64,000 nt of DNA from Gammaproteobacteria bacterium. Its GTDB lineage: Bacteria; Pseudomonadota; Gammaproteobacteria; GCA-002705445; GCA-002716945. The position numbers and the translations under genes were made by a program. The notes beneath the pieces are model-generated. The model did not search any database. It worked only from the letters and a program-made list of their open reading frames with translations, and was not told the DNA's origin. Below, piece after piece: positions 1 to 64,000 of the stretch. Numbering within the stretch: the first letter of the stretch is position 1; each line of letters begins with the position of its first letter. Where the stretch lies: the NCBI GenBank assembly GCA_002698665.1, contig NZZP01000012.1, forward strand, positions 689-64,688, read 5' to 3'.

Positions 1-400
1 CGTAGTTATTAAAGAATCGCTCATAACCCTTGCTTTTTTTTGTCTTACTATCCCATAAGAAATCAATTTCAATAAGATCATCTCTTGTAATGTGGTCATC
101 AAATAAAATGCCTTTTGTTATTAATCCATGAACAAGAGTTTCGCTGATATCTTTAATATCTGATATTTTTCCAACTCCATAAAAATAAAATATTTTATTC
201 TCAGAAGCATTTGATATCTTCCTATAAATAAATAAATCACCGTTATCTACTTTATTGAATCTTTTTCTATTCCATGTATATCTTTCAAAATCAATATCAC
301 CGACATTACTTTGAGCATCAATATTCTCGTGTTTTCCAGTATCAAAAATAAAATATTTTGTATTTGGATTATTTAGTTCTTCAGAAAATAGATTTATCAT
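1..400 (-). CDS. hypothetical protein, 5' portion only (continues past left window edge); possible PUA-like/EVE-type N-terminal fold
   Basis: Hand translation from ATG at 398-400 (minus) stays open to position 1 (~133 codons: MINLFSEELNNPNTKYFIFDTGKHEN...NGDLFIYRKISNASENKIFYFYGVGKISD...). It is absent from the ORF track because there is no in-window stop. A GD-hydrophobic-Y...G-hydrophobic segment loosely resembles PUA-like domains. It lies co-directionally downstream of glmS. Confidence 0.4.
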   Translation of the reverse strand, partial: MINLFSEELNNPNTKYFIFDTGKHENIDAQSNVGDIDFERYTWNRKRFNKVDNGDLFIYRKISNASENKIFYFYGVGKISDIKDISETLVHGLITKGILFDDHITRDDLIEIDFLWDSKTKKSKGYERFFNNY

Positions 401-521
401 TTTATAAGGTATCCTCGCATGAGCATCTCTAAAATCTTTTTTAATTGTTTATGATCTTTATCAATTCTCTTTCCATCGATAGACTTACATTCATAAGGAG
501 ATAGTGCATGTTCAATCAAAC

Positions 522-2348
522 TCATTCCACTGTTACTGATTTAGCAAGGTTACGCGGTTGGTCGATATTTGTTTTCTTTTCAATAGCTACATAATATGCA
601 AGTAACTGCATAGGGATAACATATACTATTGGTGACACAAAATGTCCACATGATGGCATTGAGACAACTTTGGTTTTATCCGTTTTACTATTTTTTAGTT
701 TTTTATTTGTAAAAATATATACCAGCCCTTGCCGAGCTTTAACTTCTGCTAAATTAGATAGTACTTGGTTTACCAAATTGTTATCCGGCATCAATCCAAC
801 TACAGGCAGATTTTTATCTACAAGCGCTAGTGGCCCATGCTTCAATTCGCCTGCTGCATAGCCCTCTGCATGTATATAGGTAATCTCTTTTAACTTTAAT
901 GCAGCCTCAAGAGCAATAGGATACGAAGCCCCGCGACCTAGAAATAATGTATGCTTTTTGTTCTTGAAATTTTTAGCTATAGTCTTAATAATTTTTTCCA
1001 GACTAAAAGTTCTCTTTAAAATAGAAGGTAATGATTTTAATTGTTTAAGAATAGTTTTTTCTATATTTTTTAATGAAGAGGTTCGTGACAAAACCATGGT
1101 CATAAATAATAATGCAACTAGTTGAGAAGTAAATGCCTTGGTAGACGCGACACTAATCTCAGGACCAGCATGGGTTAGATAAACTAAATCAGATAATCGT
1201 GTTAAAGAACTCTCTGGAACATTACAAATAGATAATAAGGAACTATAACCACGTGTTTTCGCTTTTTTAGCGCTGTATATAGTATCAGCTGTTTCGCCAG
1301 ATTGACTAATCGCAACAAATAGAGTTCCTTTTGGAACATTAACGGTTCTATATCTGTACTCACTGGCGATTTCTGCAGTACAAACTATATCCGTGACATC
1401 TTCAATCCAATATTTAGCAATTAAGGCAGCATTATAACTGGTGCCGCATGCTACGAAATGAATATGTTTTGTTTTTAGTAATAGTTTATCTGAATTGGGG
1501 CCGAAGATATTTGGTAATAGTCCATAGGCGCCGATCTTATTCTTAATAGCATTGACAACAATATCATACTGCTCATATATTTCTTTTCTCATGAAATGCT
1601 TATAAGTTCCTTTAGAGATTTCAATATTGCTTTTTGTAGAATTAGATATAGTTTTTTTAAGCTTTTTGCCAGATTGACTAAAAACATCAACAGTATCTTT
1701 GGTTATAGTTGCAATTTCCATGTCCGATAACAGTATAAATTTTTCAGATTTATTGGAAAGTGCATGCATGTCAGAAGAGATATAATTTTCATCATTACCT
1801 ATGCCTATTAAAAGAGGGCTACCATTACATGCAACCAATAAAGTGCCAGGCCACTTATCACAAATACCCCCTATAGCATATGAACCTTGTAGTTTTTTTG
1901 TTACTGCAATCAATGCCTTAGTTGCATCATTATGATAGACTACAAAGTAATTTAATAAGTGTGCTATCACTTCAGAATCTGTATCAGAGGTAAACTTATA
2001 TTTTTTCTTAAGTAAAAACTTTTTTAATTCATCTGCATTCTCGATAATGCCATTATGCGCGATTGAAACACACTTAGAATTATGCGGATGTGAGTTCTTT
2101 AATATAGGTTCGCCATGTGTAGCCCAACGAGTATGAGCTATACCGCAGACTCCTCTAGACTTAGATTTGACTAAGAGAGATTTGAGATTTTTGACTTTAC
2201 CAACACACCGAACTCTTTTAATTTTATTATTGGCTGTAAGAATTGAGAGTCCAGCTGAATCATAGCCTCTGTATTCTAATTTCGACAAGCCATCTATTAG
2301 ACTAGATTGTACTTGTTGAGATGAAACTACTCCAAAAATACCGCACAT
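522..2348 (-). CDS. glmS: glutamine--fructose-6-phosphate aminotransferase
   Basis: 609-aa ORF. N-terminal MCGIFGV (Cys1 class-II amidotransferase) plus a SIS-domain-like C-terminus. The track start is an upstream TTG; the ATG at 2346-2348 was chosen (TGATG overlap with the glmU stop). Downstream of glmU, as in E. coli and Pseudomonas. Confidence 0.93.
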   Translation of the reverse strand: MCGIFGVVSSQQVQSSLIDGLSKLEYRGYDSAGLSILTANNKIKRVRCVGKVKNLKSLLVKSKSRGVCGIAHTRWATHGEPILKNSHPHNSKCVSIAHNGIIENADELKKFLLKKKYKFTSDTDSEVIAHLLNYFVVYHNDATKALIAVTKKLQGSYAIGGICDKWPGTLLVACNGSPLLIGIGNDENYISSDMHALSNKSEKFILLSDMEIATITKDTVDVFSQSGKKLKKTISNSTKSNIEISKGTYKHFMRKEIYEQYDIVVNAIKNKIGAYGLLPNIFGPNSDKLLLKTKHIHFVACGTSYNAALIAKYWIEDVTDIVCTAEIASEYRYRTVNVPKGTLFVAISQSGETADTIYSAKKAKTRGYSSLLSICNVPESSLTRLSDLVYLTHAGPEISVASTKAFTSQLVALLFMTMVLSRTSSLKNIEKTILKQLKSLPSILKRTFSLEKIIKTIAKNFKNKKHTLFLGRGASYPIALEAALKLKEITYIHAEGYAAGELKHGPLALVDKNLPVVGLMPDNNLVNQVLSNLAEVKARQGLVYIFTNKKLKNSKTDKTKVVSMPSCGHFVSPIVYVIPMQLLAYYVAIEKKTNIDQPRNLAKSVTVE

Positions 2349-3718
2349 CAACGAGTACCCTTAATTTTTTTATTTTTCCACTTTGGTATGGATACTTGCT
2401 TACTTCGAGCTATAGTTAGACTGCCGCCGCCAGGCGTATCTTTTGTGACTGTAGAACCAGCTGCTATATATGATCCTTTTCCAACTTTTACAGGTGCAAC
2501 TAACCTTGTGCCTGACCCAATAAATGAATTGCTCTCAATAATTGTTTTATGTTTTTTCTCACCATCATAGTTACATGTGATACAGCCCGCACCGACATTA
2601 ATATTAATGCCAAGGGTTGCATCGCCAATATAACTAAGATGATTTACTTTGGTACCGCTTCCTATAGTAGAGTTTTTAACTTCAACAAAATTACCGACTT
2701 GTGCACCTTTTTTTAACTGACTCCCAGGCCTAATCCTTGCATATGGGCCAACTATACAATTATCAGCAATTGTTGAGCCAAATATAATTGTATTAGGTTT
2801 AATGTGAACATTATTTCCAATTTTACATCTATTAAAATAACAATTGTGCCCAATTCTAGTATTACTGCCGACAGAAACATCGTCTTCGAAGACACAATTA
2901 ATATCAATTTCAACATTATCCTTAACCTTCAAATTTCCTCTTATATCTGTTCTTGCTGGATCACGTACGAGTGTTCCTGATTCTAACAGTTTTTCAGCTT
3001 TAGCTAATAAATACCGATGTTCTAGATTAACAAGATCAACTTTAGAATTTACACCTGAAACCTCGAGATCATTAATAAATTTATGAGTTGCAATACGATA
3101 TCCTGAATCTATCAGTATTTTGATAATGCTCGTTAAATAGTATTCTTTTTTATTATTGTTATTTTTAATTTTCCCAAGATGCTTTTTTAATAAACTACTT
3201 TTGATAGCGATTACACCTGTATTAACTTCTTTGATTTGTCTTTGGTCTAAAGAAGTATCCTTTTCTTCAATAATCTGGACCATTTTATTATTTTCCCGAA
3301 CTATTCTCCCGTAGCCTTTTGGCTTATCTAGTTCTACCGTGCCAACACAAACATCATAGCTTTTTAATTTACTGACTATTTTTCGAATAGAGCTTGAGGA
3401 TATAAATGGTGTATCGCCACACAATATAAGGATATTTTGATCTTGCTTGCTAATACTATCAAGGCCTGACTTTGCTGCTCCTGCAGTTCCATCAAGCTTT
3501 TGTTGCACGGCAATTTTTACATCATCTTCAAGAAGTATCTTCTTTAAACTGGGTGATTTATTATTTACCACACAAACAACCTGCTTGCTATTTGCCATTT
3601 TAGCTGCATCAATGATGTGTTTAACGATAGGTTTCCCAGCGATATCAAATAGTAGTTTTGATTTGTTGGCTTTCATTCTTGTGCTTTTGCCGGCACCAAG
3701 AATAATTGTCGTAAACAT
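2348..3718 (-). CDS. glmU: bifunctional N-acetylglucosamine-1-phosphate uridyltransferase / glucosamine-1-phosphate acetyltransferase
   Basis: 456 aa. N-terminal IILGAGKSTRM nucleotidyltransferase motif, C-terminal hexapeptide-repeat region, and the atpC-glmU-glmS synteny. Confidence 0.92.
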   Translation of the reverse strand: MFTTIILGAGKSTRMKANKSKLLFDIAGKPIVKHIIDAAKMANSKQVVCVVNNKSPSLKKILLEDDVKIAVQQKLDGTAGAAKSGLDSISKQDQNILILCGDTPFISSSSIRKIVSKLKSYDVCVGTVELDKPKGYGRIVRENNKMVQIIEEKDTSLDQRQIKEVNTGVIAIKSSLLKKHLGKIKNNNNKKEYYLTSIIKILIDSGYRIATHKFINDLEVSGVNSKVDLVNLEHRYLLAKAEKLLESGTLVRDPARTDIRGNLKVKDNVEIDINCVFEDDVSVGSNTRIGHNCYFNRCKIGNNVHIKPNTIIFGSTIADNCIVGPYARIRPGSQLKKGAQVGNFVEVKNSTIGSGTKVNHLSYIGDATLGININVGAGCITCNYDGEKKHKTIIESNSFIGSGTRLVAPVKVGKGSYIAAGSTVTKDTPGGGSLTIARSKQVSIPKWKNKKIKGTR

Positions 3719-3728
3719 ACAGCTACCC

Positions 3729-4156
3729 CTATTTATTCTTTACTTTACCCTTTAGTTTCTTAATAAGTCTTAACTGAGCTGCTGCCTGTAATAATTCTGA
3801 TTTAGCTTTTTGCGTATCCATTTCATTGCTGCTATTTCTCATAGCTTCTTGTGCAACTTTTTCAGCCTCTATTGCGCGTGCCTCATCTAAATCTTCACCT
3901 CTCAATGCTGTATCAGACAATATTGTTACTTCACTAGGTTGTATCTCCAATATACCACCACTTACATAAAAGGTCTCTATTTCATCTTTGCTAATTTGTG
4001 CGCGTACGTCGCCTGGTTTGAGCTTTGTTATTAAAGGTGTATGTTTAGGTGAAACACCTACTTCACCCATCTCTGCCGGTGCATAAACCATCTCTACATC
4101 TTTGGAAAATAATTCCTGTTCAGCACTAACAATCTCCAGCCTAATCTTGTCCGACA

Positions 4157-4157
<1 letters not shown>
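3729..4157 (-). CDS. atpC: ATP synthase F1 epsilon subunit
   Basis: 142 aa, last gene of the atp operon. Its N-terminal beta-sandwich sequence is similar to E. coli AtpC. Confidence 0.9.
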
Positions 4158-5545
<1,388 letters not shown>

Positions 5546-5551
5546 CTAATT

Positions 5552-6415
5552 CTATAAAGCTGCCGCGCCAGATATAATTTCTGATATTTCTTGTGTGATG
5601 GCTGCTTGCCTGTTTTTATTATAAATTAATTGTAGTTCTGCAATTAGATCTGTTGCATTATCAGATGCAGCCTTCATAGCAACCATTCGAGAGGCTTGCT
5701 CGCATGCAAGGTTCTCAACAATAGATCTATAAATAAGTGACTCTAGATATCTTGTAAATAATGAATCCAGAACTTCCTTAGCATCAGGTTCATATAGGTA
5801 GTCCCAATAAAAATCATACTCTTTATTTTTTTCTGCGATACTAATAGGTAATATTTTAGCCACTTCGGGCTCCTGGCTTACAGTATTAATAAATTTGTTA
5901 AAAACTAGATAAACTTCATCTATTTCACCTTGCAAAAATTTATCTACTACATTCTTAATTAGCCCTAGAACTTGCTCTACAGTTGGTTTGTCCCCTAACT
6001 GGGATGTTTGAGCTATTACTTCACCGCCAGATCTTTGGAAAAATGATGAGGCTTTATTCCCAACTAAACCAAATGCACTATTAATATTACTTTCTTTATC
6101 CTTCGTAACCATATCAAGTACTTTTTTGAATAAGTTATTGTTTAAGCCGCCGCATAATCCACGGTCTGAAGAAATTACTATGTATCCTTTAGTTTTTACA
6201 TCACGTTCATGAAGAAATGCAGATTCATATTCAGGGTGTGCATGAGCAAGATGCGACATAACATTTAGAATTTTGTCTGCATACGGTCTTGCTTTTACCA
6301 TTTGGTCCTGAGCCTTTTTCATTTTACTAGCAGCTACCATTTCCATTGCTTTGGTAATTTTTTGAGTATTTTGGATACTAGCAATTTGTGTTCTTATTTC
6401 TTGACTACTAGACAT
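5552..6415 (-). CDS. atpG: ATP synthase F1 gamma subunit
   Basis: 287 aa with conserved gamma N- and C-terminal helices; operon position between atpA and atpD. Confidence 0.93.
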   Translation of the reverse strand: MSSSQEIRTQIASIQNTQKITKAMEMVAASKMKKAQDQMVKARPYADKILNVMSHLAHAHPEYESAFLHERDVKTKGYIVISSDRGLCGGLNNNLFKKVLDMVTKDKESNINSAFGLVGNKASSFFQRSGGEVIAQTSQLGDKPTVEQVLGLIKNVVDKFLQGEIDEVYLVFNKFINTVSQEPEVAKILPISIAEKNKEYDFYWDYLYEPDAKEVLDSLFTRYLESLIYRSIVENLACEQASRMVAMKAASDNATDLIAELQLIYNKNRQAAITQEISEIISGAAAL

Positions 6416-7956
6416 TAAAATACACCTTCATCTTTAAAACCGTCTAGCACAGATTTCATCTTTGCCGCTACTTTTTCATCATAGTCTAAACTTTCATTTA
6501 TTTCGTCAATAACGTCTTTATGTTTTGAGTTTGCAAACTCGTGTAAAGATTTTTCGAATGCGATAATTTTTTCAATATCAACATCGTCTAAATAGCCTTC
6601 GTTTGCAGCAAATAATGACATAGCCATATCTGCAACACTTAATGGGCTATATTGTGATTGTTTCATTAACTCAGTAACTCTTTTTCCTCGCTCAAGTTGT
6701 TTTCTTGTAGCTTCATCTAAGTCAGATGCAAACTGCGAAAATGCAGCCAATTCACGATATTGTGCAAGCGCTAATCTCACACCGCCGCCGAGTTTTTTGA
6801 TAATTTTAGTCTGTGCTGCTCCGCCTACTCTTGATACAGATAGTCCTGCGTTTATAGCAGGTCTGATTCCAGCATTAAATAAATCTGTTTCTAAGAAGAT
6901 TTGTCCATCTGTTATTGAAATTACATTCGTAGGCACAAATGCAGAAACATCACCCGCTTGGGTTTCTATAATCGGCAAAGCTGTGAGTGACCCTGTTTGA
7001 TTCTTAATTTTTCCATCTGTTATATTCTGTACTGCTTTCTCATTAATTCTAGCGGATCTCTCCAATAACCTAGAATGTAAATAGAAAACATCCCCAGGAT
7101 ACGCCTCTCTTCCAGGTGGTCTTTTTAACAACAGTGAAACTTGTCTGTATGCCCATGCTTGTTTAGTAAGATCGTCATAGACAATTAATGCATCTTCGCC
7201 ATTATCTCTAAAGTATTCGCCCATTGCACATCCAGAGTATGGTGCTATATATTGCATAGCTGCAGACTCAGCTGCTGAAGCTGCCACAATAATAGTATGT
7301 TTAAGAGCATCATGCTCCTCAAGCTTTCTAACAACTGCGGCTATTGAAGATGCTTTTTGGCCAATAGCAACATAAATACACTTTACGCCAGTGTCTTTTT
7401 GATTAATTATTGCATCAATAGCTACTGCTGTTTTCCCAGTTTGCCTGTCACCAATAATAAGTTCTCTTTGCCCCCTACCAATTGGTACCATGGAGTCGAT
7501 GGATTTTAACCCGGTTTGTACAGGTTGATCAACAGATTTACGTTCAATTACTCCAGGAGCAATCTTTTCAATTGGCGAACTCATTGTGGAAGATATCGGG
7601 CCTGCGTTATCAATTGGTTCACCAAGTGAATTTACTACCCTACCCAGCAAACCATCACCAACTGGAACTTCTAAGATTCTACCGGTGCATTTAACAGTGT
7701 CTCCCTCAGAAATAGACTTATAGTCGCCAAGTATTACTGCTCCAACGGAATCTCGTTCGAGATTAAGTGCAAGCCCAAAAATATTATTTGGGAATTCTAA
7801 CATTTCGCCTTGAAGTGCTTCAGTTATTCCATAGATTCTAGCGATGCCATCTGTCAATGAAATGACCGTTCCTTCATTATGAGACTTAGAGTCTAAGTTG
7901 ACCTCGCTTATTTTATCTTTAATTATTTCACTGATTTCTGTTGGATTTATTGTCAT
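6415..7956 (-). CDS. atpA: ATP synthase F1 alpha subunit
   Basis: 513 aa with Walker A GDRQTGKT. Confidence 0.96.
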
Positions 7957-7960
7957 AGCT

Positions 7961-8503
7961 TTACCTATTATTAGTTATTATAGATTCTCTCATTGAATCT
8001 ATTCTACGTTTAATACTGTGATCAATTACTTCATTATTTGTACTGATTTTAATTCCAGCTAATAAATTTTTATTGATAATTTCCTGGATTTTAATTTTTT
8101 GGTTAAATTGCTTTTGAAGTGTTTTAGTAAGCTCAGTTTTCTGTTGCGATGAAAGTTCAAATGGGGTTTCTATTTGTACAACAGAAACACCTCCTTGTTC
8201 AAGGACCATTTCATTAAATAAATGTGAGATGCTATCTAAATTATAAATTTTTTTACTTTGAAGTAAAACTTCAATAAATTTTTCAAAGAGCTTGCTTTTA
8301 GAGTCACAAAAACTAACTATAAATTTTATTTTATCAGAATTATCAATCTTAGGACTTGAAAGAATAGCCTTGACCTCAGCGTCATTAATTACGAGGCCTA
8401 AAATATTGAGGTTACTAAGCCAGGCATCTATCATATTCTCATCACTTGAAATCTTAAATGCCGCCTCTGCATAGGGCCTAGAGTCTGTAATATTATCTCT
8501 CAC
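7961..8503 (-). CDS. atpH: ATP synthase F1 delta subunit
   Basis: 180 aa in the OSCP/delta position between atpF and atpA. Confidence 0.85.
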
Positions 8504-8967
8504 TTATTAATGACCTCGTCAATAATATTGTCATGTACTTTTTTGTCTATCTCTTTGGAAATAACTTTTTCTGCACAGATAATAGATAATTCAGCTATAT
8601 CTTTTTTTAATGATTCTCTGGCAGCATTGATTTCTTGCTCCAATTGTTGCGTTGAAGATTTTGCAATTTTTAAAGCTTCTTCTTTAGCAGATAGTCTTGC
8701 ATCTTCAATTATTGATTTGGATTTCTGTTCGGCCTCACTAATTATGTTGTTGGCCTTAGATTTAGCTTCGTCTATTTTCAGAGTGTATTCTTCATTAGCC
8801 TCAAGGATTTTTTGTTGTCCTTTTTCGGCAGCAGCTAAGCCTTCAGCTATCTTGTTTGTTCTATCTTCCATAGCTTTGGTAAGAGGTTCCCAAAGATATG
8901 CTTTTATGAACCAAACAAAAATAACAAATGTTATCATTTGGCCAAATAGTGTTGCTGTTACATTCAT
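8500..8967 (-). CDS. atpF: ATP synthase F0 b subunit
   Basis: 155 aa. N-terminal transmembrane helix followed by a long charged coiled coil. Confidence 0.88.
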   Translation of the reverse strand: MNVTATLFGQMITFVIFVWFIKAYLWEPLTKAMEDRTNKIAEGLAAAEKGQQKILEANEEYTLKIDEAKSKANNIISEAEQKSKSIIEDARLSAKEEALKIAKSSTQQLEQEINAARESLKKDIAELSIICAEKVISKEIDKKVHDNIIDEVINK

Positions 8968-8990
8968 TATAATACCTCGTCTTAAAGTTA

Positions 8991-9287
8991 CTAAGCCCCA
9001 AGAGCTGCCTTAGCAGCGCCGATAAATGGGTTTGCAAAAACAAAAAACATGGCAAATGCTAGTACAATAAACGGGAAAGATTCCATTAAGCCTGCTGTAA
9101 TAAACATCTGTATTCTAAGTGCTGGCAGCATTTCGGGTTGTCTTGCTATGCCTTCAATATACTTCATGCAAATTAATCCCCATCCTAAAGCTGAACCAAG
9201 TCCTGCCGCTGCTAGCATGATAGATACGCCTAAACTTGTAGATGCATATATTTGTGTGATCATATCGGGTGTTAGTGTTGTTTCCAT
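8991..9287 (-). CDS. atpE: ATP synthase F0 c subunit (proteolipid)
   Basis: Hairpin proteolipid with the GIARQPE loop. The C-terminus FANPF.G resembles the Pseudomonas c subunit. The true start may be an internal Met (about 9263). Confidence 0.9.
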   Translation of the reverse strand: METTLTPDMITQIYASTSLGVSIMLAAAGLGSALGWGLICMKYIEGIARQPEMLPALRIQMFITAGLMESFPFIVLAFAMFFVFANPFIGAAKAALGA

Positions 9288-9307
9288 ATTTATACCTCTT
9301 ATTTAAT

Positions 9308-10090
<783 letters not shown>

Positions 10091-10101
10091 TCATATATAG
10101 T

Positions 10102-10452
10102 TTAATAAATAGTTTTGGACTTATAGAAAACATACCCTAATTGTGCTAGTGAAAATGATATGAGCAATTGAAGAGCATCTAAATTAAACTGAACTATGGC
10201 AATATAAAAACTCAACAATACTAATACAAATCTCAGCACTATGCTCTTTACAAGCACCAGGGTGCCTCTTGCCTTCTCTTGCTCAGATGCTGCAAAACCC
10301 GCCTTGTTCACGCTTCTTGCAAGTAATAATGTATTAGCTATTGCTATTAAACCTCCTACAAATGAGGACAGTATATTAGCAGAACCTAGGCTTATAAATA
10401 CTGAAGCGATAGCTGTTGTTATCAAGCCTTGGTATATTATTACTCTTAACAC
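10102..10452 (-). CDS. atpI: ATP synthase protein I
   Basis: 116-aa small hydrophobic protein, first gene of the atp operon. Confidence 0.7.
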   Translation of the reverse strand: MLRVIIYQGLITTAIASVFISLGSANILSSFVGGLIAIANTLLLARSVNKAGFAASEQEKARGTLVLVKSIVLRFVLVLLSFYIAIVQFNLDALQLLISFSLAQLGYVFYKSKTIY

Positions 10453-10554
10453 TTTCGATGTTCACCATGGAGCAAAAACCACATCCTTTATGGCTATCAG
10501 TAGTATAGAGGAGTATTAGGTTTAGTTCAATTTATATACTAGAAATTATTAGAT

Positions 10555-11430
10555 TTATTTTCTTTTTTTTATCTTTTTAACTATGCCTTGTAATTCATCG
10601 AGGCTTTTATACTTTATTTCTATTTTCCCGTCACCTTTAGCATTATGCTGTAAAATAACTTCGGCAGCTAACTCTTCGGACAGTTCTTTTTGCAATAGAA
10701 ACGTGTCCCTATTTGGAATTTTTGATGTCTTGGCTGGAGTAACTTTGGCAGATCTAGCTAAACTTTCTACGGACCTAACTGATAACTTTCTGGCGACAGC
10801 ATTTCTAATAATTTGGTCTTGTCGTGAATTGTCTAACGATAAGACAGCTCTTGCATGTCCCATTTCAATGAGACCTGTTGATAACTTAGATTTAACATAT
10901 TCACTCAAATCGTTAAGCCGAAGTATATTAGTTACATGCGATCTAGACTTGCCAACATACTTAGAAATATCTTCATGGGTCATATCATATTCATTATGGA
11001 GCTTCAATAGAGCCTCTGCTTCCTCTATGACATTTAACTGCTCTCTTTGAACGTTTTCAACAATTGCAATGAGAGCTGACTCCTTGTCCGTAACATCCAT
11101 AACTATGGCATCTATATTTTCCTGTTGCAGTGATTGCATTGCACGCCAACGTCTCTCTCCTGCAATCAACTCATAGCCAGAATTGCTCTTACGAACTAAT
11201 ATTGGTACCTGTTGCCCTAGCTCTTTAATGGATGCAGCTATGGACTCTAGAGATTCATCAAAGAAAACCTGTCTTGGCTGATTCTTATTCCTACTAATTT
11301 GATCTAAAGGTATAGATTGGATATTTTGCGTTGATGCGCTGTCTAATCTTTTATTTGTGGTCGAACTAGCAACAGGCTTGGTGCTTAGCAAAGCTTCTAG
11401 TCCTGATCCCAATGCTTTTCTTTTTGTCAT
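10555..11430 (-). CDS. parB: chromosome partitioning protein ParB (Spo0J)
   Basis: 291 aa with the ParB-box GERRWRA and an HTH; sits downstream of parA. Confidence 0.92.
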   Translation of the reverse strand: MTKRKALGSGLEALLSTKPVASSTTNKRLDSASTQNIQSIPLDQISRNKNQPRQVFFDESLESIAASIKELGQQVPILVRKSNSGYELIAGERRWRAMQSLQQENIDAIVMDVTDKESALIAIVENVQREQLNVIEEAEALLKLHNEYDMTHEDISKYVGKSRSHVTNILRLNDLSEYVKSKLSTGLIEMGHARAVLSLDNSRQDQIIRNAVARKLSVRSVESLARSAKVTPAKTSKIPNRDTFLLQKELSEELAAEVILQHNAKGDGKIEIKYKSLDELQGIVKKIKKRK

Positions 11431-11467
11431 ATTATAAATATAACGTGCAATTACTAAGATGTATATA

Positions 11468-12235
11468 TTACTCTTTTTCTTGTTTAAGAATTTCTCCTAC
11501 AAGAGATAGGTATGCAAATGCCCCTCTGGAGTTTTTTTCATAATCAAGTATCGGCATACCATGGCTTGGCGCCTCTGCTAAGGATATATTTCTAGGTATT
11601 ATTGTCCTGTAAACCTTATCTGAAAAAAACTTCAGTAACTGCTTGCTCACGTCTCTAGATAAGTTATTTCTCGGATCAAACATGGTCCTCAGGATGCCTT
11701 TTATAAGAAGACCCTGATTAGAAGACCCCTTAATAGTATCAATGGTGGTCATCAATTCGCTTAGACCTTGAAGAGCAAAAAACTCACACTGTACAGGTAT
11801 AATAACACCCGTTGAAGCTGTTAGGGCATTAACAGTTAGAATGTTTAAAGACGGAGGGCAATCGATAATAATATAATCATAATTTACACTTATCTTTTTA
11901 AGAATATTAGACAGTGTATATTCTTTATCAGATGATGAAATTAGTAAAACTTCTGCTTCTGTAAGCAGCGGAGTTGCTGGCAAAATATCAAAAGAAGAAC
12001 CTTCTGGTGATGTAATGCAACTTTGAATATCCTCTCTCAACAATAATGCATCATTGATTGTCTTGTTAATATCATGATGATCTAGTCCACATCCTCTCGT
12101 TGCGTTAGATTGAGGATCAAGATCAACTAGCAGGGCTCTTTTTTTTGTTTTTGCTAAACAAGAAGAAACATTAACACATGTTGTGGTCTTGCCTACACCA
12201 CCTTTTTGATTGACGACAGAGAGTATTTCACCCAT
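11468..12235 (-). CDS. parA: chromosome partitioning ATPase ParA (Soj)
   Basis: 255 aa with deviant Walker A KGGVGKTT; rsmG-parA-parB synteny. Confidence 0.93.
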   Translation of the reverse strand: MGEILSVVNQKGGVGKTTTCVNVSSCLAKTKKRALLVDLDPQSNATRGCGLDHHDINKTINDALLLREDIQSCITSPEGSSFDILPATPLLTEAEVLLISSSDKEYTLSNILKKISVNYDYIIIDCPPSLNILTVNALTASTGVIIPVQCEFFALQGLSELMTTIDTIKGSSNQGLLIKGILRTMFDPRNNLSRDVSKQLLKFFSDKVYRTIIPRNISLAEAPSHGMPILDYEKNSRGAFAYLSLVGEILKQEKE

Positions 12236-12236
12236 A

Positions 12237-12905
12237 TTAGCTTAGCTCCAGTATGAATCTATTGGTATCAAAAAAAGGTGTATTAATCTTCTTTATGCTC
12301 GCATCTATATTAATATTTAATTTGCCACAAAGATCGTCAATACTAAACGAAAGAACATTTGATCCAGTTAAAATAATAATAGGTGCTCTGCAATTTAGTT
12401 TTTTCCTGAATAGATTCACAAAGTATTCTACTCGTGACTGGAAATCTAGCTTAGATATTTTTTTATTACTGAAATTTTTTATGAGGATTGATTTTGGTGC
12501 TATTGTTATTTTCATTTTATCTATATCCTGTTTTAAAATGTTTATATTCTCAAGCTTTAACTTAACCTTAACATGTTCTAAAAACCTTATGGCATTTTCT
12601 CTTCTATCAATTAATGAAATACTATCATTTGTTCTGAATATAGACAGAATTAAGCCAGGCAAACCCGCGCCTGTGCCTACATCCAACGAATCTCCTTCTG
12701 GGATATGTGATATCAAGCAAAGACAATCATAAAAATCTCTCTGCAAAAAATATTCCTTATTTCTTGTAGATATTAAATTTTTTCTTTCGTGCCACCTGAA
12801 AAGGATGTCTACATAACTTTCAATTTTTTTAGCACCAGACGTTGTTATGTTAAATTGAAGACGATTTAAAATTTCTTCAATAGATGTGCGGGTGCTGATG
12901 TTCAT
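12237..12905 (-). CDS. rsmG: 16S rRNA (guanine527-N7)-methyltransferase
   Basis: 222 aa with the DVGTGAGLPG SAM-binding motif; immediately downstream of mnmG (the gidB position). Confidence 0.9.
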   Translation of the reverse strand: MNISTRTSIEEILNRLQFNITTSGAKKIESYVDILFRWHERKNLISTRNKEYFLQRDFYDCLCLISHIPEGDSLDVGTGAGLPGLILSIFRTNDSISLIDRRENAIRFLEHVKVKLKLENINILKQDIDKMKITIAPKSILIKNFSNKKISKLDFQSRVEYFVNLFRKKLNCRAPIIILTGSNVLSFSIDDLCGKLNINIDASIKKINTPFFDTNRFILELS

Positions 12906-12911
12906 GATTAT

Positions 12912-14786
12912 TTAGTTATTATATTTTTTTATATAAATGCGAAGTAGAGATATTATTGCAGGTGTTATACCTGAAATTCTAGCCGCTTGGCCAAGCGTTG
13001 TTGGTGAAACCTTCGAGAGCTTCTCTTTTGCCTCGTTAGACAAAGCTTTTAAGTCATTATAATCTAAACTATCAGGAATCTTGATTTGGTGAGTTTTATA
13101 CATATTGCCTATCTCTAAATCTTGTCTTTTCAAATAACCCTTATACCTCTCTTGAATTGCTACCAAGTGACCTATATCTGAATTACTCGTCTGCCCAAAT
13201 GTGTCTAAAGATTGAAGATCTGAATACTGGATATCAGACATTTTTAATAGACTTTTCATAGATTGAACTTTTTTAATTTTAATCTTGAACTTGTCTTCTA
13301 TCAGCCCAGAAGTTCTAGTTTGCGGTTTAATCGTAATGGCACTTAACCTATCTGATTCCATTTCAATTTTTTTTAATTTATTTCTGAATAAGGCATATCT
13401 TTCTTTACAGACCACTCCAAGCTTATACCCTATCTCTGTTAATCTAATGTCTGCATTATCCTCTCGTAGTCTGAGCCTATGTTCAGCCCTACTAGTAAAC
13501 ATTCTATATGGTTCATTTACGCCATGTGTAATCAGATCGTCTATTAACACCCCAATATATGCATCTTTTCTCTCAGGACACCATTTATCTTTTCCTAAAC
13601 ATGCCATGGCTGAGTTAATCCCAGCTATAATACCCTGCGCTGCCGCTTCTTCATATCCAGTCGTACCATTTATCTGGCCAGCAAAAAAAAGATTTTTGAT
13701 CTTCTTGGTTTCTAAAAATTTACTCAACCCACGAGGGTCAAAATAACTATATTCAATAGCATATCCTGGCTTGGCAATCTTACATTTTTCCAGCCCTGGA
13801 ATTGTTTGCAAAAACTCTAGCTGTACATCCTCTGGCAGACATGTAGATAGCCCATTAGGATAAATTATGTTGTTGTCAGTAGTTTCAGGCTCTAAGAAAA
13901 TCTGGTGGGAAGCCTTATGAGAAAATCTCTCTACTTTATCTTCTATAGATGGACAATACCTGGGGCCTACAGCTTCTATTGATCCATTGAATAGAGGGGA
14001 TATATTTTGTGAGCTCTTGATAATTTCATGTGTCACTAAATTGGTATGTGTTATATAGCAGGGTATTGGTAGAATCAAGCGTGGGCTTTTACCATAGTGG
14101 TCATTGTAATACGACATGTATGGACGCTTGCTGTCACTATCTTGTCTTTCCAATCTTTTAAAATTAATTGATTCTTGATAAATTCTCGGTGGAGTGCCCG
14201 TTTTCAGCCTACCTATTGGGAAATTTAATCCTCTGAAAAAAAGTTCTAATTTTTTTGATGCCTTATCTCCTGCTCGTCCGGAACTAAATGACTTTTCTCC
14301 CAAAAATATTCTTCCATCCAAAAAGGTCCCTGTAGTGAGCACGACAGCTCGGCTTTCAATTATCTCTCCATCAGACATAATTACACCTTTAAGAGTGTCA
14401 GACTCTAAGTGAATACCCGAAACTGTACCTTCTAGAATATTGATGTTTGGCGTAGATGATATTTGTTCTAACATTTCTTGTTTATATGTATTGCGACATG
14501 TTTGAATCCTGGTTGCTTGAACTGCTGGACCTTTGCGAGCATTTAATTTTCTGCATTGAAGGGCAGAGCTGTCAGCAACTTTACACATAAGGCCATCTAA
14601 CGCATCAACCTCTCTTGCTAAATGAGATTTGCCTATACCGCCAATTGCAGGATTGCAACTCATCTGGCCAATATCTCCTTTTTTCATCGTAACCAATGCT
14701 ACTCTAGACCCAAGCCTAGCTGCGGCATGTGCAGATTCGCAACCAGCATGACCACCACCTATCACTATTACATCATAATTGCTCAT
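12912..14786 (-). CDS. mnmG: tRNA uridine 5-carboxymethylaminomethyl modification enzyme MnmG (GidA)
   Basis: 624 aa with N-terminal FAD motif [12 protein letters not shown]. Confidence 0.95.
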
Positions 14787-14787
14787 T

Positions 14788-16125
14788 TCATTTACCTATG
14801 CAAAAATCTGAGAAAATTTTGTCAAGTAAATCTTCATCGATATTTCCTCCAATCAGACTAGTTAAAGATTGATGAGCCAGCTTAAGCTCCTCAGATACTA
14901 GTTCTAATTGTTGATTATTATTGTAATCATTACACATGTAAAGATGTTGAAGCGCTGAATTTAATAAATTCAGATGGCGTGCTCTAGCTGTTCCAACGTT
15001 ATCACCGTCAGGCATAGCTTGTTTTGACAAGTGATTTTTTAACAGGTCTATGCCTCTTTTGTTCTGTGCTGATAAGTAAAATGTTTTGATGCCATCCTCC
15101 TGAACAACAGTTTCTTGCTTTCCCGTCTTGTCAATTTTATTACGAATAATCCAATAATCTGAAATATTATTCTTTTGAAGAATATCTTTATCGCCTTGTG
15201 TAAGTGCTGTTGCATCATCTACAACGTATAGCACAAAGGTTGATTCTTGAATTGATTTCAATGATATCTTTATGCCTTCCAGTTCTAATGGGTCGCTTGT
15301 ATCTGCTATTCCGGCAGTGTCAATTATTTTCATTACAGTTTGATTAATCATCACATCGCTATGGATTGCGTCGCGTGTTGTGCCTGATATAGAGGAAACT
15401 ATGGATCGATGTTCCCCAAGAAGGGCATTTGCTATAGAAGACTTGCCAACATTTGGTTTGCCTATAATCACGATAGTATCTTGTTCGTTGAGTTTTATGC
15501 CATTTGTAGCATTTTGAATCAAATTCCTTAGCTCATCGATAATTTTGTCAAATGTTGTTTTGTAAATCAGAAAAGATTTTTCTGGGATATCGTCTTCTGG
15601 AAAATTTATTGAAGCTTCGACAGCAGCTCTAATCTCTAGAACAGCATTTAGTATGTTTTTTATTTGTTGTGAAAAATTACCATGCAAAGACATCATTGCT
15701 GCTTTAGTTGCTTTGATGCTTGAAGCATTTATTAAATCAGCGACTGCTTCAGCCTGAGTCAGGTCAATTTTATTGTTAAGGTAAGCTCGTTCAGTAAATT
15801 CACCTGGACCAGACTGTCTGGCTAATTTCCGGCAGATTATTGATAAAATATAATTTAGAATCACAGGATTTCCGTGAGTATGAATTTCTAACATGTCTTC
15901 TCCAGTAAATGATGATGGATTTTTATAAAATATGGCAATAACATCGTCAATTTTTTTATTATTGTCATCTTTCACTGAACAGTGAGTTGCAAACCTTGGG
16001 GTAAGATTCTTTTTTATAATTTGGTTAATTATCAGAGTCGTATTAGGCCCAGAAACTCTTAGCATGCCAACTGCAGATTTACCAAATGGTGTTGATATGG
16101 ATACAATTGTGTCTACAGCTGTCAT
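14788..16125 (-). CDS. mnmE: tRNA modification GTPase MnmE (TrmE)
   Basis: 445 aa with G-domain GKPNVGKSS and C-terminal CIGK. Confidence 0.95.
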
Positions 16126-16128
16126 GTT

Positions 16129-17715
16129 TTAAACAAGCGCCCTTTTGTTTATGATGTATTGTTGACCTATTGACAGAATGTTATTGGTGAGCCAATACAA
16201 AACTAGACCTGAAGGAAACGTCGCAAACAAAAATGTGAAGATAAACGGCAATGCCATAAAAATTTTCTGTTGCATAGCATCAGTTGGCGCCGGATTAAGT
16301 TTCTGCTGAATGTACATTGATATCCCCATGAGTATTGGGAGAATATATAGAGGGTCTGAACTCGATAAATCAACAATCCATCCAATAAATGGGGCATGTC
16401 TCATCTCTACACTCTCGATGATGACCCAATACAAAGCAATAAACACAGGTATTTGAATCAAGACAGGGAGGCAACCACCTAATGGGTTTACCTTCTCTTC
16501 TTTATAAATTTTCATCAAGGCCTCGCTGAATTTTTTCCTGTCATCGCCAAAACGTTCTTTAAGCGCGGTCATTCGTGGTGTCAATTTTTTCATTTTAGCC
16601 ATGGATTTATAACTAGACTCAGAAAGCTTAAAAAATAACAGCTTGATTAATAATGTAAGAAATACTATTGCCCAGCCCCAGTTTCCAACAACATAATATA
16701 TTTTATCGAGTATCCAAAAAAGTGGAGCCGCCAAAAATGTAAGAACCCCATAATCAACCGTCAGATCTAAGCCGGGTGCAATTGCGCTTATTTCCTCTTG
16801 GTTTTTTGGGCCGACAAATAATTTAGAATAAAATGTTTTGCTGCTCATTGTATCTATGGGCTTGTAATCTCCGACCGTACCTATTAAATAGTGGTATGTG
16901 CTGTTCGGCCTCAACAACCTCGTATATATAGTCTGATTAGTTGATGGCTCTGGAATCCACGCAGTAAAAAAGTAGTGTTCAATCATACTCACCCAATTAT
17001 TTGAGGATTTCTTTTGGAAATTATTTTGTTCGATTTCAGAGAATTCAATTTTGTTAAATTTTTCATCTTCATCATAAAATGCAGCGCCGGTATATGTATA
17101 AAGCATATTAGATGCTTCTGGCGGCTTTACCCTTTCGAGCGCATTATATGTCCTCCAGTTTGTAGAAGACCCGCGCTTGTTGGTTATTGTTTGCTCTAAA
17201 TTTATCAAATGTGCATTTCTTTTGAATGTGTATTTCTTTGTAACAGTCACATCTGAATTAGTACCTGTTAATAATACATCTAGGCTGTCGTTAGTACCTA
17301 GAGAGTACTCGCTCATTTCAGATGTGTAGTTCGCCGGAGGTTGTGCATTATTGCTCTGAACATCAGACTTTGCGATGTAAGGTAACTCTTGATCTGACAA
17401 AAGTCGGACCTTAACATCCTTGTCTTGAAACTCTTTAGAGTGTTGGAGCAAATATGCGGACACAACCGTTCCGTCTGTGAGGCTAATCTTTAAATCCAAA
17501 GTGTCTGTCATGATAGATATAAGTTTGTCATGTTTCACTTCTGTGTCGGTAGTCTTGCTTTTGCTTGGTTCAGCAACAACGTCGTTAGCTGTGTTAGTTA
17601 TAGGAACAGACTCATCCTGTGTCATGCTTTCTGAGTTATTCGTGCTATCTGTACTATCAAAAATCAAAATGATAATAAAAGCAAGCAAGCTGTATAAGAA
17701 CAGTCTATTATTCAT
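16129..17715 (-). CDS. yidC: membrane protein insertase YidC
   Basis: 528 aa. N-terminal signal anchor, large periplasmic domain and conserved C-terminal 5-TM core. Confidence 0.93.
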   Translation of the reverse strand: MNNRLFLYSLLAFIIILIFDSTDSTNNSESMTQDESVPITNTANDVVAEPSKSKTTDTEVKHDKLISIMTDTLDLKISLTDGTVVSAYLLQHSKEFQDKDVKVRLLSDQELPYIAKSDVQSNNAQPPANYTSEMSEYSLGTNDSLDVLLTGTNSDVTVTKKYTFKRNAHLINLEQTITNKRGSSTNWRTYNALERVKPPEASNMLYTYTGAAFYDEDEKFNKIEFSEIEQNNFQKKSSNNWVSMIEHYFFTAWIPEPSTNQTIYTRLLRPNSTYHYLIGTVGDYKPIDTMSSKTFYSKLFVGPKNQEEISAIAPGLDLTVDYGVLTFLAAPLFWILDKIYYVVGNWGWAIVFLTLLIKLLFFKLSESSYKSMAKMKKLTPRMTALKERFGDDRKKFSEALMKIYKEEKVNPLGGCLPVLIQIPVFIALYWVIIESVEMRHAPFIGWIVDLSSSDPLYILPILMGISMYIQQKLNPAPTDAMQQKIFMALPFIFTFLFATFPSGLVLYWLTNNILSIGQQYIINKRALV

Positions 17716-17959
17716 TTTTTTCCTCTTTTGGCTTTACTGGATCATAACCATGTGTTCCACCAGGCCTGCAATTAAATATCCTCCTAGCAGACATTAATGT
17801 CCCATGAATAAGCCCGTGTGTTTTGAGCGCTGTTATTGCATACTCAGAACAAGTTGGTATATGGCGGCAGCTGCTAGGTAACATTGGTGACAATATAAGC
17901 TGATATATTCTAATAATATAGATTACAGCTGTGGCAATGATTTTTTTGATAGTTTCCAT
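17708..17959 (-). CDS. yidD: membrane protein insertion efficiency factor YidD
   Basis: 83 aa with the hallmark YQ..SP....CR.PTCS.Y motif; overlaps the rnpA 3' end as usual. Confidence 0.88.
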   Translation of the reverse strand: METIKKIIATAVIYIIRIYQLILSPMLPSSCRHIPTCSEYAITALKTHGLIHGTLMSARRIFNCRPGGTHGYDPVKPKEEKNE

Positions 17960-18261
17960 TCTTGCATAAGAATATCACTTATTTCGTGCTTATTAGAACT
18001 GATTTTTTTAGAAATGACTACCAATAAATCTATGCTTGGCATTGTGGCTACGTCATTTCTGAAATCTTCTCTAACCAGTCGGCGTATTTTATTCCTCAGA
18101 ACGGCCAACTTAACAGCTTTTTTTGTAATTTGTATGGCCAGCCTTGGGTTGGAAAGTTTATTCGTCTTAAAAAGAATTTTAAGATTCTGTGACGTAATTT
18201 TTTCTGCACCACTAAAAGCGTGTATCAATTTAGAGTCAATCTTCAGAAAAATGTGTGACAA
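17923..18261 (-). CDS. rnpA: ribonuclease P protein component
   Basis: 112-aa basic protein in the rpmH-rnpA-yidD-yidC cluster. Confidence 0.88.
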   Translation of the reverse strand: MSHIFLKIDSKLIHAFSGAEKITSQNLKILFKTNKLSNPRLAIQITKKAVKLAVLRNKIRRLVREDFRNDVATMPSIDLLVVISKKISSNKHEISDILMQEWKLSKKSLPQL

Positions 18262-18273
18262 GGTGTTAGGGTT

Positions 18274-18408
18274 TTAGGGGCACAGAACAGCTCTGCCTTT
18301 GGCGCGACGAGCGCTCAGAACCGCACGGCCTGCTACTGTGCTCATTCTAGATCTAAAACCGTGTTTTCTTTTACGTTTTAGGTTGCTTGGCTGGAATGTT
18401 CTTTTCAT
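18274..18408 (-). CDS. rpmH: 50S ribosomal protein L34
   Basis: Hand translation of the minus strand gives [44 protein letters not shown] (44 aa), a canonical L34 sequence. It is too short for the ORF track. Confidence 0.95.
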
Positions 18409-18509
18409 AATATTGTTGTCCGACTAGTATACTGCTAATTATATATTTCTTTGTCAATATATAATTTTATTTTTTTTTGTGAGATAGTAGATTCTCAACC
18501 ACAATTATT
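18409..18509. promoter_or_regulatory. divergent rpmH / dnaA promoter region
   Basis: 100-bp AT-rich spacer between divergent rpmH and dnaA. It contains TATAAT at 18460-18465 and a T9 run, with only weak DnaA-box-like sequence (TCAACCACA). Promoter elements are not mapped precisely. Confidence 0.3.
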
Positions 18510-19823
18510 ATGAACGAAACGACACTTTGGAACAAATGTTTAGAAGCGCTAGGGAGCAGGCTCTCTGACAAACAAATGAGAACTTGGCTACACCCCCTAG
18601 AAGTAACCAGGGAAAGCAACACTTTAAAAGTTGTTGCTCCAAACAAATTCATAATGGAAGCCATACAGAATGACTATATTACGATGATAGAGGATGCCGT
18701 GATGGTTTCGAGTGAAAATGAGGTTTCTAAGGTGAAACTTTCTTTACCAAAGCCATTAGAAACAAAGGTCTCTACTTCGTCTGTCGTGCAGTTACAACCC
18801 GTTAAACAATCTCTTAATAAAGATTTGTGTTTTGAAAACTTTATTGAAGGTAAATCAAACCAATTAGCTAAAGCAGCATGTAAGAATGTTGTTAATGAAC
18901 TCGGGCAGTATAACCCTCTTTATATTTATGGCGGCGTAGGATTAGGCAAAACACATCTTCTTCATTCTATAGGTAATGAAATCATAGCAAAAAATAAGAA
19001 CCGGCGTGTTGTGTATTTGCATTCAGAAAAGTTTGTTCAAGACATGGTCACTGCCCTGAGGCAGCATAAAATAGAAGAGTTCAAGTCATTTTACAGATCA
19101 GTAGATGCTTTGCTATTAGATGATGTTCAGTTTTTTGCCAATAAGGAAAGATCCCAAGAAGAATTTTTTCATACATTCAATACGTTATTTGAATATAAAA
19201 AACAAGTCGTCTTAACATCGGATAAATATCCAAAGGAGATAACAGGGTTAGAGGAAAGAATAAAGTCTCGGTTAGTTTGGGGTATGAATGTAACTATAGA
19301 TCCTCCAGATCTAGAAACAAGGATGGCGATATTACACAACAAAGCAGAGTTGGCAGGTCAGAACATATCAGATGAGGTTGCCTTCTTCTTAGCGAAGAAT
19401 GTGTATTCTAATGTAAGAGAACTAGAGGGGTCATTGCGAAGAGTTCTAGCGACAGCTCATTTTAAAAGAGAACAAGTTACGCTGGAGTTTGTTAAAGAAA
19501 CACTAAGGGATCTAATTAACATGCAAGACAGACTCATGACAATTGAGCAAATCCAAAAAACGGTGGCAGCGTACTACAAGATTAGAGTAAGCGACTTGCT
19601 ATCGTCAAAAAGAGACAGGAAAATTGCATACCCAAGACACATAGCTATGGCTTTGAGCAAAGAACTTACAAATCACAGTCTGCCAAGCATAGGAGATGCA
19701 TTTGGAGGTAGGGACCATACAACAGTATTACATGCGTGTAAAAAAATAAAAGGAATGATGGGTAAATCATCCAACACAGACCAAGATTACAAAAACCTAT
19801 TGCATACTCTTAACAATATGTGA
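18510..19823 (+). CDS. dnaA: chromosomal replication initiator DnaA
   Basis: 437 aa with AAA+ Walker A GGVGLGKTHLL and a C-terminal DNA-binding domain. Confidence 0.97.
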   Translation: MNETTLWNKCLEALGSRLSDKQMRTWLHPLEVTRESNTLKVVAPNKFIMEAIQNDYITMIEDAVMVSSENEVSKVKLSLPKPLETKVSTSSVVQLQPVKQSLNKDLCFENFIEGKSNQLAKAACKNVVNELGQYNPLYIYGGVGLGKTHLLHSIGNEIIAKNKNRRVVYLHSEKFVQDMVTALRQHKIEEFKSFYRSVDALLLDDVQFFANKERSQEEFFHTFNTLFEYKKQVVLTSDKYPKEITGLEERIKSRLVWGMNVTIDPPDLETRMAILHNKAELAGQNISDEVAFFLAKNVYSNVRELEGSLRRVLATAHFKREQVTLEFVKETLRDLINMQDRLMTIEQIQKTVAAYYKIRVSDLLSSKRDRKIAYPRHIAMALSKELTNHSLPSIGDAFGGRDHTTVLHACKKIKGMMGKSSNTDQDYKNLLHTLNNM

Positions 19824-19829
19824 ATAAAG

Positions 19830-19873
19830 TGTGGACTTATGTAGCCTAGGATTTAGTCCACAAGTTATCAACA
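19830..19873. promoter_or_regulatory. DnaA-box-like cluster / hairpin in dnaA-dnaN spacer
   Basis: TTATCAACA (19865-19873) has 1 mismatch to TTATCCACA. TAGTCCACA (19854-19862) has 2 mismatches. A 7-bp inverted repeat GTGGACT (19831-37) / AGTCCAC (19855-61) flanks a 17-nt loop. Confidence 0.4.
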
Positions 19874-19991
19874 GCAAGCCTACAACACCCAAAGCCCGTA
19901 ACCAAGCTACGCACATGATGGAATGAGACTACCACAAACCCAAAACAAAATTTTGACGCCTTTAATAATAAAAATAATATATACTCATAAT

Positions 19992-21106
19992 ATGATTATA
20001 AAGTTTAATAAAGAAAAACTGGTAGAACCATTAAAGAACGTAGTAGGTGTTTCAGAAAAGAAACAAACAATGCCTATTCTTGGTAACGTTTTATTGAGGT
20101 CGTTGGGTGGAGGTAGGGTTTTATTGGTTGCGAGTGACCTTGAAGTAGAAATATCGGCCGACATACAACTTGGAGAAGATGTTGAACTAAATCACACCGT
20201 TCCAGCCAAAAAATTATTAGACATTCTTAGATCTCTCCCTGGAAGCGGTGATGTCACCATGGATTTCTCTGACTCAAAAGTAACCGTTAAATCAGGTAAA
20301 AGCAGGTTCACATTAGCAACACTTGATGGGCAAGACTTTCCATACACCGAAATTAAGGAATCGACCACAACACCAATAGAAATTAGTACTTTAGAAGAAA
20401 TGATCAACCAAACATCTTTTTCTATGGCGGTCCAAGATGCTAGGCATTTTTTAAATGGTTTATTTGTAGAAATGACGCCAGACAAAATAACCGCAGTTGC
20501 GACTGATGGCCACAGGCTTGCGCTATGCACGTCTGCACTTACTAAGGGGCCCAGCGAATCAATAAGCTGTATTATTCCCAGGAAGTGTATTACTGAATTA
20601 AGAAAGATTTTAGGCGGAGTTGACAGGAATAAGCTGAAGTTAGCGGACGTTAGTGTTAGTAATAAAGAAATTCTATTCAACATAGATAATTTTCTTGTTA
20701 AAAGCAAACTTATTGAGGGTAATTACCCAGATTACAAAAAAGTCTTCCCGGACTCACTACCCCATAAGCTAAATACAGACAAGAATGAGTTTAAAGCTGG
20801 TCTACAGAGAATGGCAATTCTGTCTAACGATCAGTTCAAAGGTGTAAAGCTATCGCTTGACTCTACTAGCTTAAAACTCACTACTAATAATCCGTCTCAA
20901 GAAGAAGGGGAAGACAGCATATCTTGCCAATATGATGGTGATAATTTTGATGTTGGGTTCAACCTCACATATCTCCTTGAGGTCATTGATGCTATCAAAT
21001 CTGACAACCTAGAGATTCAGCTTAACAACTCAGATTCAGGCTGCCTCATAACCTCGAATAATTCTGGCACGGACAGCAAGTACATCATTATGCCGATGCG
21101 TGTGTA

Positions 21107-21107
<1 letters not shown>
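19992..21107 (+). CDS. dnaN: DNA polymerase III beta sliding clamp
   Basis: Start trimmed from the track's upstream ATG (19923) to the Met of MIIKFNKEKLVEPL..MPILGNVLL, which aligns with the E. coli DnaN N-terminus MKFTVERE...LPILGN. Confidence 0.94.
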
Positions 21108-25394
<4,287 letters not shown>

Positions 25395-25445
25395 TACTGT
25401 AGTAGTTTTTCATTCACTTTGTTATTATCAAAATAGGGTATCAAG

Positions 25446-26069
25446 ATGAAGTCAATAATGATAATCAATTCTAAAGGTGGTGCTGGCAAAACCACTGTAG
25501 CTGTAAATCTTGCTTCATACTGCGCCCTCAAAGGCTTTGATACGACGCTTGTAGACCTTGACCCACAACGATCAAGTATGCAATGGCTCAAAGCCCGCCC
25601 ACTGTCTAAGCCACTCATTAGGGGCACAACAAATGCAAATAAACCTATCAAGAAAGGTAAAAATAATGTGGTCATTTATGATGTACCAGCAGCAATATAC
25701 GGCGCCAGATTGGTAAATTATGTCAAGAAAGTTAATTCTGTGGTTGTGCCAGTACTGCCTTCACCTATAGACATGAAAGCGGCAAAGGATTTTATTCAAA
25801 GCTTGAGATCGATGGGGCCAGTAATAAGAAATAAAATTAAGGTGGGTCTCGTTGCAAATAGATGTCGCGCTAACACCAATATTTTTCTAGAGCTAGATGA
25901 TTATTTATTGAAAGAAAAGGGTATGAAATATATAACAGCGCTTAGGGATAACACTAATTATATTAAATCTGCTCGTAATGGTTTAGGGATTTTTGAGATG
26001 GGTGAATCTGCAACAGCACAAGACAGAGAAGAATGGAAGCCACTTGTAAGATGGCTTGAATTAAAATAA
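25446..26069 (+). CDS. small ParA/MinD-type P-loop ATPase (orphan)
   Basis: 207 aa with deviant Walker A SKGGAGKTT and DLDPQ. It is shorter than the chromosomal ParA at 11468-12235 and has no adjacent ParB or adaptor gene. Confidence 0.75.
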   Translation: MKSIMIINSKGGAGKTTVAVNLASYCALKGFDTTLVDLDPQRSSMQWLKARPLSKPLIRGTTNANKPIKKGKNNVVIYDVPAAIYGARLVNYVKKVNSVVVPVLPSPIDMKAAKDFIQSLRSMGPVIRNKIKVGLVANRCRANTNIFLELDDYLLKEKGMKYITALRDNTNYIKSARNGLGIFEMGESATAQDREEWKPLVRWLELK

Positions 26070-26918
26070 GGAGTCTCTAATCCCTTCTCTTATATCTTGG
26101 AACTTTATGCATCCTGGCATTAGCATGTTCATTTTATCTACATTTAACAGGCGAGATTCATTTAAAAAACTAAGCCTTTTGGAGCTATATTTTTTTAAGG
26201 CCTCATCAAATGTTATAAAATCTGGCCATGGTTGTTTGAGAGCATCATATATGTGTAAATAATACTGTGTTGTCTTTATAGGACTTCCATCGCTTACATT
26301 AATTATTTCGTTTGATTCGATTTCTAGGGCCTTTAAAGTTACCCTTGCAAGATCATTTACATGAATTAAGTTGGTCACCCTGCTTTCCTCTAAACTTATC
26401 AGCTTTTCTCTGTTTCTTATTCTTTCAAGAGGTAACCTACCTTTACCATAAATACCAGGGACTCTTAGAATTATTGAACTAATAGATTTTTTATTACAAA
26501 ATTTAACAAGTTGTTTTTCAGCACTCAGTCTCCTGATAGCTCTATCTGTTATTGGGTTTGGAACAACTAATTCATCTACACTATTACCATCATGATTACC
26601 ATACACGCCACTGGTGCTAATATATACAATCTGAGTGATATTATGTTTACTATTATGGTTTAGAAAGTTTGACATTCTATCATCATCTAATGAGGTGGTA
26701 CTTGGCGGTGCCATATAAATTACTTTATAATTTTTTCCAACAGGGAGATTTATAACACTACGATCTATGTCTACTTGAAGGTGTTTGATCGTACCATCTC
26801 TTTTCTTAAGAGTTCGCGAGACCTCATAGACGTCATATATCGTTTCACAGTTTTCAAGATGCGCAAGAATGCTCTCTCCTAGATATCCACTGCCTACCAA
26901 AACTAGATTAGTTTGCAT
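26061..26918 (-). CDS. NAD(P)-dependent epimerase/dehydratase family (SDR) protein
   Basis: Rossmann N-terminus LVLVGSGYLG. Start trimmed to the internal Met (the track ORF extends to 26969). Confidence 0.65.
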   Translation of the reverse strand: MQTNLVLVGSGYLGESILAHLENCETIYDVYEVSRTLKKRDGTIKHLQVDIDRSVINLPVGKNYKVIYMAPPSTTSLDDDRMSNFLNHNSKHNITQIVYISTSGVYGNHDGNSVDELVVPNPITDRAIRRLSAEKQLVKFCNKKSISSIILRVPGIYGKGRLPLERIRNREKLISLEESRVTNLIHVNDLARVTLKALEIESNEIINVSDGSPIKTTQYYLHIYDALKQPWPDFITFDEALKKYSSKRLSFLNESRLLNVDKMNMLMPGCIKFQDIREGIRDSLF

Positions 26919-27636
26919 TCCTTTCATGATTTTTAATTCTTTTAATGTACTGGTCTGCATTTGCCGCATTATCGATGACGATAACTTTTTTAATATGATT
27001 TTCTTCGATTGGAGTTATAAGTCTATTGCTAGGAATGATATATGTAATATTGTATTTGTCTATAAAAGGCTTGCATGAATTAACGAAATGGTCATACGCT
27101 TCCTTGCTAGATGCTAATATATAATTATTGTCATTCTTTTTTAGATCCGATTCAGAGATAAAATTATTTATTCTTTTTCGTTCGTATACCTCCACAATAT
27201 TTACATTATTAGATTGTGCCAGATTAGCCTCAATATACTCTCTTCCCCCTACGCCTTTTATCACTACAAATTTTTTATCTTTTTCATTGCTCTTTGTAAT
27301 CTCTTCTATCAGCGCTTCGCTAGAGTATTCATTTTTTGGGTATAATGCATCTTGATTTATCATGTCATTAATAATTTTTGCAGTGTACTTTCCTATGCAA
27401 TAGTAGTTTTTACAGTTGTCCATGAGCTCATGATAATCGCTAGAGTATAAAACTGCATTCTTGCTCTGGAATATTATTGCATCCGATTCTTTAATTGATT
27501 TAATAATGTCATAACTTCTGTTAATTGTTCTTACAGCTTCTATTGCTTCCCTCATTTCAATCTGCATTTTTTGTTGTCTACATTTATATGCTAGTTCATC
27601 ATATATTGACATTTTTGATATCACAATAAGATTCAT
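26908..27636 (-). CDS. hemD: uroporphyrinogen-III synthase
   Basis: 242 aa directly downstream of hemC. N-terminus MNLIVIS resembles the HemD iLvTRP start, with later collinear IIFQSKNAV and GVGGRE motifs. Confidence 0.65.
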   Translation of the reverse strand: MNLIVISKMSIYDELAYKCRQQKMQIEMREAIEAVRTINRSYDIIKSIKESDAIIFQSKNAVLYSSDYHELMDNCKNYYCIGKYTAKIINDMINQDALYPKNEYSSEALIEEITKSNEKDKKFVVIKGVGGREYIEANLAQSNNVNIVEVYERKRINNFISESDLKKNDNNYILASSKEAYDHFVNSCKPFIDKYNITYIIPSNRLITPIEENHIKKVIVIDNAANADQYIKRIKNHERNAN

Positions 27637-27638
27637 TA

Positions 27639-28547
27639 TTATGTCTCCTTGATAATCTTTTTGGCGCCTTGTTTTATAAAAACATCTGCAAACGTTGCCC
27701 CTATGCCTTCAGCTTCAGTTATATCATTTGTCACTGTCGATTTTATATGCCTTCTACCATCAATTGATGAAACAAACCCTGTTACGTTAACCTTATTATT
27801 CTTAATAGACGCATTTACTCCTATTGGTGACATGCAGTTACCCCCTATTTTCCTGATAAATTGTCTTTCAATATTGGCACAATCCTCAACTTCTTTATGT
27901 GTATATTTATTTATAATTTTTCTAATTTTGTCATTTTTTTTTAAAAACTGAAGACACAAAATACCTTGCCCTGCCGATGGCGTAAAAATATTTAGCGGCA
28001 AATATTCTTTTATCAAACCTTCTAGAGACATTCTATGCAAGCCAGCTGCGGCTAATATAATTCCATCTATCTCTCCTTCTTTTATTTTAGACATCCTTGT
28101 TTGAATATTTCCTCTTATAGTCACTATTCTAATATCTTTGTATAAGTTTTTGATTTGAGCTATACGTCTTGGGCTAGATGTCCCTATAAGTGCATTTTTA
28201 GGCAAATCCTTTATGGTTTTATACTTATTTGATACAAATACATCTAATGGGTTTTCTCTACTCAAGATAGTTGCGATTTCAAATTTATTACTCATTACTG
28301 CGGGTACGTCTTTTAATGAGTGAACTGCTACATCAGCTGTTTTATTCAGAAGTGATTCTTCTAGTTCTTTCAAAAACAACCCCTTGCCTCCATGATCTTT
28401 AAATTTCTTTTCTGTATAAGTATCACCAGATGAATTCATCGGTATTAATTCAATCTTGCCCTCGTTCTTTAATAAACTCTCAGCTAATTTTGCCTGCTGT
28501 AGAGCCAGTGGACTTTTCCTTGTAGCTATTCTAATTAAATTCTTCAT
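27639..28547 (-). CDS. hemC: porphobilinogen deaminase (hydroxymethylbilane synthase)
   Basis: 302 aa. N-terminus IRIATRKSPLALQQA is characteristic of HemC. Confidence 0.93.
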   Translation of the reverse strand: MKNLIRIATRKSPLALQQAKLAESLLKNEGKIELIPMNSSGDTYTEKKFKDHGGKGLFLKELEESLLNKTADVAVHSLKDVPAVMSNKFEIATILSRENPLDVFVSNKYKTIKDLPKNALIGTSSPRRIAQIKNLYKDIRIVTIRGNIQTRMSKIKEGEIDGIILAAAGLHRMSLEGLIKEYLPLNIFTPSAGQGILCLQFLKKNDKIRKIINKYTHKEVEDCANIERQFIRKIGGNCMSPIGVNASIKNNKVNVTGFVSSIDGRRHIKSTVTNDITEAEGIGATFADVFIKQGAKKIIKET

Positions 28548-28619
28548 ATTTATAATTTTTTGTATTTATTTATACTATACTTACAAATAATTAATGTAAT
28601 TAAAAAAATATCTAAAATA

Positions 28620-29999
28620 ATGAAAAATACTACTTGGTCAGGCAGATTTAATAAACAAATGGATACAGAGGTTCTTGAGTTTAGCCAAAGCCTCAGTGTG
28701 GACATTGTTTTATATGAGACTGATATTGCTGTTACGATTGCCCATATTGAAATGTTGTTTAAATGTGGACATATTAAGAAAAATGAATGCGTAAAAATAA
28801 TTTCAGGATTAAAGAAAGTTTTAAAGCAGGCTGAGACAGGCAGGCTCAAGTGGAATATAGCTTTTGAAGATGTTCATATGAATATCGAAAACGCACTCGT
28901 CAAGATAATAGGTGATTTAGGTAAGAAAATACATCTCGGTAGATCGAGAAATGATCTTGTTGCAACTGATTTAAGAATATATTTAAGAGAGTTTGTTGAT
29001 ATTTACCTGTCGAAGCTAAGGGAGATTCAGGTGGTTTTAGCACATATGTCTAAAGAACACTCAAAGTCACTATTTCCTGGATATACACACCTTCAGGTAG
29101 CACAACCAGTAACCTTTGGTCATCATCTACTAGCGTGGTGTGAAATGCTTTATAGGGATGAGCTTAGATTGTTAAGTTTTAGGAAGTTGCTTAATATCAT
29201 GCCGCTGGGCTCGGCAGCATTATCTGGCACTTCTTTAAAGATTGATAGAGAATTTGTTGCAAAAAAACTTGGGTTTGACAGTGTCACAAATAATTCCATG
29301 GATGCAGTTAGCGATAGGGACTTTGTTTGTGACTTTGCGTATGCAAATTCTATGATAATGATGCACCTATCAAGAATTAGCGAGGAGCTAGTATTATGGA
29401 TGAGTCCTCAGATAAACCTAGTTTCATTAGATGAAAGTTTTTGTACTGGGTCATCCATAATGCCACAAAAGAAAAACCCTGATGTGCCTGAATTGATTCG
29501 TGGGAAAACTGGCTCAGTCTATGGAGCATTGATTGGCATGCTCACACTCATGAAGGGTTTGCCTCTGACATATAATAGGGATATGCAAGAAGATAAGAGT
29601 ATGATTTTTGAATCTGTTGATACTACATTAAGTTGTCTTGCCTTGATGCCTAGATTAATATCCACGCTTAAGCTTAATAGTAAAAATGCTGAATTAGTCG
29701 CAAGCAGTTCATTTTCTAATGCGACAGATTTAGCAGAATATCTCTCTAAGAAAGGCATGGCATTCAGAGAAGCCCATCACATCGTAGGCAAGATAGTAAA
29801 ATTATGCGAAAAAAAATCAGTAGATATATTAGAATTATCACTAGCAGACCTTCAAAAATATTCAAGCATGATAGATGCAGATATCTTTGATATTATCAGG
29901 CCAGAAATGTGCATCGCATCAAGAGAAGGTGATGGTGGAACTTCTCCAAAGTCTGTAGTAAAAAAAGCAAATGCTATACTTAGAAGGCTTAGAAAATGA
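28620..29999 (+). CDS. argH: argininosuccinate lyase
   Basis: Start trimmed to MKNTTWSGRF, matching the ArgH N-terminus M..WGGRF. Fumarate-lyase signature GSS.MPQKKNPD is present. The track ORF begins 60 nt upstream. Confidence 0.93.
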   Translation: MKNTTWSGRFNKQMDTEVLEFSQSLSVDIVLYETDIAVTIAHIEMLFKCGHIKKNECVKIISGLKKVLKQAETGRLKWNIAFEDVHMNIENALVKIIGDLGKKIHLGRSRNDLVATDLRIYLREFVDIYLSKLREIQVVLAHMSKEHSKSLFPGYTHLQVAQPVTFGHHLLAWCEMLYRDELRLLSFRKLLNIMPLGSAALSGTSLKIDREFVAKKLGFDSVTNNSMDAVSDRDFVCDFAYANSMIMMHLSRISEELVLWMSPQINLVSLDESFCTGSSIMPQKKNPDVPELIRGKTGSVYGALIGMLTLMKGLPLTYNRDMQEDKSMIFESVDTTLSCLALMPRLISTLKLNSKNAELVASSSFSNATDLAEYLSKKGMAFREAHHIVGKIVKLCEKKSVDILELSLADLQKYSSMIDADIFDIIRPEMCIASREGDGGTSPKSVVKKANAILRRLRK

Positions 30000-30364
30000 A
30001 ACATGCAATAGAAATGAGAACGATAGTTATCTTAATCTCTTTGTTCTATGCATCGTTGTTGCCTGCAGACACTCCATCTGTGGTCGACTATCAAAAGAGA
30101 TCAGACGAAAACAAATTTGACTCATATATTTATGGCCTTTCTAGCGGTATGGACTGGCTCAACGAACAAATTTACACTAGTCACTCCATTGAGGTATATT
30201 GCAAACCTCGAGACTTAGATCTTTCAGCAAAAGATCTAAAAAGACTCATAGACAGCGAACTAATAGACAACAAATCTTTCTACGATAAATACAATTATGC
30301 TCCTTTATTGGGTCTTGCACTCAGAAATGCTTACTTATCAAACTTTCCATGTGCCGCAAATTAG
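29996..30364 (+). CDS. hypothetical small secreted/periplasmic protein
   Basis: 122-aa ORF whose ATG overlaps the argH stop (ATGA). N-terminal signal-peptide-like segment (MRTIVILISLFYASLLPA); two Cys (YCKP and C-terminal FPCAAN). No family recognised. Confidence 0.5.
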   Translation: MKHAIEMRTIVILISLFYASLLPADTPSVVDYQKRSDENKFDSYIYGLSSGMDWLNEQIYTSHSIEVYCKPRDLDLSAKDLKRLIDSELIDNKSFYDKYNYAPLLGLALRNAYLSNFPCAAN

Positions 30365-30423
30365 CTTATAATTTATCTGTTGAGCTACTAAAATAGCCAG
30401 CATAGTAACAAAGGAGAGTAATC

Positions 30424-30780
30424 ATGGCAGAACACCCAAAACCACAAGGCGATGATATCATATTGCCAGATGGAACAGTAGTTGGCACTTGGAATGGAGA
30501 AGATGTTAAAGATCTTCAGGTAGAGGTGCAAAGAATAATTAAGGAGCAAAAAGCTAGTGGAGCTGACCGCAACAATTTGTTAATCAGGTTTGGAATTCCA
30601 CACTTTGATCAAACACCTGACCATTTAAAACCATTCATAGCATATGCGCTATGGGGAGTTGATAAAAAAGGTATGTGTCTAACTCATAGACGAGCTGACC
30701 ATTTTGAATCTGTTGAGAAAATCAACGAGAAATATGGTAGTGAAACAGCAATTGCTGCTGCTCAAAGACATAGGGAATAA
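30424..30780 (+). CDS. hypothetical protein
   Basis: 118-aa ORF preceded by a strong Shine-Dalgarno AAAGGAGAG 5-6 nt upstream of ATG. Its G+C (~40%) is higher than surroundings and it is followed by a hairpin terminator. No family recognised. Confidence 0.55.
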   Translation: MAEHPKPQGDDIILPDGTVVGTWNGEDVKDLQVEVQRIIKEQKASGADRNNLLIRFGIPHFDQTPDHLKPFIAYALWGVDKKGMCLTHRRADHFESVEKINEKYGSETAIAAAQRHRE

Positions 30781-30790
30781 ACCTTATAAT

Positions 30791-30822
30791 AGGCCCATTA
30801 ATTTGGGCCTATTCAATAAAAT
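30791..30822. terminator. probable bidirectional intrinsic terminator
   Basis: Stem AGGCCCA (30791-97) / TGGGCCT (30804-10) with a 6-nt loop, flanked by A/T-rich sequence between convergent genes. Confidence 0.5.
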
Positions 30823-31456
30823 TATTTAATATCCAATCTGTTAATCCATTTGTTACATCTTTCGTAACAGTGTGACCAAAGTCTCCAGTGCAAGTATGGA
30901 TAGCTGTTTGCTTGTCATTCAAAAACTCATATGATCTCTCATAGGATTCAAAAGAAATTGCGTTATCTTCTGTCCCATGGGACATAAAAATTTTATTACA
31001 TCTGATATCGTTACTCATAAATTCTTTAGCACATGGCATGTACCCAGAAAGTGCAATACAGCCTGATATATCTATCTCTTTTTGAAAGCATAGTCCCAAA
31101 GAAAGTGCTGCGCCCTGTGAAAATCCACCAACAAGCAATTTACTTTCAGATTTAATTCCCACTTGCACCATGAATTCAACTATTTCTGACATTGCGGCTT
31201 TAAAACCAGCAAAGTCTTCATGTACCTCACTATTATCATTTGTAGTCGTTGGTAGGGGATACCAAGATCTTTTATTATCAATCATTTTGGCGTTAGGCAT
31301 GACAATATACATATCATCATTGACATTCATGTTAACTAGCTTAAGCATGGGTTCAAACGACCAGTTATTTGACCCATAACCATGGAACCATATCATGAAC
31401 AATTTAGCTTTATTCTTATCACCAATTGTTATTAAATCTTTATTAAAACTCATCAT
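30809..31456 (-). CDS. phospholipase/carboxylesterase family alpha/beta hydrolase
   Basis: 215 aa with the GFSQG nucleophile elbow, a WFHGYG oxyanion-region motif and a C-terminal DFGH. Confidence 0.75.
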   Translation of the reverse strand: MMSFNKDLITIGDKNKAKLFMIWFHGYGSNNWSFEPMLKLVNMNVNDDMYIVMPNAKMIDNKRSWYPLPTTTNDNSEVHEDFAGFKAAMSEIVEFMVQVGIKSESKLLVGGFSQGAALSLGLCFQKEIDISGCIALSGYMPCAKEFMSNDIRCNKIFMSHGTEDNAISFESYERSYEFLNDKQTAIHTCTGDFGHTVTKDVTNGLTDWILNNFIE

Positions 31457-31544
31457 AAGCTAGTAGACTATAGATATTATGACTATAATGTTACATATGC
31501 TACACGTCACAGACCATTATCACAACAGATTATATCTAAGTATT

Positions 31545-31649
31545 ATGCTCGTTGTATTATGTTTGTTCATATCTTCATGCGGCAACAAAGGCGCATTAAC
31601 TTTACCAGCAGAACAACAACAGATAACGGACCAATCGAATAATAATTAA
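31545..31649 (+). CDS. lptM: small lipoprotein, LptM/LppL-like (YifL family)
   Basis: Hand-translated 34-aa ORF MLVVLCLFISSCGNKGALTLPAEQQQITDQSNNN*. It has a lipobox ISSC and a CG.KG.L.LP motif, immediately upstream of lysA-dapF-xerC as in Pseudomonas and E. coli. Too short for the ORF track. Confidence 0.55.
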   Translation: MLVVLCLFISSCGNKGALTLPAEQQQITDQSNNN

Positions 31650-31657
31650 AGCGTACC

Positions 31658-32914
31658 ATGTCTATTTCGTATAATAATAACTTCTTACATTTCGACAATA
31701 TCAATTTGAAACAATTTTCAGAAGAATCACTAACACCTTACTATCTATATTCTGAATCTTTAATTACAGATAATTTTAATACATATGTAGATAGCTTAAG
31801 AGAATTCAATCACTTGATATGCTATTCAGTAAAAGCTAATTCAAATCTTTCAATTCTGTCAATTTTAGCTAAACAGGGGTCAGGCTTTGATATTGTTTCA
31901 GGAGGAGAGCTACAAAAAGTAATAGCTGCTGGCGGTGATACTAAAAAAGTAGTCTTTTCAGGCGTAGGTAAGACAGAAGAAGAAATAAATTATGCACTAG
32001 AAAATGAAATATTGTGTTTCAATATTGAATCCAATGATGAGCTAATAACAATAAATAATCTTGCTAATAAAAAGGGAGTAACTGCCAATGTATCTTTTCG
32101 TGTGAACCCTGAAATTAATGTTGATACGCACCCTTATATAGCCACAGGTATGAAAGATAATAAATTTGGGATTGATGAAAAAACTGTAATTAGTTTGTAT
32201 GATGATGCTTCCAAGCTTGATTCTTTAAAAATTACAGGAATTGACTTTCATATTGGTTCTCAGATTAATAGCACTTCACCATTTATTGATTCTATTAAGA
32301 AAATTAATAATATTGTAACTGTATTAGCTGATAGAAACATACACCTAGAGCATATTGATATAGGTGGTGGCTTAGGTATTTCATATGAATCCAACGCAAA
32401 TTTATTATCTATTAAAAATTTCATTAATGAACTTTCCCCTTTGCTTTCTAAAACCGGCTTAAAAGTTATAGTTGAACCCGGTAGATCAATTGTGGGCAAG
32501 TCTGGGATATTAGTTTCTAAGGTTTTGAATATCAAGTCCACACCTGATAAGATCTTTGTTGTTATTGATGCTGGAATGAATGATTTTATCAGGCCTGCTC
32601 TATATAATGCTGATCATAATATTTTACCAATTGTGTCATATGCATCACAAAAATTTATATGTGATGTCGTCGGCCCAATTTGCGAAACAGCTGATTTCAT
32701 GGGCAAAGATAAAGAACTTTATGTCAAAACAGGAGATTATGTTGCGATTGAGGATGTTGGAGCTTATGGCTTTTCGTTAGCATCAAATTATAACGTACGT
32801 CCTAGACCTGATGAGTATATTATAAATTCAGACACTAAAAGTATTAAAAAAATTAGGGAACGCGAAGATTATAATGATATGGTAAAATCAGAACTAAAGT
32901 TTCTCAAAACCTAA
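31658..32914 (+). CDS. lysA: diaminopimelate decarboxylase
   Basis: 418-aa PLP fold-III decarboxylase (YSVKAN, GGGLGI, EPGR motifs) directly upstream of dapF. Confidence 0.92.
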   Translation: MSISYNNNFLHFDNINLKQFSEESLTPYYLYSESLITDNFNTYVDSLREFNHLICYSVKANSNLSILSILAKQGSGFDIVSGGELQKVIAAGGDTKKVVFSGVGKTEEEINYALENEILCFNIESNDELITINNLANKKGVTANVSFRVNPEINVDTHPYIATGMKDNKFGIDEKTVISLYDDASKLDSLKITGIDFHIGSQINSTSPFIDSIKKINNIVTVLADRNIHLEHIDIGGGLGISYESNANLLSIKNFINELSPLLSKTGLKVIVEPGRSIVGKSGILVSKVLNIKSTPDKIFVVIDAGMNDFIRPALYNADHNILPIVSYASQKFICDVVGPICETADFMGKDKELYVKTGDYVAIEDVGAYGFSLASNYNVRPRPDEYIINSDTKSIKKIREREDYNDMVKSELKFLKT

Positions 32915-32926
32915 TTTCGATATATC

Positions 32927-33811
32927 ATGGAAATACCATTCACTAAAATGAACAGCCAGGGTAATGATTTTATTATTATTGATAACTCATTACGTGAATA
33001 TGAGTTAGATTTGGATTTCATAATAGAAATTTCATCAAGACAGAATATTGGTTGTGATCAGTTGCTTATTGTCTATGTAACAGATGCTCTTAGAATTGAC
33101 TGTGAGATATTTAATCAAGATGGCACACCTGTGAGACAATGCGGCAATGGTCTGCGCGCAGTGATGCTTTATTTACATAAAAAATATGGGTATGTTGATG
33201 TTAAAATATTTGTTAAGGATATTGCATACTTAGGCTGCTACAAAAATGATGAATTTATTACTATTGACATGGGCCAATGTCTCTTCGATCATGATATACC
33301 ACAACATAGCATCGAGAATATTGACATCATTAAAAAAGATCTTTATTTTGATGTATCAATAGATAATAACAACTCATTATTAACTTTTAGTTATTCGCCA
33401 TTATCTATTGGTAACTTTCACTGCGTAGTGTTCTCAAAAGATTCTTTTAAAGAGAAAGAAAAAATATCGTCTGTTTTACAGAATCTTTATAATGACAATG
33501 CAAATATATCTTTTATACTTAATTTCGATGAGTTCATAAAAAAACCATCCAAAAATTTATCAATAAGGGTTAATGAGAGAGGCGCTGGTTGGACAAAGTC
33601 ATGTGGCAGTGGAGCCACTGCTAGTGCTGCCTTTTTAATGCAATTATTTTCTTCCGAGGAATATGGACCGACTATCAGTAAGGTGGTGATTGAGCAGTCC
33701 GGTGGATTGTTAACTGTCGAAAGAAGACAAGTAAAATCTTCACAGCACCTTTTCTTATCTGGTCCCAGTGAACATGAGTATGAGAGTGTCTGGAATGAAA
33801 ACATTACATGA
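32927..33811 (+). CDS. dapF: diaminopimelate epimerase
   Basis: 294 aa. N-terminus FTKM.S.GNDF and the two catalytic Cys motifs (QCGNG, SCGSG). Confidence 0.9.
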   Translation: MEIPFTKMNSQGNDFIIIDNSLREYELDLDFIIEISSRQNIGCDQLLIVYVTDALRIDCEIFNQDGTPVRQCGNGLRAVMLYLHKKYGYVDVKIFVKDIAYLGCYKNDEFITIDMGQCLFDHDIPQHSIENIDIIKKDLYFDVSIDNNNSLLTFSYSPLSIGNFHCVVFSKDSFKEKEKISSVLQNLYNDNANISFILNFDEFIKKPSKNLSIRVNERGAGWTKSCGSGATASAAFLMQLFSSEEYGPTISKVVIEQSGGLLTVERRQVKSSQHLFLSGPSEHEYESVWNENIT

Positions 33812-34688
33812 TCTAGTTGCGTTATACCTTCACTATATCAATTATGAAAAAAGATATAGTAAAAAAACATATTTGAATTATAAGCTAGATTTAGAGAAAT
33901 TTATTTCTCATTTAATTAAAATTAAAATAAATAATATTAACTCTATAACCCCTGATAATATTCAGCAGTACATTAACTCTCTTAATAGGCAGGGATTATC
34001 ATCAAGTTCACTTTCTCGTAAAGCTTCATCTGTCAGATCATTTTTTTTATTTTTAACCAGAAAGAAATTATTAACAATTAATCCTTCTAGAAATATACTA
34101 ACGCCTAAGATAAATAATAAGCTCCCAAATGTGTTAACTGTTGCAGAAATCAATCAATTATGTTCCATTCCTAGTTTAACATACTCGTCTAAACGTGATC
34201 TAGCAATGATTGAACTTATGTATAGCTCAGGCTTAAGGCTTAGTGAAACAACTTCTTTAAACATCAAGTCTCTTAATATTTCAGACGGAATTCTATCTGT
34301 GGTAGGCAAAGGCAATAAACAACGATACCTTCCAATTGGCAGGCATGCAATTAAGGCACTTAAGATTTGGCTTGATGTCAGATCGACGAAATATGAAAAC
34401 GAGAATGCTCTTTTCTTGAATAAATATGGTAAAAGACTCTCTAATAGGGCAGTTCAACAACGAATTGATTATTGGGTCAAACACTTAGGGCTAAACTCCA
34501 AGGTAAGCCCGCACACTCTCAGACACTCTTGCGCCACACACTTGTTAGAGTCTTCAGGTGATTTAAGAGCTGTTCAGGAATTTCTTGGTCATGAAGATAT
34601 TAGCACCACCCAGATTTATACAAGTATAGATTTTGAACACTTAAAAAACATCTATAAGAATACTCACCCACGTGAAAAGATTAAATAG
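33795..34688 (+). CDS. xerC: tyrosine recombinase XerC
   Basis: C-terminal catalytic motifs LRHS.ATHLL...LGH...TTQIYT. Chromosomal position after dapF. Start trimmed to MKTLHDLV (the track ORF begins at 33768). Confidence 0.88.
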   Translation: MKTLHDLVALYLHYINYEKRYSKKTYLNYKLDLEKFISHLIKIKINNINSITPDNIQQYINSLNRQGLSSSSLSRKASSVRSFFLFLTRKKLLTINPSRNILTPKINNKLPNVLTVAEINQLCSIPSLTYSSKRDLAMIELMYSSGLRLSETTSLNIKSLNISDGILSVVGKGNKQRYLPIGRHAIKALKIWLDVRSTKYENENALFLNKYGKRLSNRAVQQRIDYWVKHLGLNSKVSPHTLRHSCATHLLESSGDLRAVQEFLGHEDISTTQIYTSIDFEHLKNIYKNTHPREKIK

Positions 34689-34741
34689 ACTACTTGTGTT
34701 GAATCTGAGTGAAATATTTTTTATAAGAATATATAATAATC

Positions 34742-35101
34742 TTGATGATTAAACCTACTGAAATTAGATATATTAGGAAAACTAATACAGTTTCTCTGAC
34801 ATTTGAAGATGGGCTTAGCGCTAACCTTACTACTGAGTATTTAAGGTGTTTTTCTCCATCAGCAGAAGTAAAGGGTCATGGTCCAGGCCAGGAAAAACTG
34901 CAAAAAGGTAAAGAGAATGTCGGGCTTGATAAAATAGAACCAGTAGGAAATTATGCAGTAAAACTAATTTTTGATGATGGTCATAATACAGGGCTTTATT
35001 CCTGGGAATACTTATATGAGTTATGTAAAAACTATCAGCAAAACTGGCATAATTATCTAGAGAGACTGGCTCAAGATGGGTATATTAGAAAAAAACCATG
35101 A
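34742..35101 (+). CDS. DUF971 family protein (gamma-butyrobetaine hydroxylase-like N-terminal domain)
   Basis: 119 aa with the typical pattern I.....L.F.DG......YLR..CPCA.C-like region (here ...EYLRCFSPSAEV...). Confidence 0.55.
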   Translation: MMIKPTEIRYIRKTNTVSLTFEDGLSANLTTEYLRCFSPSAEVKGHGPGQEKLQKGKENVGLDKIEPVGNYAVKLIFDDGHNTGLYSWEYLYELCKNYQQNWHNYLERLAQDGYIRKKP

Positions 35102-35487
35102 CTAGGAAAAAAATCATATCAACCGCAAAAGCGCCTTCTGCTATTGGTGCATACTCTCAAGCTGTTAAAGCCAATGGATTCTTGTTTATATCTGGACAGA
35201 TTCCTTTAGTGCCAGAATCTATGGAGGTATTAAATGGAACATTTGAGCAACAAGTAAATCTTGTTCTTAACAACCTCAAAGAAATTATCGAAGAATCAGG
35301 GTCTTCTCTTGGAGACATAGTAAAAATAAATGTTTATTTGAAAGATTTGTCAAATTTTGATCAGGTAAATCAGTGTATGGAAAAATTTTTCGAAAAGCCT
35401 TTTCCGGCTAGAGCAGCTGTAGAAGTAAGTGGACTACCTAAAGATGCTGAGATAGAAATGGATGCAATTGTTCTATCTGATGATTAA
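35098..35487 (+). CDS. ridA: RidA family reactive enamine/imine deaminase
   Basis: 129-aa YjgF/TdcF family protein (AP.AIGAYSQAV...FISGQ; C-terminal PARAAVEV). Confidence 0.9.
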   Translation: MTRKKIISTAKAPSAIGAYSQAVKANGFLFISGQIPLVPESMEVLNGTFEQQVNLVLNNLKEIIEESGSSLGDIVKINVYLKDLSNFDQVNQCMEKFFEKPFPARAAVEVSGLPKDAEIEMDAIVLSDD

Positions 35488-35492
35488 AACAT

Positions 35493-37568
35493 ATGTCTCT
35501 TCCCGTTAAACTAGATGATAATTACTTAGAAAGTTTACCAGGACTAGGTCCAGCCTTTAAAAAAAAATTATTCAGCATTGGAATTAAGAGAATCAGTGAT
35601 TTGATACTTTTTCTGCCTGCATTTTTAATTGATAAAACTAAATTAACTGACTTAAATCAAACAATAAATGGTGACAAGTGTCTATTTATTGGTGTGATAA
35701 AAAAAATTGTTCAAACTAAATCTTCAAGACGTAACCTCATTCTTACTGTTCATGTTGGAGATACATCCGTACAAATTAGATTTCTCCATAAAATTGTAAT
35801 TTACTCACATTTAAAAATTGATATGAATGTTAGAGTGACTGGTATAGCTAGACTCAAAGGCAAGGTTATTGAATTTATACACCCTGAAATAGAAGTACTC
35901 AGTGGAAAAAATAAAATGGAGAGTGTTGTTCCATACTATAAAACAAAGAGAATTATTTCTCAAAATAAAATAAGGAAGTTCATTAAATTTGCTTTTGATT
36001 ATATTAATATAAAGAAGAATGTAGATGTTTTCTCAAACAAGGTCCTTAATGATTTAAACCTACCTCATTATTTAGATGCTCTAAAGTATTGCCACTTCCC
36101 GTCATCTGATGACTACGACAAATCAAATAATCTATTTATCCAGGCTAAAAGAAGATTTATTATAGAAGAAATAATTACTCACAAATTAATATTATATGAT
36201 GCCAAAAAATCTATGGAGATGTTGAATGCATTTCCTTTTGAGATTAATTGTCCATCTATTGATAAGCTTATACATGATTTACCTTTCGAATTAACTCCAT
36301 CACAAGATATTGCCATAAGTGATTTAAAGCAAAGCCTTATAAAATCTTTTCCCACTAAAAGATTAATTCAAGGTGATGTTGGCTCTGGTAAGACAATTAT
36401 TGCAATCCTTGCTTGTTATATGGCAAAGATTTCTGGTTTACAAGCAGCAGTTCTTGTACCAACTGAAATACTTGCAGATCAACATTATATTTCTTTTTGT
36501 AATATACTTAAAGGACTTGAATTAAATATTGTTTGTTTAAAAGGTAACTTATCTAACAAAACTAAAACTAGCCTATTAAACTCTTTGTCTGACGGTTCAG
36601 TTGATATTGTTATAGGCACTCATGCATTAATACATGGCCAAACTAAATTCAAAAAATTAGGAATTATTATAGTTGATGAACAACACAAATTTGGTATAAA
36701 CCAAAGAAATACTTTAAATCAAAAACATCAGGCAGGAAATTATCATCCACATGAAGTATATTTGTCTGCGACACCCATACCCAGGTCTCTATCTCTAGTG
36801 TTGTATGAGGGACTAGATTATTCATTAATTAAAGATTTACCTAAAGATAGAAGGCAAATTATAACAAGAATATTTGACAGTACTAATAGAAAGACTTTAT
36901 ATAATGATATAACTAAGCTTTTACAGAAAGGTGATCAAATATATTGGGTATGCCCATGTATTGATGTCAGTGAAAATCTAGAGTTAGAATATGTCCGAGG
37001 TGTGCATGAATCTTTAAAAAAAATATTCAATAACACTGCTATTAAGATGTTACATGGAAGACTAGAATCATCAGACAATAAAGCAACAATGAAATCATTT
37101 ATGTCTGGAGAAACTAGCATTCTAGTTGCAACATCAATGATAGAAGTTGGTGTTGATATTCCTAATGCAACTTGCATGGTTATAGAAAATCCTGAAAGAT
37201 TTGGTCTCTCGCAACTTCATCAACTTAGAGGTCGTGTCGGAAGGAGTAACAAACAGAGTTATTGTTTTCTTGCTAAGACCAAAACACTGAGCGAGAATGC
37301 ATTCAATAGGATAAAGTTACTCACACACTATACTAATGGTTTTGATATTGCAGAACAAGATCTTAAATTAAGAGGAAGTGGCGATTATCTAGGGGAAAAG
37401 CAGTCTGGTGTAGCGCAAAATTTTAAATTAGCTACATCAGACGATGCTATTAGAAACTATGATATCATATGTAAATCACTGTCTACCATTAATCTAATAG
37501 ATAATAATGGCAAGAGGAAACTTAAAAGAAGGTGGGGATTAAATATAATAGAAGATATAAAACTTTAA
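35493..37568 (+). CDS. recG: ATP-dependent DNA helicase RecG
   Basis: 691 aa with N-terminal wedge region, helicase motifs GDVGSGKT, DEQH and QLRGRVGR. Confidence 0.94.
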   Translation: MSLPVKLDDNYLESLPGLGPAFKKKLFSIGIKRISDLILFLPAFLIDKTKLTDLNQTINGDKCLFIGVIKKIVQTKSSRRNLILTVHVGDTSVQIRFLHKIVIYSHLKIDMNVRVTGIARLKGKVIEFIHPEIEVLSGKNKMESVVPYYKTKRIISQNKIRKFIKFAFDYINIKKNVDVFSNKVLNDLNLPHYLDALKYCHFPSSDDYDKSNNLFIQAKRRFIIEEIITHKLILYDAKKSMEMLNAFPFEINCPSIDKLIHDLPFELTPSQDIAISDLKQSLIKSFPTKRLIQGDVGSGKTIIAILACYMAKISGLQAAVLVPTEILADQHYISFCNILKGLELNIVCLKGNLSNKTKTSLLNSLSDGSVDIVIGTHALIHGQTKFKKLGIIIVDEQHKFGINQRNTLNQKHQAGNYHPHEVYLSATPIPRSLSLVLYEGLDYSLIKDLPKDRRQIITRIFDSTNRKTLYNDITKLLQKGDQIYWVCPCIDVSENLELEYVRGVHESLKKIFNNTAIKMLHGRLESSDNKATMKSFMSGETSILVATSMIEVGVDIPNATCMVIENPERFGLSQLHQLRGRVGRSNKQSYCFLAKTKTLSENAFNRIKLLTHYTNGFDIAEQDLKLRGSGDYLGEKQSGVAQNFKLATSDDAIRNYDIICKSLSTINLIDNNGKRKLKRRWGLNIIEDIKL

Positions 37569-38098
37569 TGGCTTATAAATACCTTAAAAACTGGAAAAAT
37601 GAGAGAGCACTTAAAGATTGTAGTTTGCCTACCAAAATAAGTGTAATCGACACAAACTCACTCACAAAAAAGTTATGTTCGGTACATAATAATAATTTCC
37701 AAGTTAGAGTCATATCTCAATCAATTTCTCTATCAAATAGAATAGTAAAGAACATGTTTTTTAAAACTCCAGCACAAAGGGGTATTTACCGCAAAGTTAT
37801 TTTGTCAACACGATGTTATCCAAACATAGAAGCTTATACATTTATACCCTCAAAATACATAACTGGCAGAGATAGGTTTATAAAAATACTTGGGAGAAGA
37901 TCTTTGGGGACACATATACTCAGTTCCGCAAGATATAGAAAAATCAACACAAAGTATAATATAAAAGGAAATAAGATTCATCGTGTAAGCGAGTATAAAA
38001 GTAGAATAAAATCTATATTTGTGAATGAAGTGTTTCCAAAATCATTTAAGCTAAATAGCTTATCGTTTTTACATGCAAGAGGCGAGTTCGCCAAATGA
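37568..38098 (+). CDS. ubiC: chorismate pyruvate-lyase
   Basis: Start set at the ATG overlapping the recG stop (TAATG). Collinear with E. coli UbiC blocks: SLTKKL ~ SMTKRF, YRKVILS ~ WLREILL, LGRRSLG ~ LGKTPLG and NEVFP ~ TELFLP. Confidence 0.55.
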   Translation: MAYKYLKNWKNERALKDCSLPTKISVIDTNSLTKKLCSVHNNNFQVRVISQSISLSNRIVKNMFFKTPAQRGIYRKVILSTRCYPNIEAYTFIPSKYITGRDRFIKILGRRSLGTHILSSARYRKINTKYNIKGNKIHRVSEYKSRIKSIFVNEVFPKSFKLNSLSFLHARGEFAK

Positions 38099-38719
38099 TT
38101 GAATATGTTTTGTCACAAAATTGAATTTCTTGTTTCTCTCATTGTTAATATAAACTGACGTTCGAAGCCCTGCATGATAAGCTGATAGTATATTGTCATA
38201 TGTATCTTCTACTAACACAGTAGATTCGAAATCTAGCCCTAATTTCAATTTTAACATATACCAGAACTGTATATCCTCTTTTGCATAATGTAATTCATGT
38301 GAACAAATTATATCATCGAAAAAATTTTTAATATTAAACTTTGACATTTTTATCTCCAAAGTCTTTCTATGTGCATTAGTTATTAAAAAAACTTTCTTGT
38401 TCAATGCTACTAAGTTTTCTAGCATTTTTAATGAACCATCAATAACCTGAATCTTCTCTACACTATGTTTGCTCTTTTTTTCTTCTTCTATATCTATATT
38501 AAGAATATTAGACCAGTAGTCAATATTATACCAATCTAATGTTTTTTTCTTATAATTAAAGAGACTATGGGTAACACTAACAGCATCTTCAATCGAGATA
38601 CCTCTTTTATCTGCATAAACTCTCGGAATATATTCTTGCCAAAAGTAATTATCGTATTTGGTATTCAGTAAAACACCATCTAAGTCTATTAGATAATATG
38701 TGTAGTCTTTCAATTTCAT
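38069..38719 (-). CDS. HAD-superfamily hydrolase (YrfG/nucleotidase-like)
   Basis: 216 aa with N-terminal DLDGVL motif I and a downstream HAD motif-III-like region; convergent and overlapping with ubiC. Confidence 0.75.
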   Translation of the reverse strand: MKLKDYTYYLIDLDGVLLNTKYDNYFWQEYIPRVYADKRGISIEDAVSVTHSLFNYKKKTLDWYNIDYWSNILNIDIEEEKKSKHSVEKIQVIDGSLKMLENLVALNKKVFLITNAHRKTLEIKMSKFNIKNFFDDIICSHELHYAKEDIQFWYMLKLKLGLDFESTVLVEDTYDNILSAYHAGLRTSVYINNERNKKFNFVTKHIQSFGELASCM

Positions 38720-38761
38720 TGTTATTCGGTTATCATCTTTTAAAACTAGTTATATCATACA

Positions 38762-39301
38762 ATGCCTACTATCAAAAATATATCCCTTGCAGCTGTTACT
38801 AAACTTTTTAAAGTCATGAAGCTGGAAATAGAGTTTGGCAAAGGTATCTTAAGAGACTATGAGGTAATAGCTGGTAATGGGCGCGGGGCTGTAATGATTT
38901 TACCAATTATGGATGATTATGTCTTTTTTATAAAGGAATATTCTGCTGCTATCGATGATTATTGTTTAACCTTTCCAAAAGGTAAAATTGATGAAGGCGA
39001 AGATGTGCTAACGGCGGCAAATAGGGAGCTGCAAGAAGAGATTGGACTTAAATCTCAACAGATGAATCATGTTTATACACTTGATCTTGCTCCTGGATAT
39101 ATAGACCATAAAACTCATATTGTTATTGCACAAGAACTTTTTGCATCAAAACTTCAGGGTGACGAACCAGAAGAGCTAGAAGTATGCAAGTGTAAATTGC
39201 TTGAAGTACAGTCGTTCTTGGCCACTCATTCTAATATAGACTCTAGGGTATTCTCTGCTCTTTATATTTATTCAAATCTTAAACATTATGTTCAGTCATA
39301 A
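38762..39301 (+). CDS. nudE: NUDIX hydrolase, NudE-like (ADP-compounds hydrolase)
   Basis: 179 aa collinear with E. coli NudE (AVMILPIMDD, REYS, KGKIDEGE, AANRELQEEIG Nudix box). Confidence 0.8.
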   Translation: MPTIKNISLAAVTKLFKVMKLEIEFGKGILRDYEVIAGNGRGAVMILPIMDDYVFFIKEYSAAIDDYCLTFPKGKIDEGEDVLTAANRELQEEIGLKSQQMNHVYTLDLAPGYIDHKTHIVIAQELFASKLQGDEPEELEVCKCKLLEVQSFLATHSNIDSRVFSALYIYSNLKHYVQS

Positions 39302-40094
39302 AAAATTTCTTGATATGCTTCCAGAGCTTTATGCTATATGTGTTCGTGCAGGAGAATTTCAAATGAAGTTTAGGACTAATTCTTTTAAAATAAATACAAA
39401 AAAAAACTCAACGCCTGTCACAGATGCAGACATAGAGGCTAATACTATAATTACTTCATGCTTAAAAAAATTAACACCTGACATTCAAATAATTTCAGAA
39501 GAGGGGCATACAAACGAAAGTGGCTCCAATATCTTTTGGTTAATTGATCCGCTAGACGGGACAAGTAATTATATTAGAGGAGGAACACAATTTTGTATTT
39601 GTATAGCTCTGATAGAAGACAATTCGCCAGTAGTTGGTCTAATTTATGTTCCAAGCAGTAATACATTTTACTATTCTTACAAGAACAAAGGAGCATTTAT
39701 AAAGAATAATAATTTAGGAGACATTCAGTTGTTTACAAAAAAAATGGATTCCAATACATCAGGGAAAATATATACAAGCTCATCTATAAATCCAAAGATA
39801 TTACATATTCTTCAATCTAAAATGCCTAATATAGAAGTTATAAAATGTTCTAGTGCTATTAAATTTGGATATATAGCATCTGGCCAAGGTATTTTTTATC
39901 CACGTATAGGACCAACTCACGAGTGGGATACGGCAGCGGGTGACTGTTTAGTAAGAGAGGCTGGTGGTAAAATTGTAGACAAAAACATGATGCCTTTGAA
40001 GTATAATAAAAATCTATCTTATTTAAATGATGAATTTTTTGTACTCGCTGACCCTCATTATGATTGGAAACATATTATTGATTTAATCATTTAG
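39288..40094 (+). CDS. cysQ: 3'(2'),5'-bisphosphate nucleotidase
   Basis: 268-aa inositol-monophosphatase family protein (PVTDAD, WLIDPLDGT and WDTAAG motifs). Confidence 0.88.
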   Translation: MFSHKKFLDMLPELYAICVRAGEFQMKFRTNSFKINTKKNSTPVTDADIEANTIITSCLKKLTPDIQIISEEGHTNESGSNIFWLIDPLDGTSNYIRGGTQFCICIALIEDNSPVVGLIYVPSSNTFYYSYKNKGAFIKNNNLGDIQLFTKKMDSNTSGKIYTSSSINPKILHILQSKMPNIEVIKCSSAIKFGYIASGQGIFYPRIGPTHEWDTAAGDCLVREAGGKIVDKNMMPLKYNKNLSYLNDEFFVLADPHYDWKHIIDLII

Positions 40095-40227
40095 TAGAAT
40101 TTTTTGCCGCAAGCATAGCTTTCTTATTATTGGTTTTAAGAATCTTATACTTCCCAAACCTACCTTTATTCCAAGTAAGCTTTGCTAATTCATAAACTTT
40201 TTGATTATTATTATGATTGTCTTTCAT
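40087..40227 (-). CDS. candidate small Lys-rich protein (47 aa), hypothetical
   Basis: Hand translation of the minus strand in the 180-bp cysQ-ccmC spacer gives MKDNHNNNQKVYELAKLTWNKGRFGKYKILKTNNKKAMLAAKNSTK*. There is no clear SD and it is unrecognised, so it could be a chance ORF. Confidence 0.2.
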   Translation of the reverse strand: MKDNHNNNQKVYELAKLTWNKGRFGKYKILKTNNKKAMLAAKNSTK

Positions 40228-40274
40228 TAGTTTTAAGTATATTTTATGTTATCATAAAATACATAAATAATATT

Positions 40275-41000
40275 ATGATTAGAGTACTATTAGATAACAT
40301 ATCCCCAAAAAACTTTTATAATTTCTCAACCATAATTATACCCTGGTTGTTGTTCTCATCATTGGCATTCATAATTTATGGTCTTTACCTTGGATTATTT
40401 CATGCTCCTTCTGATTATCAGCAAGGAGAAGCTTTCCGGATCATTTATGTGCATGTTCCAAGCGCCTGGTTATCTCTCTTTGCCTATTCTATATTATTTT
40501 TTTGTTCCATTGTTTCTATAATATGGAAAATTAAGGTGTTTGAAGTTTTGTCTATTGCAACTGCTAAAAATGGTGCATTATTTACGTTTCTAGCGCTTGT
40601 TACCGGTTCTATTTGGGGTAAGCCAATGTGGGGTACATGGTGGGTCTGGGATGCAAGGCTAACGTCAGAGCTTATTTTATTTTTTATATATCTCTCTATA
40701 ATATTTTTACATTATTCTTTTGATGATTATCGGAAAGGTGCAAGAGCGGCAAATATCCTTGCAATAATCGGTTTTGTTAATATCCCAATAATACATTTTT
40801 CAGTAGAGTGGTGGAATACACTTCATCAGGGCCCTTCTATAATGAAATTAAGCGCTCCATCTATTGCTAGTGAAATGTTAACTCCATTAATATACACTGC
40901 CATAGGTTTTACTTTGTATTTATTTCTTGCAATTTTATTCTCTGCAAGAAACATAATTTTAGAAAGAGAAAGAAATACAAAATGGGTAAGTTTAATCTAA
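40275..41000 (+). CDS. ccmC: heme exporter protein CcmC
   Basis: Collinear with E. coli CcmC, including the signature WGTWWVWDARLTSEL and IIHFSVEWWNTLHQG. Start trimmed from the track's upstream in-frame codon at 40182. Confidence 0.92.
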   Translation: MIRVLLDNISPKNFYNFSTIIIPWLLFSSLAFIIYGLYLGLFHAPSDYQQGEAFRIIYVHVPSAWLSLFAYSILFFCSIVSIIWKIKVFEVLSIATAKNGALFTFLALVTGSIWGKPMWGTWWVWDARLTSELILFFIYLSIIFLHYSFDDYRKGARAANILAIIGFVNIPIIHFSVEWWNTLHQGPSIMKLSAPSIASEMLTPLIYTAIGFTLYLFLAILFSARNIILERERNTKWVSLI

Positions 41001-41660
41001 ACTTATTCTCAAAGCCTTGTTACAAGCCAGCGGGGCTATTAATATGAAAATCAATAAAAGTATTACTAGCATCAGTAATTCTGTCTCATAATTAAGATTA
41101 AAATATGAGTTACTCACAGCACTAGTTGCAAAAATTAATATTGGAAGATATAAAGGTAAGACCATGAGTGATATTAATATCTTATTCTTACGTAGACTCA
41201 CTGTAAGTGCAGCAGCGATGGCGCCTATTAAACTCATTGATGGAGTGCCAACCAATAGGCTTAAAAAAAGAATCAAAGAGGTGTTTGCAGTAACCCCTAA
41301 GCCTAAAGCTATCAATGGGGCAATTATTACTACTGGTAAGTTGGATAACACCCAATGAGCAAAAATTTTCGCTAATATCTCAAATTCAATTACACCACTA
41401 TGTATAATAAACAATTCTAGAGACCCATCATCAAAATCATCTTTAAAAACTGTTTCAAGATTTAATATACATATAAGGAGACAGGATACCCATATCATTA
41501 GAGGAACTAATTCAACAATAATATCATTAGATACATAACTTATAGCCACATTAAAAAATGTCATAATAAGGATTAGATATACAATGGGCATAAATGTTTC
41601 ATAGCCGGATCTTGATGCTAATAATAATTCTTTGCTCATTATATTTACAATCTTTATCAT
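40992..41660 (-). CDS. ccmB: heme exporter protein CcmB
   Basis: 222 aa collinear with E. coli CcmB (DGSLE, LLVGTP, LVLPLYLPILIFAT, ALRIS). Confidence 0.9.
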   Translation of the reverse strand: MIKIVNIMSKELLLASRSGYETFMPIVYLILIMTFFNVAISYVSNDIIVELVPLMIWVSCLLICILNLETVFKDDFDDGSLELFIIHSGVIEFEILAKIFAHWVLSNLPVVIIAPLIALGLGVTANTSLILFLSLLVGTPSMSLIGAIAAALTVSLRKNKILISLMVLPLYLPILIFATSAVSNSYFNLNYETELLMLVILLLIFILIAPLACNKALRISLD

Positions 41661-42253
41661 AATTTATAATTCACTACTTTATTATAATTATCATTAATTT
41701 CTGAGTGATTTGTGATTATCACAGTCCCATCAGTTGATAAGAATTCATACATGGTCTTGTTAAATATATCTATAGTTTTTTTATCTAGGGCACTATATGG
41801 TTCATCTATAACCCATATTGAGTAATTATTCATTAGAGTTTTCATTAAGCTGACTTTTTTCTGTTGGCCATGTGAAAGTTGTTTGACTAGAATATTTTTA
41901 TAATGCGTCATTTCATACATATTTAAAGCATCTTCAATTCTCGTTTCCATTTCAACATTATCAGTAACGTTGCTATATTTCAGGTTTTCACAGACAGTAA
42001 GATTATCTTTAATTCCAAATTTATGTCCGATATATGCTATATCATTTGCATTGACATGGTTTATAGTCACAGATCCTGAAGTTGCTTCTGTTAAGCCAAC
42101 AATAATTTTAAGCAAAGAGGTTTTGCCGCAACCATTTCTACCAAAAATATTTGCGATATATGATTTATTGATATCTAGAGAAATATTTTCAAAAATTATA
42201 GACTCATTTCTCTGTAAAGATATATTTTTTAATTCTATTGCCTTAGGTGTCAT
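41657..42253 (-). CDS. ccmA: cytochrome c biogenesis ABC ATPase CcmA
   Basis: 198-aa ABC ATPase (Walker A GRNGCGKTS, signature LSHGQQKK, Walker B VIDEP) upstream of ccmB. Confidence 0.88.
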   Translation of the reverse strand: MTPKAIELKNISLQRNESIIFENISLDINKSYIANIFGRNGCGKTSLLKIIVGLTEATSGSVTINHVNANDIAYIGHKFGIKDNLTVCENLKYSNVTDNVEMETRIEDALNMYEMTHYKNILVKQLSHGQQKKVSLMKTLMNNYSIWVIDEPYSALDKKTIDIFNKTMYEFLSTDGTVIITNHSEINDNYNKVVNYKL

Positions 42254-42797
42254 CGTATTTTTTTACACCAGTTAGTTTTATATATGGTATTGATTGTTTA
42301 GTGGTATTGTCATCTTTTTTATCTAATATATCCTTGCTTACAATTATCCCGTCGCTGTCACTGTAAACATAGTGTCCATCTGTAAAATCTACCTCAGCAA
42401 ATCTGAGAATTTCACCATACTTTCCAATGTCTTTTTTTTCACTTTTACGTGGTAAACTACCAATAGCTTTTATACCAATTTCTATATCATTAATTATTTC
42501 AACATCTCTTATATAACCATTAATGATAAAACCTGACCAGCCATTGTTGAATGCTTTTCGAGCAAGATTATCTCCAAGTAAAGCACAATTATCAGAGGCA
42601 TTGCCATCTATAACCATAACGTCACCGTTTACTTTTTTCTCAATTAATTTTTTAACATAGCTGTTATCATCAAGTACGCTCACAGTTCTCATTTTTCCGC
42701 AAAATTTTTTCTTTCTACCATATTGCGAAAAAATTGGTTTTGCGATTTGTATATTATCAAATTCATCACATAAGTCTGCAGTATTAAAAAATTTCAT
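42243..42797 (-). CDS. rraA: RraA family protein (ribonuclease E activity regulator / aldolase fold)
   Basis: 184 aa collinear with E. coli RraA (ADLCDEF, VIDG, ALLGDNLA). Confidence 0.85.
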   Translation of the reverse strand: MKFFNTADLCDEFDNIQIAKPIFSQYGRKKKFCGKMRTVSVLDDNSYVKKLIEKKVNGDVMVIDGNASDNCALLGDNLARKAFNNGWSGFIINGYIRDVEIINDIEIGIKAIGSLPRKSEKKDIGKYGEILRFAEVDFTDGHYVYSDSDGIIVSKDILDKKDDNTTKQSIPYIKLTGVKKYDDT

Positions 42798-44062
42798 ATT
42801 TTAAAACTCCTTTTTAGTCTAGCTAATATTATTAAAGCAGGAAAAGCAATTAGTGAACAGAAAATAAAATACAATTCCCAACCTAACCCTTCAACTAAAA
42901 ATCCAGAGGTACCAGATAACAATGTTCTAGGCATTGACATCAGAGCTGTCATAAGCGCAAATTGTGTAGCGGTAAACTCTTTATTGGTCATGTTGGCGAT
43001 AAATGCCAAGTATGCAGTATATCCCATACCAGCAGCTAAATTTTCTAAAGATATTACAATCATTAAGATGCTTATTTCATTGCCAACAATAGCTAAGACA
43101 GCAAATCCTAATGTTGCTATTGCTTGAAAGACTCCGAAAGATATTAATGATTTATACAGACCTATTTTAATAGATAGTAATCCGCCAATGAATGCTCCTA
43201 CTAGAGTAGCTATTAATCCAAAAACTTTAACTACTGTACCAATCTCTGTTTTGTTGAAGCCAATATCCAGGTAAAAGTTTGTGCTTAGAGAGTGAGCCAT
43301 CGTATCTCCTACCTTATACAGCAATATAAAAAGTAAAATTAGAATCGGTACAGAAATATTAGTATTTAATCCAGATTTATGTCTAGTAAAAAATTCAATA
43401 AATGGATTTTTTACTGCGCTTATAAATGTTGTAGGCTCAGAAACTTTTCTTGGTTCTTCCGAGATCAATGTTATCATGATTCCAAATACCATTATCGATG
43501 CCATTATGCCATAGACAACTTGATATGTGAAAAAGTCTGCTAGTATCAGACCGCCAGCGCCAGCAGCTAAGGCCCCAATTCTATAACCTAACACATAAGC
43601 CGATGCCCCAAGTGCTTGTTCTTCATTGTCTAACGATTCCCTTCTGTAAGCATCTATTACGATATCTTGTGATGCTGAGAAGAAAGCAACTAATAGTGCA
43701 AGTACTGCTACATTATAGGTATTCATTCCAGGATTACTCATCCCAAGAGCAATGATTGAGATTGCCAAGAAGACTTGTGTAACTAAAAGCCAACCCCTTC
43801 TTCTTCCAAATCTATTTATAACATACCGATCAAATATCGGGGCCCATAAAAATTTTAGTGAGTAAGGAAGTCCAACTAATGCGAATAGTCCGATAGTTGA
43901 TTTTGAAATACCTTCATCAGTCAGCCATGCTTGTAATAAAGTTATAGTCAATAGTAAGGGTACGCCTGACACAAATCCCATGGCTTGTGTGACAAGCATC
44001 TTTCTTGTCATATATGGGCTAAATGAACTATATAATTTCTCTTTAAGGTTTCTCATATTCAA
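42794..44062 (-). CDS. ampG: MFS transporter, AmpG-like muropeptide permease
   Basis: 422-aa 12-14-TM MFS protein whose N-terminal region is typical of AmpG (signature-like FLWAPIFDRY...GRRRGWLL). Confidence 0.8.
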   Translation of the reverse strand: MNMRNLKEKLYSSFSPYMTRKMLVTQAMGFVSGVPLLLTITLLQAWLTDEGISKSTIGLFALVGLPYSLKFLWAPIFDRYVINRFGRRRGWLLVTQVFLAISIIALGMSNPGMNTYNVAVLALLVAFFSASQDIVIDAYRRESLDNEEQALGASAYVLGYRIGALAAGAGGLILADFFTYQVVYGIMASIMVFGIMITLISEEPRKVSEPTTFISAVKNPFIEFFTRHKSGLNTNISVPILILLFILLYKVGDTMAHSLSTNFYLDIGFNKTEIGTVVKVFGLIATLVGAFIGGLLSIKIGLYKSLISFGVFQAIATLGFAVLAIVGNEISILMIVISLENLAAGMGYTAYLAFIANMTNKEFTATQFALMTALMSMPRTLLSGTSGFLVEGLGWELYFIFCSLIAFPALIILARLKRSFKI

Positions 44063-44813
44063 TTGTCAGTGGGCTATGATCCGAAAATCGTTCTTTTTTA
44101 TAAATCTCTACTTTTCTAGGTATAAGATTAGCAGTTGAAGTCAACATTTGGTAATCAATTCTCCATCCTACATTATTGTCCCATGCTCTCCCCCTGTTAG
44201 ACCACCAGGTATACTGTTCCGATCTCTTATCTATCTCCCTAAACGCATCTATAAAGCCATATTTTTGTGTTATCTTATCTAACCACATTCTCTCTTTAGG
44301 CAAGAAACCAGAGTTTTTTTGATTAGATTTCCAGTTTTTTATATCTATTTCTTTATGGGCAATGTTCCAATCACCGCATATAATCGTGGGCTTATTTCTT
44401 CTTTGTATTTTCTTGAGATATGTTTCAAAGCTTTTCATAAATTTATATTTCATTTCTTGTCGAACATCACCTGAAGAACCTGAAGGGAAATATACTGATA
44501 TGAAGTTATACAATTTTTGTTCAACTTCAATAAATCTTCCTTCCTCTTTAAATATACTAGATCCGAATGTGTCTGAGACATGTAATGCTTTTTCCTTTGA
44601 ATATATACAGACACCACTATATCCCTTTTTCTTAGCAACAGCTAAATATCTATTATATCCATGTAGTCCAAATTCCTTAGTACTAATCTGCTCCTCAGTA
44701 GCTCTAACCTCTTGTAAACATATAACGTCAGCTTTTTTTCTTTTTAGCCATTTAAACAAACCCTTTTTCTGGCTTGCTCTAATTCCACATACATTTAGTG
44801 TTAAAACTCTCAT
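44043..44813 (-). CDS. exodeoxyribonuclease III family AP endonuclease (second paralogue)
   Basis: EEP-fold: MRVLTLNV...ADVICLQE; C-terminal SDHSPL. Start trimmed to MRVLTLNV. Confidence 0.85.
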   Translation of the reverse strand: MRVLTLNVCGIRASQKKGLFKWLKRKKADVICLQEVRATEEQISTKEFGLHGYNRYLAVAKKKGYSGVCIYSKEKALHVSDTFGSSIFKEEGRFIEVEQKLYNFISVYFPSGSSGDVRQEMKYKFMKSFETYLKKIQRRNKPTIICGDWNIAHKEIDIKNWKSNQKNSGFLPKERMWLDKITQKYGFIDAFREIDKRSEQYTWWSNRGRAWDNNVGWRIDYQMLTSTANLIPRKVEIYKKERFSDHSPLTIEYEKP

Positions 44814-44854
44814 ACTCTTTGTCTGTACCATGATAATATAATATAAAGATATAG

Positions 44855-45493
44855 ATGAATGACCTAAAAAAACAATTTATAGAATTCATATTAGAACACG
44901 AAATACTTCGTTTTGGTAACTTTACGCTCAACTCTGGCAGGGAAAGTCCTTATTTCTTTAATACTGGTTTATGTAATAGCGGTAAATTGCTTGCAAAATT
45001 AGCTGAATTTTATTGCCATTATATCATTCAGAATAAGTTGGCTTTTGATTACGTGTTTGGACCTGCATATAAAGGTATAACTTTAGCTTCTTCTATTAGC
45101 AACATGCTATATATGATTTATGATATAGATAAGCCATATTCTTTTAATAGGAAAGAAGCAAAATCACATGGTGAGTCAGGAATTTTTGTTGGTTTTCAGC
45201 CTAAAGGTAAATCTTTGGTTGTTGACGATGTTATATCATCCGGAGAATCTATTGATAAAGCACTTAGTTTGTTAAATCAAAGCAACTCATCTGCTAATCA
45301 TGTTTTGGTTGCATTTGATAGGATGGAAGTTGGAACAAAAATCTCAGCAAAAAAAGAACTGAGCGACAAATGGGGCATTGAATTACTGTCAATTATAGAC
45401 CTTGAAGATATAGTCAATTATCTTCAAGTAGATGATAAATATTCTGCTGCTCTTAAGGACATGACAGTATACCTAAAAAAATATAAGGCATAA
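44855..45493 (+). CDS. pyrE: orotate phosphoribosyltransferase
   Basis: 212 aa (FGNFTL.SGR.SPYFFN; PRPP loop VVDDVISSGES). Confidence 0.92.
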   Translation: MNDLKKQFIEFILEHEILRFGNFTLNSGRESPYFFNTGLCNSGKLLAKLAEFYCHYIIQNKLAFDYVFGPAYKGITLASSISNMLYMIYDIDKPYSFNRKEAKSHGESGIFVGFQPKGKSLVVDDVISSGESIDKALSLLNQSNSSANHVLVAFDRMEVGTKISAKKELSDKWGIELLSIIDLEDIVNYLQVDDKYSAALKDMTVYLKKYKA

Positions 45494-46240
45494 TTATATT
45501 ATTAAACTTATACCAACTGTAATTGTGATTAATTGATATATTCTTCTTATGGATTTATTGCTTTTTTTTAATGATATTTTTGCTCCTATGTATCCACCCA
45601 TGAGAGAACCAAAAATTAGTGAAGGTAAGAGAATTAAATATAAATCTGTATTAAAACTTAAGATTATTGCCCCCATAGCATTATAGAAAAATCCTACAAT
45701 TATTAATGTGTATGCAATTGCATTTTTATAATCTAATCCAAAGAATGTAATTAATGACATGGTGAATATCAAACCTGTACCCGCAGATAACGAACCATTT
45801 AGTAATCCAGTTATAAATGCAAAAAAATACCCTAAAAAAATTTGATTAGAGTTACTAGTTTTTTTTATATTCTCTCCATGATTTTTTTGGTACAACGAAT
45901 ATATTGCTATACATACAATAAATACACCAAGACTAGTTCGCGCAATATTTTCATCTGTTATTACTATTGCTTCCGCACCTAATATTACACCTGGTATCCC
46001 AAACAAGAGTAGCTTGCATATTAATTTGTAATCAAAAGCAATAACTGTTTTAAATTTAGATGTCGCTCCTACACCCAATGCAACCGTAGCTATCTTATGG
46101 GTTGCCAAGGCATTAATAAATGCAATATCATATAGAAGTAATATTGCTGGTAGTTGTATCACTCCTGCACCACCACCAGAAAATGCTGAAAAAATATTTG
46201 ATATTAACGATACAAAAAATAATATTAAATGATCGAGCAC
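45494..46240 (-). CDS. TSUP (TauE/SafE) family anion permease
   Basis: 248 aa, two repeated 4-TM halves with G-rich motifs (GGGAG...). Confidence 0.8.
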   Translation of the reverse strand: MLDHLILFFVSLISNIFSAFSGGGAGVIQLPAILLLYDIAFINALATHKIATVALGVGATSKFKTVIAFDYKLICKLLLFGIPGVILGAEAIVITDENIARTSLGVFIVCIAIYSLYQKNHGENIKKTSNSNQIFLGYFFAFITGLLNGSLSAGTGLIFTMSLITFFGLDYKNAIAYTLIIVGFFYNAMGAIILSFNTDLYLILLPSLIFGSLMGGYIGAKISLKKSNKSIRRIYQLITITVGISLII

Positions 46241-47137
46241 TTATAGCCTACGAATCATAGTTCCGATACCATCATCTGTAAATAACTCTAATAGGACTGC
46301 ATGATTCACCGTGCCATCGATGATTTGAACATGTTCTACTCCAAAAGAAACCGCTTCTAGGGCTGAATTAACTTTTGGAAGCATTCCCTTGGAGATGATT
46401 TTATTATCAATTAATTTTCTTACATTCGCTGCATTAATTGACTGGATATGTTCCCCATCTTTATCCAAGATACCGGAAGTATTAGTGAGAATTAGATATT
46501 TTGTTGCTTGTAATATGTGTGCAATTTTACCAGCAACTAAATCTGCGTTGATATTATATGTTGTACCATCCTCACCAATTCCTATAGGTGCAATAACTGG
46601 AATAAATGGTGATCCATCTAATAAAGTCACTACCTCTGGATCAATACTTTGAACAGTCCCCGTATTTTTAAAATCTATATCTTTAAACTCACCTTCACCA
46701 ATCATTTTTTTTGCTCTTATAAGACCACCATCTTTTCCTGATAAGCCAACAGCCTTACCGCCATGTGATGTAATTGCATTTACGATTTCTTTATTCACAA
46801 GACCTCCAAGTACCATCTCTATTATATGTACTGATTCGGGACTAGTTATCCTCATGCCATTTGCAAATTCTGATTCTATACCAAGTTTCTTAAGATATGA
46901 TGTTATTTGTGGACCACCACCATGAATAATAACTGGGTGCAATCCTACCTGTTTAAGAAGAACAACGTCACGAGCAAAGTTATTTTTAAGAACTTCATCT
47001 GTCATTGCATTGCCACCAAACTTAATGACAATTACTTTATTAGATAATTTTTGAATATAAGGTAGCGCCTCTATTAAGATTTTAGCGGTGCTTGGAGTTA
47101 TACTACTATTTTTTCTATACTTTACTTGCTCGTTCAT
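46241..47137 (-). CDS. argB: acetylglutamate kinase
   Basis: 298 aa amino-acid kinase fold (VIKFGGNAM, HGGGPQI). Confidence 0.92.
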   Translation of the reverse strand: MNEQVKYRKNSSITPSTAKILIEALPYIQKLSNKVIVIKFGGNAMTDEVLKNNFARDVVLLKQVGLHPVIIHGGGPQITSYLKKLGIESEFANGMRITSPESVHIIEMVLGGLVNKEIVNAITSHGGKAVGLSGKDGGLIRAKKMIGEGEFKDIDFKNTGTVQSIDPEVVTLLDGSPFIPVIAPIGIGEDGTTYNINADLVAGKIAHILQATKYLILTNTSGILDKDGEHIQSINAANVRKLIDNKIISKGMLPKVNSALEAVSFGVEHVQIIDGTVNHAVLLELFTDDGIGTMIRRL

Positions 47138-48573
47138 TCTATTATATTAATTTTAATTTTATCATCTACTTTATTTATCTGTTCTTGAACTAAGTTTTTA
47201 ATGTTTCTTAGAGATTTTTCATCATCGGCTTCAAACCGTAATACTAAATTAGCACTTGTGTTAGAGCATCTTATTAAAGCCCAGCCATTTTCAAATATTA
47301 TTTTCATCCCATCAATATTAATAATACTAGCATTCTCGAACTTTGCTAGTTTTACAAATAATTCCATAAAAGTAAAATGATTATTGCCTTTAAATTCTAT
47401 ATTAATTTCGGGTGTAATTACTGTATTAGGAAGTTTGTCTAGAGGTTCGTCAATATTCTGATATTTACCCAGTATTTCTAGAAGCCGTAATGATGAATAA
47501 ATACCATCATCAAACCCATACCACTTATCTGCAAAAAATATATGACCGCTAAGCTCGCCTCCTAATGCTGCCTGATTATCTATTATTGCTTTCTTTATAA
47601 ATGAGTGTCCTGTTCTACATAAAATTGGCACACCTCCATTTTTTATAATTTCTTTTTCAAGGTGCTTAGAACATTTGATGTCATAGACTATTTTTGCTCC
47701 CTGATTCTTATTGAGTATACTTTTGCTAAAAATCATCATAAGTTGATCTGGCCATAGCACTTTTCCATTTTTTCTCACTGCAGCAATCCTATCTCCATCG
47801 CCATCATATGCAAATCCGATCATAGAATCACTATCTGATAGAATCTTTTTTAATTCAGCTAAGTTCTTTTCATCAGATGGATTTGGTGAATGATTAGGAA
47901 AATTTCCATCTACCTTTTCGTTAATTATTTTTGTTTTTATTTTTAACGCATCAAATATTTTTCGAACAACATTTCCAGTTATACCATTTCCACAATCTAT
48001 ACTAACTGTATGATTAAAATCAATATCTAAAGTATCAATTAATTTTGTTATGTAACTTTCTAAGATAGTAGAATCATTTTTTATACTACCTTTTTGTCCA
48101 TATAAAAACTGTCCTTTGTCAGCTATCTCGAAAATCTCTTTTATATATTCACCATAGAGTGTTATGTTATTCACAACCATTTTAATTCCATTATAATTTT
48201 TTGGATTGTGGCTGCCAGTAATCATTAACCCATTCTTAATATTGAGGTTTTTTAATGAATAATTAAGTAATGGCGTTGGTAGTAGCCCTATGTCTACAAC
48301 ATCAATACCAGTTGATATGAGGCCTTCTATTAAGCTCTTTTTAAGAGTTGGACTTGATAACCTGCCGTCTGCACATAAGCATACCTCAGTTCCAGCATTT
48401 TGATTATTAATGTATGTGCCAATTGCTTTACCTACTAAGTTATAAACATCCTCATTGATTTGTTCTGGATATACACCTCTTATATCATATGCTCTAAATA
48501 TATCTTTTGTAATAATCAATTTATTTTTTTCCTGAAGATCCAAAACCCGCATCACCTCTACCTGTCTTTTCAA
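47134..48573 (-). CDS. algC: phosphomannomutase/phosphoglucomutase (AlgC/ManB type)
   Basis: 479 aa with FRAYDIRG, active-site TGSHNP and GE.SGH. Overlaps the dut 3' end by ~53 nt, so the true start may be downstream. Confidence 0.88.
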
Positions 48574-48973
48574 AACTTTCCACTTGCTTTAACTCTGGTT
48601 GTTGTACACTAATAAATACTAATTGAGCAATTCTATCATATGGTTCAATGGTGAAATGCGCATCACTTCTATTCCAACATGAGACCATCAGTGGTCCCTG
48701 ATAGTCTGAGTCAATGAGACCAACAAGATTTCCTAGCACAATACCGTGTTTATGACCTAGTCCTGATCTTGGTAATATTAAGCCAGCATACTTACTGTCT
48801 TCAATAAAAATAGATATACCTGTCGATATTAATTTCGTTTCATTTGGTTTAACTTCTATGGTTCTATTAATTGAGGCTCTAAGGTCTAAACCGGCAGAAC
48901 CTTTTGTTAAATAATCTGGAAGCTTTGTTAACTTATTATCCAGAATTTTAATCTTCACATCATTTAACATCAA
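48521..48973 (-). CDS. dut: dUTP diphosphatase
   Basis: 150 aa near identical in motifs to E. coli Dut ([35 protein letters not shown]-terminal GFGSSG). Confidence 0.95.
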
Positions 48974-50189
48974 GACTTACCAGACTAACTTTCTTAGAAT
49001 ACTCTGATGATATAATTTTGAATAGCTCAACTGCTATATTAATTTTTTTATCTTCATCAATTTCTTTAGTTCTATCTTTAGTAAATACTGTAACTTTATT
49101 AAAGTCTGACTCAAACCCAATTTTCAACTCATGGTTTGCTATATTGCCTATAATCATATCTAAATTTTTATCTTCAAGCTTATGTTTTGCATTAGCATCC
49201 AATTTATCTGTTTCTGCAGCAAATCCTATTGTAAAAAGCTTTTTATATTTTTCTGATACAGTTTTTAAAATATCAGCTCCACGTGTAAATTCTATATTCA
49301 AATTCCCGTCACTCTGTTTATGTTTAACTTGAGAATAATTTATAGGTCTATAATCTGCAATAGCAGCTGCTGATATAAAAATATCGAAATCACGAACTTT
49401 TGAGATTACTACATTGAGCATATCCGAAGATGTATCAACATATGTAGTTTTAATATTTTTGATTGGTTGAATCTTCACAGGACCTGAAACAATCTCTACA
49501 TATGCTCCCATTGATTTTGCTGCTAAAGCCATAGCATATCCCATTTTACCAGAACTATAATTACTAATATATCTGACTGGATCAATTGGTTCACGTGTGG
49601 GGCCAGCTGTAATTAAAATTTTGCTTCCTGCAATACTAGAATTATTATCTTGCCTGCTTATAACTTCAATAATTTCATTTGAACTTGACATTCTTCCATA
49701 TCCAATATCTCCGCATGCATGACTTCCATAGCTAGGCCCTATCATTGTTATATCTGCAGATTTGAGTTTTTCCTTACTATTTTGTGTAACTTTATTGTTC
49801 CACATATCTGGATTCATCGCAGGAACAACAAAGATTGATTTTGTAAATGCCAAGCATATTGTGGATAGTAAATCATCTCCATGTCCATTTGCTAATTTAT
49901 TCATAAAGTTTGCAGTGCATGGAGCTATAAGGATAATATCAGCCCACTTTGCTAAGCTTAGATGCTTAAAATTTTCTTTTGTATGGGACTGTGATTCCTC
50001 ACATATTACCTCTTCACCGGAAAGAGCCTCAAGAGTCGTTTCTGTTATAAATAACTCAGAACTTTTTGTCATAACCGTCTTAATATTACAACCTTGTTTT
50101 TTTAGATTACTCACAAGATCTGCAGATTTATACGCTGCGATACTACCTGTAATCCCTAGAAGTATATTTTTGTTTGAAAGTATATTCAT
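48960..50189 (-). CDS. coaBC: bifunctional phosphopantothenoylcysteine decarboxylase / phosphopantothenate-cysteine ligase
   Basis: 409-aa flavoprotein N-domain plus CoaB C-domain; conserved dfp-dut adjacency. Confidence 0.92.
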
Positions 50190-51355
50190 ATAGCCGCGCC
50201 AATTATTTTTTTAAGTGATTGTACTAGTGATTGTATTTGTTTTTTTGTGTGACCGCTAGTTAAATTAACTCTAATGAGGTCATTATTAATTGGCACTGTA
50301 GGATACCTAATTGCTTGAATTAATATATTTTCCTTTTTAATCTTTTTGCATATATCAACAACAGTTATTGGGTCACCAATTGTTATCGTTTGTATTGCTG
50401 TGTTTGATTCATTTATTTTTATGTTATTAAATTTTACTAATTTTTTAAAATATTTAATATTTTCATAAAGTTTATTTACCAGGCTCGGTTTGCTCTTTAT
50501 TATATTAATACTCTCTATTGTTGTTGCTACTAAGGCTGTCGGTAATGCGGTCGAATATATATATGGTCTAGATTTCTGTACCATAAGATTTATTAACTCA
50601 TTTGATCCTGCAATAAAAGCACCAAACGTTCCGATTGCTTTTCCAAAAGTTCCTATATATGCATCTATTTTAGCCCCCTTAAATTTTTTGATGTTTCGTG
50701 AACAAGGGAAGTCATTATTACAATTTTGTGCGACACCAAAGCCATGTGCATCATCTACAAATAACAGAGCATTGTTGTCTTCAGAAATTTTAGATAATCT
50801 CTTAATATCTATAATCTCTCCCGTCATACTGAAGACAGTGTCTGTATAGATTATTTTTGTAGATTTTTTATATTTTTTTAATTTTTTCTCTAGGTCATGA
50901 TAGTCAAGGTGATTATACCTAATCAATTTTACTGATGATAGTCTCGAACTCTCTATAATAGAGCTATGATTAAGTTTATCTTGGAATACAATTATGTCTT
51001 TGTCACCAATAGCATTTATTAGCCCTACATTTGCAAGATAACCAGAATTTACAACTAGTACAGATTCGAACCGAAGAAGTTTAGCAATCTTTTTTTCCAA
51101 TTGCATATGTTTTTTATTATACCCACTTATCAACGGTGACGAGCTTGACCCGATACCAAATTCACTAGTATTATCGCTAAGGGATTTTTTTAATTTTTTA
51201 TTATTAGCTAAATTTAAATAGTTATTACTTGCAAAATTTATATATTTTATTTTATTGATGGTAACTATTGTATCTTGCGCAGAGTCAAGTAATAATCTTT
51301 GTCTATAAAGACCCTTTTCTTTCAGACTAGAGAGTTTTTTTTGAAAATCTATCAC
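50186..51355 (-). CDS. bioF: 8-amino-7-oxononanoate synthase
   Basis: 389-aa class-II aminotransferase (PLP Lys in GTFGKA) directly downstream of bioB. Confidence 0.8.
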   Translation of the reverse strand: MIDFQKKLSSLKEKGLYRQRLLLDSAQDTIVTINKIKYINFASNNYLNLANNKKLKKSLSDNTSEFGIGSSSSPLISGYNKKHMQLEKKIAKLLRFESVLVVNSGYLANVGLINAIGDKDIIVFQDKLNHSSIIESSRLSSVKLIRYNHLDYHDLEKKLKKYKKSTKIIYTDTVFSMTGEIIDIKRLSKISEDNNALLFVDDAHGFGVAQNCNNDFPCSRNIKKFKGAKIDAYIGTFGKAIGTFGAFIAGSNELINLMVQKSRPYIYSTALPTALVATTIESINIIKSKPSLVNKLYENIKYFKKLVKFNNIKINESNTAIQTITIGDPITVVDICKKIKKENILIQAIRYPTVPINNDLIRVNLTSGHTKKQIQSLVQSLKKIIGAAI

Positions 51356-51377
51356 TAATGTTCAACTACGTTTTTTC

Positions 51378-52418
51378 TTATAGGTTGCTGGTATTAATTG
51401 GAATATCAGAGAGCTTTGTCAGATTATCCGAGGTAGTTTCTAATGCGCATTGATCTTGTTCAATATGCCCATCTGTTTTAATTTTTAAATTATTTAGTAA
51501 TTTTCTATCATGTTTAATAGTAGAATTCTTTGTTGTAAGTAGTTCTTCACCATAGAAAATTGAATTTGCTCCAGCGAAAAAACAAAGTGCTTGCATTTGG
51601 TCATTCATAGTGTCCCTTCCAGCGGATAGTCTAACATATGACTTGGGCATTGCTATTCTTGCTAATGCTATTACTCTAATAAAGTCAAATTCATCTACAT
51701 TTAGATTTCCAGAATATGGCGTTCCTTCTACTTTTACAAGTTTATTAATTGGCACTGATTCGGGCTGTTCATCTAAATTTGCTAACACTTGAATCAGCTT
51801 AATCCTATCTATACCATCTTCACCTAATCCAATAATACCGCCACAACAAACTTTTATACCAGCATCTCTTACATGCTGAATTGTATCTAATCTATCTTGA
51901 TATGTTCTGGTTGTTACGACTTTTTTATAATATTCTTCCGAGGTATCCAAATTATGATTATAGTAATCAAGCCCAACAGATTTGAGCTCGTCAGCTTGAT
52001 TCTTTGTCAACATACCAAGAGTAACACAAGTTTCAAGTCCTAATCCTTTTACCCCTTTAACCATTTCTTTTACTTTAGCCAGATTACTGTTAGTGAGATT
52101 TCGCCAAGCCGCTCCCATGCAAAAACGTGTTGCACCAGTATTTTTAGCATCTTTGGCTTGTTTTATTATTTCACTGAGGGGAAGAGTTTTCTCAAGATTA
52201 ATATCAGTATCATACCGTATGCTTTGAGAGCAATACTTACAATCTTCTGGACAACCTCCAGTTTTAATAGACATTAGTGTTGATATTTGAATCTTATTAG
52301 GATCATGATTCTCCCTATGAATTTCATGCGCCTTCCACAAGAGATCATTGAAAGGCATATTATACATATCTTCTAGCTCTTTGGTTGTCCAGTTATTTTT
52401 TATAGTTTGATTGCTCAT
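51378..52418 (-). CDS. bioB: biotin synthase
   Basis: 346-aa radical-SAM enzyme ([10 protein letters not shown]). Confidence 0.93.
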
Positions 52419-52424
52419 AATAAT

Positions 52425-53273
52425 TTATAGATAGTTAAATAGTAGACCAAAACTAATTATTAATCCAAATATATTATTATTTTCAAATGCTGATATACAT
52501 TGATATGGTTTTCTTGATTCAGCTAAAAGGCTCTGATATATGACAGTAAGCAAAGACAAAGTTACGAATAAGTAATATACGAAATCATAAGAATTAATCA
52601 GTCCTAGTAAGATAAATCCAATCACAACGGTATAATGCATGTACTTTGAATATTTGATGTCATTATCTCCAAAAAAAAGAGCCGATGAACCTACACCAAT
52701 CTTTTTATCATCTTTTTTATCTGCCATAGCATAATACGTGTCATATACAATTGCCCATATAATCGTCGATAAATATAGTATTATACAGTTAACATCAATA
52801 TATCCTTTTTCTAAGATGAAAATCATAGGAATGCTCGAGCCAAATGCCATGCCTAAAACAAATTGCGGTAACTTGAAATATCTTTTTGTTAATGGATATG
52901 CAACTAATAACACTAATGAGAAAATTGCAAATATAAGAATTTTAAACTCCAGCATAATCAGTAAGATGAAACACACTGAAAGCAACAATGCAAAAATAAT
53001 TAACGCCTCATAATTCGATACTTTTTTGCTAGCCAGTACTCTCTCTTTTGTTCTCTCAACTTTTCTATCAAAATCTTGATCAAAGTAATCATTAATTACA
53101 CAACCAGCAGATCTTGTAGCTAAAATACCAATTGAAAAAATAATTAAGTAAAATATATTAGGACTACCTTCTGATGATACTAAAAATGCCCATAGTGCAG
53201 GCCACATTAATAGTAGGTAACCTATTGGTTTATCAACCCTCATGAGTTGTAAATAGAGTCTTAGTTTAGACAT
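52425..53273 (-). CDS. ubiA: 4-hydroxybenzoate polyprenyltransferase
   Basis: 282-aa UbiA prenyltransferase (NDYFDQDFD Asp-rich motif; polytopic). Confidence 0.9.
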   Translation of the reverse strand: MSKLRLYLQLMRVDKPIGYLLLMWPALWAFLVSSEGSPNIFYLIIFSIGILATRSAGCVINDYFDQDFDRKVERTKERVLASKKVSNYEALIIFALLLSVCFILLIMLEFKILIFAIFSLVLLVAYPLTKRYFKLPQFVLGMAFGSSIPMIFILEKGYIDVNCIILYLSTIIWAIVYDTYYAMADKKDDKKIGVGSSALFFGDNDIKYSKYMHYTVVIGFILLGLINSYDFVYYLFVTLSLLTVIYQSLLAESRKPYQCISAFENNNIFGLIISFGLLFNYL

Positions 53274-53278
53274 GAATA

Positions 53279-53827
53279 TTAAATCTTGCCATCTAATCCC
53301 ATCTGAAAATACTTATGTACAATTGACTCTTGGTTTTCTAATAACCAGTCAATATCAGGTTTATTATTCATGGCTTTGTTAATTGCCTGAGCTGTTGCTT
53401 TTCTGTGAATGTCAAATAATATCCTGTGATTCAGATTTTCATCTTTAGCGACTGACGGATTTAACCACACAGAAACAATTATACCTAATTCATTTGCTTT
53501 ATCTTTAGGTATATCTCCGCTCCTTACTGAATCAAGAACGCCATTAGCTATTGCTGCTTGAACTGTTCCCATCAGTATGTTGGTGTATCTATTATCTTTG
53601 ACAGTAACCTTACTAACCATTAATGTTGCCGGTTTAACCATAATGTCTGTATTCATAATAGCTAGGACTTTTGAATGTCCTTTACTTTGGTCGCCAATCA
53701 AATTAGCAAAAGCTGTCCCAAATGGCCCGTCTAGATGTCCTATAACAATTTCTGGCTCTGCAGCTGTTCCCGCAGGGCCACCTGCAACAAGCGATTCGCC
53801 TACTTTCATAACAAAATTATCGTTCAT
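53279..53827 (-). CDS. fae: formaldehyde-activating enzyme (Fae) family protein
   Basis: 182 aa collinear with Methylorubrum Fae: VGE.LVG.G, IG...GP...AF.N, LA.....KP.TLM..KVT, G..Q.A.A. It lies 5 nt upstream of ubiA on the same strand. Confidence 0.6.
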   Translation of the reverse strand: MNDNFVMKVGESLVAGGPAGTAAEPEIVIGHLDGPFGTAFANLIGDQSKGHSKVLAIMNTDIMVKPATLMVSKVTVKDNRYTNILMGTVQAAIANGVLDSVRSGDIPKDKANELGIIVSVWLNPSVAKDENLNHRILFDIHRKATAQAINKAMNNKPDIDWLLENQESIVHKYFQMGLDGKI

Positions 53828-53896
53828 AAATTATTCCTTCAAAATTGATTTTTATGACTATAATATAGGTTAAGCTTGATAAAAGGAACATATAAC

Positions 53897-54418
53897 ATGA
53901 TAAGAAGTTTCAAGAATTTTACACCATCTATACATAAGACAGCATATATAGATGAACAGGCTACTGTGATTGGTGATGTTACTATTGGTAAGGACAGTGC
54001 TTTATGGCCACAAGCTGTTGCGAGAGGGGATATAAATAAAATTACTGTTGGAGATAGAACTAATATACAAGATGGTGCAATTTTACATGTTACTCATGTC
54101 AGTGAATATTGTCCTTCGGGTTACCCATTATCTATAGGCAATGATGTAACTATAGGCCACTCTGCTGTTATACATGCGTGTACGATAGGCAATCAAGTGT
54201 TAATTGGGATGGGGAGTATTATCTTAGACGGAGCAATTGTTCCATCTAATACTATGATAGCTGCGGGCGCATTAATTGGTCCTGGCAAAACTCTGGATAG
54301 TGGTTTTTTGTATGTAGGAAGTCCAGCTAAAAAATTGCGCGAACTTTCTGCTAAAGAGTTGAAATTTTTATTATACTCTGCGGAAGGATACGTAGCTTTA
54401 AAAAATCAGTACTTGTAA
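53897..54418 (+). CDS. yrdA: gamma-class carbonic anhydrase family protein (YrdA-like, hexapeptide repeat)
   Basis: Left-handed beta-helix repeats and a YrdA-like N-terminus (IR.F....P.I....YID..A.VIGDV). The track start at 53876 is a TTG, so it was trimmed to the ATG at 53897. Adjacent to aroE as in E. coli. Confidence 0.8.
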   Translation: MIRSFKNFTPSIHKTAYIDEQATVIGDVTIGKDSALWPQAVARGDINKITVGDRTNIQDGAILHVTHVSEYCPSGYPLSIGNDVTIGHSAVIHACTIGNQVLIGMGSIILDGAIVPSNTMIAAGALIGPGKTLDSGFLYVGSPAKKLRELSAKELKFLLYSAEGYVALKNQYL

Positions 54419-54421
54419 TTA

Positions 54422-55225
54422 TCAAGAAAGTTCATCAGTAATTTCCTTGGTATTAGGTATGAATCCATTCCATATTTCGTATGAAAATGCAGCTTGCTCA
54501 ACAAGCATGCCAATGCCGTTGTATGATGTATGTGCACCATTTCTTAATGACCATTCTTGAAATCTAGTATTTTTATTAGAATAGAATAAGTCATAAGTCA
54601 ATGATTCAGAGCTTATAACTCCTAATGGAAATTCAATCGGTTCGCTAGTGAGACTAATGGGTGTAGTGTTAATTATAAAATTATAATCTATGCCATTTTT
54701 ATATACATTTATGTCTACATCTTTATCAAACATTTTTTTTAGATCATCAGCTCTAGAAATTGTTCTCGTTAAAATATCAATTTTTTTTACGTCTAAAGTG
54801 CGTAACGAATTAACAATACTTCTAGCCGATCCACCAGCGCCTAAGATAAGTATATCCTTTCTTGATAAGTCTATATTTTTATTTTGGAGATCTTTAAGAA
54901 AACCTTTGCCATCAGTATTATATGCAGTTATTTTTTTGTCATAAAAAAATAGTGTATTAGCGGAGCCACACTCTCTTGCAGAAGTATCTATTTCATCTGC
55001 AAAATTATACGCTTGTTCTTTAAAAGGTATGGTTACATTAGCACCATATCCATTTTTTGAAAAAAAACTTTGCGCATGAGTTTCAAAATGTTCCTCAGAA
55101 TCAGGTTCAATTATCTTATATTGAATATTTATGCCTTGCTGTGAAGCAAAGCTTTTATGTATTTTTGGTGACAAACTATGCTTTGCCGGTAATCCAATTA
55201 CACAAAACTTTTTTACTTCAGCCAT
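54422..55225 (-). CDS. aroE: shikimate dehydrogenase
   Basis: 267 aa (N-terminus F.VIG.P..HSLSP.IH; GAGGSARS Rossmann). Confidence 0.9.
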   Translation of the reverse strand: MAEVKKFCVIGLPAKHSLSPKIHKSFASQQGINIQYKIIEPDSEEHFETHAQSFFSKNGYGANVTIPFKEQAYNFADEIDTSARECGSANTLFFYDKKITAYNTDGKGFLKDLQNKNIDLSRKDILILGAGGSARSIVNSLRTLDVKKIDILTRTISRADDLKKMFDKDVDINVYKNGIDYNFIINTTPISLTSEPIEFPLGVISSESLTYDLFYSNKNTRFQEWSLRNGAHTSYNGIGMLVEQAAFSYEIWNGFIPNTKEITDELS

Positions 55226-56205
55226 GCCAATACATCTTTAGCAAAGTACGTCAATATAGCATTAGCACCTGCTCGTTTCATACTTAAAAGTGATTCCATT
55301 ACGATTTTCTTTTCATCTAACCAGTTCTTTTGAGATACAGCCTTAATCATTGCATATTCACCACTAACTTGATAGGCAAAGATAGGCACATTAAATTGAT
55401 CATTTATTTTTTTTATTATATCTAGATATGGCATACCAGGTTTTACCATTATAATATCTGCTCCTTCAGATAAATCTAATTCTACTTCTCTTATTGATTC
55501 GCTTTCATTGCCATAGTCCATTTGATATGTATCTTTATTTGCTGTCCCTATATTTTTACTAGACTTTACTGCATCTCTAAATGGACCATAAAAATTAGAA
55601 GAGTATTTAACTGCATACGACAAAATTTTTGTATCAAAAAAAGAGTTTTTTTCTAAGCTACTTCTAATAGCTTTAATTCTACCATCCATCATATCTGATG
55701 GAGCAACAATGTCAGCACCAGCTTCTGCATGACTAAGTGCCTGTTTAACAAGTATTTCTATTGTTTCATCATTAACTATATTTTTTTTTGAATCCAAGAT
55801 TCCATCCTGCCCATGTTTTGTATACGGGTCCAGCGCAACATCACTAATAATAGCAATATCTTTTACTGCTTTTTTTATATGACTTATCGCCTTCTGCATT
55901 AATCCATCAGCATTGTAGCTCTCAGAGCCATTATTATCTTTATTTCTTTCGCTTATACATGGAAATAATGCTACCCCTTGCAGACCTATTTTATGTAGAG
56001 CTTTAATTTCTTTTATTGCGATATCTATGGACATTCTATAGATATTTGGCATAGATGTGATTTTTTCTATCTTATTCTTGCCATCTATTATAAATATTGG
56101 TTGAATGAGATCGTACTTAAACAAATTATTTTCCCTTACTAAGTTTCTTATTGGGTTATTTGCCCGTAACCTTCTCATTCTTATATTTGGAAAACTTTTT
56201 TTCAT
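55213..56205 (-). CDS. hemB: porphobilinogen synthase (delta-aminolevulinic acid dehydratase), Asp-rich Mg-type
   Basis: 330 aa. The metal-site region DVALDPYTKHGQDG lacks the Cys triad, as in Pseudomonas-type PBGS. Confidence 0.93.
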   Translation of the reverse strand: MKKSFPNIRMRRLRANNPIRNLVRENNLFKYDLIQPIFIIDGKNKIEKITSMPNIYRMSIDIAIKEIKALHKIGLQGVALFPCISERNKDNNGSESYNADGLMQKAISHIKKAVKDIAIISDVALDPYTKHGQDGILDSKKNIVNDETIEILVKQALSHAEAGADIVAPSDMMDGRIKAIRSSLEKNSFFDTKILSYAVKYSSNFYGPFRDAVKSSKNIGTANKDTYQMDYGNESESIREVELDLSEGADIIMVKPGMPYLDIIKKINDQFNVPIFAYQVSGEYAMIKAVSQKNWLDEKKIVMESLLSMKRAGANAILTYFAKDVLAWLK

Positions 56206-56283
56206 TTTAATACTCTAACACTTTTTATTTTAAGAGAAGATGATATATTATTCTATCATCAATTAATATAATGGAGACTCAAT

Positions 56284-56757
56284 ATGTCCATTTGGCAAGA
56301 AAATTTTACACTTTCACATGTTATTTCGTTGAGAAATAACAATCTTAATAAGCATTTGTGTATCGAATTTATTGAACTTGGCGATGATTATATTATTGCC
56401 AGGATGCCCGTAGAAGACTTTACTAGGCAATCGCGTGGTATCTTGCATGGAGGAGCATCATGTGTTTTGGCAGAAGCTTTAGGAAGTATTGCTTCTAATA
56501 TGTGTATAGACATGAGGAAACAGAAAGCGGTGGGCCTAGAAATCAATGCTAATCATGTTAGACCAGTTTCTAAAGGTTATGTGACTGGTACAACAACAGC
56601 AGCCAGTCTTGGAAAATCTGTTCATGTTTGGAATATTGACATTCGCAATGATGCTGGAAAATTAAATTGTGTCTCTAGGCTAACTACGGCGATAGTGAAT
56701 CTAAAAGGAGATGAGATTGAACATAATAATAAGCTTTTAGATAATTTATTAAAATAG
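56284..56757 (+). CDS. PaaI/YbdB-type hotdog-fold thioesterase
   Basis: 157 aa with an HGG motif (ILHGGASCVLAE). Confidence 0.75.
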   Translation: MSIWQENFTLSHVISLRNNNLNKHLCIEFIELGDDYIIARMPVEDFTRQSRGILHGGASCVLAEALGSIASNMCIDMRKQKAVGLEINANHVRPVSKGYVTGTTTAASLGKSVHVWNIDIRNDAGKLNCVSRLTTAIVNLKGDEIEHNNKLLDNLLK

Positions 56758-56760
56758 ATT

Positions 56761-57645
56761 CTAAAGAAATTTTTTAAGCTCTCTCTCAAATTTGCTCAGT
56801 TTTTTGTTATTATCACCCCACATGACTAAAGGTGGCATAGACATTAATATTGATTCAGGCCTTCCTCCTGACTGAAGACCAAATAAAGTGCCTCTATCAT
56901 ACAGCAGATTAAATTCAACATATCGGCCTCTCCGTACTAGTTGAAACTCTTTATGAATTTTAAGGTATTTTTTCTTTTTATACTTGGCAATTATTTTGAT
57001 ATATGTATCTAAATATGTCTTTGCAACATCATCAACAAAATCACGATAGACATCTTTATCTTTTAAATTAAGTTGGTCAAAAAAAATTCCTCCAATACCT
57101 CTCTTTTCTTTTCTATGTGCATTATAAAAATAATCATCACAATCTTTACTGAATCTTTCATAAAATTTCTTATCATATTTATTACATACTTTTTTAGCTG
57201 AATCATGCCATTCTTTAATATCAGCTTTGTTTGGGAAATATGGTGTTAAGTCATAACCTCCTCCGAACCACCATGATTTATTAGATTTCTCATCTGTCTC
57301 AAAGTATCTTACATTCATATGAGAACAAGGCATAAATGGATTATTCGGATGAACTACAACAGATACTCCTGTAGCATTAAATTTACTTACTTTACCTTTC
57401 AGTCTTTTTTGTAATGCAGATTTTGGCAATATGTCACCACTAATCGATGAAAAATTCACCATGGCTCTCTCTATCATTTTCCCATCATTAAACTCATAAC
57501 TTATTCCTCCACCACCAGATTTATAATTCCAATTCACTCTACTTTTTCTAGAGCTGCGATCGAATAATGAAAAATTCTTGATAATACTATTTTGTATATT
57601 TCGAAAATTTTTTTCAATTTTTATATATTCATCTGTTTTAGCCAT
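56761..57645 (-). CDS. hemF: oxygen-dependent coproporphyrinogen-III oxidase
   Basis: 294-aa HemF family protein (GGGGIS.EF..G...ERA.VNFS; C-terminal SMPP...W). Confidence 0.9.
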   Translation of the reverse strand: MAKTDEYIKIEKNFRNIQNSIIKNFSLFDRSSRKSRVNWNYKSGGGGISYEFNDGKMIERAMVNFSSISGDILPKSALQKRLKGKVSKFNATGVSVVVHPNNPFMPCSHMNVRYFETDEKSNKSWWFGGGYDLTPYFPNKADIKEWHDSAKKVCNKYDKKFYERFSKDCDDYFYNAHRKEKRGIGGIFFDQLNLKDKDVYRDFVDDVAKTYLDTYIKIIAKYKKKKYLKIHKEFQLVRRGRYVEFNLLYDRGTLFGLQSGGRPESILMSMPPLVMWGDNNKKLSKFERELKKFL

Positions 57646-58193
57646 TATCTTATTTTTTCTCCTGTTAACATGTTCTTAATTATACTTGTATTTGTATAAC
57701 TGCCTATCTCTCCTTCAACAAGAAGTGGTATAGAACTAGAAAAATTTTTAGTAATATCCTCTTTGCTTATGAATGGTTCCTCTGAACTCTTGTTAGCACT
57801 AGTTGATATTATAGGCTTACCGAAAATACTACAAATCTGTTTAATTATCTTATGATTAGATATTCTAATAGCTATTAAGCCAGTACTTTCGTCAATCAGC
57901 CATTGTGGAGCTTCCCCTAAAGCTGGTATAAGCCAAGTTATATGTCCTGGCCATGATGACAACACATCATCTGTTAATGACTCTATATTTATAAGATTAT
58001 TCAAGTGATTAATAGCAGATGCAACAAGAATGAATGGTTTATTGCTGACTCTTTTTTTAATTTTATATATTTTATCTACACTTTTTTGATTCCAAGGGTC
58101 ACAACCTATACCATAAACAGCTTCTGTTGGATATGCGATAATTTCACCTTTCTTGATATATTCCACAGCCAGGGAAGGGTCACCAATTATCAT
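57645..58193 (-). CDS. tsaC: L-threonylcarbamoyladenylate synthase TsaC (YrdC)
   Basis: 182-aa YrdC/Sua5 domain (AYPTEAVYGIGCD). Confidence 0.9.
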   Translation of the reverse strand: MIIGDPSLAVEYIKKGEIIAYPTEAVYGIGCDPWNQKSVDKIYKIKKRVSNKPFILVASAINHLNNLINIESLTDDVLSSWPGHITWLIPALGEAPQWLIDESTGLIAIRISNHKIIKQICSIFGKPIISTSANKSSEEPFISKEDITKNFSSSIPLLVEGEIGSYTNTSIIKNMLTGEKIR

Positions 58194-60514
58194 GATGCTT
58201 TAGGTCTGAATCTTCGTCTTCCTCTTCGTTTAGGAGGTGCATTTTTTATCATTTCAACACATTGTTCTTCATTTAAGCTCTCTGGCTTTATGTCTTTAGG
58301 TACAGTTACATTCACTTTACCATTAGTAACATATGGGCCATACCTTCCATTCAGGACCTTAATTCCTGATTCTTCGAATATATTAATATTTATATTAGCA
58401 TCTATCTCAATTTTCTCTTTTATCAAATCAATAGCTTCTTGCTCTTCAATTGTGAATATATCACGATCTCGAACACTAACATTGGTCTTATTATTTTTAA
58501 GGTACGGTCCATATGGACCAATATTAGCTAGAATATCATGGTTGTTATATGAACCAATTTTTAATGGTAGAGCAAAAAGTTTAATTGCATCATCCATAGT
58601 TATTGAATCTATATTTTTTTTCATTTCAGTAGTAAGTGGAGCCCATTTAGGCTTTTCCTCATCATCTTTAGTTCCCATCTGAATTGTTGGACCATATTTC
58701 GTCAACCTGACTGTAACTGGCCTTTTAGTATCCGGATGTGATCCTAAATTTTTTAATTCTCTTTGTTCAGAGATGTCAACTGTTTGTAGCTTTTCTTCTA
58801 AATTTGATCTAAATGGTTCATAGGTACCTCTTATACAAGACATAGGATCCTGCTCACCATTAGCAATCAAATCAAGATTATCTTCTAATCTTGCTGTAAA
58901 TTCAAAATCTACCAAATCATTACTGAAGTGCTTCGTTAATGTATCACATACGACTTTAGCCAATGCTGTTGGTTGAAAATTATTGGCATCAGGGTCAACA
59001 TAATTACTATCAAGTATTTTTGATATAATTGTTACATACGTTGATGGTCTTCCTATACCGAGTTCTTCAAGTGCTTCTATTAAACTAGCTTGATTATATC
59101 GTGGTGGTGGCTGGGTAAATTTTTGATCTACAGATACATCCTTTATATTCAGCTTGTCACCTTTTTTGAGATTTTCTAGAATTTTCTTATTTAACTTATC
59201 TTTAGCATCATCATCTGATAAATCATATATCTCTTTAAATCCATTATTTTTTAGAAAAGACCCACTATACCTAAAGCCATATTTATCATTTAAATTTAAA
59301 TCAATACCAACTTGTTGATTAACAGCATCTATCATTTGTGAAGCTACTGTCCTTTTCCAAATTAGTTCATATAATTTATATTCACCATCTTCCAGGTATT
59401 TTTTGATTTTTGATGGCGTATTACTTATTAAAGTCGGTCTTATAGCTTCGTGAGCTTCTTGAGCATTTTTAATTTTTTTTGTATATATTCTATTTTCAGC
59501 GGATTTTAGTTTCGGGTATGTTTGATTTAAATAGTTTTCTATATCTTTTAAACAGTCTGCTGATAAGCTAGTAGAGTCTGTGCGCATATAAGAAATTAAT
59601 CCAACAACTTCCTGATCACCTAGAGCAACACCTTGATATAGTCTTTGCGCGAGACTAGAGGTTTGTTTCACAGAAAAGCCAAGAGAAGAATATGCTGCAC
59701 GTTGCAAGGATGCTGTTGTAAATGGCGCGCTTGGTTTAATTTTCCTCTCAGACATTTTTATATTATCTATAGAGATTTCTTTGAATTCTCTAAGATTTTT
59801 TTCAATTTTTCCAGCATCTACTGAGGATGCAATTGTTGTTATTTTGCCTTTTTTAATTTTCGTACCATCAATAGTAACTAGTTCTAAGTCAATACAATCT
59901 GAGCCAGAGCAAGCATTTATATTTGCAGTCCAATATTCTATTGGATTGAATGCACTTATTTCCTTTTCTCTTTCTACAATTAATCTTAATGCTGGGCTTT
60001 GGACTCTTCCACCTCTTGCAAATCTGCTCACTTTTTTCCAAAGAAACTCAGAAATATCATAACCCATTAAATAGTCTAGCGTCCTCCTTGCAACATATGC
60101 ATTCCACAAATCATGAGAAATTTGGCGCGGGTTATCTAATGCCGATTTAACTGCTGCTTCTGTAATCTCATTAAATGCCACTCTATATGTTTTTTTATCT
60201 TTTAAGAGTTTTGCTTTATCTAAGATGTCATATATATGTTTTGAAATGGCTTCGCCTTCTCTATCCGGGTCAGTAGCAAAATATACCGTATCTGCATCTT
60301 TAGAAAACTTTTTAATTTCATCGATAACATCTTTCTTGCCATTAGATACTTTCCAGACAGGTTTATAGTCTTTTTCTACATCTATCCCTTTTCCTCCACT
60401 AGCAATCAAATCTCGAACATGCCCTACGGATGCTAGCACCTTATATTCATTACCTAAGAATTTTTGTATAGATTTAACTTTTGTAGGTGACTCAACAATC
60501 AATAAATTTTTCAT
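58190..60514 (-). CDS. topA: DNA topoisomerase I
   Basis: 774 aa. N-terminal TOPRIM domain LLIVESPTKVKSIQKFLG...VGHVRDL and the active-site Tyr region. The C-terminus carries GPYGPY-type repeats with essentially no Cys (zinc-ribbon-less) and a basic tail. Confidence 0.9.
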   Translation of the reverse strand: MKNLLIVESPTKVKSIQKFLGNEYKVLASVGHVRDLIASGGKGIDVEKDYKPVWKVSNGKKDVIDEIKKFSKDADTVYFATDPDREGEAISKHIYDILDKAKLLKDKKTYRVAFNEITEAAVKSALDNPRQISHDLWNAYVARRTLDYLMGYDISEFLWKKVSRFARGGRVQSPALRLIVEREKEISAFNPIEYWTANINACSGSDCIDLELVTIDGTKIKKGKITTIASSVDAGKIEKNLREFKEISIDNIKMSERKIKPSAPFTTASLQRAAYSSLGFSVKQTSSLAQRLYQGVALGDQEVVGLISYMRTDSTSLSADCLKDIENYLNQTYPKLKSAENRIYTKKIKNAQEAHEAIRPTLISNTPSKIKKYLEDGEYKLYELIWKRTVASQMIDAVNQQVGIDLNLNDKYGFRYSGSFLKNNGFKEIYDLSDDDAKDKLNKKILENLKKGDKLNIKDVSVDQKFTQPPPRYNQASLIEALEELGIGRPSTYVTIISKILDSNYVDPDANNFQPTALAKVVCDTLTKHFSNDLVDFEFTARLEDNLDLIANGEQDPMSCIRGTYEPFRSNLEEKLQTVDISEQRELKNLGSHPDTKRPVTVRLTKYGPTIQMGTKDDEEKPKWAPLTTEMKKNIDSITMDDAIKLFALPLKIGSYNNHDILANIGPYGPYLKNNKTNVSVRDRDIFTIEEQEAIDLIKEKIEIDANININIFEESGIKVLNGRYGPYVTNGKVNVTVPKDIKPESLNEEQCVEMIKNAPPKRRGRRRFRPKAS

Positions 60515-60603
60515 TTTTGTATTTATCTCTTATAAATTTGTATTTTTTTACTTTATACTATTAAAATGAAATAATTTACAACATTTTTTGCAAAAGTTTT
60601 ATT

Positions 60604-61140
60604 ATGAGTACTTTAAATATATTACATTTCCCAGACAATAAATTGAGGCAAAAAGGCAAAGACATTGAGGTTTTTGACTCAAAATTGTCCAAAATTGCCA
60701 ATGACATGCTGGAGACTATGTATTTATCTAAAGGTATAGGATTAGCTGCTGTACAAGTAGGTATTGCCATTAGAATGATAGTCATTGATGTAAGTGAGAC
60801 TAGGAATGACCCAGTTATTCTAATAAATCCAGTTATTACTGATAAAGCAGATGAGATAATTTTTGAAGAAGGCTGTCTATCTGTTCCTGGTTTTTATGAA
60901 AAAGTAGAAAGGTTTAACAAAATTAAATATTCTTATAAAGATCTGCATGGTAAATCTAAAGAAAGCAATGCAGATGGTCTCCTTGCAGTATGTATACAAC
61001 ATGAGATAGATCATTTGGATGGAAAACTATTTGTTGATTATATATCTGAAATAAAACGTGATAGAATCTCAAAAAAATTACAAAAATTAGGCTCTGAGGG
61101 AAATATCCCTGATAGGAAAAAAGTGCCTTACTCAATATAA
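60604..61140 (+). CDS. def: peptide deformylase
   Basis: 178 aa with motifs GIGLAAVQVG, EGCLS and QHEIDHL. Confidence 0.95.
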   Translation: MSTLNILHFPDNKLRQKGKDIEVFDSKLSKIANDMLETMYLSKGIGLAAVQVGIAIRMIVIDVSETRNDPVILINPVITDKADEIIFEEGCLSVPGFYEKVERFNKIKYSYKDLHGKSKESNADGLLAVCIQHEIDHLDGKLFVDYISEIKRDRISKKLQKLGSEGNIPDRKKVPYSI

Positions 61141-61154
61141 GAGATTATAATCAA

Positions 61155-62081
61155 TTGAATATAATATTTTTTGGAAGTCCGTCATACTCATGCAATGTTC
61201 TTAAGACATTATTAACCTCGCAACATAATATTGCTGCTGTCGTAACTCAAAATACAAAAAATAAAAGAGATAAAAGAACTCCCGTGAGTATATATAGTGA
61301 AGCAAATAATTTAGACACACTATATCCAGAAGACCTGAAATCAAAAGATTTTTTAAAAAAAATTTCAGATTACAAACCTGACTTATTCATTGTTTATGCT
61401 TATGGTAAAATCTTGCCTCAGATCTTACTTGATATACCGGAATTTGGCGCAATTAATATCCACTGTTCACTATTACCAACATTACGTGGAGCTGCTCCTA
61501 TACAAAGGGCATTATTAAATAAAGATAAAAGAACAGGTATAACATTTTTCAGAATAGATGCAAAATTAGATCAAGGAAGAATAATATCTTCGCATGCTTA
61601 TGAAATTAATGATAAGGATGACTCAATCAGTCTACAAGATTGTCTTACAAATCTTGCAAACAAAAATATCTTAAACGCTATAAATTTAAACAAATCTAAT
61701 CAGTCACTTATTCCACAAGATGAATCTTTGGCAACATATGCTAGTAAAATTAATAAGTTTGAGTCTGTAATAGATTGGAATACTAGTAGTATAGACATAG
61801 TTCACAAGATACGTGCTTTCGTTGATTGGCCTGTAGCAGAAACACAATTATTTGGTGTAACTATTAAAATATTGCAAGCTAGATACCAACTATCTGAAGA
61901 TGAAAATCAACCTGGCACTATTATAATGTTTAATAGAAATGAACTTGTTTTCGCAGCTAAAGATGGATATGTTTATGTTGAAAGACTTCAGATTCCAGGT
62001 AAAAAAGTCGTACACATCAATGATTTTTTTAACTCAAACAGTGCTATTGTCAGTAAAATCAAAGAATTTCTAGATAAATAA
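61155..62081 (+). CDS. fmt: methionyl-tRNA formyltransferase
   Basis: 308 aa (FFGSP; N-formyltransferase domain HCSLLP..RGAAPIQ) directly after def. Confidence 0.93.
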   Translation: MNIIFFGSPSYSCNVLKTLLTSQHNIAAVVTQNTKNKRDKRTPVSIYSEANNLDTLYPEDLKSKDFLKKISDYKPDLFIVYAYGKILPQILLDIPEFGAINIHCSLLPTLRGAAPIQRALLNKDKRTGITFFRIDAKLDQGRIISSHAYEINDKDDSISLQDCLTNLANKNILNAINLNKSNQSLIPQDESLATYASKINKFESVIDWNTSSIDIVHKIRAFVDWPVAETQLFGVTIKILQARYQLSEDENQPGTIIMFNRNELVFAAKDGYVYVERLQIPGKKVVHINDFFNSNSAIVSKIKEFLDK

Positions 62082-62143
62082 GTCTATTATATTTGAATTA
62101 ATATGGTGTAGAATGAAGTCGTGAAAATAATCCAGTCGATGAA

Positions 62144-63514
62144 ATGAAAAAAATCATAGTCTTTGGTGGTGGACAGGTTGGCTCTTCTGTTGCCAAAATT
62201 CTCTCTGATGATGGTAATGACATAACTCTTGTAGATTATGACAAGGATGTACTGGACGATCTGAAAGAAAAAATGGATATAAAGACTGTGCACGGTCTTG
62301 CATCTTATCCTTCAATCCAAAAAATGGCTGATGCAGAAAATTCTGACATGATTATTGCAGTAACTGGCAGTGATGAAGTTAATATGGCTGCTTGTCATAT
62401 TGCTAAGACTGTATATAAGGTTCCAAAAAGGATAGCCAGGCTAAGAGCAAATGAGTATCTTAGAATGGAAGAAGGATTTGATAAAAGTTCATTCTCAATT
62501 AATGATGTTATAAGCCCAAATATTCTTCTCACAGATTACGTAAAAAATATACTAGATCATCCAGGTGCATTCCAAGCATTTAATTTTGCTTCTGGGCTTG
62601 TCAAGGTTATAGCTGCAACAGTATTACCAGATGGACCTCTGTCTGGCAAAAACTTGTCTGAGTTCAAAAAACATATGCCAAATGTAGATGTTAAAGTTGC
62701 TGCTATTTATAGAGATAAGAAGTACATAATTCCTAATGGTGATACACCAATATTACCAGAAGATGATGTTTTCTTTATTGCCACTGAAGAAAATATGCGC
62801 TTCATGAGTGAGTTAAAAAAATCAACAGAAAAACCACATAATGTCATTATAGCGGGTGGCGGTAGAGTTGGATCAGCATTAGCAAAGAAACTAGAGACAA
62901 TTTATGACTTAAAATTAATTGAAAAAGACCAATATGCTGCTAAAAAAGTTGCAGAGACTCTATCATCAACAGTAGTACTCAATAATGACATCGCGGATGA
63001 AACATTGTTAAAAAATGAAAACATTGAAGATGTAGATTATTTTTGTGCTGTGACAAATGATGATCAGATGAATATATTGTCTGCAAAATTAGCTAAAGAT
63101 ATGGGGGCAAAAAAAACTATCGCAATTGTAAACAAGTCATCATACAGAAACCTTGTATCTAAAGAGATTGATATTGTTGTGTCACCAGAAGATGTAACAA
63201 TAGGGTCATTACTAGCTTCTGCAAGAAGCAGTGATATTGTTAATGTCCACCAACTTGGATTAGGAGATGCAGAAGTAATGGAAATTATAGTTCACGGGGA
63301 CTCAAAAACGTCTAAGCTGGTAGATAAAAAAATATCAGAAATTGATTTGCCTAAAAAAACAATAATAGGAGCTATTGTGAGAAAAGAAAAGGTCATACTT
63401 GCAAATAATGATTTAGTAATTAAGGCGGACGATCATATAATTATATTTGTTTTAGAGAAAAAAGATATTCCTAAAATTGAAAAGATGTTTCAGGTCAGCG
63501 TAGGATTTTTTTAA
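62144..63514 (+). CDS. trkA: Trk system potassium uptake protein TrkA
   Basis: 456 aa with tandem RCK/NAD-binding domains (GGGQVG and GGGRVG). Confidence 0.93.
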   Translation: MKKIIVFGGGQVGSSVAKILSDDGNDITLVDYDKDVLDDLKEKMDIKTVHGLASYPSIQKMADAENSDMIIAVTGSDEVNMAACHIAKTVYKVPKRIARLRANEYLRMEEGFDKSSFSINDVISPNILLTDYVKNILDHPGAFQAFNFASGLVKVIAATVLPDGPLSGKNLSEFKKHMPNVDVKVAAIYRDKKYIIPNGDTPILPEDDVFFIATEENMRFMSELKKSTEKPHNVIIAGGGRVGSALAKKLETIYDLKLIEKDQYAAKKVAETLSSTVVLNNDIADETLLKNENIEDVDYFCAVTNDDQMNILSAKLAKDMGAKKTIAIVNKSSYRNLVSKEIDIVVSPEDVTIGSLLASARSSDIVNVHQLGLGDAEVMEIIVHGDSKTSKLVDKKISEIDLPKKTIIGAIVRKEKVILANNDLVIKADDHIIIFVLEKKDIPKIEKMFQVSVGFF

Positions 63515-63517
63515 TGA

Positions 63518-64000
63518 ATGAGTAGTTCCCTAATACAAAGAATAATTGGATTAATGTTAATATCATTTAGCTTTACTCTCGCACTGCCGATAATTATATC
63601 TCTGATTTATAATGATGGAAACTTATTAACTTTTATTTATTCATTTTTAATAATTATATTTTTTGGGTTAATACTATATTTTCCTAATAAAAATTCTAAT
63701 CGTGATATAAAAATCAAGGAAGGATATCTAATTGTAGTGCTATTTTGGGTAATTTTAAGTTTGTTTGGTGCAATACCATTTATGTTAGACCAACAACTTT
63801 CACTCTCATTTAAGGATGCCTTTTTTGAGTCTATATCGGGTTGGACAACTACAGGTGCAACAGTAATTAATGATATTGACGTTCTCTCGCCATCTGTACT
63901 AATGTACAGACAAGAGTTGCAATGGTTAGGGGGTATGGGCATCGTAATATTAGCTTTAGCTATTCTTCCAGTACTTGGTGTAGGTGGTATGAATTTGTAT
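63518..64000 (+). CDS. trkH: Trk-type potassium transporter TrkH, N-terminal portion only (continues beyond right edge)
   Basis: Hand translation from ATG 63518 gives MSSSLIQRIIGLMLISF... with typical TrkH N-terminal TM segments. It remains open to the window end and is not in the ORF track. Confidence 0.8.
   Translation, partial: MSSSLIQRIIGLMLISFSFTLALPIIISLIYNDGNLLTFIYSFLIIIFFGLILYFPNKNSNRDIKIKEGYLIVVLFWVILSLFGAIPFMLDQQLSLSFKDAFFESISGWTTTGATVINDIDVLSPSVLMYRQELQWLGGMGIVILALAILPVLGVGGMNLY

Follow-up and report, generated by a model that had tools for sequence, protein, structure and literature searches.

We lean towards reading the spacer between dnaA and dnaN of an uncultured marine gammaproteobacterium as a miniaturised dnaA-dnaN oriC which overlaps the start of dnaN and would represent a shrunken, AT-shifted form of the Xanthomonas-type origin. 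An earlier note on this DNA had proposed either an oriC or a DnaA-controlled dnaN promoter. The layout of the spacer, its phased array of DnaA-box-like sites, their fixed spacing, the computed ease of melting and the lack of rival boxes in the window (i.e., the whole stretch of DNA analysed, 64 kb in length) favour the origin, without settling the choice between the two. Confidence in the origin is limited because no good DnaA box lies by the AT-rich block that would be unwound, strand composition gives no clear skew, the invariance of this block is not special to it and the block likely has a promoter role.

Genomic context of the dnaA-dnaN spacer

The DnaA protein encoded in the window is identical to MAR77608.1, is also found on contigs from Tara and other marine metagenomes, and carries the DNA-binding signature RDHTTVLHA, as read from its sequence. 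In NCBI MAG records, close DnaA homologues of this clade are labelled Pelagibacterales or Acidimicrobiaceae, labels which are probably binning errors. The minus strand carries, in this order, the atp operon, parB, parA, rsmG, mnmG, mnmE, yidC, yidD, rnpA and rpmH, and rpmH is followed on the plus strand by dnaA (18510-19823), dnaN (19992-21107), recF and gyrB. Since the alignment of dnaN to its protein profile starts at 19992, the dnaA-dnaN spacer spans 19824-19991, i.e., 168 bp. A longer dnaN reading frame, starting from the ATG at 19923, was rejected as uncorroborated, being contradicted both by the profile alignment and by gene calls of 369-372 aa in relatives; some public dnaN calls (L082, L084, L085 and L086) carry a 23-codon extension (394 aa) from this ATG, corresponding to 19923-19991.

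The genome is very compact, with most gaps between genes shorter than 25 bp. Five internal intergenic gaps exceed 100 bp in the 64 kb, and the one between dnaA and dnaN is the second longest. The longest (31457-31657, 201 bp, 34% GC) lies between divergent genes, and neither DnaA-box-like 9-mers nor an Rfam match were found in it. As the earlier note had stated, mnmG (12912-14786) is abutted by mnmE (14788-16125), and the spacer between rpmH and dnaA is short and devoid of good DnaA boxes. This spacer measures 101 bp, and its sole box-like 9-mer, TCAACCACA, has two mismatches and no conservation. The mnmG and rpmH origin positions are closed. No comparable DnaA boxes were found in the other intergenic regions of the 64-kb window, and the conserved block from atp to gyrB shows no further candidate origin.

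Strand composition is uninformative on this point. GC and AT skews, computed over the 64 kb in sliding windows, at 4-fold sites and by codon position, gave conflicting signals, and the genes left of dnaA all lie on one strand. At the three codon positions, the coding-strand GC skew of these genes matches that of the plus-strand genes on the right. The sign of the symmetric GC skew is opposite to the usual leading-strand G excess, and the AT skew disagrees.

The window was compared with ten further lineages (DnaA 73-77% identical), using a gapped alignment (A3) and an ungapped one anchored on the AT-rich block. At 4-fold degenerate sites, identity between the window and one relative is 21-38%, i.e., these sites are saturated. 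In all 11 lineages, the dnaA-dnaN spacer measures 168-177 bp; the rpmH-dnaA gap of the clade is 89-120 bp.

Two other spacers of the clade are strongly conserved. In the rpmH-dnaA spacer (18422-18489), nine lineages with saturated synonymous sites share an almost unchanged block of about 65 nt, GACTAGTATACTGCWAATTATATATTTCTTTGTCAATATATAATTTTAnTTTTTTTTRTGAGAT, and the spacer includes an identical run of 33 nt. No conserved DnaA boxes were found in this block, which presumably holds the divergent rpmH and dnaA promoters and seems conserved beyond the apparent need of a promoter pair. Four lineages (L091, L096, L097 and L098) carry a 10-nt deletion (positions ~2900-2925, window 18406-18435) which places TATACT 7 nt before the rpmH ATG and suggests a leaderless rpmH mRNA in them; in the window, 17 of the 70 genes have a recognisable Shine-Dalgarno sequence. 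Three independent public contigs (L089, L099 and L101) break off within the rpmH-dnaA spacer, at 88-102 bp before dnaA, which may reflect a recurrent assembly break, due to population variation or a change in coverage, or a coincidence. Similarly, in the atpI-parB spacer (10453-10554; L102, 1842-2010), about 95 nt are about 90% identical between lineages; on the minus strand, a clear promoter-like TTGAAC-17-TATACT lies upstream of the atp operon and is followed by a conserved leader. This spacer gave no Rfam match.

DnaA boxes, linker and AT-rich block

The elements of the spacer and its borders are as follows, with mismatches counted against TTATCCACA.

18510-19823, plus strand: dnaA coding sequence, 437 aa, left border of the spacer (NCBIfam TIGR00362, E 1e-163)
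19819-19827, minus strand: box 1, reverse TTATTCACA, overlapping the dnaA stop codon, 1 mismatch
19830-19838, minus strand: box 2, reverse AAGTCCACA, left arm of the 8-bp repeat, 11 bp from box 1, 3 mismatches
19854-19862, plus strand: box 3, forward TAGTCCACA, containing the right arm of the repeat (19855-19862), 2 mismatches
19865-19873, plus strand: box 4, forward TTATCAACA, 11 bp from box 3, 1 mismatch
19874-19962, plus strand: linker of fixed length (varying by at most 1 nt in 11 lineages), A/C-rich top strand, otherwise unconserved
19876-19884, 19887-19895, 19898-19906 and 19909-19917, plus strand: putative slots 5-8, strongly degenerate and box-like, in 11-bp phase
19963-19983, plus strand: AT block TAATAATAAAAATAATATATA, 21 nt, candidate unwinding element with TAN repeats and -10-like hexamers, identical in 11 of 11 lineages
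19992-21107, plus strand: dnaN coding sequence, 371 aa (NCBIfam TIGR00663, residue 1 aligned with profile position 1)

The two forward 9-mers of the earlier note, boxes 3 and 4, are present as described and separated by 2 nt. The perfect inverted repeat reported after the dnaA stop also exists, with its 17-nt loop, and is 8 bp long instead of the 7 bp given previously (TGTGGACT, 19830-19837, and AGTCCACA, 19855-19862). The CCTAGG motif in the loop is not conserved across lineages. The left arm of the repeat also reads as a reverse box-like 9-mer (box 2), and a better reverse box (box 1), which matches TTWTNCACA perfectly, lies over the dnaA stop codon; both minus-strand sites were absent from the earlier note. 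No box in the window is perfect, and three lineages lack any box within 1 mismatch.

Evaluated in 60-bp stretches, the box cluster has the highest weighted box score of the 64 kb (7.5, the next best being 6.0). In a single sequence, the cluster is not significant: a score of 7.5 was reached somewhere in 14 of 100 first-order Markov simulations of the window, and 9-mers with at most three mismatches occur about 31 times per kb. It becomes convincing because the positions of the boxes are conserved across the 11 lineages. At each of the four positions, a box-like 9-mer (at most three mismatches) is found in 9-10 of the 11 lineages, with differing sequences. For box 1, such a reverse box lies within a few nucleotides of the dnaA stop in 10 of 11 lineages, and a counterpart near the dnaA stop was also found in several of the distant gammaproteobacteria read; the position of box 2 is likewise occupied by a reverse box in 10 of 11 lineages. 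Box 3 has a mean match of 6.27 of 9 over the 11 lineages, versus a background of 2.61, with an invariant terminal ACA, while the mean match of box 4 across lineages is 5.91 of 9. The resulting layout consists of two reverse boxes at or just past the dnaA stop followed, about 15-25 nt further on, by two forward boxes, the members of each pair being 11 bp apart.

The distance from the boxes to the AT block is also strictly kept. From the start of box 4 to the block, it is 98 bp in eight of the nine lineages having box 4 and 97 bp in L088; from the start of box 3, it is 109 bp (108 in L088), across an intervening sequence which has diverged. The earlier note had considered the whole spacer as compositionally unusual. 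This holds for its central 82 nt, which are A+C-rich with 44% GC, and not for the spacer overall, whose GC content (36%) is near that of the window. Pooled over the linker, from a point about 9 nt past box 4 up to the AT block, the composition is 42% A, 24% C, 14% G and 19% T, versus 32% A, 18% C, 16% G and 35% T in the window, and the top strand is A/C-rich in every lineage. Neither a conserved IHF site nor a 3-nt periodicity of A was found in the linker.

What the linker does carry is an 11-bp periodicity. Conserved A columns at -81, -70, -59 and -48 fall on box position 7 and prolong the phase set by boxes 3 and 4. Among the 44 instances of slots 5-8, 93% have A at position 7 and 96% have A or C at position 6, the corresponding values for boxes 3 and 4 being 95% and 96%. 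The coincidence of conserved columns with box position 7 has a hypergeometric p of 7e-4, or about 0.008 when corrected for 11 phases, in a test applied after the pattern had been spotted. The profile of the mean match to TTATCCACA peaks at -109 and -98 and shows smaller in-phase peaks at -87, -65 and -54.

The AT-rich run which the earlier note had described at the end of the spacer is present and corresponds to the AT block, a sequence unique in the window at up to three mismatches. According to nearest-neighbour energies, 19961-20011 is the least stable 51-mer duplex of the 64 kb in terms of computed stability, and the 31-mer starting at 19963 ranks third. The box cluster with the top score in the window is about 90 bp away from this 51-mer. 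Read in triplets, the block is TAA TAA TAA AAA TAA TAT ATA. The dnaN gene starts 8 nt after it and is transcribed away from the boxes, as in the flanking-gene criterion for oriC; its first 8 nt, ATGATTAT, are invariant in 11 of 11 lineages.

A consensus R1-type DnaA box located about two helical turns from the unwinding element has been stated to be mandatory for oriC (10.1101/2025.08.05.668638). No such R1-type box was found near the candidate unwinding element in the window, which does possess two other elements considered in that work, an AT-rich unwinding element (computed) and a DnaA-box array (weak to moderate matches). In the window, the 30 bp preceding the AT block contain no 9-mer with at most two mismatches. 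An AT-shifted 9-mer does abut the block (TTTGACGCC in the window, WTWNCAAAA in relatives; mean of 5.0 of 9 matches), and it was not counted as a box since AT-rich DNA easily matches the six A/T positions of TTATCCACA. According to the search rule for the basal unwinding system termed BUS, a DnaA box with at most two mismatches lies 0-16 bp from at least three NAN triplets (PMC8287927). Our own implementation of this rule returned no match in the window; at the AT block, the two sequences which pass, L092 and L093, belong to the same lineage and do so solely with TTATCAAAA. Periodic-A triplets do lie next to AT-rich DNA, as in BUS, but in DNA this AT-rich they constitute weak evidence.

Comparison with known origins

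An origin between dnaA and dnaN is the common bacterial arrangement, with precedent in gammaproteobacteria, and this kind of origin is already known. In the part of PMC8453159 which cites Yen et al. (2002), the Xanthomonas oriC is reported between these two genes. For comparison, 68 distant gammaproteobacterial loci were taken among the DnaA matches listed in species genomes (identity of at most about 53% over the full protein). Among these listed matches, the length of the dnaA-dnaN gap is bimodal. The short-gap class (<90 bp; 38 of the 68 loci among the matches listed) includes Enterobacterales, Vibrio, Shewanella and Pseudomonas; in 37 of these 38 listed loci, rpmH and dnaA are separated by 405 bp or more, and none of the 38 has a box within 1 mismatch downstream of dnaA. 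The long-gap class (184-291 bp; 29 of the 68, again among the matches listed) includes Lysobacterales, Chromatiaceae, Wenzhouxiangella, Steroidobacteraceae and several MAGs; among these listed loci, the rpmH-dnaA gap is 148-390 bp in 25 of 29, at least one box within 1 mismatch occurs in the dnaA-dnaN spacer in 26 of 29, and 11 of 29 pass the BUS rule. The present clade, whose gaps measure 89-120 bp upstream of dnaA and 168-177 bp downstream, belongs with the long-gap class.

The Xanthomonas-type oriC and the long spacers of Lysobacterales, Chromatiaceae, Wenzhouxiangella and related MAGs thus occupy the same genomic position as the spacer of the window, with an rpmH-dnaA gap which is mostly short. 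Eighteen long spacers were read for their layout. Several of them share with the window a reverse box located at the dnaA stop or close to it, frequently accompanied by a second one 11 bp further along, then a forward pair at 11-bp phase and, before dnaN, an AT-rich stretch with TAN repeats. Further on in the same long spacers, a forward consensus box and a short GC cluster precede TAN/TAC repeats and AT-rich DNA ahead of dnaN. One very AT-rich long spacer (L052) ends with TAATAATAATAAATATATAATATAT-ATG, much like the AT block of the window. Compared to the long spacers (184-291 bp), those of the present clade are shorter (168-177 bp), their boxes are weak and AT-shifted (e.g., TTATCAACA and TTATTAACA), the consensus forward box with its GC cluster before the repeats is missing or decayed to WTWNCAAAA, and the AT block runs almost into the dnaN ATG.

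The dnaA-dnaN origin of Bacillus subtilis, incC, offers a second precedent. Its BUS, composed of DnaA-boxes 6 and 7, DnaA-trios and an AT-rich element (PMC6669920, PMC8287927), lies between dnaA and dnaN as does the spacer of the window, and both share the order boxes, periodic-A repeats, AT-rich DNA and dnaN. In the window, unlike the B. subtilis rule, which calls for a box with at most two mismatches within 0-16 bp of NAN triplets, 89 bp separate the block from the nearest good box. In B. subtilis incC, a contribution through looping has been reported for distal boxes at a distance of about 100 bp (PMC6669920).

In E. coli, oriC is located at mnmG-mioC and spans 245 bp, whereas the spacer of the window, at dnaA-dnaN, spans about 170 bp. 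The E. coli oriC comprises an unwinding element, R1, an IHF site and two oppositely oriented arrays of weak sites spaced by 2 bp, a layout described in part in 10.1101/2025.08.05.668638. Both regions have same-direction, 11-bp-phased sites towards the unwinding element, opposite sites at the far end and a strict spacing; the window differs by the absence of a conserved IHF consensus and of 13-mer repeats. The DnaA-box promoters and modulators of E. coli (the dnaA promoter, datA and DARS) resemble the window by their small box cluster, with some boxes inverted, next to a replication gene. These elements are not known to have an unwinding-prone block at a fixed distance or six phased sites.

Alternative readings, possible mechanism and significance

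The most serious alternative, which we regard as a real if clearly lesser possibility, is a spacer which serves for regulation alone. The AT block would then be the promoter and start region of dnaN, possibly producing a leaderless or very short-leader mRNA, and the boxes would tune dnaN or titrate and modulate DnaA, perhaps as a relic of an ancestral origin, the working origin being located outside the window. In all lineages, a TATAAT hexamer, replaced by TATACT in the window, precedes the dnaN ATG by 6-8 nt, and the upstream sequence inspected contains no Shine-Dalgarno sequence; the AT block therefore probably also carries the promoter and start region of dnaN, perhaps giving a leaderless mRNA. 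A promoter scan returned TTGACG-16-TAATAT at 19953-19980 (score of 9 of 12; 12 such sites in 2 kb versus 6.2 expected), and the hexamer at the -35 position, read from the sequences, is -35-like in most lineages. In E. coli, dnaN has its own promoters. Moreover, since the promoter spacers at rpmH-dnaA and upstream of the atp operon are similarly conserved, conservation of a promoter could by itself account for the invariance of the AT block. The failure of formal origin rules on the box next to the AT block and the lack of an origin signal in the skew also fit a purely regulatory role. Yet a promoter needs about 60 bp, whereas 168-177 bp have been retained in a genome that has hardly any DNA to spare. 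Six same-direction phased sites and two inverted ones, held at a near-fixed spacing over about 100 bp, look more like a DnaA-assembly region than an operator. In addition, among the matches listed, lineages with their origin elsewhere have a spacer below 90 bp with no boxes within 1 mismatch, and the block from atp to gyrB offers no other visible candidate.

The earlier note had also considered an attenuator, and an action at the RNA level, i.e., a terminator or attenuator hairpin after dnaA and a structured leader controlling dnaN, would account for an 8-bp inverted repeat located directly after the dnaA stop, whose symmetry, with co-changes from G:C to T:A, persists in 75% of cells across the lineages. 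Both arms, however, are DnaA-box 9-mers, the co-change corresponds to a C-to-A box variant common to both boxes of a lineage, and the 11-nt phasing makes sense for duplex DNA and not for RNA. Searches of the spacer revealed no terminator-like site, no T run after the stem, no Rfam match and no tRNA, and its folding is less stable than that of shuffled sequences (z = +1.2). The repeat is thus better read as two head-to-head DnaA boxes, and we consider the RNA-level explanation highly improbable. Even less credit is given to the idea that the box-like 9-mers are functionless chance matches in an AT-rich genome. While the simulations and the density of such 9-mers reported above would allow it for one sequence, it is at odds with the same four positions being box-like in 9-10 of 11 lineages despite diverged surroundings, and with the consensus boxes found at comparable positions in several of the distant gammaproteobacteria read.

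If the spacer is a dnaA-dnaN origin, as we tend to believe, its elements suggest the following mechanism. DnaA would bind boxes 3 and 4, which are moderately good and are flanked on the other side by the reverse boxes 1 and 2. ATP-DnaA might then spread along the same face of the helix over the weak 11-bp-phased sites, or loop across the linker, towards the AT block. As the least stable duplex of the region by computation, this block would open, and its TAN repeats could serve as single-strand contacts for DnaA in a manner similar to DnaA-trios. With the promoter and start region of dnaN probably located in the same block, a single sequence would serve both initiation and the expression of this gene.

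A bolder version can be formulated, which we put forward as a speculation with rather poor odds. The spacer would be a self-contained origin of about 170 bp, among the smallest known, with no high-affinity box at the unwinding element. Two moderate boxes would nucleate a filament over eight or nine cryptic 11-bp-phased sites, along a 98-bp stretch of a length fixed to within 1 bp, into an invariant TAN block which would also be the promoter and start of a leaderless dnaN mRNA, thereby coupling origin firing to the expression of the clamp. The features that would make this origin a variant of its kind are its small size, the lost box by the unwinding element, the strictly kept spacing together with phased cryptic sites, and an overlap with the start of dnaN.

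Were the spacer only a control region of dnaN, it would be an ordinary regulatory spacer. As an origin, it would fix the start of replication for an abundant group of uncultured marine gammaproteobacteria, which would serve coverage-based estimates of growth rate and the orientation of assemblies. Such an origin would further reveal how much shrinkage and decay can occur in a streamlined, AT-rich genome without loss of a strict geometry, and would provide a natural test case for the guidance of unwinding by weak, phased DnaA sites.

What the first reader, a model, noticed from the sequence alone, without database searches (positions are those of the whole stretch)
52425..53827. Fae-family (formaldehyde-activating enzyme) gene fused into the ubiA transcription unit, while ubiC is detached and coupled to recG
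ORF 53279-53827 aligns collinearly with bona fide Fae (the H4MPT-dependent formaldehyde-condensing enzyme of methylotrophs). Yet it sits 5 nt upstream of ubiA, exactly where ubiC normally sits in the ubiCA operon. It is surrounded by housekeeping genes (bioBF, gamma-CA, aroE, hemB). No H4MPT-pathway or methylotrophy genes (mtdB, mch, fhc, mxa/xox) occur anywhere in the 64 kb. The recognisable UbiC homologue is instead at 37568-38098, translationally coupled to recG (TAATG). Either the organism has a dispersed H4MPT formaldehyde-detoxification pathway, or this is one of the uncharacterised Fae-like paralogues with a different substrate, possibly ubiquinone or aromatic metabolism given the operon context.
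Basis: partly seen in the sequence, partly recalled or inferred. Interest (0 to 1): 0.5.

Follow-up and report, generated by a model that had tools for sequence, protein, structure and literature searches.

The report
Fae3-type formaldehyde-enzyme paralogue beside ubiA
The gene is real and belongs to the formaldehyde-activating-enzyme family, but it is the known, uncharacterised "Fae3" paralogue of methylotrophs, and it sits next to ubiA because this roughly 1.1-Mb marine genome is tightly packed, not because of any visible link to ubiquinone synthesis.

Summary
ORF 53279-53827(-) matches Pfam Fae (199.6 bits) and lies 5 nt upstream of a bona fide ubiA. UbiC sits elsewhere, overlapping the recG stop codon (TAATG). 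No H4MPT gene occurs in the 64 kb.

The protein is not canonical Fae. It is about 33% identical to M. extorquens Fae, carries two insertions, and has Glu where the proposed catalytic His22 lies. It is 75-89% identical to a 182-aa protein found in Methylococcales, Methylophilaceae and marine TMED127 methylotrophs. By seven-gene synteny that protein is fae3 of Methylotuvimicrobium alcaliphilum. Published work shows fae3 does not complement an M. extorquens fae mutant and is dispensable in the lab.

The fae3-ubiA adjacency occurs only in the window's own AT-rich marine gammaproteobacterial clade. There the whole hemB-to-coaBC block is syntenic. In the window, 34 of 50 same-strand gene pairs are 10 nt or less apart.

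The lineage is probably GTDB order GCA-002705445. Its genomes are about 1.1 Mb, and the literature reports a complete H4MPT pathway.

Verdict: an ordinary member of a known but functionally unresolved paralogue class. The ubiquinone link is unsupported.

The parts
53279..53827 (-). fae3-type gene (182 aa), a Fae-family paralogue and first gene of a nine-gene same-strand run
   Evidence: It matches Pfam Fae at 199.6 bits and TIGR03126 at 131.6 bits, against 248-261 bits for canonical Fae. It is 75-89% identical to the best 80 of 558 relatives, taken from 80 species genomes. It is syntenic with M. alcaliphilum fae3 via M. buryatense locus L079. The motif GGPxGTAAEPE is invariant in 77 orthologues.
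53274..53278 (-). 5-nt spacer between the fae3 stop and the ubiA start
   Evidence: Read directly from the sequence. The equivalent gap in relatives runs from -14 to +7 nt.
52425..53273 (-). ubiA, 4-hydroxybenzoate polyprenyltransferase (282 aa)
   Evidence: It matches TIGR01474 at 299.6 bits against a 275.45 cutoff, and Pfam UbiA at 182.3 bits. The conserved N-terminus supports the first ATG as the start.
45494..52418 (-). Rest of the same-strand run downstream of ubiA: bioB, bioF, coaBC, dut, phosphoglucomutase-family gene, argB, tauE-family gene
   Evidence: Gaps within the run are 6, 22, -4, -14, -53, -4 and 0 nt. The functions are unrelated housekeeping.
53828..53875 (.). 48-nt divergent intergenic region between fae3 and the gamma-carbonic-anhydrase-like gene; presumed promoter region of the run (inferred)
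   Evidence: Defined by the ORF map. The consensus promoter scan was no better than shuffled sequence: 66 sites found against 66.5 expected.
53876..54418 (+). Hexapeptide-repeat, gamma-carbonic-anhydrase-like gene, the divergent neighbour
   Evidence: It matches Pfam Hexapep, and NF050158 at 158 bits, which is below that model's cutoff. It holds this position in all nine loci of the window clade.
37568..38098 (+). ubiC (chorismate lyase), detached from ubiA; its start overlaps the recG stop (TAATG)
   Evidence: It matches Pfam Chor_lyase at 34.2 bits against 23.6. The overlap is read from the sequence.
35493..37568 (+). recG, upstream of and overlapping ubiC
Evidence: ORF map and the junction sequence. 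No family search was run on it.

Best explanation
The ORF encodes an orthologue of the Fae3 class of Fae-like proteins. This is a sharply conserved 182-aa paralogue of the H4MPT-dependent formaldehyde-activating enzyme, found in methanotrophs, Methylophilaceae and several uncultured marine methylotroph lineages. It is not canonical Fae.

The host is a highly streamlined, AT-rich marine gammaproteobacterium. Close relatives have genomes of about 1.08 Mb. It is probably GTDB order GCA-002705445, a putative dissimilatory methylotroph whose H4MPT genes lie elsewhere on the chromosome.

fae3 heads a nine-gene run of unrelated housekeeping genes (fae3-ubiA-bioB-bioF-coaBC-dut-pgm-argB-tauE) and is probably co-transcribed with ubiA. 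This is a consequence of genome compaction and block synteny inherited within that one lineage, not of a shared pathway.

Mechanism (inferred, not shown): the protein keeps the Fae fold and most family-invariant residues, including the residue that aligns with Gln88. It most likely still binds a reduced pterin C1 carrier and formaldehyde or a methylene unit. An invariant Glu24 would stand in for the His22 general acid. It would then serve an auxiliary, non-redundant role in C1 transfer rather than carrying the main formaldehyde flux. I put roughly 0.45 on an auxiliary pterin-dependent enzyme, 0.2 on a ligand-sensing or regulatory role, and the rest on other or unknown roles.
For: Family and subclass:
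- Pfam and NCBIfam hits.
- In an alignment with 33 family representatives and 1Y5Y, the query falls in a separate group. That group has a 2-aa and a 5-aa insertion, and A-E-P-E where canonical proteins have A-H-I-D.
- Glu24, Pro25 and Glu26 are invariant in 77 orthologues, and 81 of 182 columns are invariant across Alpha-, Beta- and Gammaproteobacteria.
- 21 columns are shared between the canonical and query-type groups, including Gln88.
- TIGR03126 scores are 114-131 bits for this class and 248-261 bits for canonical Fae.

Identity with fae3:
- M. buryatense 5G locus L079 has the order pyrG, tilS, unknown ORF, FAE, 2xCheY regulator, cytochrome c, sulfite-oxidase-type enzyme, YeeE-like.
- The same order surrounds MEALZ_RS07105 (fae3) in the supplement of PMC11748545.

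Published function data:
- fae3 does not complement M. extorquens delta-fae1.
- The delta-fae3 mutant grows normally.
- Fae-like groups 2-4 are of unknown function.

Link to C1 metabolism:
- Carriers include Methylotuvimicrobium, Methylobacillus, Methylovorus, Methylotenera, Methylomonas, Methylobacter and Methyloprofundus.
- TMED127 (MED657 = L018) also carries it, and that group has an H4MPT island.
- In nine Methylococcales loci the gene lies 1-3 genes from fhcC and fhcD.

Adjacency is incidental:
- ubiA follows fae3 only in L013, L015, L016, L029, L046, L050 and L051, all within one syntenic block.
- Elsewhere the neighbours differ.
- The spacing statistics show near-zero gaps are the norm.

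Strong constraint: against L029, L050 and L051, Fae3 stays 80-81% identical. UbiA is 56-58%, BioF 41-44% and AroE 42-47%.

Lineage:
- GC is 33.8%.
- AtpD relatives at 94-95% identity sit on contigs of 1.00-1.09 Mb.
- GCA-002705445 is described as marine, below 40% GC and about 1.1 Mb, with complete H4MPT gene sets.
Against: - No H4MPT gene could be shown in this genome. The order assignment rests on genome size, GC, habitat and the absence of a closer name, not on a phylogeny.
- The gene name fae3 is used inconsistently in the literature. A close Fae1 homologue was called fae2 in 2018 and fae1-2 in 2024. I could not map the protein to Chistoserdova's Fae2 or Fae3 of Methylophilaceae.
- The pterin-binding inference rests on conserved columns only. 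The structure prediction failed (pLDDT 31.7), and the role of His22 is recalled from the abstract of Acharya et al. 2005, which I could not read.
- The fae3-ubiA junction is tight or overlapping across a clade whose UbiA proteins are only 56% identical. A functional coupling therefore cannot be strictly excluded.
Confidence: 0.72

Rival explanations
1. It is the lineage's working formaldehyde-activating enzyme. In a genome of about 1.08 Mb, the Fae3-type protein would be the only Fae homologue. It would catalyse formaldehyde + H4MPT -> methylene-H4MPT for a dissimilatory H4MPT pathway encoded elsewhere, with Glu24 replacing His22 as the acid catalyst.
For: - TIGR03126 is passed, at 131.6 bits against 118.05.
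- GCA-002705445 MAGs are reported to have 'complete sets' of H4MPT-pathway genes. An annotation pipeline would count this gene as fae.
- One terrestrial Methylophilaceae ecotype has the full H4MPT pathway but no true Fae, only a Fae-like gene.
- In Methylococcales the orthologue sits beside fhcCDAB.
- Conservation is extreme, and the gene is retained in minimal genomes.
Against: - M. alcaliphilum fae3 did not relieve methanol sensitivity or restore growth of M. extorquens delta-fae1, whereas fae1 from the same organism did.
- TMED127, with 1.5-Mb genomes, keeps both a 169-aa canonical fae at roughly ten to fifty times higher transcript levels and the 182-aa type.
- Identity to canonical Fae is only about 33%, lower than the 50-51% that archaeal Fae shares with it.
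Confidence: 0.15
2. It condenses formaldehyde with tetrahydrofolate, or runs the reverse reaction. That would feed or drain the H4F-linked C1 pool, independent of H4MPT.
For: - This role has been proposed in the literature for Fae homologues.
- A PurN-like, folate-type formyltransferase gene lies between fae3 and fhcC in marine Methylococcales loci.
- The active-site substitutions (His22 to Glu, Phe119 to Trp) are compatible with a changed cofactor.
Against: - No experiment supports it for Fae3. The 2024 model-based argument concerned fae1-2, not fae3.
- No OM43 or 'Ca. Methylopumilus' record appeared among the 80 best species genomes or among the 120 best hits to a Methylobacillus query. Those groups lack H4MPT and rely on the H4F route. 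This is weak negative evidence that Fae3 tracks H4MPT rather than H4F.
Confidence: 0.1
3. One reading: it acts in ubiquinone or aromatic metabolism, functionally coupled to UbiA in a fae3-ubiA operon that replaces ubiCA.
For: - The gap is 5 nt here and runs from -14 to +7 nt in seven related loci whose UbiA proteins have diverged to 56% identity.
- ubiC is detached.
Against: - The adjacency is absent from all other lineages carrying the orthologue. That covers 60 or more loci with varied neighbours.
- Within the window clade the whole hemB-aroE / gCA / fae3-ubiA-bioB-bioF-coaBC block is conserved, so nothing singles out the fae3-ubiA pair.
- Near-zero spacing is the genome-wide norm.
- UbiC is present, so nothing is missing from the pathway.
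- No step of ubiquinone synthesis involves formaldehyde or a pterin (established pathway knowledge).
Confidence: 0.03

Closest known systems
Fae3 of Methylotuvimicrobium alcaliphilum 20ZR (MEALZ_RS07105 / MEALZ_1456; Fae-like protein of unknown function, PMC11748545)
   Same: - Both are 182 aa.
- The query is 79% identical to the syntenic M. buryatense 5G orthologue.
- Both have the same two insertions relative to canonical Fae.
- Both carry the invariant GGPxGTAAEPE motif.
   Different: - The genomic context differs. In Methylotuvimicrobium the gene lies between an unknown radical-SAM-like ORF and a 2xCheY response regulator / sulfite-oxidase cluster. Here it heads a housekeeping run starting with ubiA.
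- The host here is an uncultured marine gammaproteobacterium of about 1.1 Mb rather than a 4.7-Mb methanotroph.
Canonical formaldehyde-activating enzyme Fae (M. extorquens AM1, PDB 1Y5Y/1Y60; EC 4.2.1.147)
   Same: - Same Pfam family.
- Collinear over the whole domain.
- 21 family-invariant columns are shared, including the one aligned with Gln88.
   Different: - Identity is about 33%.
- The query has +2 and +5 residue insertions.
- His22, Ile23 and Asp24 are replaced by Glu, Pro and Glu, and Phe119 by Trp.
- The TIGR03126 score is half the canonical value.
- The orthologue fails to complement delta-fae1.
Archaeal Fae / Fae-Hps fusion (NF009833)
   Same: Both share the Fae domain.
   Different: - The query has no Hps domain.
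- It scores 107.3 bits against a 274 cutoff.
- Archaeal Fae is 50-51% identical to M. extorquens Fae, which is closer to canonical Fae than this protein is.
ubiCA operon of Escherichia coli and many other Gammaproteobacteria
   Same: A gene sits immediately upstream of ubiA on the same strand with almost no spacer.
   Different: The upstream gene is fae3, not ubiC. ubiC (Chor_lyase, 34.2 bits) lies 15 kb away, overlapping recG.

Membership tests
Fae family (Pfam PF08714) | Full-length match to the family profile above the gathering score | tested here: met
   It scores 199.6 bits against a cutoff of 27, covering profile positions 1-158 of 159.
Canonical H4MPT-dependent Fae (TIGR03126 equivalog; Group 1 of PMC11748545) | Profile score at the level of characterised Fae | tested here: inconclusive
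   At 131.6 bits it passes the 118.05 cutoff, but canonical proteins score 248-261 bits. Fae3-type orthologues straddle the cutoff: 119.6, 130.2 and 114.5 bits.
Canonical H4MPT-dependent Fae | His22, the proposed acid catalyst (recalled from the abstract of Acharya et al. 2005), within the A-H-I-D motif | tested here: not met
   It aligns to Glu24 in A-E-P-E. Glu is invariant in 77 orthologues.
Canonical H4MPT-dependent Fae | At least about 50% identity to M. extorquens Fae, as even archaeal Fae shows | tested here: not met
   Identity is about 33% over residues 7-173. All 92 tblastn hits of the M. extorquens protein in the fetched loci are 25-34% identical.
Canonical H4MPT-dependent Fae | Restores methanol growth and resistance to M. 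extorquens delta-fae1; catalyses formaldehyde + H4MPT condensation | not testable with these tools
   For the M. alcaliphilum orthologue (fae3), the published result is negative.
Canonical H4MPT-dependent Fae | H4MPT pathway and cofactor-biosynthesis genes present in the same genome | tested here: inconclusive
   None occur in the 64-kb window or about 10 kb beyond its right edge. They are reported as complete for order GCA-002705445, to which the window probably but not provably belongs.
Fae3 class (sensu M. alcaliphilum MEALZ_RS07105) | Orthology to the named gene: high full-length identity plus conserved neighbourhood in a close relative of the type organism | tested here: met
   The query is 79% identical over residues 1-182 to M. 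buryatense 5G locus L079. The seven neighbours in L079 match the MEALZ_1453-1460 order.
Fae3 class | Class-specific sequence signature: 182 aa, +2 and +5 insertions, GGPxGTAAEPE | tested here: met
   Shown by the alignments.
Fae-Hps bifunctional enzyme (NF009833) | Fused 3-hexulose-6-phosphate synthase domain | tested here: not met
   The protein is only 182 aa and scores 107.3 bits against a cutoff of 274. The match covers only profile positions 2-160 of 392.
ubiCA operon | Chorismate lyase gene directly upstream of ubiA | tested here: not met
   The upstream gene is in the Fae family. Chor_lyase is at 37568-38098.
UbiA 4-hydroxybenzoate polyprenyltransferase (TIGR01474) | Equivalog score above the cutoff | tested here: met
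   It scores 299.6 bits against 275.45.

The most novel reading that the evidence does not exclude
In these marine genomes of about 1.08 Mb, the Fae3-type protein may be the only Fae homologue and so carry the whole formaldehyde-to-H4MPT flux, with Glu24 as the catalytic acid. That would make this lineage a natural experiment showing that 'Fae3' is a true, mechanistically variant formaldehyde-activating enzyme rather than a sensor. It would also explain why the protein is one of the most conserved in the genome.
Probability: 0.15. Interest if true: 0.55.

Novelty: new member of a known kind. Interest (0 to 1): 0.3.

Why it matters
As a genome feature it is ordinary. The identical protein is already deposited as 'formaldehyde-activating enzyme' (MAR77646.1), and the link to ubiA is a by-product of compaction.

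Its modest value lies elsewhere. Fae3 has been an unexplained paralogue in methylotrophy for about two decades. This analysis adds three points:
- It is retained, under very strong constraint, in some of the smallest free-living marine genomes: 81 of 182 columns are invariant across three proteobacterial classes, and it stays 80% identical where neighbouring housekeeping proteins fall to 42-58%.
- It consistently replaces the proposed catalytic His of Fae with Glu.
- The NCBIfam 'equivalog' model does not separate it from true Fae, so automatic calls of a 'complete H4MPT pathway' in marine MAGs may rest on the wrong paralogue.

Tried and rejected
- Promoter and terminator consensus scan of 44.8-56.4 kb: 66 promoter-like sites against 66.5 in shuffles, so uninformative in AT-rich DNA.
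- AlphaFold2 with 29 close homologues: pLDDT 31.7, unusable, so no fold search was run. Only near-identical sequences were eligible for the alignment.
A five-sequence alignment (A2) worked.
- Tracing the window to a named MAG accession through DnaA and MnmG look-ups found only metagenome contigs.
- Extending the view past the window edges: the glmS product is not on record. The right side showed trkH, lipid A acyltransferase, his genes and tatABC, with no C1 genes.
- Matching contig lengths to a published circular-MAG table failed because no supplement is held.
- Reading the Fae structure paper failed because it is not held. A literature search for His22 returned only unrelated papers.
- Searches for Fae in SAR86, Thioglobus and SAR11 led nowhere. 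My early guesses of SAR86, SUP05 or OM43 as the host were dropped.
- A test for canonical fae near fae3 in the 100 fetched loci found none.
Full report
**Observation**

The ORF at 53279-53827 on the minus strand encodes 182 aa.
- It matches Pfam Fae (PF08714) end to end at 199.6 bits.
- It matches NCBIfam TIGR03126 at 131.6 bits, just above the 118.05 cutoff.
- It aligns collinearly with M. extorquens Fae (PDB 1Y5Y), query residues 7-173 against chain residues 6-165, with two indels.

Five nucleotides downstream begins a 282-aa ORF that is a clear 4-hydroxybenzoate polyprenyltransferase (TIGR01474, 299.6 bits against 275.45).
- Public gene calls start ubiA 30 nt later, giving a 35-nt gap.
- The longer form is the better call. 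It is supported by the profile alignment and by a conserved N-terminal peptide in relatives. In those relatives the fae-ubiA gap ranges from a 14-nt overlap to +7 nt.

A chorismate lyase gene is present at 37568-38098 (Chor_lyase, 34.2 bits against 23.6). Its ATG overlaps the recG stop as TAATG.

Pfam assignments for the rest of the window show only housekeeping genes around the replication origin: dnaA-dnaN-recF-gyrB, the atp operon, hem, bio, ccm and others. No H4MPT or methylotrophy family appears.

**What the protein is**

A search of 1.84 billion cluster representatives found only 800 Fae-family representatives. I aligned the query with the full-length representatives and 1Y5Y, and two groups separated.

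- Canonical proteins, including M. extorquens Fae and the 390-430-aa proteins whose length fits Fae-Hps fusions, share GNE--VAHIDLxIG and have no insertion.
- The query group has two extra residues before the motif, A-E-P-E in place of A-H-I-D, and five extra residues after a W-L-x-P motif.

His22 of the M. extorquens enzyme is the proposed acid catalyst. I recall this from the abstract of Acharya et al. 2005, which I could not read. It aligns with Glu24 of the query.

A scan of one genome per GTDB species found 558 relatives. The best 80 are 75-89% identical over all 182 residues. They come from:
- Methylotuvimicrobium buryatense 5G
- Methylobacillus arboreus and M. gramineus
- Methylotenera, Methylomonas, Methylobacter, Methyloprofundus, Methylomarinum and Methylomagnum
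- many uncultured marine lineages

Across 77 of these orthologues, 81 of 182 columns are invariant, including GGPxGTAAEPE. None of the fetched loci contains a canonical fae, and all are 25-34% identical to the M. extorquens protein. TIGR03126 gives canonical Fae 248-261 bits and this class 114-131 bits. The 'equivalog' cutoff therefore runs straight through the class and does not discriminate it.

**Which named paralogue**

In M. buryatense 5G (L079) the gene is flanked by pyrG, tilS and an unknown radical-SAM-like ORF on one side. On the other side lie a response regulator with two receiver domains, a cytochrome c, a sulfite-oxidase-type molybdoenzyme and a YeeE-like protein.

The gene table in the supplement of PMC11748545 lists exactly this order around MEALZ_RS07105 of M. 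alcaliphilum 20ZR, which the authors call fae3. That paper reports three things:
- fae3 does not relieve methanol sensitivity or restore growth of M. extorquens delta-fae1, whereas fae1 from the same organism does.
- A delta-fae3 mutant has no growth defect.
- Fae-like groups 2-4 have no known function. Sensing, regulation or a tetrahydrofolate-linked role have been suggested.

Naming in the field is inconsistent. I therefore use 'Fae3' strictly in the sense of MEALZ_RS07105.

In the marine alphaproteobacterial methylotroph group TMED127, one SAG carries two fae genes:
- a 510-bp canonical fae in the H4MPT island, transcribed at about 2,500-7,500 units
- a 549-bp fae (CDS.254, whose M. extorquens homologue is META1p3356), transcribed at about 2-690 units

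L018 is the TMED127 MAG MED657. The two-paralogue arrangement thus persists even at 1.5 Mb.

**Is the ubiA adjacency meaningful?**

I called ORFs in the 80 loci and matched them to the window's proteins. ubiA follows fae3 only in L013, L015, L016, L029, L046, L050 and L051. Partial loci L014 and L026 share the same upstream genes.

In all of these the whole block hemB-aroE / gamma-CA-like / fae3-ubiA-bioB-bioF-coaBC is conserved. The pair is therefore not singled out.

Elsewhere the neighbours are unrelated:
- fhcC-fhcD-fhcA-fhcB and a PurN-like gene in marine Methylococcales
- a deaminase and a Na/sulfate symporter in another AT-rich SAG clade
- pstS-like, MFS and GAPDH genes in TMED127
- a cNMP-binding/rhodanese protein, an RNase-RNM-like protein and YajQ in UBA4486-like genomes

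Within the window, 34 of 50 same-strand neighbour pairs are 10 nt or less apart and 24 overlap. The coding density is about 95%. fae3 is simply the first of nine tightly packed, functionally unrelated genes.

Co-transcription with ubiA is likely but untested, and the consensus promoter scan was uninformative. UbiC is present, so Fae3 does not fill a gap in the ubiquinone pathway.

**Host and the H4MPT question**

- The window has 33.8% GC.
- Its proteins are deposited as 'Gammaproteobacteria bacterium' or 'Ectothiorhodospiraceae bacterium' MAG proteins from Tara and similar data.
- AtpD relatives at 94-95% identity lie on contigs of 996,428 to 1,085,117 nt. These are most simply read as complete genomes of about 1.08 Mb.

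This fits GTDB order GCA-002705445:
- It is a marine, MAG-only lineage that shares a common origin with SAR86.
- Its GC is below 40% and many circular MAGs exist.

I could not fetch whole genomes, so two things remain inferences: the assignment to this order (my estimate about 0.75), and the presence of H4MPT genes and of a canonical fae in this particular organism. The carriers I could name are all known methylotroph or methanotroph genera, families or orders, and H4MPT is reported for terrestrial Methylophilaceae, TMED127 and GCA-002705445. OM43 and 'Ca. Methylopumilus' lack H4MPT. They did not appear among the best 80 species genomes or among the best 120 hits to a Methylobacillus query. 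This is weak evidence that Fae3 travels with H4MPT.

**Mechanism**

Shown:
- membership of the Fae family
- a distinct, extremely conserved subclass
- Glu in place of the proposed catalytic His
- retention of 21 columns conserved in both groups, including the one aligned with Gln88
- tight packing upstream of ubiA

Inferred:
- The protein keeps the Fae fold.
- It still binds a reduced pterin C1 carrier and formaldehyde or a methylene group.
- It serves an auxiliary role in C1 transfer that canonical Fae does not cover.

Against the more divergent members of the clade, Fae3 stays 80-81% identical. UbiA falls to 56-58%, HemB to 58-60%, BioF to 41-44% and AroE to 42-47%. That argues for a constrained, probably oligomeric and ligand-binding protein, not a decaying duplicate.

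Rivals, in order of my belief:
- It is the sole working Fae of the lineage (0.15).
- It is a tetrahydrofolate-dependent condensing or releasing enzyme (0.10).
- It has a role tied to UbiA (0.03).

A pure sensor role is included within the main explanation at about 0.2.

**Novelty and verdict**

The gene is a new member, from an uncultured marine lineage, of a known but uncharacterised paralogue class. The identical protein is already in public databases.

The proposed ubiquinone or aromatic connection is not supported.

The finding is of low to moderate interest. Three by-products are worth passing on:
- the annotation pitfall in TIGR03126
- the invariant His-to-Glu switch
- the retention of Fae3 in genomes of about 1.1 Mb

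Noticed in passing
L079:9060-9941(-), L040:9054-9929(-) and 20 other Methylococcales loci: A conserved 282-297-aa ORF is transcribed divergently right upstream of fae3 in 22 Methylococcales loci. It scores 29.0 bits on Pfam Radical_SAM, just under the 29.5 cutoff, and has no NCBIfam hit. It is probably MEALZ_1458, annotated 'conserved protein of unknown function'. It is the most conserved neighbour of fae3 anywhere and has no homologue in the window.
   Followed up: partly
L040:10001-15941 (also L025, L030, L034, L041, L082, L086, L087): In marine and freshwater Methylococcales, fae3 is followed by a PurN-like formyltransferase (140.6 bits, below the 150.1 cutoff). Then come fhcC, fhcD, fhcA and fhcB. 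This is a physical link between the Fae3 class and the H4MPT formyltransferase/hydrolase cluster.
   Followed up: partly
window 4157-5536(-) (atpD) and its database relatives: AtpD proteins 94-95% identical to the window's lie on contigs of 1,085,117, 1,080,043, 1,065,287, 1,023,141 and 996,428 nt. These are probably complete genomes of about 1.08 Mb, among the smallest for free-living Gammaproteobacteria.
   Followed up: partly
window 53279-53827(-); TIGR03126: The NCBIfam 'equivalog' model for Fae scores Fae3-type proteins at 114-131 bits, either side of its 118.05 cutoff. True Fae scores about 250 bits. Automated annotation therefore names some Fae3 proteins 'formaldehyde-activating enzyme', and 'complete H4MPT pathway' calls in MAGs may rest on this paralogue.
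   Followed up: yes
window 52425-53273(-): Public gene calls start ubiA at an internal ATG (272 aa). The first ATG (282 aa) is supported by the profile alignment and by a conserved N-terminal peptide in seven related loci.
   Followed up: yes
window 18262-18509: A 248-nt non-coding gap lies between the rnpA/yidD-side genes and dnaA. It is one of the longest in a window with about 95% coding density, and is presumably the dnaA promoter or oriC region.
   Followed up: no
window 29996-30364(+) and 30424-30780(+): Two small ORFs (122 and 118 aa) downstream of argH have no Pfam match. They are called as genes in public contigs.
   Followed up: no
window 56284-56757(+): A 4HBT-superfamily thioesterase (53 bits) lies between hemB and hemF, 2.5 kb from ubiA. 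It is conserved at this position throughout the window clade. Its substrate is unknown.
   Followed up: no
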